From contig JAXLWI010000011.1 in NCBI GenBank assembly GCA_046328575.1, positions 1,163-65,162 of the forward strand: DNA of 64,000 nucleotides. Reading direction: 5' to 3'. A model generated the notes under the pieces. The model was not told the origin of the DNA. It saw only the letters and a list, made by a program, of their open reading frames with translations, and did not search any database. Positions 1 through 64,000 of the stretch are shown piece after piece (positions within the stretch are counted from its first letter, which is position 1; every line of letters starts with the position of its first letter). Made by a program: the position numbers and the translations under genes. This DNA comes from Anaerolineae bacterium. Lineage in GTDB: Bacteria; Chloroflexota; Anaerolineae; Fen-1058.

Positions 1-654
1 GTCGGCGTCGATTGTGTCGGTACGTTCCCGATCGACGACTACGCAGCCCGCGCGACCTTTGCGGGCGGCGCGGATGCGCTGACAAATGAAGTGCTGCAAT
101 TTGCGCGCTCGGGCGGGCTGGGCGTGCATCGCTATCGCGTGGCGTGCCAGATGTGCGACAGCCACATGCCGGAAGGCGTCGATGTGATCCTCAGCACCTT
201 TGGGCTGCCGACGCGCGAAATGATCTTGATCACAGTTCGTAACAGCGCCTTGATCGATCAACTGCATTTAGCAGAGATCACGCAGGGGCGGGCCGATGCG
301 TTGTGGGTGACCGAGCATATTCGCGTACATCAAGCCGTTACCGATCGGCGCGCCCGCAACCGCGAGCGTTACTCGCAGGCGTTGCCATCCACGCTGCCGT
401 GCGACATGGCCGAGCTGGCTGTGCATCTGGCGGCACGCTCGACCTGTCACGAGTGTTTCAAAGCGTGCCCGCTGATGGAAGGCGACGTCCAACTGGGTCA
501 CGATGGCGATACTTTGGTGCAGCTCAATCGTTGGCTGGAAAGCTGCGTCGAATGCGGCATGTGTGAACAGGCTTGCCCCAAGCATTGGCTGTTAACGGTG
601 GAACACGAACATTTGCGGCAGGGCCTGCCGCCCACGTCGGAACTGACGAGGTGA
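1..654 (+). CDS. FrhB/FdhB-like iron-sulfur protein, C-terminal part (5' end outside the window)
   Basis: Frame 1 is open from base 1 (VGVDCVGTFPIDDYAARA...), so the start at 91 is probably internal. Cys motifs CHECFKACP and CVECGMCEQACP are ferredoxin-type CxxCxxCxxxCP. It is colinear with the next ORF (VGVDCVGTFPIDDY vs IGADCVATFPADEY). Family call is by motif only. Confidence 0.5.
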   Translation, partial: VGVDCVGTFPIDDYAARATFAGGADALTNEVLQFARSGGLGVHRYRVACQMCDSHMPEGVDVILSTFGLPTREMILITVRNSALIDQLHLAEITQGRADALWVTEHIRVHQAVTDRRARNRERYSQALPSTLPCDMAELAVHLAARSTCHECFKACPLMEGDVQLGHDGDTLVQLNRWLESCVECGMCEQACPKHWLLTVEHEHLRQGLPPTSELTR

Positions 655-657
655 ACC

Positions 658-1746
658 ATGAACGTTAATCGCGTTATCAAAGTTCAACATAGCGATCCAC
701 TGAATGCGTTACACGCGTTCTTGATCGACTGGTGGCAGCAGATCGGGCTACAGGCTTTGCTCGCGCCAGCCCCGGTGGCCGATCGGCCCACGGTTGTCAC
801 GCACGTCATCGATCGACCAGAGCGGCTGACCAGTGTCAATCCCTTTGCGCCGATCATGATCGGCAATGCCGCTGCTGTAGTCGAGGCCTTTGTGCACCAG
901 CGGCCGGAGCAAAATTTGGCGGTGATACTGCGACCCTGTGAACTGCGCGCCTTGATCGAACTGCGCAAGCGGCGGCGCGTACCCGCGGTCGACGAAGCAA
1001 TCAAGAACGGCACGCTGACGATCATCGGAGCGGACTGCGTTGCGACTTTTCCCGCGGATGAATACGAGCAACGCGTAAAAGAGCACGGCGCAAGCGCAGT
1101 GACGCGCGATGCGATGATGTACGCGGGAGAAGGTGTCTATTCGCCCTACGATTTGCGGGCGGCCTGCCGTGTCTGCGATTGGCCCGCGCCGCGCGGCGCC
1201 GATCTCGTCATCGGCGCGATCGGGGTGTTATCCGATCAATATCTGCTGCTGATCGCTCACGACGAAGCGACAGATTCGCACCTGCAACTGTCAGCCGTTT
1301 TGCCTGAAGTCGCTACTGAGCAACAAGTGGTGAAACGCGAAGTCGCAGTTGGTGAATTGATCGATAAGCGCGCGAAGGTGCGCGCCCAACAGTTGGGCGT
1401 GACATCGGAGAACCTGATGGACTTTGCGCGGTTGTTGAGCTGGATTTCCAACTGTACCCTGTGCGGCGACTGCCTCGACGCTTGCCCGCTGTACAACGGC
1501 GAACTCGCCAGCCTGTTGAGCGCCAGTGGCGCGACTCGCGGTAATCATGTGCCGCTGGCCGACTTCATCGCTTTGGCTCGCTGGCTCACGTCTTGCTCAG
1601 GGTGCGGCATGTGCGAAGCGGCCTGCGAACACGGTGTACCGTTAGGTCTGCTGGCCTCGGCGGTGAGTCACGGCATACGCGGCGGCTTGCATGAATACGC
1701 GGCTGGTGATCCCAATCGACCGCTGCCCTGGGCGGCGACGCGGTAA
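658..1746 (+). CDS. FrhB/FdhB-like iron-sulfur protein (4Fe-4S dicluster C-terminus)
   Basis: 362-aa ORF starting 4 nt after the previous stop. It has an RPCELRAL motif, CRVCDWP, and two ferredoxin-type clusters (CTLCGDCLDACP, CSGCGMCEAACE). It is a paralog of the upstream ORF. Confidence 0.55.
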   Translation: MNVNRVIKVQHSDPLNALHAFLIDWWQQIGLQALLAPAPVADRPTVVTHVIDRPERLTSVNPFAPIMIGNAAAVVEAFVHQRPEQNLAVILRPCELRALIELRKRRRVPAVDEAIKNGTLTIIGADCVATFPADEYEQRVKEHGASAVTRDAMMYAGEGVYSPYDLRAACRVCDWPAPRGADLVIGAIGVLSDQYLLLIAHDEATDSHLQLSAVLPEVATEQQVVKREVAVGELIDKRAKVRAQQLGVTSENLMDFARLLSWISNCTLCGDCLDACPLYNGELASLLSASGATRGNHVPLADFIALARWLTSCSGCGMCEAACEHGVPLGLLASAVSHGIRGGLHEYAAGDPNRPLPWAATR

Positions 1747-1764
1747 ACGGTTAATCAAGACAAT

Positions 1765-1806
1765 GACAGTGGCGGACAAGATACCTTGTCCGCCACTGTC
1801 TGTTTC
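1765..1806. terminator. Hairpin terminator between convergent genes
   Basis: Perfect 16-bp stem gacagtggcggacaag / cttgtccgccactgtc with a 4-nt loop, followed by tgtttc. It lies between the stops at 1746 (+) and 1840 (-). Confidence 0.75.
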
Positions 1807-1839
1807 AACGCGTGTAAATTGAGTCGGAACTTAAAGTCA

Positions 1840-4800
1840 CTAGCGCCGAATTACAGGCAGGTAAGTTCGCCAACCGATGTAGGATTCAGTCATAGCCGAG
1901 TTGTTGAATTTTTCAAGTTCCGTACCGGTTGGCTCAATGACTACCTGGCTGATCAACGTGCTGAAGCTGGTTGCCGTTGGCGCAACGGTCGCTGTGATGA
2001 GGAGCGTGTATGAATCGCTCTTGGCGGGCAGACTACCGACATCCCAAACTAGACTGGACGTATTCGTCAGCGGCGGCAAACTCGCTTGAATGTCAATCAG
2101 ATCGGCAGGTAACGTGGCTGTGATGAAGGTTCCGTCGCTCGGTGCTCCGCCTCGATTGCCATAGGTCACTTCATAGGTCACTTGCGTGCCGCGCGGACTG
2201 GTGGCGGGTGTTTTGATGGTTGTCCAGACATCGGCGTTCGCTGAGCCGAGTGAGACGTCGTCGAGATAGATTGCGCCGCGGGCCGCATCCGTGTCGCCTT
2301 GGTCGACTTTGAAGGTGACCGTCACCGTTTGACCAGCCCAGGCTGATAGATCAAACCAGCGATGCGTCCAGTCTTGGGTGGCAATTACTTCGGTGTGTAG
2401 CGTCGTAGTTGTTACACCGTCTGACACCTCAACTGCGAAACTTGGATTACTCTGTGGCGCCAAGGCTGGAGGTTCTGTTGGGGTTGCGCAGACCAAGAAC
2501 GGATAGGCACAGCCCTGACCGTTGTTGTAGAGCGCAGCACGTTCATCAGCGGTGAGCACACGTTTCCAGAGGCCGATTTCATCGATGGCACCGTTCCAAC
2601 TCTGATTGGTCAAGTCACTACCCATTCGGAATTCATAAGGAGTGTCCCAACCACCACCTTGATATTGGATCACGTTTTCGGCGCCATTCACCGAAATACC
2701 AACTTGGCGCTGAGTAGCGTTGTGCCAGAAGACCAGGAAATACCATTGGCCTGGCGCTGGCGAACCAAATCCACTCGCCTCATCATAAATGCCGGTGCTG
2801 TAATTCCCTAAAACGCCTGCAAACCGGCCCACGCCACTATTGTAACCGAGAGAGTATTCGAGTGTGTTGTACGCGGAGGTATTGCCCTTGCCAACAATAG
2901 AACCTGGATTCTGAAGAGAATTGAGGTACGCCCAGCCTGCGATTGTGAAATCAACATCTCCAGTGCTCAGATCGGCATTATCTAAATGGCTGAGATAACT
3001 TTGAAGTGTTGGCGAGAAAACTGCTGCTTCACCAATCTTGCCGGGCATCACACCGACGCCGTTGTGAGCTTGCAGATTGTTGCCATGTCCGGTGGCGTCT
3101 TGCCGAGCGCCACTGGGTTCATCGAGCGACCAATAAGCAGCGAGATCACTCAAAAGCGTTGACTGGGTATTCTTCGAAAGATACAAATACGAAAGCGCGG
3201 GATGCTCTGTGGGTACAGCGACTGCTTGAGATAGAATCGAATCGCCTGTATTAGAGATGCCTGACGTGCCAAAGAATACACTGTTATGGCCCGTGTGCCG
3301 CACAGCAGAAGTAAGTGTCGGTGTCAGTTCGCCGTTTGTCATCCAGGGATCGAAATCAACTGCTTCGAAATCACCATTCGCGATGGCGTTATTTTGTGGG
3401 GGCAGGATCGCGTCTAATTGGGCATCACTGGTGTCTGGTGTTATTGTGAAACTAAGTTGCCCTGAGTTGTCCCCATAGCCGCTATCGTTGATGTTCAACC
3501 AGAGTTGCGCGATGTCTGCGGTCCATACAAACACGTAAGTATGACTCGGATCGACTTCAGTTTGGCCATTCTGGGCAGTTAGAAGTGCTCCGTTAAAGCT
3601 GATGTTAGGCGAGTGTTGACAAAAGCACCCAGGCGCTGACCAGGCCCATTGTGCATCGGCCGGTATGCCATAAGTGTAGTCGAAAGTTCCTTTGATGACG
3701 ATCCGATATCGCTGACCGGGTATCAGGTTAGCGATTGATACTATGGCCGGTCCGCCATTGTTTTGCGCGGGTAACACGCCTTGGGTGGGGCTAGGCTCTT
3801 GTGTATTTCCACCGACAAAGGCAGTGGATGGCAAATTACCGTAACCACTTTTACTCCACGTAGTCGTGTAAAGAAGTGAACTACTCATCGCATGCGACGC
3901 GTACAAACCCGCCGGATCCGACAAGCTGCCGATCGTAGCCTGAGTGTCCAATGTGCTTGTGATATTTAGTCCTGCGATCGGTGTCCCAGTATTGTCAGTG
4001 GCCGCGCCTGTGATCGCCCAGACATAGAATTGGATTGATGCATCGCCGTCGCCTGTCGGCCAGTTTTCGAGGTTTTGAGCCTTATCGAGGGCACGTGTGC
4101 GGAAGAAGTAGGTGTGCCCGTCCGTTCCAGAGAACGTCGCAGTCGAACTGGCGATATTTGTAAGCCAGTCAGTCCAGGTGCCAGTAAGACCGTCGCGATA
4201 TTGAACATCATACGACTGAATACCCGACTCGCCGGGGTCGCCGCCTACCCAGCTCACCTCTACTTGGCCCTTGGCAAAGGCGGGCAGGGCGCTGATACTG
4301 CTAACCGGGGGTAGGGTCTCGATCGTAGTACTAGCATCCTGTGTCGTTGGCCAGGCTTCTAAATTGCCACTGATATCGTGTGCTCGACTTCGGAAGTAAT
4401 ACGTGTGCCCACCCACGCCGGGATAGTTGCCGGAAGTCGATGTCGTTGCCGTTTGCCAATCCACCCATGTCCCCGCCGAACCATCTTTGACTTGAACGTC
4501 GTAATTGGCCAGACCGGAGCCGATATCGCTGCCCGACCAGCTGACAAAAATCGGGCTAGGCGAAGTCGTGGGCAAGGGGCTCACGGATGAAGTGGGCATT
4601 GCCGAATCAATACTTTGCCAATCGGGACGCCAGTCTACGCCAGAGTAACTTAATCGTATGAGCCCTGGTGTGACCGTGTCGACCGCGTCGAGATAGGCGT
4701 TGGTCCAATACAGTTGGCCCCCACTATACACATAGTAGATTCGTGTAAAGGCGATGTATCGTTCGTCTGGCGACCAACTGCCGGCCCAGGCGTCAGCGTA

Positions 4801-5652
4801 CCCGCCTTCATCAAACACAGCATGCGCGTTTGAGCCGTCGGCATTAATTACCCACAAGTTCTGCCAATAATCGCCACCGGCCACATCTAAAGCCAACTTT
4901 GTTCCGCTAGGCGACCACACAGGATGGCTGACGTAAGGTAGGGCGGCTAAAAGATGTTGATTAGTACCGTTGGCGTTCATCAGCCATAACCAGTAATCGG
5001 TATCGCCGCTAGTCCGTTTGGAGACGAACGCGATTTGTGTGCCGTCCGGCGACCAGGAGGGCTCGCCGTCGTAGCCAGAATTATTAGTCAATCGGGTTTG
5101 GCCTGAGCCATTGGCGTTCATCACATAGACTTCAGCCTGCCCATCCCGATAGGATTGAAATACGATTCGGCTGCCATCTGGCGACCAATACGGTGAAACG
5201 TCGTCGGCACTGGTGTTCGTTAACCGAGTGACGCCCGAACCATCAGCATTCATGACGTAGATTTCGTAGTTCCCAGTTCGGCGGGAAGCAAATGCGATGC
5301 GGGTGGCGCCATGATTAAAGCGTGGCTGGATGTCAAGTGCGCTGCTGGCGGTTAGGCGGGTTTGGCCACTGCCGTCATCATTTCCGGAGTAAATTTCCCA
5401 GTTATTGTCGCGATAGGATTGGAAAGTAAGCCGATACCAGGTCGAGACCTGCGGGGCGTTTGCCGCTGGGCTATACGGCTGGGTTGTTTTGTCCGTCGTC
5501 AGGTGTGGAATCTCCTCCAAGTTGACTGGTCGGCGTGGCGACGATACTGTAGCTGAGGCCAGCGGCGCCGTGAGTAATAGGACCAGGAATCCGATCAACG
5601 CCAATACAGTGGCCGAAATGATATAAGAGGAAGCCTTAATGCGAAGTAACAT
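1840..5652 (-). CDS. Large secreted multidomain protein (TolB-like beta-propeller, two FN3-like modules, LamG/concanavalin-like domain, DUF11-like C-terminus)
   Basis: Start moved to the ATG at 5652, which has AAGGAG 6 nt upstream and gives the signal peptide MLLRIKASSYIISATVLALIGFLVLLLTAPLASA. PD40-type repeats (EIYVMNADGSGVTRLTN, EVYVMNANGSGQTRLTN, WSPDG x4). Two repeated modules (YDVQVKDG..GHTYYFRSRAHD / YDVQYRDG..GHTYFFRTRALD). LamG-like LAAYWSLDEPSG...AIDEIGLWKRVL. C-terminal VTYEVTYGNRGG repeat-domain signature. Confidence 0.75.
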   Translation of the reverse strand: MLLRIKASSYIISATVLALIGFLVLLLTAPLASATVSSPRRPVNLEEIPHLTTDKTTQPYSPAANAPQVSTWYRLTFQSYRDNNWEIYSGNDDGSGQTRLTASSALDIQPRFNHGATRIAFASRRTGNYEIYVMNADGSGVTRLTNTSADDVSPYWSPDGSRIVFQSYRDGQAEVYVMNANGSGQTRLTNNSGYDGEPSWSPDGTQIAFVSKRTSGDTDYWLWLMNANGTNQHLLAALPYVSHPVWSPSGTKLALDVAGGDYWQNLWVINADGSNAHAVFDEGGYADAWAGSWSPDERYIAFTRIYYVYSGGQLYWTNAYLDAVDTVTPGLIRLSYSGVDWRPDWQSIDSAMPTSSVSPLPTTSPSPIFVSWSGSDIGSGLANYDVQVKDGSAGTWVDWQTATTSTSGNYPGVGGHTYYFRSRAHDISGNLEAWPTTQDASTTIETLPPVSSISALPAFAKGQVEVSWVGGDPGESGIQSYDVQYRDGLTGTWTDWLTNIASSTATFSGTDGHTYFFRTRALDKAQNLENWPTGDGDASIQFYVWAITGAATDNTGTPIAGLNITSTLDTQATIGSLSDPAGLYASHAMSSSLLYTTTWSKSGYGNLPSTAFVGGNTQEPSPTQGVLPAQNNGGPAIVSIANLIPGQRYRIVIKGTFDYTYGIPADAQWAWSAPGCFCQHSPNISFNGALLTAQNGQTEVDPSHTYVFVWTADIAQLWLNINDSGYGDNSGQLSFTITPDTSDAQLDAILPPQNNAIANGDFEAVDFDPWMTNGELTPTLTSAVRHTGHNSVFFGTSGISNTGDSILSQAVAVPTEHPALSYLYLSKNTQSTLLSDLAAYWSLDEPSGARQDATGHGNNLQAHNGVGVMPGKIGEAAVFSPTLQSYLSHLDNADLSTGDVDFTIAGWAYLNSLQNPGSIVGKGNTSAYNTLEYSLGYNSGVGRFAGVLGNYSTGIYDEASGFGSPAPGQWYFLVFWHNATQRQVGISVNGAENVIQYQGGGWDTPYEFRMGSDLTNQSWNGAIDEIGLWKRVLTADERAALYNNGQGCAYPFLVCATPTEPPALAPQSNPSFAVEVSDGVTTTTLHTEVIATQDWTHRWFDLSAWAGQTVTVTFKVDQGDTDAARGAIYLDDVSLGSANADVWTTIKTPATSPRGTQVTYEVTYGNRGGAPSDGTFITATLPADLIDIQASLPPLTNTSSLVWDVGSLPAKSDSYTLLITATVAPTATSFSTLISQVVIEPTGTELEKFNNSAMTESYIGWRTYLPVIRR

Positions 5653-6107
5653 GATCCGCTCCTTAGTTATTGGGTGCGATTTGTTTGGGGTGAGTGCGCA
5701 CAAGATGTGTGACACAAGAGCCAGTGGTCTCGATCGGGTGTTTGCTGTTGTAAACCGCAAAGCAAGTCGTCTGACTAACGTCACTACGTTAACTCAAAAA
5801 CTAATGCATTGTCAATACGGGATCTTCCGTATCAAAGATGGTTTTGAATAATTTGAGGAGGTTTGTCATATCGGGCACCGTGCCAAACATCATGGGGAAT
5901 ACACCCTATGACCGATTCGCATTTTAGCCCGCTTGAAATTGTCTCCGTGGGCTTATGGGGTGTTGGGCTGAAATCTGCTTATAAACCACCGCCAGTTTGG
6001 TCAATTGGGCGCAGCGGTTTAGAATCCGTCCAATAATCAAGGGTATTTTCTCAGCCTCGTCTCATAATTATCTTGGACAATAGGCCTATCGACGTTGGCT
6101 TGGGTAA

Positions 6108-6983
6108 TTGACCACTACTGCGGGGGCAAGCGTGGACAACCCGATTGAGACTCCTCAACCCAAATCTGGCAAATGGCGACAGCGCATTCAGCGCGTTCGC
6201 GGTGGCTTCAAGCGTGCCGCGCCGTTCGCCTCTGGCGTGTTTGCCGCGCTGATCGCTCTGCTGCTTTACAACGCACTATTTCCATCACCGACACCGTTGA
6301 CCACGCGCCAGGTGAATGAAACTGTGGCACAGGTCATGGCTTCGGCCACGCCGCCACCAGCCTATTCCGCACAGGTTTATCAGGCCATCTGGCCCTCACT
6401 GGTGCTAATTCAAACCGAACGTTCCGATGACCATGGCGAAGATTCCCATGGTCTGGGTAGTGGCGTTGTGATCAATGATGCGGGTGACATCCTGACGAGC
6501 CTGCACGTGGTCACGCAAGCCGTCTCGATCGATTTGACCTACGCCGATGGCACCGAATCCAGCGGCAAAATCGTCGACGCCCAGCCGGAGCATGACATCG
6601 CCGTGGTGCGCGCCGATAAGCCGCCCGAGAAGATCTATCCCGCCGTGCTGGGCAATCCTGGCGCGATGCACGTCGGCGACGAAGCCTTCGCGGTCGGCAA
6701 CCCCTTTGGGTTATACAGTTCGATGAGTGCGGGTGTTATCTCCGGCTTCGATCGATCCTTTCAGCCCCCCAGCAGCACAGTCAAATTGCGCAACATGATC
6801 CAGATTGACGCCGCCGTAAACCCAGGCAATTCGGGCGGGCCGTTGCTCAATCGGGAAGGGGCCGTGATCGGTATCGTGACCGGCATCGTCAATCCAACTG
6901 ACGGCGATTTCTTTGTCGGCATCGGCTTCGCCGTCCCCATCAACGTCGCGGTCGGCGGGCTGGGCGATGCGCCGCCTTATTAA
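6108..6983 (+). CDS. Membrane-anchored trypsin-like serine protease (S1C/HtrA-like, no PDZ domain)
   Basis: TTG start. N-terminal TM helix (GVFAALIALLLYNALF). Catalytic triad context TSLHVV, HDIAVV, GNSGGPLLN. Confidence 0.75.
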   Translation: MTTTAGASVDNPIETPQPKSGKWRQRIQRVRGGFKRAAPFASGVFAALIALLLYNALFPSPTPLTTRQVNETVAQVMASATPPPAYSAQVYQAIWPSLVLIQTERSDDHGEDSHGLGSGVVINDAGDILTSLHVVTQAVSIDLTYADGTESSGKIVDAQPEHDIAVVRADKPPEKIYPAVLGNPGAMHVGDEAFAVGNPFGLYSSMSAGVISGFDRSFQPPSSTVKLRNMIQIDAAVNPGNSGGPLLNREGAVIGIVTGIVNPTDGDFFVGIGFAVPINVAVGGLGDAPPY

Positions 6984-7042
6984 GATTTTTAACTTAAATC
7001 GCTGGCCGCCTCTGATGCGTACACTATTTGTAGGAGGGAATC

Positions 7043-8059
7043 ATGCTCGATAGTAAGTCTGACCTGTCACCCAATGCGCCGCCGATGGAGCGGGTGCTGT
7101 ATGAAGTTAAGAAGATCATCGTCGGACAGGATCATTTATTGGAGCGGATGATCGTCGCGCTGCTGGCGCGCGGGCACATCCTCGTCGAAGGCGTGCCTGG
7201 CCTCGCCAAGACGATGGCCATCAAAACGCTGGCGGAATCGATCGGGGGCGAGTTCAAGCGCATCCAGTTCACGCCCGATTTGGTCCCGGCCGATTTGATC
7301 GGCACGCGCATCTACAATCAGAAGACCGGCGAGTTCAATACCTCGCTCGGTCCCGTCTTCACCAATCTGCTTCTGGCCGATGAAATCAACCGCGCGCCTG
7401 CGAAAGTGCAGAGCGCCTTGCTTGAGGTAATGCAGGAACGGCAAGTGACGATTGGGCGCGAGACATTCAAAGTGCCGAATCCTTTCCTCGTACTGGCCAC
7501 ACAGAACCCGATCGAAACCGAAGGCACCTACGCGCTGCCTGAAGCGCAAGTCGATCGCTTCATGCTCAAAGTGTTGGTCGGTTATCCCACGTCGACCGAA
7601 GAGTTCGTGATCGTCGAGCGTATGACAAATGCACTACAGGCTGTACAAAAAGTGCTGACCACCGATCAACTCTTGGTATTGCAGCAGGATGCCGATCGGG
7701 TGTACGTGGACTCCGCGTTGATTGAATATGCTGTGCGGATGGTAACGGCCACACGCCAGCCGCGCGACTTTGGCCTGAAAGAGTTGGAGCACTACATTAC
7801 TTTTGGCGCAAGCCCGCGCGCTTCGATCAACTTGATTTTGACGGCGCGTGCGCTCGCCTTCGTACGCGGCCGCGACTACGTGCTGCCGCAGGATGTGCTG
7901 GACATGGCGCTGGATGTGATGCGGCATCGCGTGGTGTTGTCGTATGAAGCATTGTCCGACAACGTCAGCAGTGACGATATCTTGAAGAAAGTACTCGATC
8001 GAATTCCAATTCCGGTGGTGCCGCTGCGTGAACACGTCAACCTCCGCGTCAACGCCTAG
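7043..8059 (+). CDS. MoxR-family AAA+ ATPase
   Basis: Walker A GVPGLAKT, Walker B LLADEINR, sensor region VLATQNP, and the typical MoxR C-terminus (FGASPRASI). RBS GGAGGG upstream. Confidence 0.9.
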   Translation: MLDSKSDLSPNAPPMERVLYEVKKIIVGQDHLLERMIVALLARGHILVEGVPGLAKTMAIKTLAESIGGEFKRIQFTPDLVPADLIGTRIYNQKTGEFNTSLGPVFTNLLLADEINRAPAKVQSALLEVMQERQVTIGRETFKVPNPFLVLATQNPIETEGTYALPEAQVDRFMLKVLVGYPTSTEEFVIVERMTNALQAVQKVLTTDQLLVLQQDADRVYVDSALIEYAVRMVTATRQPRDFGLKELEHYITFGASPRASINLILTARALAFVRGRDYVLPQDVLDMALDVMRHRVVLSYEALSDNVSSDDILKKVLDRIPIPVVPLREHVNLRVNA

Positions 8060-8984
8060 CCTCACGCGATCGGCCACTGCGCCCGAACGCATCTTGCAGC
8101 GCCTGGATTGGCAGGTGATTCGCCGTCTGGACGGCTTGCTGCAAGGCGATTATCGCAGCCTGTTTTACGGCTACGGCGTGGACTTCGCCGATCTGCGCGA
8201 GTATCAGCCCAACGATGACATTCGCTACATCGATTGGAATGTCACGGCGCGCATGAACACGCCCTACATTCGCCAGTACGTTGAAGACCGCGAGATCACT
8301 GCGTGGTTTCTGCTCGATCTCAGCCCATCGGTGGACTTTGGCACGGTGCAGACGCAAATCGTGAAGCGCTCCATGCTGATCGATTTTGTGGCAACGTTAT
8401 CGCGTTTGCTGACGCGGCATGGCAATCGAGTCGGGGCGTTGTTTTACAGCGGACGGGTTGATGATGCGCAGCGTCTGCGGCCCGATCGCATCATCCCGGC
8501 TCGCGGTGGTCGGTTGCAAGTTCTACGCCTCATTCACGATCTGCTGAATCAGCCGCCACTCAAACACGCGCCTTTCACCGATCTATCGCCGTTAATCGAT
8601 GGCGGTTTGCATCAAATCAAACGCCGCGCGTTAGTCTTTGTGATTTCGGATTTCATTAGTGCGCCAGGCTGGGAGCGGCGGCTGAATTTGCTCAGTCAAC
8701 GGCATGAAGTGCTGGCCGTGCGATTGTGGGATCCGCGCGAGTTGGATTTGCCCGATGTCGGCCCGATTGTGATGGAAGACGCCGAGACGGGCGAGCAACT
8801 GTATGTTGATACGCACGATAAAAAGTTCCGCACCCGATTTGCCGAAGCGGCTCGACGGCGCGAAGCCGCACTCGGCGAAGCCTTCAAACATGCTGGCGTG
8901 CCAGTGCTGTCACTATCCACAGAAGACGATCTTGTGCGCGCGATCGTGCGCTTTGCCACGTTACGCCGTCAACGTCGAAAGTAA
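8028..8984 (+). CDS. DUF58 domain protein (MoxR partner)
   Basis: GDYRSLFYGYGVDFADLREYQPNDDIRYIDWNVTAR is the DUF58 core signature. The GTG start overlaps moxR by 32 nt. The start is uncertain; a TTG at about 8092 is possible. Confidence 0.8.
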   Translation: MNTSTSASTPSLTRSATAPERILQRLDWQVIRRLDGLLQGDYRSLFYGYGVDFADLREYQPNDDIRYIDWNVTARMNTPYIRQYVEDREITAWFLLDLSPSVDFGTVQTQIVKRSMLIDFVATLSRLLTRHGNRVGALFYSGRVDDAQRLRPDRIIPARGGRLQVLRLIHDLLNQPPLKHAPFTDLSPLIDGGLHQIKRRALVFVISDFISAPGWERRLNLLSQRHEVLAVRLWDPRELDLPDVGPIVMEDAETGEQLYVDTHDKKFRTRFAEAARRREAALGEAFKHAGVPVLSLSTEDDLVRAIVRFATLRRQRRK

Positions 8985-8988
8985 GGTC

Positions 8989-9987
8989 ATGTCCTTCATC
9001 TCGCCCGAGTTGTTGATTTTGCTCGTTGCGGTGCCGCTGCTGATCGTGCTGTATGCCCGTTGGCAGCGCCGACGCCAGCGACTGTTGGCGAACTTCGGCG
9101 CATTTGGCCTAGCGCCTAAAGCCGGGCAGGGCGCTCGCCGCAATGTGCCGGCAGTGCTGTTTCTGATCGCCATTGCTGTTTTGATCATCGCGTTGGCACG
9201 GCCGCAGATGACGGTCAGTCTGCCGCGCGTTGGCGGTACGGTCATTCTTGCCTTCGATGTGTCCGGTAGCATGGCCGCTGACGATCTCAAGCCGACGCGC
9301 ATGGAAGCGGCGAAAGTGGCGGCCCGCGATTTTGTGGCGAAGCAGCCGCGCGGTGTACAGATCGGGGTGGTGGCCTTTAGCGACACTGGTCTGACTGTTC
9401 AACCGCCGACCGATGATGAGGATCTGATCCTCGCCACAATCGATCGGTTGACGCCCGAACGCGGCACCTCGTTGGCGAACGGCATTCTGATGTCACTGGA
9501 TGCAATCGCGGCGGGCGATGAACCGCCCACGAACTACTATCGCAATGCGACACCGGAGCCGACGCCCACGCCGACCCCCATGCCTAAGGGAACCTACGAA
9601 CCGGCTGTGATCATCCTGCTAACGGACGGTGAGAATACCGTCTCGCCCGATCCGATGGAAGCCGCGCAGCAAGCCATCGATCGCGGGGTGCGCATCTACA
9701 CCGTCGGCGTCGGCAGCCCCGGGGGCGTTAATTTGAAAGTCAACGGGTTTACGGTTCGCACCCAACTCGATGAACCGACCTTGAAAAAGATCTCGGAATT
9801 GACGGACGGTACTTACTATAACGCCCAAACCGAACAAGACTTGCAATCGATTTATCAGAACATTCAACCTGAACTATCGATCAAGCCGGAAAAGATGGAG
9901 ATCACCTCGATTCTGGCCGGGATAAGTCTCGTGTGTTTGTTGATCGGCGGAGCGTTGTCGCTGAGTTGGTTCAGCCGCTTGCCGTGA
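8989..9987 (+). CDS. VWA domain membrane protein (BatA-like)
   Basis: Start moved to the ATG at 8989 (MSFISPELLILLVAVPLL TM helix), 5 nt after the DUF58 stop. MIDAS DVSGSM, LLTDGENT, and a C-terminal TM helix. Confidence 0.8.
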   Translation: MSFISPELLILLVAVPLLIVLYARWQRRRQRLLANFGAFGLAPKAGQGARRNVPAVLFLIAIAVLIIALARPQMTVSLPRVGGTVILAFDVSGSMAADDLKPTRMEAAKVAARDFVAKQPRGVQIGVVAFSDTGLTVQPPTDDEDLILATIDRLTPERGTSLANGILMSLDAIAAGDEPPTNYYRNATPEPTPTPTPMPKGTYEPAVIILLTDGENTVSPDPMEAAQQAIDRGVRIYTVGVGSPGGVNLKVNGFTVRTQLDEPTLKKISELTDGTYYNAQTEQDLQSIYQNIQPELSIKPEKMEITSILAGISLVCLLIGGALSLSWFSRLP

Positions 9988-10011
9988 TGGCAGCGCGCCG
10001 TTGAGGAGGTC

Positions 10012-11112
10012 GTGATGGATTTGCTGTGGCCGGGATTTCTCGCGCTACTGGGTTTAATCCCGTTATTGGCGATCATCTACATCTGGATGCTGCGCCGCCG
10101 ACGTCGTTCAACCGTGCGCTATTCCAGTTTATCGCTAGTGCGCGCGGCGATGTCAAGCCAATCGCGCTGGAAGCGACACGTGCCGTTCGTGCTCTTTCTG
10201 TTGGCGATGACCAGTCTGGTACTTGCCTTGACTCGCCCGGTGACTGTCGTGAGCGTGCCGACCGATCGCACGACGATCTTACTGTCCATCGACGTATCGC
10301 GCAGTATGTGCTCCACCGACATCGATCCCACGCGGTTGCAAGCGGCACAAGCCGCCGCGCTGTCGTTCATTCAGCGCCAGGGTTCGCGCACTCAGATCGG
10401 TGTCGTGGCGTTCTCAGGTTTTGCCGAGATCATTCAGCCGCCCACCACCGATTCCGAAATGCTGCAGAGCGCCATCGAAAGTCTGGCGACGGGCCGCCGC
10501 ACCGCGATCGGCAGCGGCATCCTTAAAGCGATTGATGCTATTGCCGAAATCGATCCGGCGGTAGCGCCCTCAATCACCAGTTCTCGATCTGACCTCGTCG
10601 TGACGCCCGTACCGCACGGTGCATACGTGCCGGACATCATTGTGCTGCTGACTGATGGTGTGAGTAACGCCGGACCGCTACCGCTTGATGCAGCGCAACA
10701 AGCGGCGGATCGCGGGGTGCGCGTGTACACGATCGGTTTTGGGACGGCCGCCGGATCGCCGTTTCCGCCGTGCGGCCAACGCTTCGTTGGACGTGAGCCG
10801 TTCAATGGAGGCGGCGGACAATTCGGTGGAGGTCAGTTTGGAGGGGGCGGTGGCGGTGGTGGACAGTTCGGCGGCGGCGGTTTTCGACGTGGTATCGATG
10901 AAGAGACGTTGAAGCAAGTGGCCGCGTTGACGGGCGGCGAATACTACTCAGCGGAGAGCGCGGGTGAGTTGAACAACGTCTTTCAGAATCTGCCCACGTA
11001 TCTGATCACGAAACACGAGACAACCGAGATCAGCGTAGTGTTGGCAGCTGTCGGGGCTGTGCTGGCGTTAGCGGCGATCATCTTAGCGCAGTTGTGGCAA
11101 CCGTTGCCGTAA
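10012..11112 (+). CDS. VWA domain membrane protein (BatB-like) with Gly-rich insert
   Basis: N- and C-terminal TM helices, MIDAS DVSRSM, LLTDGVSN. It is a paralog of the previous gene but carries GGGGQFGGGQFGGGGGGGGQFGGGGF. Confidence 0.8.
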   Translation: MMDLLWPGFLALLGLIPLLAIIYIWMLRRRRRSTVRYSSLSLVRAAMSSQSRWKRHVPFVLFLLAMTSLVLALTRPVTVVSVPTDRTTILLSIDVSRSMCSTDIDPTRLQAAQAAALSFIQRQGSRTQIGVVAFSGFAEIIQPPTTDSEMLQSAIESLATGRRTAIGSGILKAIDAIAEIDPAVAPSITSSRSDLVVTPVPHGAYVPDIIVLLTDGVSNAGPLPLDAAQQAADRGVRVYTIGFGTAAGSPFPPCGQRFVGREPFNGGGGQFGGGQFGGGGGGGGQFGGGGFRRGIDEETLKQVAALTGGEYYSAESAGELNNVFQNLPTYLITKHETTEISVVLAAVGAVLALAAIILAQLWQPLP

Positions 11113-11126
11113 CGAGTTTTTAAAGC

Positions 11127-11162
11127 ACCGCGGCTCGATCGGGGACTGGATCGAGCCGCGGT
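11127..11162. terminator. Hairpin between convergent VWA gene and pckA
   Basis: Perfect 14-bp stem accgcggctcgatc / gatcgagccgcggt with an 8-nt loop. U-tracts are weak on both strands. Confidence 0.5.
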
Positions 11163-11183
11163 TTACGGTGAGTGGTTTCGGTC

Positions 11184-12824
11184 CTAAATCTTCGGCCCAG
11201 CCGCGATCACTTCGTCCGGCGTCTGATCTTCGAACTTCTTCATATTCTCCACAAAGCGGCTGGCTAGTTCCTTATACTTGCGCATGTGTTCGTCTTTGCT
11301 CGGCCACGCCTCGGCCGGATCGAGCACGCTGTCCGGTACTTCGGGACAATGAAGTGGAACTTCAAATCCGAACACTGGATCGATGCGGTATTGCTCATTC
11401 AGCAGCACGCCGCTCAGGGCCGCATTCAACAGCGCGCGGGTGTACTTGATGCTGATGCGCTTACCGATGCCGTACGGTCCGCCGACCCAGCCGGTATTGA
11501 CCAGCCAGCAGTTCACGCCATAGTGCTGGATCTTGTGTTTGAGTAGATCGGCATAGACAGCGGGATGATGCACCATGAACGGACCGCCGAAGCAGGCGCT
11601 GAACGTGATCTCCGGTTCATCACGCAAACCCGCCTCTGTGCCCGCAAGCTTGGCGGTGTAGCCGCTGATGAATTGATACAGGGCTTGATCGGGTGTGAGA
11701 TGAGCAATCGGTGGCATGACGCCCGACGCATCGCATGTGAGCAGAATGATGTTCTTAGGCTGCCCGCCGCGCTTCTCGACGATCGCGTTGCCGATGAACT
11801 CCAGCGGATACGAGCCACGCGTATTTTCGGTTAGCGATTCGTCGTCCAGATCGATCTCGCGCGTCACCGGATTGTAAACGACGTTCTCTAAAATCGTGCC
11901 AAAGCGCCGCGTTGTCGCGAAGATTTCAGGCTCGGCGCTTTCCGATAGATTGATGACCTTAGCGTAACAGCCGCCTTCGAAGTTGAAGATGCCGTTGTCG
12001 CTCCAGCCGTGCTCGTCGTCGCCGATCAGGCCACGATTCGGGTCCGCACTTAACGTCGTCTTGCCAGTGCCAGACAGGCCGAAGAACAAGGCCGCATCGC
12101 CGGCTTGGCCGACGTTGGCCGAGCAGTGCATTGGCATTACGCCCTTCAGCGGCATCAAGAAGTTCATGACGGTGAAGACCGACTTCTTGATCTCGCCCGC
12201 ATAAGCCGTATTGCCGATGAGACACACGCGCTGATCGAAATTCAGCACGATGAACGTGTTGGACGCGGTGCCGTCGATGCCGGGTACGCCCTTGAACGAG
12301 GGCAGGGCGATCACGGTGAAGTCGGGCACGTGGCGGCGATATTCGAGCGCGGTCTTGGGTACGAGAAACATATTGCGCGCGAACATGCTGTGCCAGGCGT
12401 ACTCGGTAATGACGCGCACCGGCATTTGATACTCTGGATCGGCGCCGACATAGCAGTCCTGTACGAAGAGATCGTGACCTTGCGCAAAGCCCAGTGCGCG
12501 CGAATACAATTCGTTGAACTTATCGGTGCTGAACGGGCGATTGTATTGCCCCCACCAGATGTGGCCGTCGCTGCTCGGCTCGCGCACGATGAATTTGTCG
12601 TTGGCCGATCGGCCGGTGTGCTTGCCGGTGTTCACGACAATCGCGCCGTGCCGGCTCAACTTGGCTTCGCCGCGAAAGATCATCTCTTCGACTAACGCTT
12701 CCGTCGGCAGGTTCCAGTAGACGAGGCCGGTACTGAAAAAACCGTGATTTTCCAGCCCGTAATCGCTTTTGAGTATGCCAGCCTGCGCGGCGGCGGGTGT
12801 AGGAATTTTGAATAGGTTGTTCAT
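11184..12824 (-). CDS. pckA: Phosphoenolpyruvate carboxykinase (ATP)
   Basis: GLSGTGKTTLS kinase-1a motif, IGDDEHGW, and length and layout typical of ATP-PEPCK. Start moved to the ATG at 12824 (MNNLFKIP) with GGAG upstream. Confidence 0.92.
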   Translation of the reverse strand: MNNLFKIPTPAAAQAGILKSDYGLENHGFFSTGLVYWNLPTEALVEEMIFRGEAKLSRHGAIVVNTGKHTGRSANDKFIVREPSSDGHIWWGQYNRPFSTDKFNELYSRALGFAQGHDLFVQDCYVGADPEYQMPVRVITEYAWHSMFARNMFLVPKTALEYRRHVPDFTVIALPSFKGVPGIDGTASNTFIVLNFDQRVCLIGNTAYAGEIKKSVFTVMNFLMPLKGVMPMHCSANVGQAGDAALFFGLSGTGKTTLSADPNRGLIGDDEHGWSDNGIFNFEGGCYAKVINLSESAEPEIFATTRRFGTILENVVYNPVTREIDLDDESLTENTRGSYPLEFIGNAIVEKRGGQPKNIILLTCDASGVMPPIAHLTPDQALYQFISGYTAKLAGTEAGLRDEPEITFSACFGGPFMVHHPAVYADLLKHKIQHYGVNCWLVNTGWVGGPYGIGKRISIKYTRALLNAALSGVLLNEQYRIDPVFGFEVPLHCPEVPDSVLDPAEAWPSKDEHMRKYKELASRFVENMKKFEDQTPDEVIAAGPKI

Positions 12825-12892
12825 TGAGATCTCCTGTCCACTAAGTGAAGCGATCAAGCCTCTGCTTCTGCTAAATCGCCTTCATCTATGGA

Positions 12893-14110
12893 CTACATCC
12901 AATCCCGCACCAACTTTTTGTCGCCGATGTAGATTTCGCTCGGCGAATTCGGATCGAGCGCCCAGCGAATACGGGCGATGCCTTCCGTCACATCCTTCAC
13001 TGTGCCCGCATAACTCAGGCGGATGTGGCCCTCCATGCCAAAGTCTTTGCCCGGCACCGTCACGACGCGCGCTTTCTTCAGCAGAAAATTGGCTAAGTCT
13101 GTCGAGTTGTTGCTGTACGCACGGAAGTCGGGGAGGCAGTAGAACGTCCCATCGGGCGGCGTACACCGCACGCCGGTGAAGGCGCGGAGTTCGTTCATCA
13201 TCACTTCGCGATTGTTTTCGATTGTCAGGCGCAGCGCTTCGACCACGCTCTGCAGTCCGTTTAGCGCGCCTTCGGCCGCGGCTTGCGACACGAGCGCCGT
13301 GCACGATGTGATCTGGCCTTGCACCTTGGTCATCACTTCCACTAATTGCCGATTGGCGATGCACCACCCAATGCGGAAGCCCGTCATGCCGTAGGCTTTG
13401 GCGATGCCGTTAACGACGATAATCTTGGTCGACTCGACATCCCGATCGGAGAACCTGTAGGCCGGCGTCCACTTGCGCTTGCCGAAGATCAACTTGTGAT
13501 AGATATCGTCCATGATCATGTAGATGTTCTTCTTCTCGCAGAAAGCGACGAGATCGGCGAGGAACGCCTCAGAGAACATGATGCCGGAGGGATTATTCGG
13601 ACTATTGATGATGATCGCCTTGGTTGAGGACGAAACCGCGCGCTCGATGTCGGCCAAGCGCGGATGGAAGGTGCCATCTTCCGGTGTCACAATCACGGGG
13701 ACGCCGCGCACCATCTTGATCATTTCGGGATAACTGACCCAGTATGGGGCCAGCACAATCACTTCGTCGCCAGGGTCGATCAGCGAGAAGAAGATGTTGA
13801 ACAACGACTGCTTGGCGCCAGCGGAAACGATGATGTTTTCAGGCGCAACCAGTTGATCGTAGTTCTCTTCGGTGTAACGCACGATGGCTTTCTTCAACGT
13901 CGGAATGCCATCGGTCGGCGAGTACTTGATGTCGCCGGTGTTGAGCTTGGCGGCGGCACTCAGCAGTGCCGGAAACGGCGTCTTGTTCTTAGGTTCGCCA
14001 ATGCCGAGATGAATGACGGACTCGCCACGCTCGCGCAGTAAGCGCGCCTCTTCATTCATTCTCAGTGTGGGTGACTCTGCGATTGATCTTGCCAGTGAAC
14101 TGATGCTCAT
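12893..14110 (-). CDS. Class I/II pyridoxal-phosphate aminotransferase (aspartate aminotransferase-like)
   Basis: NSPNNPSG, the PLP-lysine context IAKAYGMTGFRIGW, and the C-terminal RLSYA motif. Confidence 0.85.
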   Translation of the reverse strand: MSISSLARSIAESPTLRMNEEARLLRERGESVIHLGIGEPKNKTPFPALLSAAAKLNTGDIKYSPTDGIPTLKKAIVRYTEENYDQLVAPENIIVSAGAKQSLFNIFFSLIDPGDEVIVLAPYWVSYPEMIKMVRGVPVIVTPEDGTFHPRLADIERAVSSSTKAIIINSPNNPSGIMFSEAFLADLVAFCEKKNIYMIMDDIYHKLIFGKRKWTPAYRFSDRDVESTKIIVVNGIAKAYGMTGFRIGWCIANRQLVEVMTKVQGQITSCTALVSQAAAEGALNGLQSVVEALRLTIENNREVMMNELRAFTGVRCTPPDGTFYCLPDFRAYSNNSTDLANFLLKKARVVTVPGKDFGMEGHIRLSYAGTVKDVTEGIARIRWALDPNSPSEIYIGDKKLVRDWM

Positions 14111-14281
14111 ACTCTGCTCCTAAAAAGGTGTAGTGGGGATAGGGTCATGAGGCGAAGCGGTTGCGCGTAGACAGTACGCTATGCCGCCGCTCAATAGGTT
14201 AAGTCAGGCTAGAAAACTATATAGCATTCAAATTGTGAAGTCAATCATTCGGGACAAACAGGGGCATTTCGTCAGTAGTCA

Positions 14282-14905
14282 ATGCGTGTCATTCATAATC
14301 ATCGGCGCTTCACGGCATGCGCGTGTGGTAGAATAATCGCCATGTGTCGTACAGGTTGGGTGCCCTTTATTGGCAATTGGCGCAGTCGATTATTGCGTGA
14401 AGTGCGCGGCAACATTCTGGAAGTTGGGGCGGGAAGTGGGCCGAATCTCGATCATTATCCGAGCGACGCGCATGTAATAGCGACCGAATTTAACGAAGAG
14501 GCGATTCGGTTAGCGCGGCCTCGATCGACCTCTCACATCCGATTGGCCTCTGCCGATATCGAGCGTCTAGCCTTCGCCGACGCAACTTTCGACGCGGCCG
14601 TGGCTACGCTGGTCTTTTGCAGCGTCGAGCGGCCCGTGATTGGCTTTCAGGAAGTGCGTCGTGTACTGAAGCCTGGCGGCAAGTTGTACCTCATCGATCA
14701 CGTGCGCAGCCACCACGTGTGGTTGGCCAAACTGCAAGATCGCCTCAACCCGCGCTGGACGGTGTGGGCGGAAGGCTGCAATCTCAATCGCGATACCGAA
14801 GCCAACGTGCGCGCCGCCGGTCTTGAAATTGAACAACTACGCGTTGACTTCCTTGGCTTAATCAAAACGATGGTGGCGGTTAATTCTAGAAGTAATGGTC
14901 GGTGA
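14282..14905 (+). CDS. Class I SAM-dependent methyltransferase
   Basis: Motif I ILEVGAGSGPNL and post-I/II motifs (VIATEF, VLKPGGKLYLIDH). Start is uncertain (14282 or the ATG at 14342). Confidence 0.7.
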   Translation: MRVIHNHRRFTACACGRIIAMCRTGWVPFIGNWRSRLLREVRGNILEVGAGSGPNLDHYPSDAHVIATEFNEEAIRLARPRSTSHIRLASADIERLAFADATFDAAVATLVFCSVERPVIGFQEVRRVLKPGGKLYLIDHVRSHHVWLAKLQDRLNPRWTVWAEGCNLNRDTEANVRAAGLEIEQLRVDFLGLIKTMVAVNSRSNGR

Positions 14906-15455
14906 GCAGGCTGTGTTTTTCAGTTTCGGCAAACACTTCAAATTAACCTTCATTGAACCCCACTCTTTGTTGCTCGAGCATCAACGATGGTCGGCTTTGC
15001 TGGATTTATTGGGGCTGTGTGGTGTTGGCGTGCTGCTTGGTTTAGTCGTGGTGAACAGTCAGGTTTCGAACCCGGTTGATTGGTTAGGGCAAAGAGCGAC
15101 GGAAGTCATCCGCAACCCGATTGCGGTGTTGTTGTTGATGGTGGCAGTTGGGGTGCTTGCCCAGAGCGTGATTCGTAACCTGCGCGTACTCTTGAAAGGT
15201 TCGCGGGTGTTGTTTGATGCGTCCACGCATCATGTGTTCGTCAATGAGCGTCAGGTTGCAGCGTTTCGCGACGTGACGCGTGTTCGCGTTACAAAAGTGA
15301 AAGGTCGACACTCGTGGTATTACGAACTGTGTGTCGATCTGAAAAATGCACGCTGGCTGGAGATTGATACGCATGGCTGGCCAGCCGACTATGTCGCGGC
15401 CGCCAATGCTATAGCCGCTGTTGTGCGGGCGCGCGTCGAGCAGGATGAGCGATAG
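14895..15455 (+). CDS. Hypothetical membrane protein
   Basis: 186-aa ORF overlapping the previous stop by 11 nt. It has two hydrophobic helices (LLDLLGLCGVGVLLGLVVV, IAVLLLMVAVGVLAQSVI). No recognisable family. Confidence 0.4.
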   Translation: MVGEQAVFFSFGKHFKLTFIEPHSLLLEHQRWSALLDLLGLCGVGVLLGLVVVNSQVSNPVDWLGQRATEVIRNPIAVLLLMVAVGVLAQSVIRNLRVLLKGSRVLFDASTHHVFVNERQVAAFRDVTRVRVTKVKGRHSWYYELCVDLKNARWLEIDTHGWPADYVAAANAIAAVVRARVEQDER

Positions 15456-15461
15456 GCCATT

Positions 15462-16781
15462 ATGAATCGATTGGTTGTCATTGGCGGCGGATTAGCCGGA
15501 ACAGAAGCGGCGTGGCAAGCGGCCGAACGCGGCATTGATGTGACGTTGTATGAAATGCGGCCGTTGCGCAATACGCCCGCCCACGTTACCGATCAACTCG
15601 CCGAGTTGATTTGCTCAAACTCGCTGGGTAGCAACTTGCCGGATCGTGCATCGGGCCTGCTCAAAGCCGAATTGCGATTACTGAACTCGTTCATCATGCG
15701 CTGTGCCGATGAAACCGCGGTGCCGGCCGGTGGTGCGCTCGCCGTCGATCGCGATCGATTTGCGGCGCTAATTACGGAGCGTATCGCGCAGCATCCGCGC
15801 ATCACGTTAGTGCGAGAGGAGGTCCAGGCGATCCCCGAAGGGCCGTGCATTATCGCCAGCGGGCCATTAACCGCCGATAATTTGGCGCGCGATATTGCGC
15901 GCTTGACCAGTCAGCAGCATCTGTACTTCTACGACGCCATCGCGCCGATCGTCGAAGCCGATTCGATCGACATGACGATCGCGTTTCGGCAGTCCCGGTA
16001 CGGGCGTGCCGCCGAAGATGAAACGCCCGGTGATTACATCAATTGCCCGTTTAATCAGGCTGAATATGAAACTTTCATTGAGGCGCTCATCACCGCTGAA
16101 CGGATTGAACTGCGCGAGTTCGAACGCGAAGACGCTAAGTTCTTTGAAGGCTGTTTGCCGATCGAGGTGTTGGCAAAGCGCGGGGTGGAATCGTTGGCCT
16201 TCGGGCCGATGCGGCCAATCGGGTTGCGGGATCCGCGCACAGGCAAGCGCCCGCACGCGGTTGTTCAATTGCGACAGGATAATCTCGCCGGGACGTTGTA
16301 TAACATCGTCGGTTTCCAGACGAATCTGAAATGGCCCGATCAAAAACGGGTCTTTAGCATGATTCCGGGTCTGGCCAATGCTGAGTTTTTGCGATATGGC
16401 ATGATGCATCGCAACACATTCATTAACGCGCCGACGTTGCTCAATGCGACAATGCAATTTCGCGGTCGAGAAGAATTGTTTTTTGCCGGGCAAATCACTG
16501 GCGTGGAGGGTTATATCGGCAACGCGGCGACAGGGTTGGTGGCTGGCTTGAATGCGGTGCGCTTGCTGCGGGATGAGGCGCTGTTGGTGCTGCCGCCGAC
16601 GACGATGCTGGGCGCACTGTGTCACTACATCACGCACGCTGAGCCGAAGGACTTTCAGCCGATGAAGGCCAATTTCGGCATTATGCCTGAGCTGCCGAAT
16701 GCACCGCGCGGCAAACGTGATCGCGCGCGGGCCTACAGTCAACGAGCGCTGAACGACCTTAAGGGGTTTATGAGTGGCTGA
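15462..16781 (+). CDS. trmFO: Methylenetetrahydrofolate--tRNA-(uracil-5-)-methyltransferase
   Basis: FAD-binding N-terminus [36 protein letters not shown], and a length of about 440 aa. Confidence 0.9.
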
Positions 16782-17052
16782 TTCGCGTAGACAGTAAAAC
16801 TACGCCACCAAGTCCAATTTCACTCCTCACCTCTAAAACAAATTAAGCTACGCGAACCTTTCGCGGGGTGAGCGTGATGAAGTGTGAATCCAAATAGAAC
16901 TTCACCAGTTTTAGCGGCCAGCGACGAAAAACAAAATATCAGCGACAAGTGGGGCAGTGGTTCATTGACGGGTCTTTTGAGATGTGGCAGTTGATGGTAG
17001 ACTATGGGGGCAGCCCAGCCAAGTTAGAGTGTATTAGACGCACTCGGATTGT

Positions 17053-18396
17053 TTGGCTGGAGATCACGATATCAAGCACACCATGACGACGACACCACTT
17101 CGCCCGGATGTAGCTCACCGCGCAACATTAGGCCGCTGGCTGCGCATCCAATCAGGCGCCATCAGCGCCGCCTGGCTCGCCTCGATACAAACACGCCGCT
17201 CGTATACAGGCGAAGGTGACGCCTCCGCTATTGCCGAAGGCACTTATTTTCAGTTGTACGACAGCTTGGCTGTGGCCCTTGAAACTGGCCGTTATGCAGC
17301 GCTTGACGATAGCATTGCGCTGCTTACCGAGACCGGCTATGAACAAGGGTATCAACTTAACGATTTGTTGGTGATACTGTCTTCGCTCAAGACCGAGATC
17401 TGGCAGGCGATCATGACCGCCTATCCAGCCGATGAAGCGCTGATGCATTTGCGTTCGCTGGACGCGCTGTTCCAGACCGCGCTTGTTTATCAGGCGCGCG
17501 TGTTCGCCGAGCTGACGCAGCGGGTACTGGCGGTCGAATTAACGCGCACGCGCGAACAATTGGAGAAACTCGATCAAACTAAGAGTCGCTTTATCAGCAT
17601 CGCCGCGCATGAGTTAAAAACGCCACTCACCTTGATTCAGGGCTATTCGGATATGCTGAATCGTGAGTTGGGTGGCTCGGTGAGCGAGCCGATTTATCAG
17701 GCGTTGCAAGGTCTATCGGCGGGCGCGCGCCGCCTGCTGGCGACCGTTAACGATATGATCGCCGTGTCGCTGATCGACGCCCAGTCGCTGCAGTTGAACT
17801 ATCAGTTGGTATCGCTGCCGCATATCCTGCAAATCGTTCTCAACGACCTGCGCGCCAACCTCGATGAGCGCACACTGTACTTCAAGATGAAGGCCATTCC
17901 GCCTGAACTGCGCTCGTTCTACGGTGATCCGCAGCGGTTGTATCAAGTCTTCGATTACGTAATCGGCAACGCGGTTAAATATACACCCGATGGTGGCTCC
18001 ATCACGATTTCGCTACATTTGCTCGACGCGCCGCAGGATGCCGATCGGTTTGTGGAAGTCCGCATTGCTGACTCTGGCATCGGTATTGCGCCGGAAGATC
18101 TGGTGCACATCTTCGAGAAGTTTTACAGCAAGACGGACATTGCCCGCCATTCCAGCAGTCGTACCAAGTTCAAGGGCGGCGGCACTGGCCTCGGCCTGTC
18201 GGTAGTTAAGGGCATTGTCGAAGGGCATGGCGGGCGCATCATCATCGAAAGCCCCGGTTACGACGAAGAGAAACTACCGGGTACGACCGTCCGCATCTTT
18301 TTGCCGGTCCGCTACGATCCACCGCCCGATACAGGCCGCGAACGGTTGGGCCTCACGAGTGATACTCTTGCCCCCAGGCATTTTGGCACGACGTAA
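17053..18396 (+). CDS. Soluble sensor histidine kinase (HisKA + HATPase_c), no adjacent regulator
   Basis: H-box FISIAAHELKTPLT, N-box GNAVKYTP, DSGIGI, GGTGLGLSVV. No TM segment. Start is the TTG at 17053 or the ATG at 17083. Confidence 0.85.
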   Translation: MAGDHDIKHTMTTTPLRPDVAHRATLGRWLRIQSGAISAAWLASIQTRRSYTGEGDASAIAEGTYFQLYDSLAVALETGRYAALDDSIALLTETGYEQGYQLNDLLVILSSLKTEIWQAIMTAYPADEALMHLRSLDALFQTALVYQARVFAELTQRVLAVELTRTREQLEKLDQTKSRFISIAAHELKTPLTLIQGYSDMLNRELGGSVSEPIYQALQGLSAGARRLLATVNDMIAVSLIDAQSLQLNYQLVSLPHILQIVLNDLRANLDERTLYFKMKAIPPELRSFYGDPQRLYQVFDYVIGNAVKYTPDGGSITISLHLLDAPQDADRFVEVRIADSGIGIAPEDLVHIFEKFYSKTDIARHSSSRTKFKGGGTGLGLSVVKGIVEGHGGRIIIESPGYDEEKLPGTTVRIFLPVRYDPPPDTGRERLGLTSDTLAPRHFGTT

Positions 18397-18473
18397 GCCG
18401 TGCCCTGACCATTTCAACTGCCACGTTTTTGTTTGGTATAATCCGCTTGAATCTGCACCCACTGGAGGCTGCG

Positions 18474-18710
18474 ATGATCAATTTATTTGATGCTGGCTCC
18501 GGCGCGCGCGTCGGCCGCATTACCGAAAAACAGTTACAGGCTTTGATCGACTGGATGGAAGAAGAGAACAGCGAAGATCGCGAGTACTATCTTACATCCG
18601 AAGATTGCGAGTTGATGGAAGAGCAGGGTGTTGATCCAACATTGGTTGAAGCCCTGCGCAGTGCGCTCAAAGGGCGCGAAGACATGGATCTGCGGTACGC
18701 GGCCGAATAG
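18474..18710 (+). CDS. Small acidic hypothetical protein
   Basis: Start moved to the ATG at 18474 with GGAGG upstream. TATAAT at 18437-18442. 78 aa, Glu/Asp rich, with no family recognised. Confidence 0.4.
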   Translation: MINLFDAGSGARVGRITEKQLQALIDWMEEENSEDREYYLTSEDCELMEEQGVDPTLVEALRSALKGREDMDLRYAAE

Positions 18711-18721
18711 GCCTTAGCCAC

Positions 18722-20317
18722 ATGCCGTTACTCAACACCAGCATCACCGATGTCGTCGTGTTTTCCGATCGGGCGCGAGTGACCCGACGTGGATCGCTCG
18801 CGCTTGAAGCGGGCGTACACTCAATCGAGATTGCGAACCTGCCGCTGGCGCTCCAACCCGATTCGGTTCGCGCGGCTGGGGGTGGCACAGCGCGTGCTGC
18901 GCTCTTGGGCGTGGAAGTGAAACGCGTTTTCTTTGCCGAGACGCCCGCGGCTGAGATTCAGGCACTTGAGCGGCAGATCGAAGAGTTGACGGCGCAGGAT
19001 AAAGCGCTGGCCGATCAGGCCGAGGCTGCCACCGTACGTGCGGGCTTTGCGCGCGGACTCTCCGACAAAGCTACGGAGCAATTGGCTCGCGGACTGGCCT
19101 TGGGGCGCGCTGAGATCGATCGGGGTGCGGTGCTGATCGACTTCGTGCAGCAGCAGTTGGCGCAGGCTCAATCGGCCTTGCGCGATCTCGCACTCCAACG
19201 TCAAATCCTGCAGCGCCAACTGGCAAAACTCAACAACGACTTGCAGAGTAAGCGCTCCGCGCAGCCACGCGAACGGTATTCGGCTTTTGTCGAAGTGGAA
19301 ATAGCGCAGGCTGGTGAACTGGCCATCGAGTTGACGTACATGGTCACGCAAGCGCATTGGGCCGCGCTGTATGATCTGCGTTTCGATGAAGCTGGTGCGG
19401 CGACTCTGCAGGTGAACTATCTGGGACAAGTCACTCAATCGACGGGCGAAGACTGGCCGAATGTGACGCTGACCCTCTCGACGGCGCGGCCTGCGTTAGC
19501 CACCATCAAGCCTGAGTTGAAGCCGTGGTACATTCAAGAAGTCCCGCCACCGCCCATCATGCCACAGGCGCGCGCCAAAGGCGGGATGGTGTTTGCCGCT
19601 GCGCCGGCACCAGCTGCGCAAACCGATTTATTGGTGGGCGCATTGCCTGACGCCGAACCTTTTCAAGAGATGGCAGCGCCAAGTGCTTCGGTGGAGGGTA
19701 ATGGCGCAACAGTGACGTTTAAGTTGGCGCAAGTTGTTTCGGTGCCCAGCGACAATTCGCCACACAAGGTCAACATCGCCGCGATTAGTCTGTCGCCCAA
19801 ACTCGATTATCTGAGCGTGCCCAAGTTGGCCGAAGCGGCGTACCGGCGGGCCACGATTACCAATCAGAGTAAGTATCTGCTACTGCCGGGACAAGCCAAC
19901 TTGTTTGTCGATGGGGATTTCATCGGTACATTGTCGCTTGAGCGCGTTGCGCCGAATGAAGAATTCGATCTCGCGTTAGGCGTTGATGATCGTGTAGTCG
20001 TGACGCGCGATCTGAAGGCGCGCGAAGTCGATAAGAAAATCATCGGCGACCGCCGCCGCATTCGAGTGGCGTACGAAATTGAAGTGAGCAACTTAAGCGA
20101 ACGCCCGATCGATCTGGAGGTGCGCGATCAACTGCCGGTCAGCCGTCACGAGCAGATCAAAGTGAAATTAGAAGGGACCGATCCCAAACCGATCGAGCAA
20201 ACGGAACTAAACGAACTCGTCTGGAAGTTGTCACTAGCGGCTAAGACCCAACAAATTTGCCGCTTCGACTTCACCATCGAACATCCGGCGGCCATGCAAG
20301 TGATGGGCCTGCCATAA
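18722..20317 (+). CDS. DUF4139/DUF4140 family protein (MuiA-like)
   Basis: N-terminal VVVFSDRARVTR beta segment, a long coiled coil (about aa 80-190), WAALYDLRF, and a C-terminal beta domain. This layout matches my recollection of the DUF4139 family. Confidence 0.55.
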   Translation: MPLLNTSITDVVVFSDRARVTRRGSLALEAGVHSIEIANLPLALQPDSVRAAGGGTARAALLGVEVKRVFFAETPAAEIQALERQIEELTAQDKALADQAEAATVRAGFARGLSDKATEQLARGLALGRAEIDRGAVLIDFVQQQLAQAQSALRDLALQRQILQRQLAKLNNDLQSKRSAQPRERYSAFVEVEIAQAGELAIELTYMVTQAHWAALYDLRFDEAGAATLQVNYLGQVTQSTGEDWPNVTLTLSTARPALATIKPELKPWYIQEVPPPPIMPQARAKGGMVFAAAPAPAAQTDLLVGALPDAEPFQEMAAPSASVEGNGATVTFKLAQVVSVPSDNSPHKVNIAAISLSPKLDYLSVPKLAEAAYRRATITNQSKYLLLPGQANLFVDGDFIGTLSLERVAPNEEFDLALGVDDRVVVTRDLKAREVDKKIIGDRRRIRVAYEIEVSNLSERPIDLEVRDQLPVSRHEQIKVKLEGTDPKPIEQTELNELVWKLSLAAKTQQICRFDFTIEHPAAMQVMGLP

Positions 20318-20389
20318 AGATAGAGGGTTAGCACTATTAGCAAGACACGCGAAGCAATCTCAACTGAAGCGCCGCGTCTGCGGGCGTTT

Positions 20390-21676
20390 ATGATCGGCGT
20401 GGACGTGCGCGGCGCAAACGGTCTGCTGCCGCTGGAAGATTCGCTGGAAGAGTTGCGGGCGCTGGCCGACACCGCCGGGTTGGAAATCGTCGGGGAGATG
20501 ACACAGCGACTCGATCACGTTGAGCCGTCGACGTTTATCGGCAAAGGCAAAGTCGACGAACTCAAGGCGTGGCATTCCGAACTGGATTTCGAAGTGGTGT
20601 TGTTTGACGACGAACTCTCGCCGCGCCATCAACGCAATCTCGAAAAGGAACTGGGCGAAGACGTGCGTGTGCTCGATCGGACCGCGCTGATTCTCGACAT
20701 CTTCGCTCAACATGCGCACACGCGCGAAGGCGCGCTGCAAGTCGAACTGGCGCAATATGAATATCGGCTGCCGCGCCTGACGCGGCAATGGACGCATTTA
20801 GTGCGGCAGGCGGGCGGCGGGGCAGGTCGATCGGGGACAGCGGGCGTGGGTTTGCGCGGCCCCGGTGAAACGCAGTTGGAAGTCGATCGCCGCCAGATCC
20901 GATCGCGCATCACGTTCCTCAAGACCGAACTTGAGGGCGTGCGCCAGCATCGCCAACAGCATCGCGCACAACGGCGACGGGCGCAAGTGCCGGTCGTATC
21001 GATCGTTGGTTACACCAATGCCGGTAAGTCGTCGCTGCTCAACGCGTTGGTCGATGCCGCAGGCGCCAAGCAAACCGCGCCTGTGTTGGCCGAAGATAAG
21101 TTGTTCGCCACGCTCGATCCGACGACGCGGCGCGTGCGACTGCCATCGGGCAAAAATGCGTTGTTTACGGATACGGTGGGCTTCATTCAGAAACTACCGA
21201 CGGAATTAGTTGCGGCGTTTCGGGCGACGCTGGAAGAAATCACCGAGGCCGATCTGCTGCTGCACGTCGTGGACATCACGCATCCCAATGCGATCGAACA
21301 AGCCAAATCAGTGGAGCGCACGCTGGCGGATCTGGAGATCACGGATATCCCGATCGTCGTCGCGCTCAACAAGATCGATCGGTTGGAAGATGATCAACGC
21401 GACGAGGTGCTGTCGGCTGATTTTCCGCACAGCGTGCCAATCTCGGCGTTGACGCAACTCAATCTTGATCGGCTGTTGGCGCGAGTCGAACATGAGTTGT
21501 ATGAGAGCCTGACTCCCGTGCAGGTGCGCTTGCCATATCGCCGCTCCGATTTGGCGGCGCTGTTTCACGACAACGGCCGCGTCGACGCCGAGGAATTCGG
21601 CGAGAATATGATCACACTGCGCGGTCGGCTGCCCGCTCGTTATCTGGCGGCGTTTCGGCCATTTCTAGTGAAGTAA
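20390..21676 (+). CDS. hflX: GTPase HflX
   Basis: HflX N-domain (LEELRALADTAG, FIGKGKVDEL). G1 GYTNAGKSSLLNAL, G3 DTVGF, G4 NKID. Confidence 0.9.
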   Translation: MIGVDVRGANGLLPLEDSLEELRALADTAGLEIVGEMTQRLDHVEPSTFIGKGKVDELKAWHSELDFEVVLFDDELSPRHQRNLEKELGEDVRVLDRTALILDIFAQHAHTREGALQVELAQYEYRLPRLTRQWTHLVRQAGGGAGRSGTAGVGLRGPGETQLEVDRRQIRSRITFLKTELEGVRQHRQQHRAQRRRAQVPVVSIVGYTNAGKSSLLNALVDAAGAKQTAPVLAEDKLFATLDPTTRRVRLPSGKNALFTDTVGFIQKLPTELVAAFRATLEEITEADLLLHVVDITHPNAIEQAKSVERTLADLEITDIPIVVALNKIDRLEDDQRDEVLSADFPHSVPISALTQLNLDRLLARVEHELYESLTPVQVRLPYRRSDLAALFHDNGRVDAEEFGENMITLRGRLPARYLAAFRPFLVK

Positions 21677-21696
21677 GCGCGAAAGGTTCCCTACGC

Positions 21697-21924
21697 ATGG
21701 ATAAGATCGACCGCTGGTTTTCGAGGCTGCTGGATCGCATTTCTGATTACGTTGCTGCTCATCGCGGTGTGCCGATTCTGTTGGCGTTGGGACTGGTCGT
21801 GCTGAATTACATCCTACGCGTGATACCCGGCGAACAACTCGGCTTCGTGGAAGGCACCGATTTGCTGCTGCATCTGGCGGTGCTGATCGGTTTATTGGGC
21901 GTGCTGCTGGGCGACGCGTTGTAA
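21697..21924 (+). CDS. Small membrane protein
   Basis: 75 aa with two hydrophobic helices, followed by a terminator. Confidence 0.4.
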   Translation: MDKIDRWFSRLLDRISDYVAAHRGVPILLALGLVVLNYILRVIPGEQLGFVEGTDLLLHLAVLIGLLGVLLGDAL

Positions 21925-21947
21925 GCCGTTGGGGGGCTAGAAGATCG

Positions 21948-21982
21948 ATCGGGTTGGAGCGAAAACTCCAGCCCGATTTTTG
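21948..21982 (+). terminator. Intrinsic terminator
   Basis: 12-bp stem atcgggttggag / ctccagcccgat (one G-U pair), loop cgaaaa, then ttttt. Confidence 0.65.
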
Positions 21983-23383
21983 TTACGGCAGGTTCTGGTA
22001 GATGCGAATGTGGCCGCCATTCGATGTCGCAATGATGGCAATATCAATTGGTTGACCGTCTGGTCTGATGGGTGGATAGGGCACAGAAGGCGGACAGTGG
22101 ACCGGTCGCATGGGCATACCTTGTTGGACAACGGGCACGGAGGCCGGTGCGGGAGGTGGTGCGGAGCCTGAGGGTTGAATTGCCGCTGCTCCCGTAAACG
22201 TATCGACCTGATAGTTGCCAGTGGTTGTGGCTTGCGACGTGCTCGTCAGCGGCAGCGTTTCACCTGGAGCGCCATTAAGGGTCTGAAGAAACAACTCGCT
22301 AATGTTGGGAACCTCGGCGAGGAAGTTGCGCGCGGTGGAATCAAACACAAAATACTGAGAGGTGACCGCGGCTTTCAATTCGACGGGGCCAGCCGAACGA
22401 ACATCGCCCATGTTAAACGTCAGCTGGCTGCGCAATCGATGATGGAAATCGGGCAGGTCGCGGTCATCAACTCGAATAATGTATGGCTTGCCGGCGATGA
22501 ACGTGCCACAGACCGGCGTACCGAGCGTGCCAGATGTCGGGAACTGGACATCGATAGTGCTCTTGTCCGTTTTGGCGGTGATGGCGAATGAATCGTTTCG
22601 GAGCATTTCGACTGTGATGTTACTGGCGTTAGTGGTGGTAAATGTATTTCGGCCCGGTGCGAGGCTGCCCACAAAAAGGATGTTCCCGCCAGTATTCGGA
22701 TCGATGCCCGTCGTCGCGGTTACATTAACGTGCCAGGCCGTGATCTCGATCGGTCCGTTGTCGGCGTGCAGTTTTAACTGTTGACGGGCGCCATCCACCA
22801 CAATGCTCCGGTCTTTGCCACTCACTGTCAGATCGAGTGACTGGGTGGTGCCACGGGCGTCAATCGAACCATCCTGTGCAGTCGCTGTGACTTGTCCAAC
22901 GCTCCCCGCGAGGTGAACATTGCCGCCGATTGCAGTGATGTTCAGCGCTACGTTTGGACGCACATAGACGTGCGTGTTCATACGAGCCGTTACGCCTTCA
23001 CCGGGACCGATACTGATGTATTCGACTTTGGTGTCTTGATTGAATTCGACAGTTTTGGAGATTAATTTGGCTTCGGTGACGTTGTCGCCCAGCATCACAC
23101 CATCGGCCACTACGAGCACATTGTTTGAGTCGTCCAGCCTGTCGGAACCGGTCGCGATAACGGTTAAGTCGCCTTGTCTGACTGTAACTACGACCAACGT
23201 GGGTGTGAAAACGTTAGTTGCTTCAGAGTAGCCGTGTACTTCGACGGTTGGCCCTTGACTCTCGGTGTTTGAGGCGGCAATACCTTTGTCCGAGGCAGCA
23301 CAGTTATTGCAAATTGAATCACACCCAGCTAGCAGCATCGCCGCCACTAAGATAAGCCACTTTGGACCAAGCCCAACGAGCAT
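21983..23383 (-). CDS. Lipoprotein with DUF4097-like beta-strand repeats and a Pro-rich C-terminal region
   Basis: Lipobox LLAGC. Repetitive beta-rich body (NGPIEITAWHVNVTATTG). ATSNGGHIRI near the C-terminus resembles the TSNGxI repeat of the neighbouring DUF4097 protein. Confidence 0.5.
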   Translation of the reverse strand: MLVGLGPKWLILVAAMLLAGCDSICNNCAASDKGIAASNTESQGPTVEVHGYSEATNVFTPTLVVVTVRQGDLTVIATGSDRLDDSNNVLVVADGVMLGDNVTEAKLISKTVEFNQDTKVEYISIGPGEGVTARMNTHVYVRPNVALNITAIGGNVHLAGSVGQVTATAQDGSIDARGTTQSLDLTVSGKDRSIVVDGARQQLKLHADNGPIEITAWHVNVTATTGIDPNTGGNILFVGSLAPGRNTFTTTNASNITVEMLRNDSFAITAKTDKSTIDVQFPTSGTLGTPVCGTFIAGKPYIIRVDDRDLPDFHHRLRSQLTFNMGDVRSAGPVELKAAVTSQYFVFDSTARNFLAEVPNISELFLQTLNGAPGETLPLTSTSQATTTGNYQVDTFTGAAAIQPSGSAPPPAPASVPVVQQGMPMRPVHCPPSVPYPPIRPDGQPIDIAIIATSNGGHIRIYQNLP

Positions 23384-23520
23384 GTTGCTCCCAGCGCCCC
23401 GCTAGTTGGGGTCTAGTGTGCAACATTTCGCACGATTTGTCTATACGGGAAACTACCTAGTTGGCTACCGGTTAGCCTACGCTTTGGTTTGAATTTGGTT
23501 TCAAGCGATCGAAACACTAA

Positions 23521-23551
23521 CCGGGCAGCCCATCAGTAGTGGACTGCCCGG
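23521..23551 (-). terminator. Possible terminator hairpin
   Basis: 8-bp stem ccgggcag / ctgcccgg downstream of the stop at 23576. The following tract on the minus strand is only moderately T-rich. Confidence 0.4.
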
Positions 23552-23575
23552 TTGAAAGTTCGCCCAGATAGGGGT

Positions 23576-24466
23576 TTAGCGGCTCTTGTGTAGTTCGATA
23601 CCGCCATTGCTAGCGTGCAAGCCGAGCGTCGTCTGACCACCACCGCCGACTGTACCGCGCAGGCGTGTATCGCTGGCGTCGGTGGTCGTCACGGCGAAGT
23701 CGGTGCTGATCTTGGCGTTGCTCGTGTCGGCATCTACCGTGAAGGCTGCGGTTGAGGGCAGGGTGACTACGATGCCGGCATTGCTAGTGCGCAGTTCGTG
23801 AGAACCAGCCGACAGTGAGCCCGTGAACCGAATCTGACCGTTTGAGGTGCGCGCATTCACCAGAACATCATCGGACGTAATATCGATCCCGCCGTTGCTG
23901 GTTTCCAGATCGAGCCGGCCCGTACCGCCATCGACTGTGATCTGACCGTTGCTGGTCTGCAGATTCAACTGGCCGACCGCGCCCTTGACGTCGATCTTGC
24001 CGTTCGACGTTTCGGCGTACATATCGCCGATCGGGCCGGACGTGATGATGGCGCCATTGCTCGTGCGCAGTTCCAGCACCGTGCCATTGGGGACTGTCAA
24101 CTTGGCCGAGGCGCCACTGTTGCCGATGTCGACGCGCTTGTCGGTGCGACGCGCCGTGATGCGGATCGCGCCGCCGTCGTCGGTCATGGTGACTTCGACG
24201 TTCTTCAGATCGTCCTGCGCTCCCGATTGGCTGTTGCCGCCCCCGCGTTTGGTCACTTTCACATCGACGCCGGGATTGCTGCCGGTGATGATGTCGATGC
24301 CGCCGTTGAACATCTCCACGATGACGCGCGGGGTGCCATCGGTGCTGAAGGTCTTCGAAACGACTTCTTCGGCGGTGAACAAATTGATACTGAAGTTGGC
24401 TCCGCACGCCGAGAGGATCAAGGTGGCAATGATGAGACTGCTAAAGACGACTAACTTGCGAGACAT
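23576..24466 (-). CDS. DUF4097 family beta-strand-repeat lipoprotein
   Basis: Start moved to the ATG at 24466 (AAGGAG upstream), giving MSRKLVVFSSLIIATLILSAC (lipobox). Repeats TSNGAII, TSNGKIDV, TSNGQITV, TSNGGIDI, TSNGQIRF, TSNAGIVV, ASNGGIEL. Confidence 0.7.
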   Translation of the reverse strand: MSRKLVVFSSLIIATLILSACGANFSINLFTAEEVVSKTFSTDGTPRVIVEMFNGGIDIITGSNPGVDVKVTKRGGGNSQSGAQDDLKNVEVTMTDDGGAIRITARRTDKRVDIGNSGASAKLTVPNGTVLELRTSNGAIITSGPIGDMYAETSNGKIDVKGAVGQLNLQTSNGQITVDGGTGRLDLETSNGGIDITSDDVLVNARTSNGQIRFTGSLSAGSHELRTSNAGIVVTLPSTAAFTVDADTSNAKISTDFAVTTTDASDTRLRGTVGGGGQTTLGLHASNGGIELHKSR

Positions 24467-24566
24467 GCTGCGCTCCTTGGTGATTGATATCGTCCTCAGT
24501 TTACGCGGATCGAGAATGATGAGCAACCGACTTAAGGCGGAAATTGCGTTAGGGCGATAGATTGGT

Positions 24567-25604
24567 TCAGGTTTTAGCCTCGCTGTCGACTGCGGCCTCA
24601 CGCGCCGATCGGCCAAACGTCTCCAATTGATCGCGCACCTTGTCTACCGCCGTGTAAGGTGCGTAAATCCGTCGCGTCGTGCTGATGTCGGCATGGCCCA
24701 AATAGGCTTGTAGCACATCCAAATCCATGCCTTCGTGTAACAACTGCTGCGCTCGAAAGTGCCGGAAGGCATGCGGCGACGTGCCTTTGAATAAGCCCAG
24801 ATCAATCGCCGCTTTCTTTACCACCGCCCACAACGTCCCACGTCCCAGTGACTTGCCCAGGTCACGTCCGTGCGAGATGAACAGCCCCGGATACGAATCT
24901 TCGCGTTCGCGGCAGTACGCGGCGATGGCGCGCTGCGCATCCGCCGTCAGCAGCATCATGCGGTCTTTGTTGCCTTTGCCTGTGATGCGCACCTCGGATT
25001 TGCGGCCATCCAACACCATCTCGCGCGTCAACGAAGCGACTTCGCTTACGCGGCCAGCCGATGCGTATAACGTGTGCACGATCGCCCGTGCGCGCAGAAT
25101 CTCTAAGCGCTTGCGGCGGCCGTTTTTTTCGTCGAGCGCGGGCAGGGGGATCGAGTCGTAGTAGGTGACGATCCGCGGGATGCCGGGATCGGGTTCGCGG
25201 CCGGCCTTGGCGGTTCGACGTGTCCCCCTAGCAGCCTTTAGGCGATTGACGGCCTTGCCGACTTGAAAACCCGCTGGCAGATGATCGTTCGCGTCCAGCC
25301 AGATCAAAAAGCGTTTGACGGCTGCGAGATAATTGTCGCGCGTTGGCTCGGCGTAGCGTTGTTTGGTCAGCCATTCGTGGTATTTCAGCAGCACATCGTC
25401 GCGCAAGTTGGCTACGGCGAATTTTGGGGCAGGGGCTTTGTCGGCTACCATGTACTTGGTCGTGGCGATGAATTCCGCCAACTTCCCCAGCCCATAACGG
25501 TATGCCTCCGCCGTTTTGGGGCTGGACGCGATGGTGTTGAGAAAGACGGTCGCATGTTCCAAATCGGCGGCGGTGATGGGCGTCGAATCGACTTTACTTG
25601 GCAT
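24567..25604 (-). CDS. Tyrosine recombinase / phage-type integrase (XerC/D-like)
   Basis: N-terminal SAM-like domain. Catalytic residues in AGRVSEV (Arg), HAFRH (His-x-x-Arg) and LGHADISTTRRIY (His, Tyr). Confidence 0.85.
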   Translation of the reverse strand: MPSKVDSTPITAADLEHATVFLNTIASSPKTAEAYRYGLGKLAEFIATTKYMVADKAPAPKFAVANLRDDVLLKYHEWLTKQRYAEPTRDNYLAAVKRFLIWLDANDHLPAGFQVGKAVNRLKAARGTRRTAKAGREPDPGIPRIVTYYDSIPLPALDEKNGRRKRLEILRARAIVHTLYASAGRVSEVASLTREMVLDGRKSEVRITGKGNKDRMMLLTADAQRAIAAYCREREDSYPGLFISHGRDLGKSLGRGTLWAVVKKAAIDLGLFKGTSPHAFRHFRAQQLLHEGMDLDVLQAYLGHADISTTRRIYAPYTAVDKVRDQLETFGRSAREAAVDSEAKT

Positions 25605-26159
25605 ATTTTTCCCTGGTATATTATTGAACTAAATGTACGTTGAGTTTAATTCATATCGAGACACTTGTCAAGAGGTTGGTGCGCGATTTACACCGTAACT
25701 GTGCTTCAGGCCAAGATTTCCAGTCGAATTCGCGCTTGATTCTGGTCGCAATTCAACGAATCCGTTTCGTGCGCCTACTTGAGCGACCGTCCGGTGCCTT
25801 TACAATGAATCCGCCTCGTCAAGCCATAAACCATTACACGCCACCCAATTAGCCGATATTGTGCGGTACAAGTCTGGCTGCATCCAGCTAGACCGATTTG
25901 CCTGTCGTTTTTGCTGCATTCGGTGCCCATGCCTATCAAGTCATCGCCGCTTGGCTACAATACACCTTCGGGACTTTCACTTGACCTTCACTGTCTTGCG
26001 ATTTCGCTGGAAACATAGGATAATCGGGCCAAGACGCCAAGCCCTGAACAAACCAAGTCGCCACCGATGACCGATCGAGGCGACCAAAATCAGGTTGCCT
26101 AATTAGAACATTAGTGCTATCATTCAATCTACACCTAAAACGGATATCCATCAACTACC

Positions 26160-26600
26160 ATGAGCCGCATTACTAACATCGACGGAACACCCACCCAACA
26201 ACGCAACGCTATCCGCCGCAGCATCGCCGAAATCCTCCGCCGCCTGATGGAAAAGAAGACCATCGACGACGAGACCAAGGACATGCTGGCTTTCATCGTC
26301 GTTGGCCTGCGCAGCATGGATCAGTCCATCGATTCATCGGCCAGCGCGTGGGAAAAGCGCGATTACTATATCAAGGCCGATCAACTGCGGCGCGAATGGT
26401 TGTGGTTGCCAGACACAGCCGATCGGCTTGAGGCGCTGCTACGCAGTAACGATTGGGCCACGGCACCGATCGAATTGGCGGGCCTGGCCGCGCGTTTCTC
26501 CGACGTCAAAGTTGCAACTTTTACCAAGTCCCCTGCTCTGTGGCAAGGCGCGTATAAGAAGTTGCTCGCCACGCCGCAGCGCAACAACGGGCGACGCTAG
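26160..26600 (+). CDS. Hypothetical protein (146 aa) upstream of dinB
   Basis: Clean ORF ending 13 nt before dinB. No motif recognised. Confidence 0.45.
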   Translation: MSRITNIDGTPTQQRNAIRRSIAEILRRLMEKKTIDDETKDMLAFIVVGLRSMDQSIDSSASAWEKRDYYIKADQLRREWLWLPDTADRLEALLRSNDWATAPIELAGLAARFSDVKVATFTKSPALWQGAYKKLLATPQRNNGRR

Positions 26601-26613
26601 CGATTGAACCGGC

Positions 26614-27783
26614 ATGCCGCGCACGATCCTGCACATCGATCTTGACGCCTTCTTTGTCTCTGTCGAGTTGCTGGATAAGCCAGAACTGCGCGGCAAACCG
26701 GTGGCCGTCGGCGGGGCGGCCGATTCGCGCGGCGTAATCTCGTCGGCGTCATACGAAGCGCGGAAGTTCGGCGTCCGATCGGCTTTGCCAACGAAACGGG
26801 CGCTGCAACTCTGCCCCGATCTGATCCTGCTTCACGGCGATCATACCAAATACAGCGAGCACTCACGCCACATCATGGCGATGCTGCACACGTTTACGCC
26901 GCAAATCGAGCAGATTTCCATCGACGAAGCATTTCTCGATATCACTGGTACCGAACTGCGTTTTGGCTCGCCGGAACAGCTCGCTCATCGTCTGCATGAT
27001 CAAGTCCGCGACGAGTTTGGGCTGCCGTGCTCGATTGGTATCGCCAGCAATAAACTTGTCGCCAAAATCGCCACAGAGAAAGCCAAGCCGAACGGCGTGT
27101 TGATTGTGCCGGTTGGTCAAGAAGCGGTGTTTCTCGCACCGCAGCCCGTGCGCGCCTTGTGGGGCGTCGGCCCTAAAACCGCCGAGATTCTCAAGGCTTT
27201 GCGCATTGAGACGATCGGGCAGATTGCGGCTACCGCTCCTGATGTGTTGAAGCGCCGACTGGGTGAGAACGGCGCACTCGATCTGATTCGGCGCGCCCAA
27301 GGCCTCGATGACTCGCCCGTCATCAACGAGCATGAAGTCAAGCAGATCAGCCAGGAGATTACGTTCGCGCGTGATGTGGCCGATAAAGCGCGTTTGCGTG
27401 CGACGATTTTGGAGTTGAGCGAGGGCGTTGGCGTGCGCCTGCGCGAAGAACAGATCAGCGCCGCCACAATTGCGATCAAGTTGCGCTACGGCGACTTCTC
27501 GACGTTCACACGGCAGACCACTCTGCCCCAGCCCGTCGAATTGGATCAGCCGATCTTCGAGACAGCGTGGCGATTGTTTGAGATGAATTGGACCGGCCGA
27601 CCGATTCGCTTGCTTGGCGTCGCGGCGCGGCAATTGAAACCGATCGCGCGTCAACTCGATCTGTTCACGCCGCGTGACGATCGCCTCGATCGACTTACCC
27701 AGGCTGTTGATGAGATTCGCGACAAATTTGGCACGAAAGCCATCAAGCGTGCGTCGACGCTGCGACCAAAACGCCGTGAATAG
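26614..27783 (+). CDS. dinB: DNA polymerase IV (Y-family)
   Basis: ILHIDLDAFFVSVE, SIDEAFLD, SIGIASNKLVAKIA, LWGVGPKT. Confidence 0.9.
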   Translation: MPRTILHIDLDAFFVSVELLDKPELRGKPVAVGGAADSRGVISSASYEARKFGVRSALPTKRALQLCPDLILLHGDHTKYSEHSRHIMAMLHTFTPQIEQISIDEAFLDITGTELRFGSPEQLAHRLHDQVRDEFGLPCSIGIASNKLVAKIATEKAKPNGVLIVPVGQEAVFLAPQPVRALWGVGPKTAEILKALRIETIGQIAATAPDVLKRRLGENGALDLIRRAQGLDDSPVINEHEVKQISQEITFARDVADKARLRATILELSEGVGVRLREEQISAATIAIKLRYGDFSTFTRQTTLPQPVELDQPIFETAWRLFEMNWTGRPIRLLGVAARQLKPIARQLDLFTPRDDRLDRLTQAVDEIRDKFGTKAIKRASTLRPKRRE

Positions 27784-27877
27784 TTCGCATAGAATTTTTC
27801 TTTTGTAGGCAATAGTGTATATTGATCTGGCGTAATAGTGTATTGTCTATGCGAATAGTCCGTTCGAAGACTATAAT
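27784..27877 (+). promoter_or_regulatory. AT-rich control region: 10-bp inverted repeat, AATAGTGTAT direct repeats, TATAAT 6 nt before the start codon
   Basis: ttcgcataga (27784-27793) pairs with tctatgcgaa (27846-27855). aatagtgtat occurs at 27811-27820 and 27834-27843, with aatagt again at 27853. TATAAT at 27872-27877, ATG at 27884. Confidence 0.3.
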
Positions 27878-27883
27878 AACCCT

Positions 27884-29965
27884 ATGACTTCCGCCATTGC
27901 TTTGAATCAGCGTTCGTTTCTAGTTGGCCCGGCTGGCAGCGGCAAGACGACGCTGGCTGTGCAACACCTCGATGCGTTGTTGCATGCAGATCTTCAGAAC
28001 GGCTCGATTCTGGTGCTGGCCCCGCAGCGCAGTTTGCTGCGCCCCTATCAAGCTCATCTCCATCAGGCTGAACTGCCCGGTCGTGAAGAAGTGGAACTAC
28101 TTACCGTCGGCGGCCTAGCGCGGCGTTCCGTCGATTTGATGTGGCCCGCCATCGCCGCCAACAGCGGCTTTGCGCAGCCGAACGAATCACCGACGTTTCT
28201 CACTCTGGAAACCGCACAATACTACATGGAACTCGTCGTGCGGCCGTTTACCAGTGAGCGGTTCTATTTTGAAAACGTGCGTGTGCCGCCACAGCGCTTG
28301 TACAGCCAACTACTTGATAATCTGAATAAGGCGGCGTTGGTCGGTTTTCCGCACACCGATGTTGGTCGACGTCTGATCGAGGCCTGGGATGGCCCAGCCG
28401 CGCAGACTATCACGTACGCGCAAGTACAGGACTGCCTAAATCGTTTTCGCGACTATTGCTTAGCGCATAATTTACTGGATTTCTCGCTGCAAATTGAGCT
28501 CTTTCACAGTTTGCTTCAGCGTGACTGGTTCAAGAGTTGGTTGTATCGCCGCTATCGCCATTTGATCGTCGACAATGTCGAAGAAGAGAGTCCGTTCGCG
28601 CACGAGCTCTTGCGCGATTGGCTGCCCCACGCTGACTCAGCCTTGATTGTGTACGACACTAATGCTGGTTATCGATCGTTCTTGGGCGCCGATGCTCGAT
28701 CGGGTTACGCCCTACGATCGGCCTGTGATCAGACGATCGAGCTGACCGACTCGCACGTGATGTCGATCGAGATGCGGCGTTTTGAAGTCGACGTAGTCCG
28801 TGTATTGGATCGGTATAGCGAACTGCCTATGCGAATAGACTTGACCACGAACCGCCAACCCGCGATCGAATTTGGCGGCGGACGGTTCTATCCGCAGATG
28901 CTGGATTGGGTGGCCGATCGCATCGGCGACCTCGTGCGTGACTCGGTTGCCCCGCGCGATATTGCCGTGTTGACGCCGTTCTTAGGCGATGCACTGCGTT
29001 TTGCGTTGGAAGAACGTCTGCAGGCGCGCCACATTCCGACGCGATCATTGCGACCGTCGCGTGCGCTGAATGAAGAGGTCGTAACTCGTGGCTTGATGAC
29101 GCTCGCTAATCTCGCGTACGCTGATCGGGCCGCTGTGCCTCCGCAGGCCGATGTGGCGCAGGCGCTGACGTTGTCCATCGCGGGGCTTGACCCGGCGCGT
29201 GGCCACTTACTCGCCGAGCGGCTCTATCGAGTGCGCGACGGCCAGGCCGAACTCAATCCGTTTGATGTACTCAAGCCTGAATTGCAAGATCGCATTGGCT
29301 ACGAAGTCGGCGCACGGTACGATCGGTTGCGCACGTGGCTGAGCGAGCATCGCACCGAATCCGCCGTGCCGCTCGATCACTTTCTCGCCAAGTTGTTTGG
29401 CGAAGTGTTATCGCAGCCTGGCTTTGGCTTTCACGCCCAAATCGATCCGGGGCGCATCACGGCGCAGATTATTGAGTCGGCCCGTAAGTTCCGACAGACG
29501 ATCGGCGCGGATGCAAATGTGACCTTGACTGAAACAGTGGCGCGTGATTACATCCAGATGGTTAGTGAAGGTGTGGTCGCGGCGACGTTTGTCGTCAGCC
29601 CGTACGCAGAGACGCCCGACGCGGTGCTGTTGGCTCCGGCATATACGTTCTTGCTTAGCAACGAATCGGTCGGCTATCAATTCTGGCTCAATGCGGGCAG
29701 CCCGGCATGGTGGGAACGGCTGTATCAACCGCTGACGCATCCGTACGTGCTTACGCGCGATTGGCCCGCCGGTAAGAAGTGGACCGATCAGGACGAGCAG
29801 ACTAAACGGCGAGAGGTGCTCCTCCGCCTGATGCGCGGCCTGATTCGGCGCTGCCGCACTCGCGTCTATCTGGCCATCAGCACGCTCAACGAGCAAGGCT
29901 TTGAGGAGCGCGGCCCGTTACTGACGATGATTCAACAAGTGTTGCGCGACAGCGCCAACACTTAA
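27884..29965 (+). CDS. Degenerate UvrD/AddB-like SF1 helicase-fold P-loop protein
   Basis: Walker A GPAGSGKTT. Motif-II-like LIVDNVEEE (instead of DExx/DEFQD). C-terminal RVYLAIS resembles helicase motif VI. No nuclease domain is visible. Confidence 0.55.
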   Translation: MTSAIALNQRSFLVGPAGSGKTTLAVQHLDALLHADLQNGSILVLAPQRSLLRPYQAHLHQAELPGREEVELLTVGGLARRSVDLMWPAIAANSGFAQPNESPTFLTLETAQYYMELVVRPFTSERFYFENVRVPPQRLYSQLLDNLNKAALVGFPHTDVGRRLIEAWDGPAAQTITYAQVQDCLNRFRDYCLAHNLLDFSLQIELFHSLLQRDWFKSWLYRRYRHLIVDNVEEESPFAHELLRDWLPHADSALIVYDTNAGYRSFLGADARSGYALRSACDQTIELTDSHVMSIEMRRFEVDVVRVLDRYSELPMRIDLTTNRQPAIEFGGGRFYPQMLDWVADRIGDLVRDSVAPRDIAVLTPFLGDALRFALEERLQARHIPTRSLRPSRALNEEVVTRGLMTLANLAYADRAAVPPQADVAQALTLSIAGLDPARGHLLAERLYRVRDGQAELNPFDVLKPELQDRIGYEVGARYDRLRTWLSEHRTESAVPLDHFLAKLFGEVLSQPGFGFHAQIDPGRITAQIIESARKFRQTIGADANVTLTETVARDYIQMVSEGVVAATFVVSPYAETPDAVLLAPAYTFLLSNESVGYQFWLNAGSPAWWERLYQPLTHPYVLTRDWPAGKKWTDQDEQTKRREVLLRLMRGLIRRCRTRVYLAISTLNEQGFEERGPLLTMIQQVLRDSANT

Positions 29966-29985
29966 GAATACAGGAGATACTGAGC

Positions 29986-30618
29986 ATGGCGTTGTTTCTC
30001 GATTCAGCCTCAGCCGCCGATGCCCGCCAAGCGATGGCGCTGGGCTTTGTGAACGGCATTACGACCAATCCCAATTTGATGGCCAAAGTGGCGGGCAAAC
30101 CCACAGACATCATCGCCGAACTGGCCGACATCTGCCCCGGTCCGGTCTTCTATCAACTCACCGCGCCCACCGTGACCGAGCGCGAAATCGAAGCACGCCG
30201 CGTGCTGGCACTACGTCCCAACATTGCGTTGAAGATCGCCATGACGACAGAGAATCTGGCTTTGGCGGCGAAGTTCGCTAAAGAAGGCATAAAGGTGGGG
30301 ATGACGGCCAGTTACAGCGCGGCGCAAACGTATCTGACGTGCGAAGCAAACGTGACGTATTCCATTGCCTACGTCAATCGCAGCACGCGCTTACAAGGCG
30401 ACGGATTGGCGTTGGTTTCAGAAATGCGCGCTGTGGTTGAAGCTTGCGATACCACGACGACGATCCTGGTTGCCAGCCTGAAATCCACCGCCGAGGTGGT
30501 GCAAGCCGTGATTGCGGGTGCGCATCACGTCACCATCCCCCTGCCCTTGCTGCTCGAAATGGGTAACCATCCGCTGTCCGATCAAGCCATCGAGGAATTT
30601 GCGCGCGCCGGCCGATAA
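29986..30618 (+). CDS. Transaldolase-family protein (type 3B / fructose-6-phosphate aldolase-like)
   Basis: FLDSAS...GITTNPNL N-terminal signature, a Schiff-base lysine candidate in IALKIAMT, and a length of 210 aa. Confidence 0.8.
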   Translation: MALFLDSASAADARQAMALGFVNGITTNPNLMAKVAGKPTDIIAELADICPGPVFYQLTAPTVTEREIEARRVLALRPNIALKIAMTTENLALAAKFAKEGIKVGMTASYSAAQTYLTCEANVTYSIAYVNRSTRLQGDGLALVSEMRAVVEACDTTTTILVASLKSTAEVVQAVIAGAHHVTIPLPLLLEMGNHPLSDQAIEEFARAGR

Positions 30619-30641
30619 ATCCACGCCAACGCTCCGGACCG

Positions 30642-30673
30642 TGACTGGTAAGTAAGCCCACTTACCAGTCACA
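30642..30673 (+). terminator. Hairpin downstream of the transaldolase gene
   Basis: Perfect 13-bp stem gtgactggtaagt / acttaccagtcac with a 6-nt loop and no U-tract. Confidence 0.4.
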
Positions 30674-30821
30674 GCGGTAAAGACCACAGCGGACAGTCGG
30701 CCACCGCCGCAACGAGTATGACATTTGTAAGCCCAGTCAAGGTCAATCCTCAGTCATCATCCCCCAGATTTGGTGCTACACTACACACATCTCCCGTACC
30801 TGTCGCCCGGACAATCTTTTC

Positions 30822-31946
30822 ATGTGGCGCAAGCGTCTAAGCCTGTTGTTCCTCATCGTCGCGTGGTTCGCCATCGGTTGGCTGACCCGTGGTTTGATAT
30901 CACCCCCGCTGAATTCTGAGTTGCAACTCGTCGCGCAAGCCGGCGACGTGTTGACCGCCAAAGCCTATGGCCCCTTGCCCGCGACTCGTTCGATGACGTA
31001 TGCGGCGATTCGCGGCCTGCTCGACAGTCTCGATGACAAGTACGCTGTGTTCTTTGATCCGCAGGCGGCCGAACATGACGCACTGGGCCTGCAAGGCCAG
31101 GATGCCGTCATCGGGTTACGAGGTGAACTCCGCAATGGGCAATTTGTCGTGATTGATGTCTTCCCCGATCAACCCGCCGCGCAAGCCGGGATTCAAGTGG
31201 GCGACATCATCCTCGAAGTAGACGGTTGGCCGATCACAGACACGGCATTTCAATCCGAGGTTGTGTCGATGATCCGCGGCCCGATCGGATCGGTGGCCCA
31301 CCTAACGGTTACGCGCAGCGCGCAAACGTTGAAGTTTGATGTGCCGCGCCAGCCTGCGCAAGACGTTACGACGCGCCTGATCGATGGACACATCGGCTAC
31401 ATCCGCTTGGATCGTTTTACGGATCAATCGCCGCGCCAGATGGAAGACGGCTTGAAGTCGTTACTGGCCAGTAACCCCAGCGGCTTAATTTGGGATCTGC
31501 GTTACAACGGCGGCGGCTTGATGGATGTAACACAGAAAGTATTAGATCTGTTTCTCCCAGAAGGTCTCGCGTTCTACGCAAAGACCAGCGACGGCAAGTT
31601 GATTCCGTATCCGACAGTATCTGGCAATCTTGCCGAACAGATTCCGCTCGTCGTCTTGATTGGACCTGACACCTATTCTGCGCCGGAAACCGCGGCGGCC
31701 GCGATTGCTGATCGGGGCCGCGGAAAACTCATCGGGCAGACGACGCACGGCAAAGGTTCTATCGTCGATACCGTCCGTTTGATCGATGGCTCCGCCCTGC
31801 GGTTCACCGTCGCACGCTGGCTCTCGCCCGTGCATCAAACTGACTTCGAGGGGCGCGGCGTATCACCCGATATAGTTGTGGCTGAAAACAGTCAGGGCGC
31901 GACTGAAGACAGTGTCCTTCAACGCGCAGTTGCATTGCTGAAGTAA
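30822..31946 (+). CDS. S41 family C-terminal processing peptidase with PDZ domain
   Basis: N-terminal TM helix. PDZ segment (AAQAGIQVGDIILEVDG). DLRYNGGG, the catalytic Ser context TYSAPE, and the Lys context THGKGS. Confidence 0.85.
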   Translation: MWRKRLSLLFLIVAWFAIGWLTRGLISPPLNSELQLVAQAGDVLTAKAYGPLPATRSMTYAAIRGLLDSLDDKYAVFFDPQAAEHDALGLQGQDAVIGLRGELRNGQFVVIDVFPDQPAAQAGIQVGDIILEVDGWPITDTAFQSEVVSMIRGPIGSVAHLTVTRSAQTLKFDVPRQPAQDVTTRLIDGHIGYIRLDRFTDQSPRQMEDGLKSLLASNPSGLIWDLRYNGGGLMDVTQKVLDLFLPEGLAFYAKTSDGKLIPYPTVSGNLAEQIPLVVLIGPDTYSAPETAAAAIADRGRGKLIGQTTHGKGSIVDTVRLIDGSALRFTVARWLSPVHQTDFEGRGVSPDIVVAENSQGATEDSVLQRAVALLK

Positions 31947-31978
31947 AGACACTTTATCCAGTGACGGAGGTTCCCCGC

Positions 31979-32251
31979 ATGAAGAAAACGTTGTTAGCGA
32001 CAGCAGTGATTCTGGTGCTCATCGTCCTGCTGACCGTCTTGCCGGTGAGTGCCTGGTCAGGCGGTTATGGCGCCTGGTCAGGTGGTTACGGTTCATGGGC
32101 TGGCGGTTACGGCGTATGGGCCGGTGGATTTGGCGTCTGGTCAGGTGGCTACGGTACATGGGCTGGCGGATTCGGTGCTTGGTCAGGCGGTTTTGGTGCC
32201 TGGTCGGGCGGCTACGGCTCATGGGCTGGTGGCGGGTTCTGGGGCGACTAA
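31979..32251 (+). CDS. Secreted Gly/Trp-rich heptad-repeat peptide
   Basis: ATG at 31979 preceded by GGAGG. Signal peptide MKKTLLATAVILVLIVLLTVLPVSA. Then 8 copies of W(S/A)GG(Y/F)Gx plus WAGGGFWGD. The 21-bp DNA repeats differ mainly at synonymous positions. A strong terminator follows. Confidence 0.6.
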   Translation: MKKTLLATAVILVLIVLLTVLPVSAWSGGYGAWSGGYGSWAGGYGVWAGGFGVWSGGYGTWAGGFGAWSGGFGAWSGGYGSWAGGGFWGD

Positions 32252-32297
32252 TCCCCCTTTTGTACGTGTTGCACACTCGACGCCCTGACTGGGTCGT

Positions 32298-32335
32298 GAC
32301 GGCGACAGCTGCCCACTGTCGCCGTTTTTTGTTTT
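32298..32335 (+). terminator. Intrinsic terminator
   Basis: 10-bp stem acggcgacag / ctgtcgccgt followed by ttttttgtttt. Confidence 0.75.
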
Positions 32336-32438
32336 ATTGAAATACCCCTCATCTCAATCGATGTAACTTGACGTTCTATTGACAGCACCTTATTTGACCG
32401 CACAATAGAGTTGTAACACTACACTCATGGAGGCTGAC

Positions 32439-32894
32439 ATGAACTATCAGTGCGAAATCAAGGACCAAACACTGCAACCTACCCTCTCGATTCGAACGCA
32501 TGCCGCCGTGCAGGACTTGCCGCAACTCTTCGGGCAAACCTATGGCGCGATCATGCAATATCTGGGCGAGTTAGGCGAGCAGCCGACCGGCATGCCTTTT
32601 GCCGCATACTACAACATGGATATGCAAAACCTCGATGTCGAGATCGGCTTTCCGGTGTCTAAGCCGCTGCCCGATCGAGGCAACATCCATCATGGGCAAC
32701 TGCCCGTTGGCAAAATCGCCACCACGCTGCACGTCGGCCCGTACGACACGGTCGGACCGGCGTATGAAACGCTGACAAAGTTCGCGCAGAGTCAGGGCTA
32801 CACGCCTAGCGGCGTAGCCTATGAGTTCTACTATAGCGATCCGAGCACACCACCCGAGCAAATTCAAACGCGCATCACCTTTCCGCTGAACTAA
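32439..32894 (+). CDS. GyrI-like small-molecule-binding domain protein
   Basis: ATG at 32439 after GGAGG. The pattern TLSIRTH...[16 protein letters not shown]...PFAAYYNMD...DVEIGFPV...HVGPYDT..AYE.L is typical of the GyrI-like/SOUL fold. Confidence 0.7.
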
Positions 32895-32910
32895 CCACCG
32901 GCGGCCTTCA

Positions 32911-32950
32911 ACAACCCGATCGACCCACTCGCCGATCGGGTTGTCTTTTT
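32911..32950 (+). terminator. Intrinsic terminator
   Basis: 12-bp stem acaacccgatcg / cgatcgggttgt followed by cttttt. Confidence 0.65.
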
Positions 32951-32970
32951 GTCCCGAAATTCCGTATAAT
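32941..32970 (+). promoter_or_regulatory. Sigma70-type promoter of the AKR / Hcp-like / MIase-like unit
   Basis: TTGTCT (32941-32946), 18-nt spacer, TATAAT (32965-32970), about 30 nt before the ATG at 33001. Confidence 0.5.
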
Positions 32971-33000
32971 TCAAGCAGCCTCTCATCAGGAGATCAATCG

Positions 33001-33858
33001 ATGCTTCCACTTGCCCCATTTGGCCGCACCGGTCACATCAGCACGCGCGCGATTTTCGGTGCAGCCGCGTTCTGGTCGCTCACTCAAGACGAAGCCAATG
33101 CCACGCTCGATCTAATTCTGGAGCGCGGCGTCAATCACATCGATACCGCCGCCAGTTACGGCGAGTCCGAGATGCGCCTTGGCCCGTGGTTGAAGCATCA
33201 TCGCGATCAATTCTTCCTCGCCACCAAAACCGAAGAGCGCACGAAACAGGGCGCGCGCGATTCGTTACACCGTTCGCTCGATCGGCTGCACACCGATCAC
33301 GTCGATCTCTTTCAGATTCACAACCTCAGCGATCCACAAGAATGGGAGATCGCCCTTGGTCCCGGCGGCGCGCTGGAAGCCTTCATCGAAGCGCGCGAGC
33401 AAGGCTTGACGCGCTTCATCGGCGTCACCGGTCATAGCTTGAATATTGCCGCGTTACACCTGCGCGCTCTGCACCGCTTCGACTTCGATTCGGTGTTGCT
33501 GCCGTACAGTTACATCTTGATGCAGAATCCGCAGTACGCCGCCGATGTGAACGCTCTGCTGGCCCTCTGCGCCGAGCGGAACGTTGCAGTGCAGACCATC
33601 AAAGGCATCACGCAGGGACCGTGGCACGATCGGCCGCGCACCCGCACGACGTGGTATGCGCCGCTGGAAGATCACCGGGCGCGCGAGCAGACTATCCATT
33701 GGATATTGGGTAATCCGCAAGTGTTTCTCAACACCGCGGGCGACATTCATCTGCTGCCCAGCGTCCTGGATGAAGTCGCCCGCTTTGAGACGCGCCCTAG
33801 CGACAACGTCATGCGCGAGTTAGTGACCGCGCAGGCGATGGAACCGTTGTTTGTGTAA
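33001..33858 (+). CDS. Aldo/keto reductase
   Basis: Start moved to the ATG at 33001 (GGAG upstream). [30 protein letters not shown]. Confidence 0.85.
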
Positions 33859-33882
33859 ACGCTCAGAGAGGAGACAAGCAAA

Positions 33883-34347
33883 ATGGCTTACGAATTCTAC
33901 GTCACCATCGAAGGCACTAAGCAAGGCAAGTTGAAAGGCGACAGCAAGAAGAAAGCCCACAAAGATGCCATCGTCGGGCTGGCCTTTGAATACGCCGTCA
34001 CCTCGCCGCGCGATGCCGGTTCAGGTCAGGCCACCGGCAAGCGACAGCACAGCCCAATCGTGATCACTAAACGTTGGGGCGCAGCCACACCCCAGTTGTA
34101 TCAGGCGCTGATAACGAATGAAGTGTTGAAATCAGTGCTCATTGAATTTGTGAAGGTAAACTCGGCGGGGAAGGAATACGTTTATCACACGATCAAATTG
34201 ACCAACGCCGCTGTTGTTTCGATCGAACAGTACGCCAATCCCGAAGATCGCGAACTTGAGGATGTTGCGTTTGTGTGCCAAAAGATCGAGATTGAGAACA
34301 AGGACGGCAAGACGATGGTCATCGACGATTGGTATACCAACGCATGA
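33883..34347 (+). CDS. Hcp1-family (T6SS tube protein-like) protein, orphan
   Basis: YVTIEGTKQG, SGQATGKRQHSPIVITKRWGAATPQLYQAL, TIKLTNAAVVSI and C-terminal DDW are colinear with my recollection of Hcp1-family proteins (..IEGxxQG.., ..SGQPTGQRVHKP..K..DKSSP.L..AL.., ..L.NA.I..I..). No other T6SS gene is in the window. Confidence 0.7.
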   Translation: MAYEFYVTIEGTKQGKLKGDSKKKAHKDAIVGLAFEYAVTSPRDAGSGQATGKRQHSPIVITKRWGAATPQLYQALITNEVLKSVLIEFVKVNSAGKEYVYHTIKLTNAAVVSIEQYANPEDRELEDVAFVCQKIEIENKDGKTMVIDDWYTNA

Positions 34348-34637
34348 AAATCCTGGCACTCGAACGCGATCAGTCCGGCTTAACCGATGCCGATTTTCAA
34401 CCGCACCTGAAAGCCGAAGCCGCTCGCGCGTGGGAACTCCATCAGGACGGCGTTATCCGCGAGTTGTACTTCGATCCGCGTGAACACACCGCTGTATTGA
34501 TGCTGGAATGCGCCAGCCTCGAAGACGCACAGGCCGCGCTCGCCACTTTACCGCTGGTCGAGCACGGCCTGATCGAGTTTGAGTTGATTCCTCTAGTTCC
34601 CTATGACGGTTTCGCGCGATTGTTTGCGCCACTGTAG
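34344..34637 (+). CDS. Muconolactone isomerase-like (dimeric alpha+beta barrel) small protein
   Basis: The ATG at 34344 overlaps the Hcp stop (ATGA). The pattern ...EAARAWELHQDGVIRELYF......MLECASLEDAQAALATLPLV....FELIPL resembles the MIase family. Confidence 0.5.
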   Translation: MKILALERDQSGLTDADFQPHLKAEAARAWELHQDGVIRELYFDPREHTAVLMLECASLEDAQAALATLPLVEHGLIEFELIPLVPYDGFARLFAPL

Positions 34638-34749
34638 CGGCAAACACGACCTCTGGTGTTACCCCGAGCAACGCGAGGAGTCTCTATGACTTTTGTGGAG
34701 ACTTCTTGTTGCGCTCGATATGACACTGCCGCTCTTCACACTTCACTCA

Positions 34750-35880
34750 TCAATCCCCAAAACTAATTCCTAATTCTCTCGCCGTCAAAATCGTATCGCA
34801 ATCGGGCGGGACGGTCTTCATGCGTCGCGTCGCCAATTCCAGCGGCACGTAGCGCACCGTCGGCGGATCGAGCGCCACCATCACGCCCGACTGCCCCTCG
34901 GCCAGGGCGCGCACTGCCGCGGCACCGAAGCGCAGCGACAACAATCGATCAAACGATGTGGGCGATCCACCGCGCAGCAAGTGGCCGAGCACTACATAGC
35001 GCGTTTCTTTGCCCGTCAAAGCCTGAATCTCGGCGGCAACTTTTTCGCCGACGCCGCCGAGCCGTTCGGCCCGACCGACCTCGGTGGCGATAATCGACGT
35101 TTCGCCGCCGAGCGGCTTCGCGCCTTCGGCTACGACCACGATCGAGAACGGCCGACCCGCCCGATCGCGTTCTTCGATCTTCGCGGCCACCTTGTGCATA
35201 TCGTAAGGAATTTCAGGAATCAGAATCACATCCGCCGATCCGGCTACACCCGAATTCAACGCGATCCAGCCCGCGTAACGGCCCATCACTTCGACGACCA
35301 TCACGCGCCGATGCGATTCGGTGGTCGTGTGCAGCCGATCGAGACATTCGTTCGCAAACGAGACGGCGGTATCAAACCCGAACGTAATCACCGTGCGATC
35401 GAGATCGTTGTCGATGGTCTTCGGCACGCCGATCACACGCACGCCCTTTTGCGCCAGCACGTTCGCAATGTGCAGCGAGCCGTCGCCGCCCACCGCGATC
35501 AGCGCGTCGATCTTGTGCCGCTTCAACTTGCGGATCAGTTCATCGGAGCGATCGATCTCTTTGACGTTGCCGCGTTTATCCGTCACCGGGAACTTTAATG
35601 GATTGCCGCGATTCGTCGTACCGAGGATCGTGCCGCCTTGATGTGTAATGCCGCGCACGCGATCACGTGTCAGGTGAATCAACTCGCCGTCGGGATAATT
35701 CTCTGGATTCAGCAGACTGTGATAGCCGTCGCGGATTCCCACGACCTCCCAGCCGCGATTGAGCGCGGCCAACGTCGCGGCGCGAATTACCGCGTTGAGG
35801 CCGGGCGCATCGCCGCCGCCGGTATTGATGGCAATCCGTCGAATGTCGCTGTTTGCCTTTCGGGTTCGCTTTGCTGACAT
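34750..35880 (-). CDS. pfkA: 6-phosphofructokinase
   Basis: Start moved to the ATG at 35880 (GGAGGAG upstream). INTGGGDAPGLN, GGDGS, PKTIDNDL, MGRYAGW. ATP versus PPi dependence is not decidable by eye. Confidence 0.88.
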   Translation of the reverse strand: MSAKRTRKANSDIRRIAINTGGGDAPGLNAVIRAATLAALNRGWEVVGIRDGYHSLLNPENYPDGELIHLTRDRVRGITHQGGTILGTTNRGNPLKFPVTDKRGNVKEIDRSDELIRKLKRHKIDALIAVGGDGSLHIANVLAQKGVRVIGVPKTIDNDLDRTVITFGFDTAVSFANECLDRLHTTTESHRRVMVVEVMGRYAGWIALNSGVAGSADVILIPEIPYDMHKVAAKIEERDRAGRPFSIVVVAEGAKPLGGETSIIATEVGRAERLGGVGEKVAAEIQALTGKETRYVVLGHLLRGGSPTSFDRLLSLRFGAAAVRALAEGQSGVMVALDPPTVRYVPLELATRRMKTVPPDCDTILTARELGISFGD

Positions 35881-36015
35881 TTGACACACTCCTCCGCGAA
35901 TCCACACGAATCTGCGCGAATAAACTCTGCCTGCGCCCATTGTATCATCGTCTCATCTGCGTGTATAATCTTTGAACCGAGACGAAAATCCAAAGTCAGA
36001 AATCTAAAATCAGAA

Positions 36016-38307
36016 ATGCCTTTCACGCCGCGCTCCGATCAATCTCAACTACTCTCGTTCGTCGAAACCGGCGGACGCATGGGTGTATCGGCGGTGCCAG
36101 GCAGCGGCAAGACGCACATCCTGTCCTACCTCGCCGCGGAGTTGGTGCGCGCCAAGGTGCACGACGACGAAGAAGTCCTCATCGTCACCTTCGCCAACAG
36201 CGCCGTCGATAACTTTGCGCGCCGCATTCGCGAGTTCCTGCAACGCAATGAACGCTCGTTACTGCCCGAAGTCGGCTATCGCGTGCGCACGCTGCACGGC
36301 TTGGCCCACGACATTCTGCGCGAGCGCCCTGCTCTGTTAGGGTTACCCGAAGACTTCGACATCGTCGACGAACGCGTATCCGATCAACTCTTGCGTGACA
36401 TCACGACTAACTGGGTCAAAGCCAATCCGCTGATGTTTGAAGCGTTTGCCGATCCGACACTGGAAGACAATCGGCGCAAGTGGCTAGCGCGTGAGAAATG
36501 GCCCGAACTCGCCCAAGCCATCGCTCGATCGTTCATTCGCCGCGCCAAAGATCGCCAACTCACGCCGAGCGCCGTGCGCGAAGCGCTGCCCGCTTTCGAC
36601 GGCGCGTGGTCGATCGGTGCGATGTGCCTCGACATTTACGATTCATACGAGCGCGGCTTGCGCTATCGCGGCGGCATCGACTTCGACGATCTGATCCGCC
36701 TCGCGTTGACTGGCTTGCAAACCGATCGGCAATTGCTCGATCGCTTGCGCGCCCGCTGGCCGTACATTCTCGAAGACGAAGCGCAAGACTCCAGTTATCT
36801 GCAAGAGCAGATCTTGCGTCTGCTCACCGAACGCGGCAACTGGGTGCGCGTCGGCGATCCTAATCAATCGATCAACACCACGTTCACCACGTCGAGCATT
36901 CGCTTCTTGAATCAATTCCTCACGGAACCAGATGTGCGTGAAGTCCCGATCGTCTATTCGGGCCGATCGACCCAGCGCGTGATCGATCTCGCCAACTACC
37001 TGATCGATTGGACAATCACGGAACACCCTAACCGCGAGGTGCGCGCCAATGCGTTTCGATCGCAACACATCGAACCGGTGCTACCCGGCGAGCCGCAACC
37101 CAACCCGATCGATCTGACCGACTACACGGTGACGTTATACAACGAAGGACTATCGCCAGAACGCGAACTGGATCTCGTCGTAAAATCGATCGGGCGGTGG
37201 CTACCCCAACATTCCGATTGGACTTGCGCGGTTCTCGTTCCCGACAATCAACGCGGCTTCAAAATTAGCGAGGCGCTGGAAGCCGCCGAAATCCCGCACG
37301 ACGATATGCTCCGCAGCACCGCCGATACTCGCGCCGCCGCGAAAGCGTTGGGGCATGTGCTGCGTTATCTCGCCGCGCCGTTGTCCGGCCCACTGCTGGC
37401 GCAAGCCTATCGTGTCATGTGCACGCGCTTCGACGAAGACACTGACGCCGAGGATGATGAATCGCTGGACGCGATGCGCAAAGCCGTGTCGAACGGCCTG
37501 CGCCGCTGCGATAAAGTTGAAGCGTACTTGTGGCCACGGCTTGATCTGGATTGGCTGGCTGATTACAAGCCAGCCCGCGAAGACCCGGCGATCCGATCAG
37601 AGTTACTTGATTTTCGCGCAACGATTACGCGCTGGCTCGAAGCGAGCAACCAACTCCCGATCGATCAATTAGTCCTGACGATCTCGCAAGACCTGTATCA
37701 AACGGTCGATCTGGACAAAGCCGCGCGCGATCTGGCGTTGGCACATAAGTTGGCGGTGGTGCTGCGTCAGATCGCCAACGAACATGGTGAGTATCGATTG
37801 CCTGATCTCGCCGCCGAACTCGATCGGGTGGCGAGCAACCAACAGCGTTTCATCGGCTTTGGCGAAGACGATCTCGGCTTCAAGCCAACGCCGGGGCGTG
37901 TGACCGTCGCCACGATGCACAAAGCCAAAGGGCTGGAATGGGATCGCGTCTACTTACTCGGCGTGAATAACTACGACTTTCCATCGGCGGAAGCGCATGA
38001 TACCTATCGCGGCGAAACGTGGTACATCCGCGACAGGTTGAATCTGGAAGCCGAGGCCGTAGCGCAGGTTGAAGCCGCGGCCAATCACGACGATTATCTA
38101 CTGGGCGTTGCCACGCACAAAGCGCGGCTTGATTACGTGGAAGAGCGCCTGCGGCTGTTGTACGTCGGCATCACTCGTTCCACCCGCGAGCTGATCCTGA
38201 CCTGGAACACCGGCCGCCTTGACAACGCGCCGTCGCAACCCGCCGCGCCATTTCTGGCGCTATATACATTTCTCGAAAACAGAAAGGCCGATGGCGTGAC
38301 ACGATGA
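36016..38307 (+). CDS. UvrD/Rep/PcrA-type SF1 DNA helicase (no nuclease domain)
   Basis: Start moved to the ATG at 36016. Motif I AVPGSGKTH, motif II ILEDEAQDS, motif III GDPNQSI, motifs V/VI ATMHKAKGLEWDRVYL and LLYVGITRSTRELIL. Confidence 0.85.
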   Translation: MPFTPRSDQSQLLSFVETGGRMGVSAVPGSGKTHILSYLAAELVRAKVHDDEEVLIVTFANSAVDNFARRIREFLQRNERSLLPEVGYRVRTLHGLAHDILRERPALLGLPEDFDIVDERVSDQLLRDITTNWVKANPLMFEAFADPTLEDNRRKWLAREKWPELAQAIARSFIRRAKDRQLTPSAVREALPAFDGAWSIGAMCLDIYDSYERGLRYRGGIDFDDLIRLALTGLQTDRQLLDRLRARWPYILEDEAQDSSYLQEQILRLLTERGNWVRVGDPNQSINTTFTTSSIRFLNQFLTEPDVREVPIVYSGRSTQRVIDLANYLIDWTITEHPNREVRANAFRSQHIEPVLPGEPQPNPIDLTDYTVTLYNEGLSPERELDLVVKSIGRWLPQHSDWTCAVLVPDNQRGFKISEALEAAEIPHDDMLRSTADTRAAAKALGHVLRYLAAPLSGPLLAQAYRVMCTRFDEDTDAEDDESLDAMRKAVSNGLRRCDKVEAYLWPRLDLDWLADYKPAREDPAIRSELLDFRATITRWLEASNQLPIDQLVLTISQDLYQTVDLDKAARDLALAHKLAVVLRQIANEHGEYRLPDLAAELDRVASNQQRFIGFGEDDLGFKPTPGRVTVATMHKAKGLEWDRVYLLGVNNYDFPSAEAHDTYRGETWYIRDRLNLEAEAVAQVEAAANHDDYLLGVATHKARLDYVEERLRLLYVGITRSTRELILTWNTGRLDNAPSQPAAPFLALYTFLENRKADGVTR

Positions 38308-38312
38308 AGAGA

Positions 38313-38348
38313 TGACAAGATGATCTCTTAAGAGGCGTCATCTTGTCA
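38313..38348 (+). other. Intercistronic hairpin with TGTCA repeats
   Basis: 11-bp arms tgacaagatga / tcatcttgtca around a ctcttaagag palindrome. cttgtcac, cttgtcat and cctgtcat follow up to 38389. Confidence 0.35.
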
Positions 38349-38397
38349 CCTTGTCATCGTCCGCGCACCGCGCGGCGTCATCCTGTCATAGACAAAA

Positions 38398-39207
38398 GTG
38401 CCACTATCAGCCAACTTCCAATTCTCACAAGCCAGCCTGTCCGACTACGCCGATTGCGCGCGACGGTTTCAACTGCGCTATCTATTGGAACAGGCCTGGC
38501 CAGCCGTCGAAGCCGAACCGATCCTCGAACGCGAACGATTGATGGCGTTGGGGCAACGTTTCCACAAGTTGATTCAACAGCACGCCGAAGGCTTACCCGT
38601 TGAACAACTGACCGCCTCGCTCAACGACGCTGAGCTCATCCGCTGGTGGGATCAGTATCAACGCGCGTTGAGCACGACACTGCGCGATCTGCCCGCCAAT
38701 CGCCGCGCCGAGGTAGCGTTGACCATGCCGATCGCGCAGCGCTACCGTCTTGTCGCGCACTGCGATCTGATCGCCGCCGATGACGATCGCGTGGTCATCG
38801 TCGATTGGAAGACCGAGCATCGACGCGCCACCCGCGAGCAGCTGCTGAATCGCCTGCAAACACGCGTTTATCGCTACGTCGTCACCGAAGTTTTGCAACG
38901 TGCGCCCGGCACTGTCTCGATGATCTACTGGTTTGCCGAATATCCCGATCAGCCTGAAGTGCTGCCATACGACGCCGCGCAGCACGCCGCCGATCATCAA
39001 TACTTCGCAGGGGTAATCGCCGAGATTGAAGCGCGCGCGATGCGGGATGGCGAATGGGACAAGACACCTAACGATCGTAAGTGCGCCTACTGCACTTATC
39101 GCTCGTTGTGCGATCGCGGCACAGTGGCGGGTGTAATTCAGGCCAGTGACGAAGACGATCTTGAAATCGAAGTGCGGCTGGAAGATGTCGATGAAATCGC
39201 GTACTGA
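38398..39207 (+). CDS. PD-(D/E)XK nuclease with Cas4/AddB-type Fe-S cysteines
   Basis: GTG start. N-terminal Cys (YADCARRF). HCDLIA ... VVIVDWKT (D...D-x-K). QTRVYRYV (QxxxY). C-terminal CAYCTYRSLC. Confidence 0.75.
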   Translation: MPLSANFQFSQASLSDYADCARRFQLRYLLEQAWPAVEAEPILERERLMALGQRFHKLIQQHAEGLPVEQLTASLNDAELIRWWDQYQRALSTTLRDLPANRRAEVALTMPIAQRYRLVAHCDLIAADDDRVVIVDWKTEHRRATREQLLNRLQTRVYRYVVTEVLQRAPGTVSMIYWFAEYPDQPEVLPYDAAQHAADHQYFAGVIAEIEARAMRDGEWDKTPNDRKCAYCTYRSLCDRGTVAGVIQASDEDDLEIEVRLEDVDEIAY

Positions 39208-39225
39208 ACGGCTTAGGGGGCTGGT

Positions 39226-40335
39226 ATGCTGAGGGGCATGGGCAACGGCGTGCGTCGCGGCGTCAAACGCGTCGACGCTGAACGTTATCTGTTGTGGATG
39301 CTGCTGAGTTTCGCTGGCTCGGTGGTGCTGACGCGCGTCTATCTTCAACTGACGGGCTTTCCACAGCTCGGCAGCGGCGATTTGCACATCGCGCATCTGT
39401 TGTGGGGTGGTCTGCTGCTTTTCATCGGCGCTTTACTGATGTTGACACTGGCTAACCGTTGGGTGTTTAGGCTGAGTGCCATTCTCAGCGGCGTCGGCGT
39501 CGGTCTGTTCATCGACGAAGTAGGCAAGTTCATCACCAAAACCAACGACTATTTTTATCCGGCGGCCGCGCCGATCATCTATAGTTTCTTCCTGCTGACC
39601 GTGCTGCTCTATTTTCAAGTTCGACGCCACAACGCCCGAGACGCCCGCAGCGAGTTGTACCAAGTCTTTGAATACCTGACCGAAGTCATTGATGAGGATA
39701 TGGACGAAGTTGAGCGTGCCGCGATCGAATCACGTCTGCAGCGTGTGGTCGGCCGCGATATTTATCCAGATCAAGTAAAGCTGGCGTCTGTGCTACTGGA
39801 CTTCATTCGTTCCAGCGATCTGCACGTTGTGCAGCATCCCGTCAATCGCCTGGAACGTTGGTTACTTCAATTGCAGAAATTTGAGGCTAAGTGGATCAAT
39901 CGGCGCTTGGCGCGCGGCGTGATCGTCGTTGGTCTCATCGCATTCGGCGCCCTGGCCGCCATTGATCTAGGCCCGATCGTGCGTGCCATCTTTTCGCCCG
40001 ACTTCGCCACTCAACTGAACAGCGCCATCGTCAGCGCCGGATTGGTCAAGAGCGCCAACGGTCTGCTCTGGTACATTGCGCGCCAAACGCTGGAAGGCAT
40101 TGTTGGCGTGATGTTGTTGACGAGCGCAGGCCTGCTGGCTACCCGACGCGAGCAAGTCGGTTTGACGTTGGGCTATTTCGGCTTGCTGTTGTATCTGTTG
40201 ACCGTGAATTTCTTAATCCTCTATTTCGATCAGTTCACGACGATTCTGGCTACCGTCGCGCAGTTTGGCCTGTTGCTGGCCATGATGCGCTATCGACATC
40301 GCTATTTAACGGCTTCATTGCCCACACATCGCTAA
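39226..40335 (+). CDS. Polytopic membrane protein, unknown function
   Basis: 369 aa with at least 7 hydrophobic helices. No motif recognised. Confidence 0.5.
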   Translation: MLRGMGNGVRRGVKRVDAERYLLWMLLSFAGSVVLTRVYLQLTGFPQLGSGDLHIAHLLWGGLLLFIGALLMLTLANRWVFRLSAILSGVGVGLFIDEVGKFITKTNDYFYPAAAPIIYSFFLLTVLLYFQVRRHNARDARSELYQVFEYLTEVIDEDMDEVERAAIESRLQRVVGRDIYPDQVKLASVLLDFIRSSDLHVVQHPVNRLERWLLQLQKFEAKWINRRLARGVIVVGLIAFGALAAIDLGPIVRAIFSPDFATQLNSAIVSAGLVKSANGLLWYIARQTLEGIVGVMLLTSAGLLATRREQVGLTLGYFGLLLYLLTVNFLILYFDQFTTILATVAQFGLLLAMMRYRHRYLTASLPTHR

Positions 40336-40342
40336 TCCAATC

Positions 40343-42658
40343 ATGTGGCGCTTGCCTCAATCTCTCACGCCAAACCCTGCGCTGACCGCGCTGCTGGGCG
40401 ATCAGCACTTGCTCGCGACATTGTTGACGAAGCGCGGCATTACTACGCCCGAAGCCGCGCTCGGTTTTCTTGATCCCGATCGTTACACGCCTGCACCGCC
40501 CACCGCCCTGCCCGATCTGGAGTTCGCCGCCGATCGGCTGTACCGCGCCATCACGCGTGGCGAATCGATCGCGGTGTGGGGCGACTTCGACGCCGACGGT
40601 CAGACCTCAACCACGCTACTGGTTTCACTGCTGCGCGATTTGCGCGCCAACGTCACTTACTACATCCCGCACCGTCTGACCGAATCGCACGGCATTAAGA
40701 TCGATTCGCTCAATCGCTTACTCGATCAGCACATCAACGTATTGTTAACGTGCGACACCGGCATCTCCGAACATGCCGCGATCGATCACGCCAAGGCGCG
40801 CGGCGTAACGGTGCTGGTCACCGATCATCACGATCTGCCCGACGAGTTGCCGCAAGCCGACGCGTTGATCAATCCGCAACGCTTGCCGCCCGATCACGCG
40901 CTGCGCAACCTGCCCGGAGTCGGCGTGGCGTTCAAACTGGCGCAGCAAGTGCTGCACCTCGCGGGCGAAGATCAACGCGCCGACGACTATCTTGATCTCG
41001 TTGCGCTGGGCATCGTGGCCGACGTGGCTGAGCAGCGCGCCGATACGCGCTACTTGCTGCAGCGCGGCCTCGATCGTTTACGGCGCACCACACGACTCGG
41101 CTTGCAGACCATCATGGAGCTGGCGCAGATCAACACCGCTAACGTTTCGGCCGAAACGATCGGATTTGCGTTAGGCCCGCGCCTCAATGCACTGGGCCGC
41201 CTGGGTGACGCCAACCTCGCCGTTGAATTGTTGACGACGACGAATCTGACGCGAGCGCGCATCCTCGCGTCACAACTGGAAGGGCTGAATAATCAGCGCA
41301 AATTGCTGATGGATCAGATCACATCGGCGGCGCAGGAGATGATTGCCAAAGAGCCGTCGCTGCTTGATTACGCCGCGCTGGTGTTGAGTCAGCCGCACTG
41401 GCACAGCGGCGTCATCGGCCCGGTGGCGAATAGACTTGCCGAACAATATCAAAAGCCAACGGTGATATTGGTCACCAACGACGACGGCTCGGCGCGTGGC
41501 TCGGCGCGCTCGATTGCGGGCGTGGACATCACACGGGCGTTGAAGATGTGCAACGCGCATCTCAACAACGTCGGCGGGCATCCAGGCGCGGCAGGCCTGT
41601 CGCTGCCTGTCGATAACATTCCCGTTTTTCGCGCCGCGCTGTCGAAGGCCGTCGACGCGATCCGCGATCCATCAGTCGAAACTGGCCTCGTCATCGATGC
41701 GGTGCTGCCGTTCGATCAAGTCACGCTCGATGTGGCGCGCGAGATCGAACGCCTCGCACCGTTCGGCGAAGGTAATCCGCCCGTAACGCTGGTCACCCGC
41801 ACGGCGACGATCGAACGCGAGCGCACCTTTGGCCGCAAGCGCGAACATCGCGAAGTGACTGTGGCCGATGCCACCGGCACGCACAACTTGATCTGGTGGC
41901 GCGGCGCAGAGGTCGAATTACCGCAAGGCCCGATCGATGTGGCGTACACGATCAAAAGCACCAATTACCGCGGAGAAGCAACGCTCACGATCGAGTGGGT
42001 GGATTTCCAGATCGCGCCCGTCGAAGTGATCGAAGTTGCACCAGCGATCGGCGTGAGCGCGATCGATTGGCGCGAACGGGCGTTCAACGAGTTGCCAATC
42101 CAACCCGATTGGTTGATCTGGGCCGACGGCGCGCAGAGTGTGCCGTGGCCTAGTGTGCGCCGCTATGATTTGCGTGAAGCAGACACGCTGGTGATCTGGA
42201 GCACACCGTGCGGCTGGCGCGAGATCGAGTATGCCGTACAGCGCGTAAAGCCGAAGACGATTTATCTGTGCAATGCGAACACGCTCGATGACAGACTTGA
42301 GCCATACCTCAAACGCTTGACCGGCCTACTGAAACACGACCTCAATCGACGCGGTGGACAAGTGGATTTGCTGCGATTAGCGGCGGCGCTCAATCAACGG
42401 CTGATCACGGCACGCAAGGGCGTGGAGTGGTTGGAGGCGACCGGGCAGATCGCCATCACCGACTGGGGCGAAGATCGGCTTACGATTGCCGCTAAGAACG
42501 ATCAGGCCGAGAATAGCGATCGGGCTGGAGATGAAGTGCAGTTGTTGTTAGCGGAACTTAAGGTGCTTTTGGCTGAAACCGCCGCCTGGCGCGGACGCTA
42601 TCGCTACTTAAAGATCGAGGATGTGCGCGAGTTGGCGGCGCGTTACCGCCGCGGCTGA
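40343..42658 (+). CDS. recJ: Single-stranded-DNA-specific exonuclease RecJ
   Basis: DHH motifs VWGDFDADGQTS, TCDTG and VTDHH. DHHA1 GGHPGAAG. Extended C-terminal region. Confidence 0.9.
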   Translation: MWRLPQSLTPNPALTALLGDQHLLATLLTKRGITTPEAALGFLDPDRYTPAPPTALPDLEFAADRLYRAITRGESIAVWGDFDADGQTSTTLLVSLLRDLRANVTYYIPHRLTESHGIKIDSLNRLLDQHINVLLTCDTGISEHAAIDHAKARGVTVLVTDHHDLPDELPQADALINPQRLPPDHALRNLPGVGVAFKLAQQVLHLAGEDQRADDYLDLVALGIVADVAEQRADTRYLLQRGLDRLRRTTRLGLQTIMELAQINTANVSAETIGFALGPRLNALGRLGDANLAVELLTTTNLTRARILASQLEGLNNQRKLLMDQITSAAQEMIAKEPSLLDYAALVLSQPHWHSGVIGPVANRLAEQYQKPTVILVTNDDGSARGSARSIAGVDITRALKMCNAHLNNVGGHPGAAGLSLPVDNIPVFRAALSKAVDAIRDPSVETGLVIDAVLPFDQVTLDVAREIERLAPFGEGNPPVTLVTRTATIERERTFGRKREHREVTVADATGTHNLIWWRGAEVELPQGPIDVAYTIKSTNYRGEATLTIEWVDFQIAPVEVIEVAPAIGVSAIDWRERAFNELPIQPDWLIWADGAQSVPWPSVRRYDLREADTLVIWSTPCGWREIEYAVQRVKPKTIYLCNANTLDDRLEPYLKRLTGLLKHDLNRRGGQVDLLRLAAALNQRLITARKGVEWLEATGQIAITDWGEDRLTIAAKNDQAENSDRAGDEVQLLLAELKVLLAETAAWRGRYRYLKIEDVRELAARYRRG

Positions 42659-42667
42659 AGACCACAC

Positions 42668-43321
42668 TCACTTCGAGCGCCGACCGTTGTCACTGTGCGG
42701 GTGTGTTTCATAATAGCGGGTGATGACGCGCTCGATTTCCGTCATCATCGTTTTGCTATAGCGGCGAAGATCGGCAGGATCGGGGGTGCCGATCGCGTAA
42801 TCGAGCAGCAGTCGGGCGCGTTCCAACACATAGATCATGTGGTCGGTCGTCAGCAGTGGATCAATTTCTTCGCGCGGCTGAGTGGGCACTGGCGCCATTT
42901 CGGACGGTGTAACTTCAGGCGCAGACGCGGCTCCAACCGGAATCACGCCCATGGCTTTGGCATCGATGCGCGCCTGATTGCGCACTAACAAGTCGCCCAA
43001 CTCGGCGATCTCGTTACCGGCCAATAACAGAAAAGCATCGGCCCCGGCGGGAATATACTGCCGCTCCATATACGGAATCGCGCTGACGCCGACGATATAT
43101 GAGCGCGGCGCGCGGCGGCGAATTTCGCGGGTGCCGTCGACGCCGTTCATCTTCTTGTCAAAGTTGTTATAGACGACAAACACGGTGTACTCCATCGAAG
43201 ACTCCAGTACGTCTTCGATGCAGCTAAAGGCCCGCACCGTGCCGCCGTTGAGTTTATGCGACACGCCACGCGCCACCACTTCCCGGCGTGGATAGGCACC
43301 GCTGATCAAGGCCACGTTCAT
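42668..43321 (-). CDS. Receiver-like (pseudo-receiver) domain protein with C-terminal helical extension
   Basis: The REC-like pattern VFVVYNNFDKKMNGVDGTREIRR, IVGVSA, GADAFLL lacks the N-terminal acidic pair and the conserved Lys. Low-confidence family call. Confidence 0.35.
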   Translation of the reverse strand: MNVALISGAYPRREVVARGVSHKLNGGTVRAFSCIEDVLESSMEYTVFVVYNNFDKKMNGVDGTREIRRRAPRSYIVGVSAIPYMERQYIPAGADAFLLLAGNEIAELGDLLVRNQARIDAKAMGVIPVGAASAPEVTPSEMAPVPTQPREEIDPLLTTDHMIYVLERARLLLDYAIGTPDPADLRRYSKTMMTEIERVITRYYETHPHSDNGRRSK

Positions 43322-43444
43322 GATAATTTACTCTGATTTGAGAGTACTTCAAGGCCGAGTCAAAGTCAAGTTACACCTTTATTGCAGGGAAATTGCGATT
43401 GTGTCAAAGTCGGGCGCGAAACCCCGGCCAATACAATCTGCCAT

Positions 43445-43473
43445 TTGACTTGTCGCCGTACGCCAAGTAAAAT
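43445..43473 (+). promoter_or_regulatory. Sigma70-type promoter of the CBS-ACT gene
   Basis: TTGACT (43445-43450), 17-nt spacer, TAAAAT (43468-43473). GGAGGA RBS at 43495 and ATG at 43507. Confidence 0.55.
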
Positions 43474-43506
43474 CACTGCACTTCTTGCTCCTCTGGAGGA
43501 ATCGCC

Positions 43507-44154
43507 ATGCTTGTTCGTGATCGAATGTCCGCCCACCCGGTACTCTGCTCGCCCGACACGCCAGTCGCCGAAGCGCTGGACCAGATGAAGAAAGAGCGCA
43601 TTCGCCGCATGCCCGTCGTCGATAAGCACAACAAACTCGTCGGGATAGTGTCTGACAAGGATTTGCTGCAAGCCTCGCCGTCGCCGGCTACCAGCCTTAG
43701 TGTTTGGGAAATTACTTACCTGATGTCGAAAATCAAGGTCAGCGATGTGATGACCAAGAAGGTGATCACCATCAGCGGCGATACGCCCGTAGAAGATGCG
43801 GCCCGCATCATGGTCGACAACAAGATCGGCGGCCTGCCGGTCGTCGACGACAACGGCGCGGTGCTGGGCATCATCACCGAGACCGACATCTTCAAGACGT
43901 TCATCGACATTTTAGGTGCTCGCAAGGCTGGCGTGCGTGTCACCACGTTGGTAACCGATCGCAAGGGGCAATTGGCCAAAATCACGGGCGACATCGCCGC
44001 GGCCGGTGGCAACATCGTGGCGCTGGTCGAATTACCCGGCACCGATCCCTCCAACTACGAAGTAATGTTCAAAGTGATCGATGTCCCGCAAGAGAAACTG
44101 GTCGAAATCTTGAAGCCGTACGTCATTCGCATCACCGATGTGCGGGGCCAGTAA
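43507..44154 (+). CDS. CBS-pair + ACT domain protein (AcuB-like)
   Basis: Two CBS motifs (RRMPVVDKHNKLVGIVSDKDL, GGLPVVDDNGAVLGIITETDI) and a C-terminal ACT-like segment (RVTTLVTDRKGQLAKITGDIAAAGGNI). Confidence 0.8.
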   Translation: MLVRDRMSAHPVLCSPDTPVAEALDQMKKERIRRMPVVDKHNKLVGIVSDKDLLQASPSPATSLSVWEITYLMSKIKVSDVMTKKVITISGDTPVEDAARIMVDNKIGGLPVVDDNGAVLGIITETDIFKTFIDILGARKAGVRVTTLVTDRKGQLAKITGDIAAAGGNIVALVELPGTDPSNYEVMFKVIDVPQEKLVEILKPYVIRITDVRGQ

Positions 44155-44174
44155 GTTCAGCCGATGACCATTCA

Positions 44175-44207
44175 ACACAGCCTCGCCCCACCCCGGCGAG
44201 GCTGTGT
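44175..44207 (+). terminator. Hairpin after the CBS-ACT gene
   Basis: 13-bp stem acacagcctcgcc / ggcgaggctgtgt with a 7-nt loop and no U-tract. Confidence 0.4.
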
Positions 44208-44225
44208 CATGTCTGGGCGGATGAG

Positions 44226-46106
44226 ATGCGACCGATGATTGTGGCAGCGTTAATCGGTCTAATGGCGGCGATCGTCTTTGCAGTTTCCCCTACTTCAATT
44301 ACTACGCCGCGCATTGAGGCCGTTCATATTCAGTCGCAAGCTAGCATTACATCGACGCTGTATCTGCCGTTGATCTGCAATCCCCTCAACTGGCACGCCA
44401 AGACACCTCCGCTGAGTACACGCTGGACCACCTTGGTCGGCCCCGACAACGCCCTGCCCGAATACCCTCGGCCGCAGCTGGTTCGATCGGAGTGGCTGAA
44501 TCTGAATGGCGTGTGGGAGTTCGCCAGCGGCAGCGCGTACACCACGCCCCCGATCGGCCAAACGCTGCCCGAAACGATTCTCGTGCCATTCCCGGTAGAA
44601 TCGGCTTTATCGGGCATCATGCGGCATGAGTCCAGCCTGTGGTATCGACGCAAGTTCAACGTACCGGAAGCGTGGATGGGCCGACGCATCTTATTGCACT
44701 TCGGCGCAGTCGATTGGGCCACTGGCATCTACGTCAACGGCCAATATCTGGGTGCTCATCAAGGCGGTTACGACGCCTTCAGCTTCGATATCACCGCCGC
44801 GTTGCAAAACGGCGATAACGAACTGATCGTATACGTCGTCGATCCGACGGATACGCAGAACCCACCGTTGGGCAAACAACGGCTATCGCCACGCGTGATC
44901 TGGTATACGCCAGTGTCCGGCATCTGGCAGACGGTGTGGCTGGAGCCGGTGCCTGTCGCCCATATTACTGACCTCACCCTTACACCCAATATCGATCAGC
45001 CGGGCATCACTGTGACGGTCGTCGCTCAGAATGCGCCGTTCGCCAGCGCAGAAGTAACTGTCCTAAGCGGCACGCAGACCGTTGCCACCGCCACCATCTC
45101 GATCGGCGCACCCTTCACGCTGCCCATTACGACGCCGCGGTTATGGTCGCCGGACGACCCATTCTTGTACGATGTGCGTGTACGACTGATCGACGGCGGC
45201 ACAGCACTCGATCAGGTCGGCAGTTATTTGGGCCTGCGCAAGATCAGTCTGGGCACGGTCGCCAATCGACTGCGTGTGCTGCTAAACAACGAGTTCGTGT
45301 ATCAAACCGGCGTCCTCGATCATGGTTACTGGCCCGACGGCCTGTACACCGCCCCGACTGATGAAGCCCTGCGCTTCGATCTCGAACAGGCCAAAGCTCT
45401 GGGCTTTAACTTGATTCGCAAGCATATGAAAGTCGAACCGGCGCGTTGGTACTACTGGGCCGATCGGCTGGGCGTACTCGTCTGGCAGGATATGCCCGCC
45501 ATGCGCGACGACCTTACACCGACCGCCAGTCAGGTCAATCAGTTTGAAACCGAGTTGCGCCAGATGGTGCGTGAACATCGCAATGCGCCGTCGGTTGTGA
45601 TGTGGGTGATCTTCAACGAAGGTTGGGGGCAATCCAATACGAACCGTATGACCCAGGCAGTTCGCAGCGAAGATGCCAGTCGCCTGATCGACAGCGCCAG
45701 CGGTTGGGCCGATCTCTTGACTGGCGATATTATCGACACGCACCATTACGTTGAGCCAATCGCGCCAACGCCCACCATCACGCGCGCGGCAGTCACGGGT
45801 GAATTCGGCGGTGTGGGCATGATCGTCGCCGGTCATCTCTGGAATGACAAGGCCTACGCGAGTGAATGGCAACCAGCGGGGCTGGCACTGGCTAATCGGT
45901 ACGCACAACTTCTCCAGAGTGCGTCGCTTCAGCTGCAATCGCCGGGCTTAAGCGGCAGTGTTTATACTCAACTGATCGATGTTGAGAGTGAACTCAATGG
46001 CTGGCTAACGTACGATCGAGAAGTGTTGAAACCCGCGGCCAACATCGTCAAGCAAGCGAATCAAGCCATCATCGCCGCCTCGCGTCAACTCAACATGAAA
46101 CGTTGA
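44226..46106 (+). CDS. Glycoside hydrolase family 2 protein, membrane-anchored or secreted
   Basis: Start taken at the in-frame ATG 44226 (MRPMIVAALIGLMAAIVFAV). LNGVWEF, LHFGAVDWATGIYVNGQYLGAHQGGYDAFSFDIT (GH2 sugar-binding domain). TIM-barrel motifs FNLIRKHMKVEP and VMWVIFNEGWG. Confidence 0.8.
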   Translation: MRPMIVAALIGLMAAIVFAVSPTSITTPRIEAVHIQSQASITSTLYLPLICNPLNWHAKTPPLSTRWTTLVGPDNALPEYPRPQLVRSEWLNLNGVWEFASGSAYTTPPIGQTLPETILVPFPVESALSGIMRHESSLWYRRKFNVPEAWMGRRILLHFGAVDWATGIYVNGQYLGAHQGGYDAFSFDITAALQNGDNELIVYVVDPTDTQNPPLGKQRLSPRVIWYTPVSGIWQTVWLEPVPVAHITDLTLTPNIDQPGITVTVVAQNAPFASAEVTVLSGTQTVATATISIGAPFTLPITTPRLWSPDDPFLYDVRVRLIDGGTALDQVGSYLGLRKISLGTVANRLRVLLNNEFVYQTGVLDHGYWPDGLYTAPTDEALRFDLEQAKALGFNLIRKHMKVEPARWYYWADRLGVLVWQDMPAMRDDLTPTASQVNQFETELRQMVREHRNAPSVVMWVIFNEGWGQSNTNRMTQAVRSEDASRLIDSASGWADLLTGDIIDTHHYVEPIAPTPTITRAAVTGEFGGVGMIVAGHLWNDKAYASEWQPAGLALANRYAQLLQSASLQLQSPGLSGSVYTQLIDVESELNGWLTYDREVLKPAANIVKQANQAIIAASRQLNMKR

Positions 46107-46108
46107 GG

Positions 46109-46138
46109 TTTGACGCCATATCGGCGGCATGTTACAAT
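46109..46138 (+). promoter_or_regulatory. Sigma70-type promoter of tRNA-Arg
   Basis: TTGACG (46109-46114), 18-nt spacer, TACAAT (46133-46138), about 28 nt upstream of the mature tRNA 5' end. Confidence 0.55.
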
Positions 46139-46166
46139 GCGTTCCGTTAACGCTAAGTATGATTGC

Positions 46167-46239
46167 GCCCTCGTAGCTCAATGGATAGAGCGCCTGACTT
46201 CGGATCAGATGGTTGTGGGTTCGACTCCCGCCGAGGGCA
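46167..46239 (+). tRNA. tRNA-Arg (anticodon UCG)
   Basis: Folded by hand. Acceptor gccctcg/cgagggc, D arm gctc-aatggata-gagc, anticodon arm cctga-cTTCGga-tcaga (anticodon TCG, G37), 5-nt variable loop, T arm gtggg-ttcgact-cccgc, discriminator A. 73 nt, CCA not encoded. Confidence 0.9.
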
Positions 46240-46246
46240 AACATAA

Positions 46247-46289
46247 GCCGCCCGATTGGATATGAGACCAATCGGGCGGCGATTTTCTT
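46247..46289. terminator. Bidirectional terminator (tRNA-Arg / FAH gene)
   Basis: 13-bp stem gccgcccgattgg / ccaatcgggcggc, followed by gattttctt on the plus strand and ttatgtttg on the minus strand. Confidence 0.7.
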
Positions 46290-46297
46290 GGGAGCGA

Positions 46298-47110
46298 TCA
46301 CGCCGCCACTTCGTTTTCGAGGGTTAGGGTTCCTACCGAGATCGTGACTCGATCGCCGATGGACAGCGTAAAATCGGCTGGAAAAACCACGGGCGAACCC
46401 ATCAGCAGAAAAACACCGTGCGGGAAATCCAGTTCGCGCGTCAAATATGCAATTAAATCTTCGGTCGAGCGATTCAGCTGCGCTATTGTGGCTGAAGCCC
46501 TAAACGCGGAGCGACCACCGCGTGTAACTTCGATCGAAATCGGCAATTCGCGCAGCTGTTCACTGCTACTCAGTTCAAGCCCGGGTCCAATCGCACACGC
46601 GCCGTTGTACAGACGGGCCTGTGACACATACAACGGATTCTCACTCTCCAACGAACGCGCGCTCACATCGCCGCCAGCCGTGTATCCGATTACTTCGTGA
46701 TGACGGTTTATTACCACCGCCAATTCGGGCCAGCTGATGTTCCAGGCGCTGTCATCGCGCACGCGCACCGGGGCGTGATGTCCGACTACTCGCCAGCCAG
46801 GCGCTTTGAAATACAACGCCGGCCGTTCAGCGGCATAGACGCGCTCGGTTGGCACATTGGCTGCTGTGCTGCGCCGCTGTTCGCGTTTGCGCGCTTCAAG
46901 CGGCAGACAGCCCCACACCTCGTGCACAGGCTCAAGCGGCGGCAGCAGCACACCGATGGCTTTCTCGTTAGTCACGCTGCTATTAAGAAATTCGCGCACA
47001 CTTTCGGCATGTAAAGCCAGCAGCAAACGCAGATCAAACGTGTCGGGCAAAAAATGTCCATCAACCGCCCAACGTGGACCACGATCGGTGTGATGACGAG
47101 TGAGGTACAC
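46298..47110 (-). CDS. Fumarylacetoacetate hydrolase-family protein, 2-keto-3-deoxy-pentonate dehydratase (KdaD/XylX)-like
   Basis: GTG start with AAGGAG upstream. WPELAVVI...IGYTAGGDVSARSLESENPLYVSQARLYNGACAIGP matches the FAH metal-site region and my recollection of Sulfolobus KdaD. Confidence 0.65.
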   Translation of the reverse strand: MYLTRHHTDRGPRWAVDGHFLPDTFDLRLLLALHAESVREFLNSSVTNEKAIGVLLPPLEPVHEVWGCLPLEARKREQRRSTAANVPTERVYAAERPALYFKAPGWRVVGHHAPVRVRDDSAWNISWPELAVVINRHHEVIGYTAGGDVSARSLESENPLYVSQARLYNGACAIGPGLELSSSEQLRELPISIEVTRGGRSAFRASATIAQLNRSTEDLIAYLTRELDFPHGVFLLMGSPVVFPADFTLSIGDRVTISVGTLTLENEVAA

Positions 47111-47128
47111 AGCACTCCTTGCTGCGGT

Positions 47129-47860
47129 TTAGCCGCCAGAGTGGGCGTAATGATCTTGATAACGACACGTGTCACGCAAGGCACAGAAGTCGCAGGTGCG
47201 ACCTGCTTCGAAGGGCTGCGCGCTAAGACCTAGAATCATCGAAGCCGATTTATGCGGAACCATCATCGATGCGTCGTTCAACGTGATGCCGATCGCATCG
47301 GCATCAACGACGCTGAAGATCTGCGGCTGCCCCACATCGACCGGCCAACCGATAATGCCCGGGCTGAGTGGGACGCTGGCATATCGGCCAGCCGGACGCG
47401 CTTCAGCTTCGAGGTGCGCACACAGCGTCTCGCCCAATATCTCGACAGCCGCCGAGCCAAAACCATCCAGCGCCAGCCCCAACATCGGATCGCTGCTCAT
47501 CATTTCAGAAACGCGCTGCTCCAACGCCGGGCCGATCGTGTAAACAATCAGGGTGATTTGCTGAGCGGGTGCTAAGTGCCGAGCTAACGGACCACCCGTC
47601 AGCTGATGGCCGCCCGCAAGCGTCAACCGCTCATGTCGAACCGTGTCAACATCCAAGGTGCAATATGCAGCAACCGGTGTGATCAGGCTATTTCCTAATT
47701 CAACAGCGCGTTCAGCTGCAGACACCAAGCGTGGTCGACGTTGGCGGACAACAGCTGGATCGGCCCCCTGCCCGCGCAGAACCGAATCGACGTCAATGTT
47801 CAACGGCAAGTCGGTCGCGACGTGAGTCTGAAAAGTCGAATCGTTCGCTGTAAAGAACAT
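47129..47860 (-). CDS. Stand-alone methionine-synthase activation-domain-like protein (Met_synt_B12-like) with C-terminal Cys motif
   Basis: LRGQGADP, LGLALDGFGSAAVE, SPGIIGWPV, MMVPHKSASMILGLS. C-terminal CDFCALRDTC. TATAAT on the minus strand at 47894-47889. The family call is tentative. Confidence 0.4.
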   Translation of the reverse strand: MFFTANDSTFQTHVATDLPLNIDVDSVLRGQGADPAVVRQRRPRLVSAAERAVELGNSLITPVAAYCTLDVDTVRHERLTLAGGHQLTGGPLARHLAPAQQITLIVYTIGPALEQRVSEMMSSDPMLGLALDGFGSAAVEILGETLCAHLEAEARPAGRYASVPLSPGIIGWPVDVGQPQIFSVVDADAIGITLNDASMMVPHKSASMILGLSAQPFEAGRTCDFCALRDTCRYQDHYAHSGG

Positions 47861-47900
47861 CCATAACCCCGCACAGTCAGTTGTCCCGATTATAACTCAC

Positions 47901-47939
47901 AGAAACAAAAACAGGCACATCTGACCAATGTGCCTGTTT
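47901..47939 (-). terminator. Intrinsic terminator of the xylF-G-H transporter operon
   Basis: 11-bp stem aaacaggcaca / tgtgcctgttt. On the minus strand it is followed by tttttgtttct. Confidence 0.75.
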
Positions 47940-47956
47940 GATCGAATTGAAACGCG

Positions 47957-49132
47957 CTAACTCTTATCTTTCTTGAAGGACATGTCGAGGAGCACAGCCA
48001 ACACCAGCACCGCGCCCTGCACCACATACGTGGTGGCCGGTGGCGCATTCAACATTTGCAGACCAGTCTTTAGACTCGCCATGATCAAACCACCGATCAT
48101 CGCACCCGGAATGGTGCCGACACCGCCCAGCGTGGATGTTCCACCGAGGATGGCGCTGGCGATCACGTCCAACTCATAGCCGCCACCCGCCCCGATCGTG
48201 CCGTATCCGACATAGGAAGCCAACACGATACCCGCCAGTCCGGAGAGGAAACCCATCAAGGTAAAGATCAGGAACAATTGGCGACGGATGTTAATACCCG
48301 ACAAGCGTGCGGCTTCACGGTTGCCACCGATTGCATACGCGTATCGACCGAAGCGTGTGTTGTTAGAAACATACGTCATAATCAACGCGACGAACCCCAA
48401 CAATAAGACTGGATACGGAATGCCAGGCGCAACTTTATACGAATTGACCACCGCGACATAGATGACTAACAGCGCCGCGTAAAACACCGTCTTTGCAACA
48501 TCCAAAGTTAGCGACGGTAGCGGGAAGCCATATTTTTGCTTGTTAGCCCGACCTCTAAACATCGTTAAGAACAAGACGGCAATGATCACCACCGTCAAGA
48601 TCCATCCTAACACATCGGGCAAGTAGCCCTGACCAATTTCAGAGAAGACGGGCTGATTGGCGGGAATCGTCTTGCCCTCTGTTTGCAGTAGCGTCAGGCC
48701 CTGCAAAATGAACATACTGCCTAACGTCACGATGAACGCCGGCACTCGCAAGTAAGCGGAGATATAGCCTTGAGCCGCTCCCCAGGCCGTGCCCACGACC
48801 AGACCGATGACGACCGACGCTAAGGCTGCGGCCGCTGGCTGATCGGGAAAGGTGGTATTCCAGCGATTCGCTTGAAAAAACGCCACCACCACCGATACGA
48901 AGCCGGCCAATCGACCCACCGACAGGTCGATGCCGCCTGTAACGATGATCAACACCATGCCGGCGGCCATCAGCGACGTCACCGACATTTGCCGGAATAG
49001 ATTCGAAATATTCTGCGGCGATACATAGCCGCCGTTGGTGGCGATCGTAAAGACCACCCAGATTAATACTAATGCGATAATGATGGTATACGTCTGAATG
49101 TTTCTGCGAAATGCCTGGGCGAAGTTATTCAT
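47957..49132 (-). CDS. xylH: Sugar (xylose-type, CUT2) ABC transporter permease
   Basis: About 390 aa with at least 10 hydrophobic helices. Its size and position after xylG fit XylH. ATG at 49132 with AAGGTG upstream; the track start at 49141 is a GTG. Confidence 0.8.
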   Translation of the reverse strand: MNNFAQAFRRNIQTYTIIIALVLIWVVFTIATNGGYVSPQNISNLFRQMSVTSLMAAGMVLIIVTGGIDLSVGRLAGFVSVVVAFFQANRWNTTFPDQPAAAALASVVIGLVVGTAWGAAQGYISAYLRVPAFIVTLGSMFILQGLTLLQTEGKTIPANQPVFSEIGQGYLPDVLGWILTVVIIAVLFLTMFRGRANKQKYGFPLPSLTLDVAKTVFYAALLVIYVAVVNSYKVAPGIPYPVLLLGFVALIMTYVSNNTRFGRYAYAIGGNREAARLSGINIRRQLFLIFTLMGFLSGLAGIVLASYVGYGTIGAGGGYELDVIASAILGGTSTLGGVGTIPGAMIGGLIMASLKTGLQMLNAPPATTYVVQGAVLVLAVLLDMSFKKDKS

Positions 49133-49172
49133 GCTGAGCACCTTGTCTGGATCAATGTTGACAGCAATTAGG

Positions 49173-50690
49173 TCAGGCGATACCGGTCGCCAGCGCCATG
49201 ATCTTCTCCTGCGTTGCCTCGGACGTCTTTAGCGTGCCATTCGATCGCCCTTGGCACATCACCATGATGCGGTCGCTCATGCCGATGACCTCTTCCAGTT
49301 CGCTGGAGATCATGATGATGGCAATCCCTTGCTCGGCTAATTGATTCATCAATTTGTAAATCTCGTACTTCGCCCCCACGTCCACCCCACGCGTAGGGTC
49401 GTCCATAATCAGCACCTTGGGACCAGATAGCAGCCATTTGGAAATGACTACTTTCTGCTGGTTGCCACCCGACAGCGACTCGACCGGCACATACAGGTTA
49501 GGCGCTTTTACGGCTAATTCGTTTGCTATCCTTAAACTCGCCACCACTTCTGCATTCTGATTGATTCGCATGAAAGCCGAAAATCGATCAAGATTGGGCA
49601 ACGAGATATTCTTCAAAATGGTTTGAATCAACACCAGACCATGCCGCTTACGATCTTCCGGCACCAGGCTAATGCCATGCTCCATTGCACTATGGCTGTT
49701 GGCGATCTTGATCTCTTGCCCGGCCAATTTAATCGAGCCTTGCGTGATCTTGGCGTATTCACCAAAGATCGTCATCACCAGTTCAGTGCGTCCAGACCCC
49801 ATCAATCCCGCGATGCCTAAAATTTCGCCTTTGCGAAGATCGAACGAGACGCCCTTCAACACCTCTCGATCGGCCCGCTCAGCCCTCAGTCCCGCGACCT
49901 CAAAAATCACTTCACCTGGCTGGCGATTGCCTTTGGGGAAGCGTTCCTTCATTTCACGCCCGACCATGTAGCTCACCAATTTCTCAGGCGTCAAATCTTT
50001 GGTAGCCTGCGTTGTGACAACTTTGCCATCACGCAGCACCGTAATATGATCGGAGATGCGGAAAAACTCATTCATTTTGTGGGTAATGTAAATGCACGTC
50101 ACGCCGAGACCCTTCAACGTGTGTAGAATCTCCATTAATTTATCGATCTCGGCTTCCGACAACGCACTGGTCGGCTCGTCCAAAATCAAGACTTTGGCAT
50201 CTTCCGACAAAGCCTTGGCTATTTCCGTCATCTGCATCTTGCCGACGCCCAGATCTTTGACCACATCGTGCGGATGCACATCCAACTTGTAGCGATCCAA
50301 AATCGCCTGGGTGTTGGAATATAGCTTGTCCCAATTCACCGAACCACGCTCGACCGGTTCCCGGCCCAAAAAGATATTCTCACCCACCGTCATATTCGGC
50401 ACCAGGGTTAATTCCTGGTAAACGATAGCAATGCCTTGCTCTGAAGCCTGATGAATTGCGCGTGCACCAAGCTTAAGTTCCTGTCCGTCATAGATAACGC
50501 TCCCTTCGTACGTGCCGAAGGGGTAAACGCCCGACAGGATCTTCATCAGCGTCGATTTACCTGCGCCATTTTCACCACACAACCCGTGAATCTCGCCGCG
50601 TTTCACTTGAAAGCTAACATCACTGAGGGCTCTGACACCGGGGAAAGTCTTGGTTACGTTCTTGAACTCCAGGATGACGTCGTCACTCAT
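49173..50690 (-). CDS. xylG: Sugar (xylose-type, CUT2) ABC transporter ATP-binding protein with duplicated NBD
   Basis: NBD1 has GENGAGKST, ILDEPT, ITHK. NBD2 has LSGGNQQKV, LIMDDPTRGVD. About 505 aa. Start preferred at the ATG at 50690 (MSDDVILEFKNV). Confidence 0.88.
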   Translation of the reverse strand: MSDDVILEFKNVTKTFPGVRALSDVSFQVKRGEIHGLCGENGAGKSTLMKILSGVYPFGTYEGSVIYDGQELKLGARAIHQASEQGIAIVYQELTLVPNMTVGENIFLGREPVERGSVNWDKLYSNTQAILDRYKLDVHPHDVVKDLGVGKMQMTEIAKALSEDAKVLILDEPTSALSEAEIDKLMEILHTLKGLGVTCIYITHKMNEFFRISDHITVLRDGKVVTTQATKDLTPEKLVSYMVGREMKERFPKGNRQPGEVIFEVAGLRAERADREVLKGVSFDLRKGEILGIAGLMGSGRTELVMTIFGEYAKITQGSIKLAGQEIKIANSHSAMEHGISLVPEDRKRHGLVLIQTILKNISLPNLDRFSAFMRINQNAEVVASLRIANELAVKAPNLYVPVESLSGGNQQKVVISKWLLSGPKVLIMDDPTRGVDVGAKYEIYKLMNQLAEQGIAIIMISSELEEVIGMSDRIMVMCQGRSNGTLKTSEATQEKIMALATGIA

Positions 50691-50717
50691 AGTGCCTTCC
50701 ATCCAGTCAGTGGAATC

Positions 50718-50758
50718 GTCTTCCGCGTCCGGCGGTTGATGCTCCGGACGCGGAAGAC
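50718..50758 (-). other. Intercistronic stem-loop between the binding-protein gene and xylG
   Basis: Perfect 15-bp stem gtcttccgcgtccgg / ccggacgcggaagac with an 11-nt loop and no U-tract. Confidence 0.55.
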
Positions 50759-50805
50759 AAACTTGCTTTAGGTTACCACAAAGCCACTACAGAAGCAAAG
50801 CCTGT

Positions 50806-53040
50806 TTACGGCTTGGGCGGCTTCTGCGCATCGGGGATGTCGCGATAGACATCGTCATACTTCTGGAAACCGCTCTTCACCACGAGATCGAAGACGTTGT
50901 CCTTGTTGACTTGCTGCACTTCCAAGAACTGCGCCTTCACGTTGCCCTGATACTTGGTGTCATTGGTCAGTTCGGCCAGCGTGTAGTCCTTCAGCTCCGG
51001 AATCTGCGCGCCAGTGACCAGCTTATCCATCAGATCAGTCGCGATCGGGGCCAGATTGCGGATGTCCTTGAGGATCGACACCGTCAACTCACCCTTGACG
51101 ATACTGTTGCAGCCGTCCGCCGTCGCGTCTTGACCCGAGATTGGCACCTTGCCCGCCAAACCCTGCGCCTTCAGCGCTTGCAGCGCGCCCAGCGCCGTGC
51201 CGTCGTTCGAGGCGACCACCGCATCGATCTGGTTCTTCTGCGCCGTCAGGATGTTCTCCATCAACTTCAGCGCGTTCGCCGCATCCCAGTTGTCCACCCA
51301 CTGGTCCGCCACGACCTTGATGATGCCCTTGTCCACGTACGGCTGCACGATCTCATCCTGACCCTTGCGGAACAGAATGGCGTTGTTGTCCGTCGGGCTG
51401 CCGCCCAACTTCACCAACTTCAGCGGATTGTCCTTCGTCCACTTGCCGCCTTCGATGTCCACGGCCTTCATCACGCCCAACGCTTGCTGCCGGCCCACTT
51501 CCACGTTGTTGAACGATAGATAAGCCGCAATGCCCGTCGACTTGATCAGGCGGTCATAGGCGATGACCTTCACGCCCGCCTTGCCGGCCTTGTCCACGGC
51601 GGTCGCCGCGGCGTCGCCGTCTTCCGCCACGATGATCAGGCCTGCGGCGCCTTGCGCGACCATGTTGTCGATCTGGTCGTTTTGCAGCTTGACGTCGTGA
51701 TTGGCTTCCTGTACCAAGACCTTGTAGCCCTTGGCCTCTAGCAATTGCTTCATCAGATCGGATTCGGGCTTCCAGCGCTCGGTCGCAAAGTCCGACATCG
51801 AAATGCCGATGATCTTGCCCGCGCCCGTTTGACCACCGCTCGACGCACCACCCGGCAGTGCACCGGTATTGGGATCGGGCTTCTGATCGGCGGGGATGTC
51901 GCGATAAACAGCGTCATACGGCTGGAACTTGCTCTTCACCACGAGATCGAAGACGTTGTCCTTGTTGACTTGCTGCACTTCCAAGAACTGCGCCTTCACA
52001 CTGCCCTGATACTTCTTGTCGTTGGTCAGTTCGGCCAGCGTGTAGTCCTTCAATTCAGGGACGGTTGTGCCCTTGACCAGCTTATCCATCAGATCGGTCG
52101 CGATCGGGGCCAGGTTACGGATGTCCTTGAGGATCGACACCGTCAACTCACCCTTGACGATACTGTTGCAGCCGTCCGCCGTCGCGTCTTGACCCGAGAT
52201 TGGCACCTTGCCCGCCAAACCCTGCGCCTTCAGCGCTTGCAGCGCGCCCAGCGCCGTGCCGTCGTTCGAGGCGACCACCGCATCGATCTGGTTCTTCTGC
52301 GCCGTCAGGATGTTCTCCATCAACTTCAGCGCGTTCGCCGCATCCCAGTTGTCCACCCACTGGTCCGCCACCACTTTGATGATGCCCTGGTCCACGTACG
52401 GCTGCACGATCTCATCCTGACCCTTGCGGAACAGAATGGCGTTGTTGTCCGTCGGGCTGCCGCCCAACTTCACCAACTTCAGCGGATTGTCCTTCGTCCA
52501 CTTGCCGCCTTCGATGTCCACGGCCTTCATTACGCCCAACGCTTGCTGCCGGCCCACTTCCACGTTGTTGAACGATAGATAAGCCGCAATGCCCGTCGAC
52601 TTGATCAGGCGGTCATAGGCGATGACCTTCACGCCCGCCTTGCCGGCCTTGTCCACGGCGGTCGCCGCGGCGTCGCCGTCTTCCGCCACGATGATCAGGC
52701 CTTTGACGCCCTGCGCGACCATGTTATCGATCTGGTCGTTTTGCAGCTTGACGTCATGGTTGGCCTCTTGCACCAGAACTTCGTAACCCTTATCTTCAAG
52801 CAACTTCTTCATCAGATCGGATTCGGGCTTCCAGCGCTCGGTCGCAAAGTCCGACATCGAAATGCCGATCTTGTCCTTGCCGCCAGCGGGCTGCGCCGGT
52901 TGCGCGGGTTGCGCGGGCTGCGCGGGCTGCGCCGGCGCCTGAGTTGGAGCCGCGGCTTGCGGCGCGCACGCTGCCAGGAAAATGCCCAATACGGCGAGCA
53001 GTGAAACGAACTTCAGCGAGCGATTCTTACTGCGATTCAT
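50806..53040 (-). CDS. xylF: Lipoprotein with two tandem XylF-like periplasmic sugar-binding domains
   Basis: Lipobox LAAC followed by a (PAQ)5 linker. Two domains of about 345 aa (KIGISMSDFATERWKPESDLMK...VYRDIP) are joined by a Gly/Ser/Pro linker. AGGAGG RBS. Confidence 0.85.
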   Translation of the reverse strand: MNRSKNRSLKFVSLLAVLGIFLAACAPQAAAPTQAPAQPAQPAQPAQPAQPAGGKDKIGISMSDFATERWKPESDLMKKLLEDKGYEVLVQEANHDVKLQNDQIDNMVAQGVKGLIIVAEDGDAAATAVDKAGKAGVKVIAYDRLIKSTGIAAYLSFNNVEVGRQQALGVMKAVDIEGGKWTKDNPLKLVKLGGSPTDNNAILFRKGQDEIVQPYVDQGIIKVVADQWVDNWDAANALKLMENILTAQKNQIDAVVASNDGTALGALQALKAQGLAGKVPISGQDATADGCNSIVKGELTVSILKDIRNLAPIATDLMDKLVKGTTVPELKDYTLAELTNDKKYQGSVKAQFLEVQQVNKDNVFDLVVKSKFQPYDAVYRDIPADQKPDPNTGALPGGASSGGQTGAGKIIGISMSDFATERWKPESDLMKQLLEAKGYKVLVQEANHDVKLQNDQIDNMVAQGAAGLIIVAEDGDAAATAVDKAGKAGVKVIAYDRLIKSTGIAAYLSFNNVEVGRQQALGVMKAVDIEGGKWTKDNPLKLVKLGGSPTDNNAILFRKGQDEIVQPYVDKGIIKVVADQWVDNWDAANALKLMENILTAQKNQIDAVVASNDGTALGALQALKAQGLAGKVPISGQDATADGCNSIVKGELTVSILKDIRNLAPIATDLMDKLVTGAQIPELKDYTLAELTNDTKYQGNVKAQFLEVQQVNKDNVFDLVVKSGFQKYDDVYRDIPDAQKPPKP
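50833..52869. repeat. Tandem in-frame duplication, two 978-bp copies offset by 1059 bp
   Basis: Copy A is 50833-51810 and copy B is 51892-52869. The cores 51061-51652 and 52120-52711 differ at about four positions by eye. The flanks are clearly more diverged. Identical antisense ORFs at 51089-51301 and 52148-52360 confirm the offset. Confidence 0.9.
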
Positions 53041-53102
53041 TACTTTCCTCCTGAGTCAAATTAGGTGGTATGGTTTGAATCGAGACAACTTGCCAAGTAC
53101 GT

Positions 53103-53160
53103 GTTTGATCCACTCTCTAGTTTCGATCACCTCCTTTATCGAAACAAGCACCTCGATCAC
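53103..53160 (-). promoter_or_regulatory. Repeated GTGATCGA-type motifs and an 8-bp inverted repeat upstream of the binding-protein gene
   Basis: Plus strand: gtttgatccac (53103-53113), gtttcgatcac (53120-53130), cctcgatcac (53151-53160). gtttcgat / atcgaaac inverted repeat at 53120-53145. No good -10/-35 lies between here and the ATG at 53040. Confidence 0.3.
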
Positions 53161-53193
53161 TTCTTCAAGGGTATAAGACTGCTTAACTTGAGA

Positions 53194-54837
53194 TCATACT
53201 GATGGATAGGGACTCGGCAACTCAACTTCCAGCACAGTTCCACCGTTAGGTGGAGAGTCTACGTGCATTGTGCCGCCGAGTAATGCCACACGTTCGCTTA
53301 TCCCCAACAACCCAAAGTGCTTGGCCGCCGATAACTCCGCCAGATCGATCGGTTTGGGTAACCCCTGCCCATCATCGGCCAGCATCAGCCTGATGCTAGC
53401 CGTTGGCGTCCGCTCCACTCGCAACGCCACATTGCGGGCTGAGGCATGCTTGCGAACATTATTCAGCCCTTCTTGAACGATTCGGAACACCGACAATTCC
53501 AAGGCTTCCGGCAACCGCCCTAACTTCGGATCGATACTGAGTTCCAACTGAACGCCATGTCGCTCGGCCCATTCTTCGGCCAGCGAGCGCACCGCAGCTT
53601 TCAAACCGTGCGCCTCCAAGGTCGGCGGGCGTAAGTCGCTACACAATTGCCGTAAATCGGCCACAACTTGCCGCACGCTCTGCCGAATCCCTGCCAACTC
53701 GGCCTGTTGTTCTTCATCGTCGACTTCACCTTCGATGTCTTCCAGCCGATAGTTGAAACTCAGCAAATCTTGAATAACTTGATCATGCAGTTCACGCGCC
53801 AGAAACTTGCGCTCCTCTTCGCGCTCAGTCATCAAGCGTCGCTGAGCCGCTTGCAGCGCGATGTTGAGTTGATCGAGCACGTTCACCTGCTGTGCCAACC
53901 GCTCTAACAATTCCCGATTGAGCGAATCACGTTGCGCAAGGCTTTGCTGCAACGCGGCTTGTGTGCGTCGTAACTCATCAGTTTGCTGCTGAACCTGGTG
54001 ATAACTTTCCAACGCCCAGATGATGGGAGTCACCTGCTCTTGGCGCGTGCCGCCTACCATCAATTCCACGATCTCGCGCGGCGTTGAATCAGCCGTTACC
54101 CGATCGGCGATGACCCGGCCTTCATACATCACCAAAATCCGATTGGTCACTGCGAACAGATGCTTGAGATTGTCACTGGCGATGATCACGGCCACACCCG
54201 ATCGCGCCAACTGGCGAATCCGTTCCAGCATCCGTTCTTGTCGCTCGTAGCTCAGCACCGCCAACGCATCGTCCAGCACCAGCAAACGCGCCGGGCTGCA
54301 CAACGCCCGCACAATCGCTACGATCTGTTGTTGCTCGTCGGATAGGTTACTGACCTTAACATTGACGATGTGCGCCGCGCCAAACTCGGTCAGCAGTTCT
54401 ATCGCCCGTCGCGTCATCGCGACATCATCGGGCACACCCATCCGCCAGGGCCGACTCACCTCCCGGCCTAGCGAGATATTCGCCACAACATCCAGATTGC
54501 CCGCCAGCAGCGGTTGCTGGTGAACCATCGCGATGCCTTGCACTTGCGCCTGCGCCGGATTAGTCAGTTGCAGCGGTTGACTATCAAGCCGTAACTGCCC
54601 GCTAGTCGGCATATGCAGCCCACCGATGAGTTGCAACAGGGTCGACTTGCCAACCCCGCGCCGTCCGACCAACCCAATGACTTCGCCAGCCTCAATCTGA
54701 AGCGAGACATCTTGCAGCGCAACGAGTGTACCAAAGTGCTTTGAGACCTGATCGAGTTGCAGCAAAGGCGTGGACACAGGCTCCTTAGCGAGCGAGGGTT
54801 GGCCTATTGTATCACCGCGCCACAAATTGGTCACCAT
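53194..54837 (-). CDS. Fusion protein: degenerate ABC-transporter nucleotide-binding domain + coiled coil + HisKA_3/HATPase_c histidine kinase, soluble
   Basis: aa 24-255 are colinear with XylG NBD1 (Walker A GRRGVGKST, MVHQQ, LSDEQQQ, LLVLDD-ALA, IIASDN). aa 260-345 are Q/L/R-rich coiled coil. H-box ARELHDQVIQDL, N-box QEGLNNVRKH, DDGQG, GLLGISER. No TM helix. Confidence 0.8.
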   Translation of the reverse strand: MVTNLWRGDTIGQPSLAKEPVSTPLLQLDQVSKHFGTLVALQDVSLQIEAGEVIGLVGRRGVGKSTLLQLIGGLHMPTSGQLRLDSQPLQLTNPAQAQVQGIAMVHQQPLLAGNLDVVANISLGREVSRPWRMGVPDDVAMTRRAIELLTEFGAAHIVNVKVSNLSDEQQQIVAIVRALCSPARLLVLDDALAVLSYERQERMLERIRQLARSGVAVIIASDNLKHLFAVTNRILVMYEGRVIADRVTADSTPREIVELMVGGTRQEQVTPIIWALESYHQVQQQTDELRRTQAALQQSLAQRDSLNRELLERLAQQVNVLDQLNIALQAAQRRLMTEREEERKFLARELHDQVIQDLLSFNYRLEDIEGEVDDEEQQAELAGIRQSVRQVVADLRQLCSDLRPPTLEAHGLKAAVRSLAEEWAERHGVQLELSIDPKLGRLPEALELSVFRIVQEGLNNVRKHASARNVALRVERTPTASIRLMLADDGQGLPKPIDLAELSAAKHFGLLGISERVALLGGTMHVDSPPNGGTVLEVELPSPYPSV

Positions 54838-54904
54838 GGATTACAAAGCCTTGTTGGCAGAGAGCGCCCTATCAGTTTCGGCCAAGTTGAGGCATAATGG
54901 GGTC

Positions 54905-55960
54905 ATGTCTGCTATCCGATTGATCCTCGCCGACGATCACGCCATCGTTCGTGCCGGTTTGCGCAATGCGCTGCTGGAACTGCCCGATATGAGTGTGGTG
55001 GCCGAAGTCGGCACCGGTCCAGCCCTGCACGAAGCACTGGCCCGCCACCCGATCGACCTGCTGCTCGTTGATGTAGCCATGCCCGGTTTTGATCCGATAT
55101 CTGAAGTGCGCCACATCAAAGCCCAGTATCCCGATCTCAAAGTGCTGATTGTCAGCGCCTACGCCGACGAAGCCTACGTGGTAGGTCTCCTCGATGCTGG
55201 TGTCAACGGCTATCATCTAAAGGATCAGCCGCTGGCCGATTTGCAACTGGCCATACAGCGCATCCTCGCAGGCGAACGCTGGATCTCCGGCCCATTAGTC
55301 GAACGGCTGTTGCATCGCCGATCGGCCAGTGCCGCCCCAACGCCTGTGCCGCAACTCACGCGCCGTCAACGCGAACTCTTACATTGGTTGGCGCAGGGGC
55401 ATGATAATCGCAAAATCGCGCAAGCGACCGGCTTGAGCGTCAAGACGATCGAGAATCACCTGACGCGGTTGTATCGCTCGTTGGGGGTGTACAGCCGATC
55501 GGAAGCGTTGAGTTACTTGATGCGGCATCCCGAAGTCTTAGCCGCTACGAGTCAGGAGGCCGCCGCCAAAGTCCCCGAATCGGACTCAACCCGCACGCTG
55601 TCGGTGCTGCTCGTCGACGACAATCCACGTTATCGCCAACAATTGAGCCGACTCATCGGTAAGACCTATCCGGCTACGCTGCTCTACGAAGCCGATGATG
55701 TCGCCGAAGCCGTGCGTCTGGCCGAAAGCGCCAAACCGAACCTGGCGTTGATCGACGTGGTGTTGACGGATGAAGACGGCATCTACTGCACCCGCCGCGT
55801 GAAAGCCGTCTCGCCGGCCACGCGTGTCGTGTTGATCAGCGCGTATCCCGATCGGGAATTCCACCGACTCGGACTCAGCGCGGGTGCGGTCGCTTTTCTC
55901 GACAAGAAAGATCTGGACGCGGCCGCGGTGCGCCAAGTTATCGACGACGCCTTAGTGTAG
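54905..55960 (+). CDS. NarL/LuxR-family response regulator with an extra C-terminal receiver domain (REC-HTH-REC)
   Basis: Start moved to the ATG at 54905. REC1: LADDH, LLLVDVAMPG, VSAY, YHLKD. LuxR HTH: LTRRQRELLHWLAQGHDNRKIAQATGLSVKTIENHL. REC2: LLVDDN, ALIDVVL, ISAY, FLDKK. Confidence 0.85.
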   Translation: MSAIRLILADDHAIVRAGLRNALLELPDMSVVAEVGTGPALHEALARHPIDLLLVDVAMPGFDPISEVRHIKAQYPDLKVLIVSAYADEAYVVGLLDAGVNGYHLKDQPLADLQLAIQRILAGERWISGPLVERLLHRRSASAAPTPVPQLTRRQRELLHWLAQGHDNRKIAQATGLSVKTIENHLTRLYRSLGVYSRSEALSYLMRHPEVLAATSQEAAAKVPESDSTRTLSVLLVDDNPRYRQQLSRLIGKTYPATLLYEADDVAEAVRLAESAKPNLALIDVVLTDEDGIYCTRRVKAVSPATRVVLISAYPDREFHRLGLSAGAVAFLDKKDLDAAAVRQVIDDALV

Positions 55961-55972
55961 CATCTTCGGTTG

Positions 55973-57232
55973 TTAAGGTGCGGTATTGCCTGGTTGCCAC
56001 GCCTCGGGCTTGCCCAATATTTCGCGCACAATCAAACTCACGCCACCCATCACACACGCATCAAACTTGAAGGCCGACAAACAGATTTCGCCCCCTGCGC
56101 GTGACGCGGCCAACGCCCGCGCATTCACTTCTTGCTGAGCACGCGGAAGGATGTACGGCCCGGCCAGACTCAACACGCCGCCCAATACCACGCGGCCAGG
56201 GTTGAAAGCGTTGATCAAACTCGCCGTGCCGATGCCTAGATAACGACCCACTTCATCAAGGACGTGTAACACCGCCGGTTCGCCGTGTTCGGCCGCCTGC
56301 AAAATGTTCCGCATTCGAATCGCTTTAGGATTGCCGTTCACTTCGGGCAGTGCTAGCAACCACGGCGTCTGACCAAGATTTGCTGCCTGCTGTACACGCT
56401 CTACGATCGCCGTTGGACCAATCAATGTTTCCCAGCAACCGCGGTTGCCGCAATTACACTGCGGGCCATCTGGCACCAGCGTCATGTGCCCGATCTCTCC
56501 CGCGAAACCGCCGACGCCGCCAAACAACTTGCCGTCGATCACCAAGCCGCCGCCCAGGCCCACGCCCGCGCTCAGGTAGATAAAATGATCGGCTTGTTTG
56601 GCCACGCCCAGCATCTTTTCGCCGAACGCTGCAGCATTGGCCTCATTCTCGACGATGACGGGTACGCCGAAGGCCGCGCACCACATATCGCGCAGCGGCA
56701 CGTCGCGCCAGCCAAGGTTGGGCGCAAAGAGCAACGTGCCTGTCGCATGATCCACCAAGCCCGGCACGCCCAGCCCAATGCCTAGCACCCGATGCCCGCT
56801 GACTTGCGCCTGCTGCATAGCTTCGCGCACCAACATTTCAGCCTGTACCATCACCTGCGGCTGACCGGCTTTGGCTGAACCGTTCGTATCGATCTGACGC
56901 CGCCACACCACATTCGCGCGCAGATCGGCCAACACAACCGAGATGAAGTCAACGCCGATCTCAACGCCGACAATTCGCCCGGCATCCGGATTGATATCGA
57001 TCAGCAAGCCTGGCCGACCCGGCCCCACATTCTGTGTGCCGAGTTCACGCACGAAGCCTAACGTCTGCAACTGCGCCAGCAGCGTGCCAATCGTGCTTTT
57101 GTTGAGGCCGCTGATTTCGGTCAGCCGCGCCCGCGCGATCGGGCCGCCCGCTTCCCAGATATAGCGCAGCACAATCGAGAGGTTTCGCTCTCGCACCCAA
57201 TTTTGATCAGCCGTTCGATAGCGTGGAGGCAT
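55973..57232 (-). CDS. ROK-family transcriptional regulator (XylR-like repressor)
   Basis: N-terminal wHTH (RARLTEISGLNKSTIGTLLAQL). ROK glycine motifs GVGLGG. Zn motif CNCGNRGCWE. Located directly downstream of xylB. Confidence 0.85.
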   Translation of the reverse strand: MPPRYRTADQNWVRERNLSIVLRYIWEAGGPIARARLTEISGLNKSTIGTLLAQLQTLGFVRELGTQNVGPGRPGLLIDINPDAGRIVGVEIGVDFISVVLADLRANVVWRRQIDTNGSAKAGQPQVMVQAEMLVREAMQQAQVSGHRVLGIGLGVPGLVDHATGTLLFAPNLGWRDVPLRDMWCAAFGVPVIVENEANAAAFGEKMLGVAKQADHFIYLSAGVGLGGGLVIDGKLFGGVGGFAGEIGHMTLVPDGPQCNCGNRGCWETLIGPTAIVERVQQAANLGQTPWLLALPEVNGNPKAIRMRNILQAAEHGEPAVLHVLDEVGRYLGIGTASLINAFNPGRVVLGGVLSLAGPYILPRAQQEVNARALAASRAGGEICLSAFKFDACVMGGVSLIVREILGKPEAWQPGNTAP

Positions 57233-57249
57233 AGAGACAGTTCAGCCGG

Positions 57250-58773
57250 TTAGTCTGGCAGCGAATGGAACGTATCTTTCAGGGCCGGATACAACGCGCG
57301 ATATGACGGGTACAAACGCTCGTATTTGGCGGCATTTTCGGAAATTGGCGCAGTCCGATCGGTGATCTTGATCGTTGCGGCCACGGCTTCGTCGACGCTC
57401 TTGAACGTACCCGCGCCAACTCCGGCCAGCAAAGCCGCGCCAAACGCCGCGCCTTCGGTCACGTTGACCAGCACCAATTCCGCACCGAACACATCAGCCT
57501 GAATCTGCCGCCACACAGCACTGCGCGCGCCGCCGCCCGACGCCCGCACCTGCTCGATTGGCACACCCAGCCCCTTGATCAATTCGAGGCTATCGCGCAG
57601 ACCAAACGACACGCCTTCCAACACTGATCGCACGAGATGTGCTTTGCCGTGCCGCAGCGTCAGGCCCACAAACGCGCCCCGCGCCTGCGGATCAGGATAT
57701 GGTGTGCGTTCGCCGGTGAGATACGGCAGGAACAACAAGCCCTCGCTGCCAACCGGCGCGAGCGCAGCTTCTTGCGTCAACAGTTCATAGGGATCAACGT
57801 CGATCAACTTCGCGGCGGTTTTCTCGGTATCGCCGATCGAATCACGCAGCCAGCGGAACGATCCACCCGCCGACAACATCACGCCCATGTAGTGCCATTT
57901 GCCGGGCACGGCGTGACAAAAGGCGTGCAGGCGACCTTGCGCTTCCGCCGCATAATGATCGCTGTGCGCGAACACAACGCCGCTCGTCCCCGACGTGACC
58001 GAGATCACACCCGCTTTTACGATACCGCTACCCACGGCTTGCGCGGCTTGATCGCCGCCGCCGCCTACAACCGGCGTGCCTTCTTTCAAGCCCGTTGCTT
58101 TAGCCGCGCTCGCGCTGATGCGGCCTGATACCACGTCAGACTCTGTACACGTCGGCAGCCACACGCGCGGAATGTCCAGCGCGCCCAGCATCTCATCCGA
58201 CCAGCGGCGATGCTCGACATCAAGTAATGACATGCCCGACGCATCAGAAACTTCCGTCGCGTATTCGCCCGTCAAACAAAAACGCACGTAGTCCTTGGGC
58301 AGAAGAATATGTGTCGTCTGATCAAAAACTTGCGGTTCGTTTTCGCGCACCCACACGATCTTGGGAGCGGTGAAACCAGGCAGCACCTGATTGCCGGTCA
58401 GTTGCAGCAACCGATCGAGCCCGCCCACTTTCGCGGTGATTTCGGCACATTGTGCGCCCGTGCGCTGATCGTTCCACAAAATGGCAGGCCGCAAAACGCG
58501 ATCGGACTTGTCGAGCATGACGAGGCCGTGCATCTGACCTGTCATCCCAATCGCGGTTACTTCATCGCCCGATCGGTTCGCTTTGCTGAGCGCCGCTTTG
58601 ATACTAGCGACCGTGCCCTGCCACCAATCGGCGGGATCTTGCTCTGACCACAGCGGCTTCGGCGTCGAAAGGGGATATTCGGTGGTGTGCGTGGCGATGA
58701 CGTTGCCGCGCTCATCGATCAACAGCGCCTTCGCGCCGGTCGTGGAAACATCGATGCCGAGAAGAAGAGCCAT
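57250..58773 (-). CDS. xylB: Xylulokinase
   Basis: Start moved to the ATG at 58773 (GAGGTG upstream). LLGIDVSTTGAKALL, FGGH-family motifs GGGDQAAQAVG and ASGGGARS. About 507 aa. Confidence 0.9.
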   Translation of the reverse strand: MALLLGIDVSTTGAKALLIDERGNVIATHTTEYPLSTPKPLWSEQDPADWWQGTVASIKAALSKANRSGDEVTAIGMTGQMHGLVMLDKSDRVLRPAILWNDQRTGAQCAEITAKVGGLDRLLQLTGNQVLPGFTAPKIVWVRENEPQVFDQTTHILLPKDYVRFCLTGEYATEVSDASGMSLLDVEHRRWSDEMLGALDIPRVWLPTCTESDVVSGRISASAAKATGLKEGTPVVGGGGDQAAQAVGSGIVKAGVISVTSGTSGVVFAHSDHYAAEAQGRLHAFCHAVPGKWHYMGVMLSAGGSFRWLRDSIGDTEKTAAKLIDVDPYELLTQEAALAPVGSEGLLFLPYLTGERTPYPDPQARGAFVGLTLRHGKAHLVRSVLEGVSFGLRDSLELIKGLGVPIEQVRASGGGARSAVWRQIQADVFGAELVLVNVTEGAAFGAALLAGVGAGTFKSVDEAVAATIKITDRTAPISENAAKYERLYPSYRALYPALKDTFHSLPD

Positions 58774-58793
58774 AGCTTCACCTCGTAATGCGC

Positions 58794-58833
58794 AACGAGT
58801 AATGAGTGAACAACCTTTCACTCATTACTCGTT
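58794..58833 (-). other. Intercistronic stem-loop between xylA and xylB
   Basis: Perfect 15-bp stem aacgagtaatgagtg / cactcattactcgtt with a 10-nt loop and no U-tract on the coding strand. Confidence 0.55.
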
Positions 58834-58845
58834 ACTTGTTTGTCC

Positions 58846-60015
58846 TTAACGGACCCCAAGGAGCAAATCGATTGTCAGTTGATCCAGCTTCTCATACGGT
58901 TGACCGCGCTGACCTAACGCCACCCGATCGAACTCACGGGCCTTCAGGGCCGCCGCTTTGCCGGTCGAGTATGCGCCGAAGAACTCGTTCATCGAGCCAT
59001 CATCGGCGTTGATTTCGGCTAGCAAGGCCTGAATTTCCGGATCGGCATTGAACTGCGCCGCTTTTTCTTTGAGGATCAAATACGTGCGCATACAGCCCTT
59101 GGCGAATTCTTTCACGCCTTCCAGGTTGTCGGTGCGATAGGCATGCGCGTCGAAGTGGCGCGAACCGGCATAGCCCACGTCTTCAAGGAACTTGACCAGA
59201 TAGAACGCGGCTTTGGGATTCTGCGAACCGAAGCGCAGGTCCTGATCGTAGCGCGCGTAGTTCTGATCGTTAAGGTCGATGTGGAATAACTTACCCGCAC
59301 CCCACGCCTGCGCGACCGCATGCATGAAATTGAGGCCAGCCATGTGCTCGTGCGCCATCTCTGGATTGACGCCCACCATCTCGGGATGATCGAGGGTGGC
59401 AATGAAACCCAACATCGCGCCAGTGGTCGGTAAATAGATGTCGCCGCGTGGTTCGTTCGGTTTGGCTTCCAGCGCAAACTTCAGATCATACTTATTGTCG
59501 AGCGCATATTCGCACAGGAAGTTCATGGCTTCGCGGAAGCGCTTACCCGAATCGAGCGCGCTCTTGCCAGAGTCGGTCTCGGTACCTTCACGGCCGCCCC
59601 AGAACACATAGGTCTTTGCACCTAATTCAACGCCCAGATCAATGGCGCGCATCGTCTTGTGCAGAGCGTAGGCCCGCACCTTTGGATCGTTGCTGGTAAA
59701 CGCCCCATCTCGAAAAGCGGGATCGTTGAAGAGATTGGTGGTGGCCATCGGGACACAGAGACCGGTGTCGCTGAGGGCCTGCTTGAAATCGGCGACGATC
59801 TTATCGCGTTGAGCGGGGGTTGCATCGATTGGGACGAGGTCGTTGTCGTGGAAGTTCACGCCCCACGCGCCGACTTCAGCTAGCAAGTGAACGATTTCGA
59901 CGGGCGACAAAGCCGATCGGACCGCCTTGCCAAACGGATCAGAACCGGTATTGCCAACAGTCCACAGGCCAAAAGTAAATCTGTGTTCGGGTTTGGGTTG
60001 ATACAGGGAAGCCAT
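58846..60015 (-). CDS. xylA: Xylose isomerase (class I, short type)
   Basis: Start moved to the ATG at 60015 (AAGGAG 8 nt upstream). [29 protein letters not shown], and a length of about 389 aa. Confidence 0.92.
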
Positions 60016-60049
60016 CAGTTTCACTCCTTGTGACGGAAATTCGAGCGGG

Positions 60050-60085
60050 GTTTGTTTGGGCGTTAGCCAAACTAACGACATTATA
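60050..60085 (-). promoter_or_regulatory. Putative XylR operator abutting a TATAAT -10 box upstream of xylA
   Basis: In gene orientation: TATAAT (60085-60080), then GTTAGTTTGG-ctaacgc-CCAAACAAAC (60076-60050). The 10-bp arms have one mismatch. The element ends 35 nt upstream of the ATG. Confidence 0.45.
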
Positions 60086-60213
60086 GCGCTGTTCAGTGCC
60101 GCACAAATAGGAACTTAGTACTATTTAGGCTGTGATATTCGTAACGCATTAGCCGACCATCCGCCAAATTAGATGATACATATAAGGAAATAGCGACGGT
60201 CGCTGTCGAAAAT

Positions 60214-60247
60214 GAAAACGCGGAGCCGAAATCAACTCCGCGTTTTC
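60214..60247 (-). terminator. Intrinsic terminator after the kinase-nucleotidyltransferase gene
   Basis: 12-bp stem gaaaacgcggag / ctccgcgttttc. On the minus strand it is followed by attttc. Confidence 0.7.
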
Positions 60248-60267
60248 AAGCGCCGTTCAAAAAAAAT

Positions 60268-62190
60268 CTAGCCTTCTCTGAAGGTCTGCAGCGTGTCGAG
60301 GTAATGCTCTGGCAGACCGATGTCGAAGCGCCGCCCGTCGATGACGACGCCGTGGAAACCATCTTCCTGCCGCAACCGATCGAGGCACGAGGTCAACTGA
60401 AACTCGCCGCGCTCGCGTACGTTGTTGACAATGTGCTCTTCCAGATACTCAAAAATTTGCGGCTTGATGATGTACTGGCCAAAGAGCGTCAGATATTCGC
60501 CCTGTGGTAGACCGCTGACGAAGAGATGCTCACGGGCATAGTCAGCTGTGGGCTTCTCGGCGAATTCGGTCAGGTTCAGCAACCGATTGGCCTCCAGCCA
60601 CACGCCCGTTACTGTGCCAAACGCTGCGATCTGGCTCTCCGGCGTACGCCGCAACCCGACGACGCTGACACCATGTTGATGATAGGCATCCAGCATTTGC
60701 TGCGCGCACGATCGATCCGTATTCGAGCGATACAGGTGATCGCCCAGCATCAGCAAGAACGGCTCGTTGCCGATCGCTTCCCGTGCGCAATAGACCGCAT
60801 GCCCAAAGCCCTCCTGCGCGGTCTGCGTGACAAAGGTGACGTGCCGTCCGATTTCCAACAAGCGGTGCGAATAATCTTGGAAATGACGCGGGAGTTTGTT
60901 GTAATTCTCGATCGAGATCTGCGCGTTAAAGAACGACTTGAAATCATTCAGGTCGTTCTCCTGAACGATGATAACCACTTCTTCGATGCCGGCGTTTAAC
61001 GCCTCTTCGACGATGAACAGAATCGCCGGCTTCGCGATACCATCTCGATCGACCACCGGGAACAATTCCTTCTTGGTCGCCTTAGTCGCCGGGAACAAGC
61101 GCGTGCCAAAGCCGGCCGCTGGAATCAACGCCTTACGCACCTTGCGACCCGGCTTCAGCGTAAACGTCAGACACGACATACCCAAATCGCGTTCGATGAT
61201 CTCAACCACCGCCTGTTGATCGGCGGCGCTGCGCGCCAAAAATTGTGCGGTGCCATCGCCCTGTGAGCCGACGCCTTTGCCGCCCCAGACGTGCGGCTTT
61301 AGCGGCGCGTAATTCAAAACCTTATGAAGAACCGGCGAGGTCAACTCCTCAGGACAAGCGGGCGTGGCATATCGATCGAAAAACGCTTGCGCTTCCACCA
61401 TCAACGCCCCTAAGCGCTCCGCATCGCCCCCCTTGAGAGAATCAAGCGCCTGATGCACGATCCGTTTGTTGATCGGTCCCAATAGTTCCTGCACGCCATG
61501 TTCGACCTCGTTCTCGGCGAACGGATAGCAGCGATTCAGCCGATTGAGAATCTCCATCGTGTCCTTCTGCGCGTGCAGATCGACGATGACGAAGTTGAGT
61601 TCGGTATTGACCTGCAACTCTTGCGTATCCAACCGATCCCCGTCGAACGTCATCAGCACAGGACGCGTGCCAAACGCACAGCCCTGATCCATACGACCGC
61701 ACCGCGACGGCGTGGTGATCTCGCCCATGTAAGCTAATTCCATCTCACCGCGCGTGGTCAATTTGAGATCGTATACGCGATTGAACGCCCGCGCCGTCAA
61801 CACGCAGATCGCCGCACTGGACGACAGACCCTTCTTCATCGGCAGATCGGTCAGATAGTTGTCGATGACAAGGCCGCGCACTCGATAGTTCGTCGCCACC
61901 TGATAGGCCACACCCGCCATGTAACTCCAAAAGCCGCCGCGTTCGGCTTCTTCCAGCAAGGCTTTCGGCTCCATCGGGATTTCATACGGGCCGATGATTT
62001 CGCCGTCGGGCGTGCGCGACGACAAGACCAGCGAGGTCGGATGCGAGGAGACTTCGGCGTAGATGCCTTGATTCGTGCCGCTGATCAGGCAATAACCTTT
62101 TTCGATCTCGGCGTTTGTCCGACGATGCCCCCCGGCCCAATCGGAGTGCTCGCCCATCAAACAGATGCGGCCCGGAACAAATATCTTCAT
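60268..62190 (-). CDS. Bifunctional GHMP sugar kinase / GalU-type sugar-1-phosphate nucleotidyltransferase fusion
   Basis: N-terminal half: PGRICLMGEHSDW and PMKKGLSSSAAICV (GHMP motifs). C-terminal half: KALIPAAGFGTRLFPATKATKKELFPV (GalU-type motif) and LLMLGDH. ATG at 62190 preferred over the TTG at 62202. Confidence 0.8.
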   Translation of the reverse strand: MKIFVPGRICLMGEHSDWAGGHRRTNAEIEKGYCLISGTNQGIYAEVSSHPTSLVLSSRTPDGEIIGPYEIPMEPKALLEEAERGGFWSYMAGVAYQVATNYRVRGLVIDNYLTDLPMKKGLSSSAAICVLTARAFNRVYDLKLTTRGEMELAYMGEITTPSRCGRMDQGCAFGTRPVLMTFDGDRLDTQELQVNTELNFVIVDLHAQKDTMEILNRLNRCYPFAENEVEHGVQELLGPINKRIVHQALDSLKGGDAERLGALMVEAQAFFDRYATPACPEELTSPVLHKVLNYAPLKPHVWGGKGVGSQGDGTAQFLARSAADQQAVVEIIERDLGMSCLTFTLKPGRKVRKALIPAAGFGTRLFPATKATKKELFPVVDRDGIAKPAILFIVEEALNAGIEEVVIIVQENDLNDFKSFFNAQISIENYNKLPRHFQDYSHRLLEIGRHVTFVTQTAQEGFGHAVYCAREAIGNEPFLLMLGDHLYRSNTDRSCAQQMLDAYHQHGVSVVGLRRTPESQIAAFGTVTGVWLEANRLLNLTEFAEKPTADYAREHLFVSGLPQGEYLTLFGQYIIKPQIFEYLEEHIVNNVRERGEFQLTSCLDRLRQEDGFHGVVIDGRRFDIGLPEHYLDTLQTFREG

Positions 62191-62216
62191 GATTGCGCTC
62201 AACTTTCAGATGAGAT

Positions 62217-64000
62217 TCAATGATTGACTTTCATACCCAGGAAGCGAGTGATGATCTGCCGCCGCCAGAAGAACCGTACCAACAGCAACCATAGGCCGAC
62301 GCCTGCGGACACCACGCCCACTTCCAGCAGGCCCAACGTCGACAACGCAAAGACCGATCGGAACGTGGGAACGATCGAGATAACGGTGAAGGCCGCCAAT
62401 AAGACGCCGACCATGATCGTCGGCCGCCAATCGCCGCTGAGCGTATCGCCGCCCGTGAACCACTCGGTCGGCGGTTCGACGAAGATCACCAGCAACAAGC
62501 CCGTCAATACGAGGAACGAGGTCAGCGTCGTCTGCGCCAGCGGAATACCGGCCGTCAACATCCCCGCCGCCTGATCGGGCGACACATGTGCAGGCGCGAG
62601 CGGCCCGCTAACCGGCAGCAACAGCGCCGCGTAAAAGACCATCAAGCCGACCGCGCTAGTGAACAACACTGGCGTCAATACAAAGTTAGCCAGCCGCTGC
62701 ACGATGGTGCCCTTCGCTGTCGTGCCGGGTCGCGCCCACACCGCTAACAACACAGCGGGAATGCCGACTGAGAACAGTGTCACCAGCGAACCGTGCCGCA
62801 GTGCCAACGGGAACACACCGATAATCAGCGACGACACGATCAGCAGCGCCATCGTCAAAATGCGCGTCAAAAATAGGCGCAAAATGTCCTGCATGCCGTT
62901 GACGATGCGCTGGCCTTCCTGCACGGCAGGCGCGAGCGCGGCAAACGAATCCTTCATCAAGACGATGTCGGCCACAGCGCGGGTGGCCTGGCTGCCGCTC
63001 TGCATTGAGATGCCAAGGTTGGCTTTCTTCAGCGACAACACATCGTTGACGCCATCGCCGATCATGGCGACGTAGTGGCCGCGCGCCTTCAAAGCGTCGA
63101 CCAGTTTCTCTTTTTGCTGTGGCGTGATGCGGCCAAAGATTGTAGCGGTGCTGGCCGCCGAATTGAATTGCTCGTCCGTCATCTGTTGCAATTCGATGCC
63201 GCTGATCAAGTTGACGCCTTCGCCCAAGCCTGCTTGCTTCGCTAAAGCGTAGACGGTTTCGGGATTATCACCGGAGATGATCTTGGGCTGCACGCCCGAT
63301 CGGATGAAGGCTTCCAGCGTTTCCTTCGCTTCGGGACGCAGCTCGTCGCTCAGGCTTAACAAACCGATCGGCTGCAAGTCATCCGGCAGTGTGGAGTTGT
63401 CGCCATCGTCGTGCAGACGTGTGTGATCGGGGTGATGCGCGACCAGTAAAACACGCAGCCCTTGATCCGTCAGTTGCCCCGCTTGCGCCGTGATCGATTG
63501 CCACGCCACTGAGTCGAGTTCGCCCTTCGCGCCGAGATACGGTCGCAGCATTTCCGGCGCACCCATCGCATACAGGCCGCGCAGCGACGCGTCATTGAAC
63601 GCCACCGCGCTCCACTTGCGGGCCGATGAAAACGGCACGTCCGCCACGGGCGAAAGCCGATCGGCCTGGTAGGCCGCCGCGACGGCTTCGGCGGTTTTGT
63701 TCAACGTCGCCGCACTCGCCACCATCGTCCCCAGAATGCGCTGTAAATCGGCCTTGTTGAAATCGAACGGATGCACGTCGTTGACCTTCAAGCGATTCGC
63801 CGTGAGCGTGCCCGTTTTGTCGAGGCACAACACGTCGACGTTGCTCAAAGACTCGATCGCATTGCTCTGCTGAACGAGCGCGCCGAACCGAATGATGCGC
63901 ACCGCGCCTAACGCATACGCCACTGAGATCGACAGGAACAGGCCGTTCGGCACCAGACCTACCACCAAAGTCGCATCGGCGATGCTTTCCGACGCGGCGA
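62217..64000 (-). CDS. Cation-translocating P-type ATPase (C-terminal two-thirds; 5' end outside the window)
   Basis: The reading frame is open to base 64000. CLDKTGTLT phosphorylation site, MIGDGVNDVLSLKKANLGISM hinge, and C-terminal TM helices. Confidence 0.85.
   Translation of the reverse strand, partial: AASESIADATLVVGLVPNGLFLSISVAYALGAVRIIRFGALVQQSNAIESLSNVDVLCLDKTGTLTANRLKVNDVHPFDFNKADLQRILGTMVASAATLNKTAEAVAAAYQADRLSPVADVPFSSARKWSAVAFNDASLRGLYAMGAPEMLRPYLGAKGELDSVAWQSITAQAGQLTDQGLRVLLVAHHPDHTRLHDDGDNSTLPDDLQPIGLLSLSDELRPEAKETLEAFIRSGVQPKIISGDNPETVYALAKQAGLGEGVNLISGIELQQMTDEQFNSAASTATIFGRITPQQKEKLVDALKARGHYVAMIGDGVNDVLSLKKANLGISMQSGSQATRAVADIVLMKDSFAALAPAVQEGQRIVNGMQDILRLFLTRILTMALLIVSSLIIGVFPLALRHGSLVTLFSVGIPAVLLAVWARPGTTAKGTIVQRLANFVLTPVLFTSAVGLMVFYAALLLPVSGPLAPAHVSPDQAAGMLTAGIPLAQTTLTSFLVLTGLLLVIFVEPPTEWFTGGDTLSGDWRPTIMVGVLLAAFTVISIVPTFRSVFALSTLGLLEVGVVSAGVGLWLLLVRFFWRRQIITRFLGMKVNH

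Follow-up and report, generated by a model that had tools for sequence, protein, structure and literature searches.

Some bacterial histidine kinases borrow their signals from transporters (Bce, Pst/PhoU, and UhpC) or from binding proteins (LytS, VirA, and LuxQ). These couplings are always non-covalent, so the conversion of a transporter conformation into a kinase signal is still hard to study. UhpB is a polytopic membrane kinase of the HisKA_3 type that senses via the transporter-like protein UhpC. MalK, an importer nucleotide-binding domain (NBD) and active ATPase, is also a signalling surface that sequesters the activator MalT. BceAB-BceS senses flux. Its complex has been solved (PMC10314905), and its membrane kinase BceS sits non-covalently on BceB, the permease of a type VII exporter-like system for sensing peptide antibiotics. 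The Pst relay carries the state of an ABC importer from PstB, a working ATPase, via PhoU, an adaptor, and via the PAS domain of PhoR, which is anchored in the membrane (PMC9239213, PMC13577022, PMC4423584). In XylFII-LytS, ChvE-VirA, LuxP-LuxQ, TorT-TorS, and HptA-HptS, a binding protein touches the extracytoplasmic domain of a transmembrane kinase (reviewed in PMC8050422).

The locus described here encodes a histidine kinase with an ABC-type NBD as part of the same chain. The initial annotation knew of no characterized fusion of this kind, and none was found in open-access papers or bioRxiv, among PDB structures, or among the curated families of NCBIfam. No PDB structure spans both halves of the kinase; matches are limited to the NBD (query residues ~15-258). 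Within one bacterial class the architecture itself is common rather than rare, and it is simply unstudied.

The kinase gene and its importer locus

The features discussed below lie within the 64-kb stretch of DNA that was analyzed (the window).

47909..47939, minus strand: terminator-like hairpin with a 13-bp stem and T run, ending the kinase-xylFGH run (terminator scan)
47957..49141, minus strand: XylH-like permease (Pfam BPD_transp_2, 3.8e-39)
49173..50702, minus strand: XylG-like tandem-NBD ATPase of a CUT2 importer (NCBIfam; two Pfam ABC_tran)
50806..53040, minus strand: tandem (2x) XylF D-xylose binding lipoprotein, 744 aa (NCBIfam xylF, two stretches)
53121..53144, no strand assigned: inverted repeat GTTTCGAT-N10-ATCGAAAC, candidate operator in the 153-bp kinase-xylF spacer
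53194..54837, minus strand: NBD-fused histidine kinase gene, long ORF of 547 aa (Pfam ABC_tran, HisKA_3, and HATPase_c)
53197..53616, minus strand: catalytic ATP-binding (CA, HATPase_c) domain, residues 408-547 (Pfam, 8e-9; conserved boxes)
53617..53814, minus strand: DHp domain of HisKA_3 type, residues 342-407 (Pfam HisKA_3, 7e-13)
53785-53787, minus strand: codon of the phospho-acceptor His351 in H-box RELHDQ (H-box alignment)
53818..54042, minus strand: linker TPIIWALESYH (residues 270-281) and signalling helix/coiled coil (266-340) (alignments, AlphaFold2, heptad analysis)
54049..54777, minus strand: degenerate ABC nucleotide-binding domain, residues 21-263 (Pfam, NCBIfam, motif alignments, AlphaFold2, Foldseek)
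54905..55960, plus strand: divergent response regulator, REC-LuxR/GerE HTH-REC, 351 aa (Pfam, two Response_reg and GerE)
55973-57232, minus strand: ROK-family regulator (Pfam ROK, 4.8e-63)
57250-58821, minus strand: xylulokinase-like gene (xylB assignment read from the translation)
58846-60081, minus strand: xylose isomerase-like gene (xylA assignment read from the translation)

The initial annotation described a 547-aa product with no hydrophobic segment, and this holds. The maximum Kyte-Doolittle score of the kinase over 19 residues is 1.38 compared to 2.74 for XylH, indicating that it has no transmembrane segment; hydropathy and the AlphaFold2 model gave no signal peptide or transmembrane segment either. 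A profile search, proposed at that stage as a check, found all three domains in Pfam: ABC_tran at residues 41-192 (E 2e-27, 96.9 bits against a cutoff of 25), HisKA_3 at residues 342-407 (E 7e-13, 49.3 bits, over cutoff), and HATPase_c at residues 448-542 (E 8e-9, 36.4 bits, over cutoff). In the AlphaFold2 model (mean pLDDT 79.9, NBD ~90), the C-terminus of the NBD (21-263) leads straight into a single continuous helix of 106 residues (266-371) that includes His351, followed by DHp helix 2 and the CA domain. The coiled coil expected between the NBD and the H-box was found as a helix of ~85 residues with a heptad pattern; its register is near-constant, with 54% hydrophobic residues at a/d positions vs. 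18% elsewhere. The linker is near-invariant and family-specific in the family alignments.

The C-terminal half of the kinase resembles UhpB (NCBIfam search). Pfam and the alignments confirmed His351 within a HisKA_3 H-box and a complete HATPase_c core. Across 80 species the H-box departs little from RELHDQ and always keeps its His, and the CA boxes EGLNN, DDGQG, and GLLGISER are conserved in the family alignment. By sequence the kinase core is intact, and the best explanation is that the gene would encode a functional, soluble histidine kinase of HisKA_3 type, the class of NarX, DesK, and UhpB. Its true start is probably the GTG at codon 21 (54777), which would give a protein of 527 aa. This start is favored because AAGGAG is located 5' of the GTG, a promoter-like site falls within codons 1-20, the N-terminus of the family starts there, and residues 1-20 are disordered in the AlphaFold2 model. 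The regulator is divergent as annotated, but a start at 54777 would make the spacer 127 bp rather than 67 bp, and the supposed NarL-type protein is a REC-LuxR(GerE)-REC regulator.

The annotated minus-strand order of kinase, tandem XylF, XylG, and XylH, with the regulator divergent, is correct. XylF scores 597 bits against a cutoff of 390 (NCBIfam xylF), and its tandem halves are 94.6% identical in DNA; no database record was found for the exact tandem product, and the duplication is known from the window assembly alone. XylG scores 672 bits for xylose ABC ATPase, slightly below the 699-bit cutoff (NCBIfam). XylH is the sole CUT2 permease in the 64 kb, which contain no second permease, binding protein, or single NBD besides xylFGH. 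The kinase-xylF spacer also has two TCGATCAC(C/T)TC direct repeats 30 bp apart. The inverted repeat has no second intergenic copy in the window and one further match, within a coding region. Sigma-70 promoter and terminator scans of the window were at chance level, except for the terminator after xylH.

Across 67 species, neither receiver of the regulator has lost its acidic pair, acceptor Asp, Ser, or Lys, and the protein is presumed to be the cognate partner of the kinase. In the window, phosphotransfer would be to Asp55 of REC1 or Asp283 of REC2. The best explanation of the sequences is that the two form a two-component system that would control the adjacent monosaccharide (here xylose) importer genes.

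Family, neighborhood, and the degenerate NBD

The same three-domain architecture occurs in more than 120 clusters at 90% identity. Kinase relatives are encoded by 492 stretches in species-representative genomes and by 519 further stretches in metagenomes. The best 80 of the 492 are all from Chloroflexota of Anaerolineae, Thermoflexales, or Anaerolineales type, and cultured carriers among these 80 include Anaerolinea thermolimosa IMO-1 and Ornatilinea apprima P3M-1. An independent metagenome contig has an identical gene order and 99% identity to the window. The clusters, the genome stretches, and this contig rule out a chimeric assembly or frameshift fusion, and the fusion is genuine, as initially described. 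The kinase belongs to an uncharacterized family in hundreds of Anaerolineae genomes. A second fusion family with a canonical NBD, represented by the protein P0152, was considered and rejected. P0152 is a singleton on a 1,976-bp contig and most likely chimeric: an ordinary sugar ATPase matches its N-terminal 42% at 97% identity, and a Terriglobales PAS kinase matches its C-terminal 59%, also at 97% identity.

A XylF/ChvE-type (CUT2) sugar ABC importer and a REC-LuxR-REC regulator are present at nearly every kinase locus. The regulator adjoins the kinase in 67 of 80 loci (53-86% identity), and a CUT2 permease is present in 27 of 28 well-flanked loci, with the exception truncated by the contig end. 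Immediately upstream of the kinase, 37 of 91 loci encode a permease, mostly with gaps of ~7-100 nt (~1.1-1.3 kb where another gene intervenes); the other 54, including the window, have none there. Twelve of the 37 upstream permeases have no ATPase gene directly before them. Two loci (L002 and L005) consist of a divergent response regulator followed by binding protein, permease, and NBD-kinase, and no other ATPase was seen on their well-flanked contigs (21.5 and 12.3 kb). Compact systems are located at 7647-11575 in L002, 1529-5662 in L005, and 6719-11641 in a further locus, L004. A canonical single NBD is found just upstream of permease and kinase in nine of the 91 loci. Standalone NBDs in kinase loci are fully canonical (LSGGQ, DEPT, His), suggesting that transport and sensing functions are separated. 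ROK neighbors recur in 10 related loci. The closest clade relatives have a dedicated second permease beside the kinase, with or without a second binding protein. The window has none, so the partner of its kinase would be XylH or a permease encoded elsewhere.

Kinase residues 23-269 align with NBD1 of the CUT2 ATPases YtfR, XylG, AraG, and RbsA (NCBIfam). Colinearity with NBD1 of the neighboring XylG, noted from the sequence at the outset, was recovered by BLASTP (32.5% identity over 249 aa, E 7e-32). The kinase scores 148-158 bits against CUT2 ATPase equivalog cutoffs of 699-850, and NCBIfam has no dedicated curated family for it; all matches are partial and far under cutoffs. It has one NBD, whereas CUT2 importer ATPases are tandem NBD1-NBD2 proteins of ~500 aa. 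Foldseek matched the modeled NBD to MalK, MetN, LptB, and others (E 1e-18 to 1e-19, rmsd 1.7-3.7 Å), and the model superposes on MalK with an rmsd of 1.7-1.8 Å over ~226 aligned columns. Motif alignments agree with the initial annotation at all five sites: Walker A GRRGVGKST and Q-loop MVHQQ (Q107) are intact, and signature LSDEQQQ, Walker B LLVLDD (Glu to Asp), and H-loop IASDN (His to Asp) depart from the catalytic set.

The H-loop His is missing in 153 of 153 aligned family members, and the signature is LSxEQ in nearly all. Signature position 4 is Glu throughout the family; normally a Gly is there, facing the gamma-phosphate. In the window's clade another residue has taken the place of the catalytic Glu. 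Most members of a distal clade retain it, and that clade contains most of the 40 members that have it. The pattern across the 153 members indicates that the degeneracy was selected and is not decay. Compared to close relatives, the window's NBD shows no relaxed constraint, and the idea that selection on it had relaxed once an adjacent permease was lost was likewise rejected. Walker A is the most conserved region of the kinase NBD, and its Lys is retained in ~144 of 153 members (~94%). In three lineages (L082, L083, and L084) Walker A and the Q-loop Gln are gone but the fold and linker persist, which argues that the conserved function lies in fold and contacts rather than in nucleotide sensing. 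Relative conservation of the Q-loop/groove region is 1.00 in the kinase NBD vs. 1.15 in genuine NBD1, and that of the helical subdomain is 0.67 vs. 0.86. A 27-residue insertion immediately follows the Q-loop Gln in 27 of 154 members; wherever the context of a carrier is resolved, its genes are laid out as in the window, with no permease gene immediately before the kinase. The tree places the kinase NBD clade next to NBD1 and single-NBD lineages, and the kinase NBD evolves faster (mean within-family identity 52% vs. 72% for NBD1).

The initial annotation had proposed an NBD that binds ATP and is impaired in hydrolysis. The second part is strengthened by the family-wide pattern: with the H-loop His missing throughout and the catalytic Glu missing in the window's clade, hydrolysis by the NBD is predicted to be disabled. 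The first part is uncertain because of the universal signature Glu and the loss of the Walker A Lys in a few lineages. The Glu at signature position 4 also suggests that NBD-NBD movement may depart from the canonical cycle.

Signal input to the kinase

Our preferred explanation, to which we give a probability of about 50%, is that the two pseudo-ATPase domains of the kinase dimer would dock on a dimer of the permease and would relay binding-protein occupancy to the kinase. The kinase would dimerize via its DHp domain and long coiled coil and so present two NBDs, which would dock on a CUT2 permease homodimer from the cytoplasmic side, taking the usual place of the transport ATPase. A sugar-loaded binding protein engaging the permease outside the cell would rearrange it, the two NBDs would shift relative to each other, and this movement could travel down the continuous helix to His351 and switch the protein between kinase and phosphatase. 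Because the kinase has no membrane segment, the signal would have to cross the membrane via the ABC permease, and with NBD hydrolysis disabled the complex would serve as a receptor rather than a pump. The NBD may nonetheless bind ATP as a structural cofactor. In relatives the partner would be the dedicated second permease; in the window this role would fall to XylH, in competition or alternation with XylG, or else to a permease from another part of the genome.

We infer this docking, together with the ligand and the direction of regulation. Gene order gives docking on a CUT2 permease real comparative support, and stoichiometry and geometry are also consistent with it, as a single permease gene (homodimer) would meet an obligate kinase dimer. 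Several observations count against it. The Q-loop/groove region is not preferentially conserved, some members have the post-Q-loop insertion (27/154), and many loci have no permease upstream (54/91), while the dedicated permease of clade relatives is missing in the window. Co-location of the regulator with its operon would be expected under any mechanism, and, were the dimer to close canonically, the universal signature Glu would point at the gamma-phosphate. A stronger proposal is that the binding protein, a dimer of the permease, and a dimer of the NBD-kinase together make up a complete transmembrane receptor with an ABC importer as its origin. The permease would no longer move sugar and would pass the binding-protein signal to the pseudo-ATPase domains, wired to the histidine kinase by the coiled coil. 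This proposal is tentative, and we hold it with somewhat less than even confidence. Overall, the initial interpretation is partly supported.

An unlikely alternative is that the NBD binds ATP/ADP or another cytoplasmic ligand without permease contact, so that nucleotide-dependent NBD dimerization sets kinase activity and ties expression of the ATP-costly importer to energy status. The solubility of the kinase, the retention of the Walker A Lys within the top-conserved NBD region, the unremarkable conservation of the groove, and the absence of a directly upstream permease gene at most loci, the window included, are all compatible with such a sensor. However, the three lineages without Walker A and the Q-loop Gln keep domain and linker, the signature Glu speaks against a canonical ATP sandwich, kinase association is exclusive to XylF/ChvE-type importers, and a purely cytoplasmic input is difficult to square with permease genes that have no ATPase gene directly before them and the kinase gene close behind. 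Less likely still is heterodimerization of the kinase NBD with a canonical NBD, either standalone or half of XylG, by which the kinase would read the ATPase cycle and sense flux, not occupancy. The nine loci with a canonical single NBD, the position of the kinase NBD clade beside NBD1 and single-NBD lineages, and the flux-sensing precedent of BceAB-BceS favor it. Pairing with XylG, which the initial annotation had suggested, is unattractive because XylG already has two NBDs in one chain, and typical ATPases are likewise tandem proteins without a free dimer face. The heterodimer would also have no fully competent site, the kinase as a dimer itself brings two NBDs, and many loci have a permease without a single NBD.

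Alternatively, the main role of a pseudo-NBD docked on XylH might be to block or restrain the importer, kinase activity being secondary. This would also require docking and overlaps with the preferred explanation; a hydrolysis-dead NBD in the ATPase site would inhibit transport, and the window offers a transport permease only. We consider it improbable, as the kinase core, H-box, and partner regulator are strongly conserved and relatives have dedicated second permeases rather than the transporter's own. An artefact, whether chimeric assembly, frameshift-fused ATPase and kinase, or decaying pseudogene, has next to no likelihood. The window is from an uncultured organism, and P0152 is best explained as such a chimera, but hundreds of independent genomes and contigs have the same fusion with its family-specific linker, the near-identical contig is independent, and the ORF is uninterrupted and has conserved motifs.

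Relation to described systems

The proposed complete receptor, if real, would represent a transmembrane signalling route undescribed for two-component systems. Natural covalent NBD-kinases, in compact three-gene versions (binding protein, permease, and NBD-kinase), would give a minimal reconstitutable system for the flow of information from permease to kinase. They would also show how a motor domain can become a pseudo-enzyme sensor by an ordered series of losses, first of the H-loop His, next of the catalytic Glu, and finally of Walker A. The family would mark the main sugar-responsive two-component system of Anaerolineae, which are abundant and poorly studied in digesters, sediments, and hot springs, and the NBD-kinase could supply a design for modular sugar biosensors.

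Compared to the CUT2 ATPases XylG, RbsA, YtfR, and GguA (TC 3.A.1.2), which are the best sequence match for residues 23-269, the kinase has a single NBD with LSxEQ, lacks the H-loop His, and in the window's clade has lost the catalytic Glu. As in BceAB-BceS, it has no sensor domain of its own, it would take its signal from the conformations that an ABC transporter cycles through, and the regulator would control transporter genes. Unlike BceS, it is soluble, with no hydrophobic segment where the intramembrane-sensing Bce-type kinases have two transmembrane helices, and it has a covalently attached, predicted hydrolysis-dead NBD with a CUT2 importer, whose permease is BPD_transp_2 and not FtsX/BceB. 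As in PstSCAB-PhoU-PhoR, importer state would be relayed to a histidine kinase cytoplasmically and at the NBD level, but here with no adaptor or PAS domain and with the NBD built in. A Peripla_BP_4-type (XylF/ChvE family) binding protein is the likely primary receptor and sugar ABC importer expression the likely output, as in XylFII-LytS, ChvE-VirA, and related pairs; the kinase lacks the extracytoplasmic domain that contacts the binding protein in the LytS and VirA types. Finally, the MalK-MalT and UhpC-UhpB couplings are non-covalent, whereas in the present family NBD and kinase are covalently joined.

Domain architecture and authenticity of the kinase

The kinase under study is encoded by a single open reading frame:

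53194..54837, minus strand: NBD-kinase ORF, 547 aa

Pfam places ABC_tran at residues 41-192 (E 2e-27, 96.9 bits), HisKA_3 at 342-407 (7e-13) and HATPase_c at 448-542 (8e-9), the three domains that the initial annotation had read from the sequence and suggested checking with profile models. NCBIfam models align residues 23-269 to the first nucleotide-binding domain (NBD) of the CUT2 sugar importer ATPases YtfR, XylG, AraG and RbsA, with scores of ~150 bits, far under the equivalog cutoffs; the C-terminal half aligns to the kinases MctS, UhpB and LiaS. The remaining descriptive statements of that annotation were also right. BLASTP matches the kinase to NBD1 of the neighbouring XylG (32.5% identity over 249 aa; 28.8% with NBD2), and no hydrophobic segment was found in the kinase (Kyte-Doolittle 19-residue maximum 1.38, against 2.74 for XylH).

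The AlphaFold2 model (input alignment of 52 sequences, mean pLDDT 79.9) agrees with this description. It consists of a confident NBD at residues 21-263, a short low-confidence hinge, and a single unbroken helix (266-371) that holds His351 and keeps an almost constant heptad register, followed by the second DHp helix and the CA domain. When the modelled NBD is overlaid on MalK, ~226 columns align with an rmsd of 1.7-1.8 A. By the tests applied, the protein has an ABC NBD fold and is a HisKA_3 kinase. It did not qualify as a catalytic ABC ATPase, as a tandem ATPase of the CUT2 type, as a kinase of the Bce type or as one with a periplasmic domain. Translation probably starts at GTG codon 21 (54777), not at ORF codon 1. 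AAGGAG lies 5' of this GTG, the family N-terminus aligns at the same codon, a promoter-like GTGACC-17-TACAAT (54834-54806) lies within codons 1-20, and the model gives residues 1-20 no ordered structure (pLDDT below 50). The first 20 codons (54777-54837, minus strand) are probably untranslated.

The fusion is genuine and not a chimera. On an independent JGI contig, the ROK gene, the regulator, the kinase (99% identical) and the beginning of the following gene come in the window's order. More than 120 clusters with the three domains, at 57-99% identity, were retrieved from 5.8 billion proteins, and an artefact is extremely improbable. All of these clusters bear automatic names ("ATP-binding cassette domain-containing protein", "signal transduction histidine kinase"). 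A scan of one genome per species gave 492 stretches encoding relatives, and the best 80 of the 492 are all Anaerolineae, Anaerolineales or Thermoflexales (Chloroflexota). These 80 include the cultured Anaerolinea thermolimosa IMO-1 and Ornatilinea apprima P3M-1, and the closest relatives among them are Thermoflexales MAGs (79-81% identity). A metagenome scan seeded with divergent family members added 519 stretches. In a library clustered at 50% identity, full-length fusions form only about five clusters, below which there are ordinary tandem ATPases or lone kinases throughout. P0152, a singleton protein on a 1,976-bp ENA contig, looks like a kinase fused to a canonical NBD but was rejected: one half matches an ordinary sugar-transport ATPase at 97% identity and the other a separate, ordinary Terriglobales PAS-kinase-REC protein, again at 97%, so it is most likely a chimera. 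This contig sits in public protein collections and serves as a useful negative control.

Degeneracy of the nucleotide-binding domain

Among 153 family kinases surveyed for NBD motifs, the H-loop His is missing in every one, and the signature reads L[ST]xEQ[RK]Q in nearly all. The Walker A Lys is kept in ~144. The second acidic residue of Walker B is Asp in 100 (the window's clade) and Glu in 40, mostly from a distal clade at 41-49% identity; the remaining kinases have Asn, Val, Ala or His. Three lineages (L082, L083 and L084) have neither Walker A nor the Gln of the Q-loop any more and have kept the fold, the family-specific linker P-x-I-W-A-L-x-S-Y and the kinase. In these, and in P0126 and P0129, Walker A without its lysine reads DHEGQAILE or ERVGNGVST, and their domains are predicted to be fully nucleotide-blind pseudo-NBDs. 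Some loci of the family also encode a standalone single NBD, and these NBDs have fully canonical motifs.

The degeneracy is under selection across the family. Kinase NBDs group in a single clade, which branches next to NBD1 and single NBDs and not next to NBD2, and they evolve faster than the genuine NBD1s of the same loci (column identity 0.55 vs 0.78). Within them, conservation is highest in Walker A, in the H-loop region and in the C-terminal stretch into the signalling helix, and no relaxed constraint was observed on the window's NBD. A sub-clade (27/154 members) has a fixed 27-residue insertion, e.g. QTSGLINRFDFSTQIFLNRDSGVEITRRT, straight after the Q-loop Gln, where canonical NBDs form the coupling-helix groove. 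Its carriers are L019, L021, L026, L029, L030, L032, L033, L042, L048, L051, L052, L054, L056, L059, L061, L063, L068, L072, L075, L079, L143, L147, L149, L151, L155, L157 and L158. Those with resolved context all have the order regulator-kinase-binding protein-ATPase-permease, which is the layout of the window.

Neighbouring transporter, regulator and flanking genes

Among the 28 genome loci flanked by 6 kb or more on each side, 27 have a CUT2 permease (the remaining one is cut by a contig end) and 24 a REC-LuxR-REC regulator. The importer that usually accompanies the kinase is ChvE/GguA-like ("multiple monosaccharide"). Its binding protein is a tandem of ~725 aa, its ATPase has tandem NBDs and is ~50% identical to XylG, and there is one gene for the permease. 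Where at least 3 kb upstream of the kinase is available, a same-strand permease gene lies immediately 5' of it in 37 of 91 loci. Sixteen of these 37 are typical permeases preceded by their own tandem ATPase, nine follow a canonical single NBD, and 12 are divergent second permeases (25-29% identical to XylH) without a directly preceding ATPase gene. Loci L002 and L005 are clearest: a divergent regulator is followed by genes for binding protein, permease and NBD-kinase, spaced ~20 nt apart, and no other ATPase was found on these contigs (21.5 and 12.3 kb), where unrelated genes come next.

In the window's clade, a permease directly precedes the kinase wherever upstream sequence is available, except in the window and its near-identical twin contig L081. 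Compared with relatives L004 and L003, the window apparently lacks both the block of binding protein, single NBD and second permease and the ChvE-like importer, so that the kinase stands directly before true xylFGH orthologues (75, 82 and 68% identity with L003's second transporter). Some loci, namely L004 (6719-11641), L077 and L150, have a complete typical importer and, besides it, another full set in which a binding protein, a canonical single NBD and a second permease lead up to the NBD-kinase; two parallel CUT2 systems are therefore present at one locus in these organisms, one of them apparently devoted to signalling.

Other features of the window are as follows:

54905-55960, plus strand: divergent response regulator, REC-LuxR/GerE HTH-REC
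50806-53040, minus strand: xylF with internal tandem duplication
53121-53144, kinase-xylF spacer: perfect 8-bp inverted repeat, GTTTCGAT-N10-ATCGAAAC
53123-53163, kinase-xylF spacer: two direct repeats TCGATCAC(C/T)TC, 30 bp apart, overlapping the inverted repeat
60268-62202, minus strand: 644-aa ORF, fusion-like, GHMP-type sugar kinase (GEHSDWAG) and nucleotidyltransferase (AAGFGTRLFPATK); translation only
62217-63968, minus strand: C-terminal part of a P-type ATPase, DKTGTLT motif; translation only

The regulator is divergent, as first annotated, and Pfam refines its architecture from NarL-type to REC-LuxR-REC, an unusual domain order. Both receivers keep the acidic pair, acceptor Asp (D55, D283), Ser and Lys across 67 species. 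The LuxR-type regulator or the ROK repressor may use the spacer inverted repeat as an operator; the window has no second intergenic copy. Identity between the xylF halves is 94.6% at the DNA level (994 bp, 50 mismatches, 4 gaps) and ~95% at the protein level, and the halves are fused in frame downstream of a lipoprotein-like leader with PAQ repeats. An exact-product look-up returned no record of this tandem XylF elsewhere; tandem (2x Peripla_BP_4) binding proteins also occur at related loci, but the XylF orthologue of L003 is not duplicated. A recent duplication, gene conversion that keeps the halves alike, or an assembly expansion could account for the tandem. The 644-aa ORF adjoins the xylose genes and, judged from its motifs, may encode a sugar-1-kinase/NDP-sugar pyrophosphorylase. 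The P-type ATPase frame appears to run upstream past its listed TTG start, perhaps beyond the window end.

Proposed signalling and known systems

The protein is very probably a functional NBD-input kinase that governs the neighbouring sugar importer with the adjacent regulator. As the best-supported mechanism (probability about 0.5), we infer that the kinase dimer docks on the permease. It would present two pseudo-ATPase domains to the homodimeric CUT2 permease and read its binding-protein-driven movements; the coiled coil would carry these to His351, and control of the importer genes would fall to the regulator. Docking is consistent with the permease genes that lack a directly preceding ATPase gene, and with tight gene coupling, matching stoichiometry and the geometry of the model. 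It also fits the separation of canonical transport NBDs from degenerate kinase NBDs and the persistence of the domain in lineages predicted to be past nucleotide binding. Against it, conservation of the coupling-helix groove did not discriminate, the insertion sits directly behind the Q-loop Gln in the sub-clade, the universal signature Glu is hard to square with canonical ATP-sandwich closure, most loci have no permease directly upstream, and the window itself has no dedicated permease partner.

Other roles for the domain were considered. Sensing of nucleotide or energy state independently of the permease is unlikely. Somewhat less likely still is pairing with an NBD of the transport ATPase to read flux; pairing with XylG had been offered in the initial annotation beside docking on XylH. 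A decoy that inhibits transport is improbable, and it overlaps with the docking model.

We found no paper on this NBD::kinase fusion in the open-access and bioRxiv literature, and no solved structure or curated family for it. The protein is a two-component kinase whose input module is new, and it may also use a new route for signalling across the membrane. Its family is large and conserved, occurs in cultured strains and lends itself to experiments; the mechanism is a proposal. MalK-MalT and UhpC-UhpB are functional analogues with non-covalent coupling. The closest functional analogues are BceAB-BceS (PMC10314905) and PstSCAB-PhoU-PhoR (PMC9239213, PMC13577022, PMC4423584), and their coupling is also non-covalent. 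The same is true of the analogous binding-protein-dependent kinases XylFII-LytS, ChvE-VirA, LuxPQ, TorTS and HptAS, and every kinase of this type reviewed has an extracytoplasmic domain (PMC8050422).
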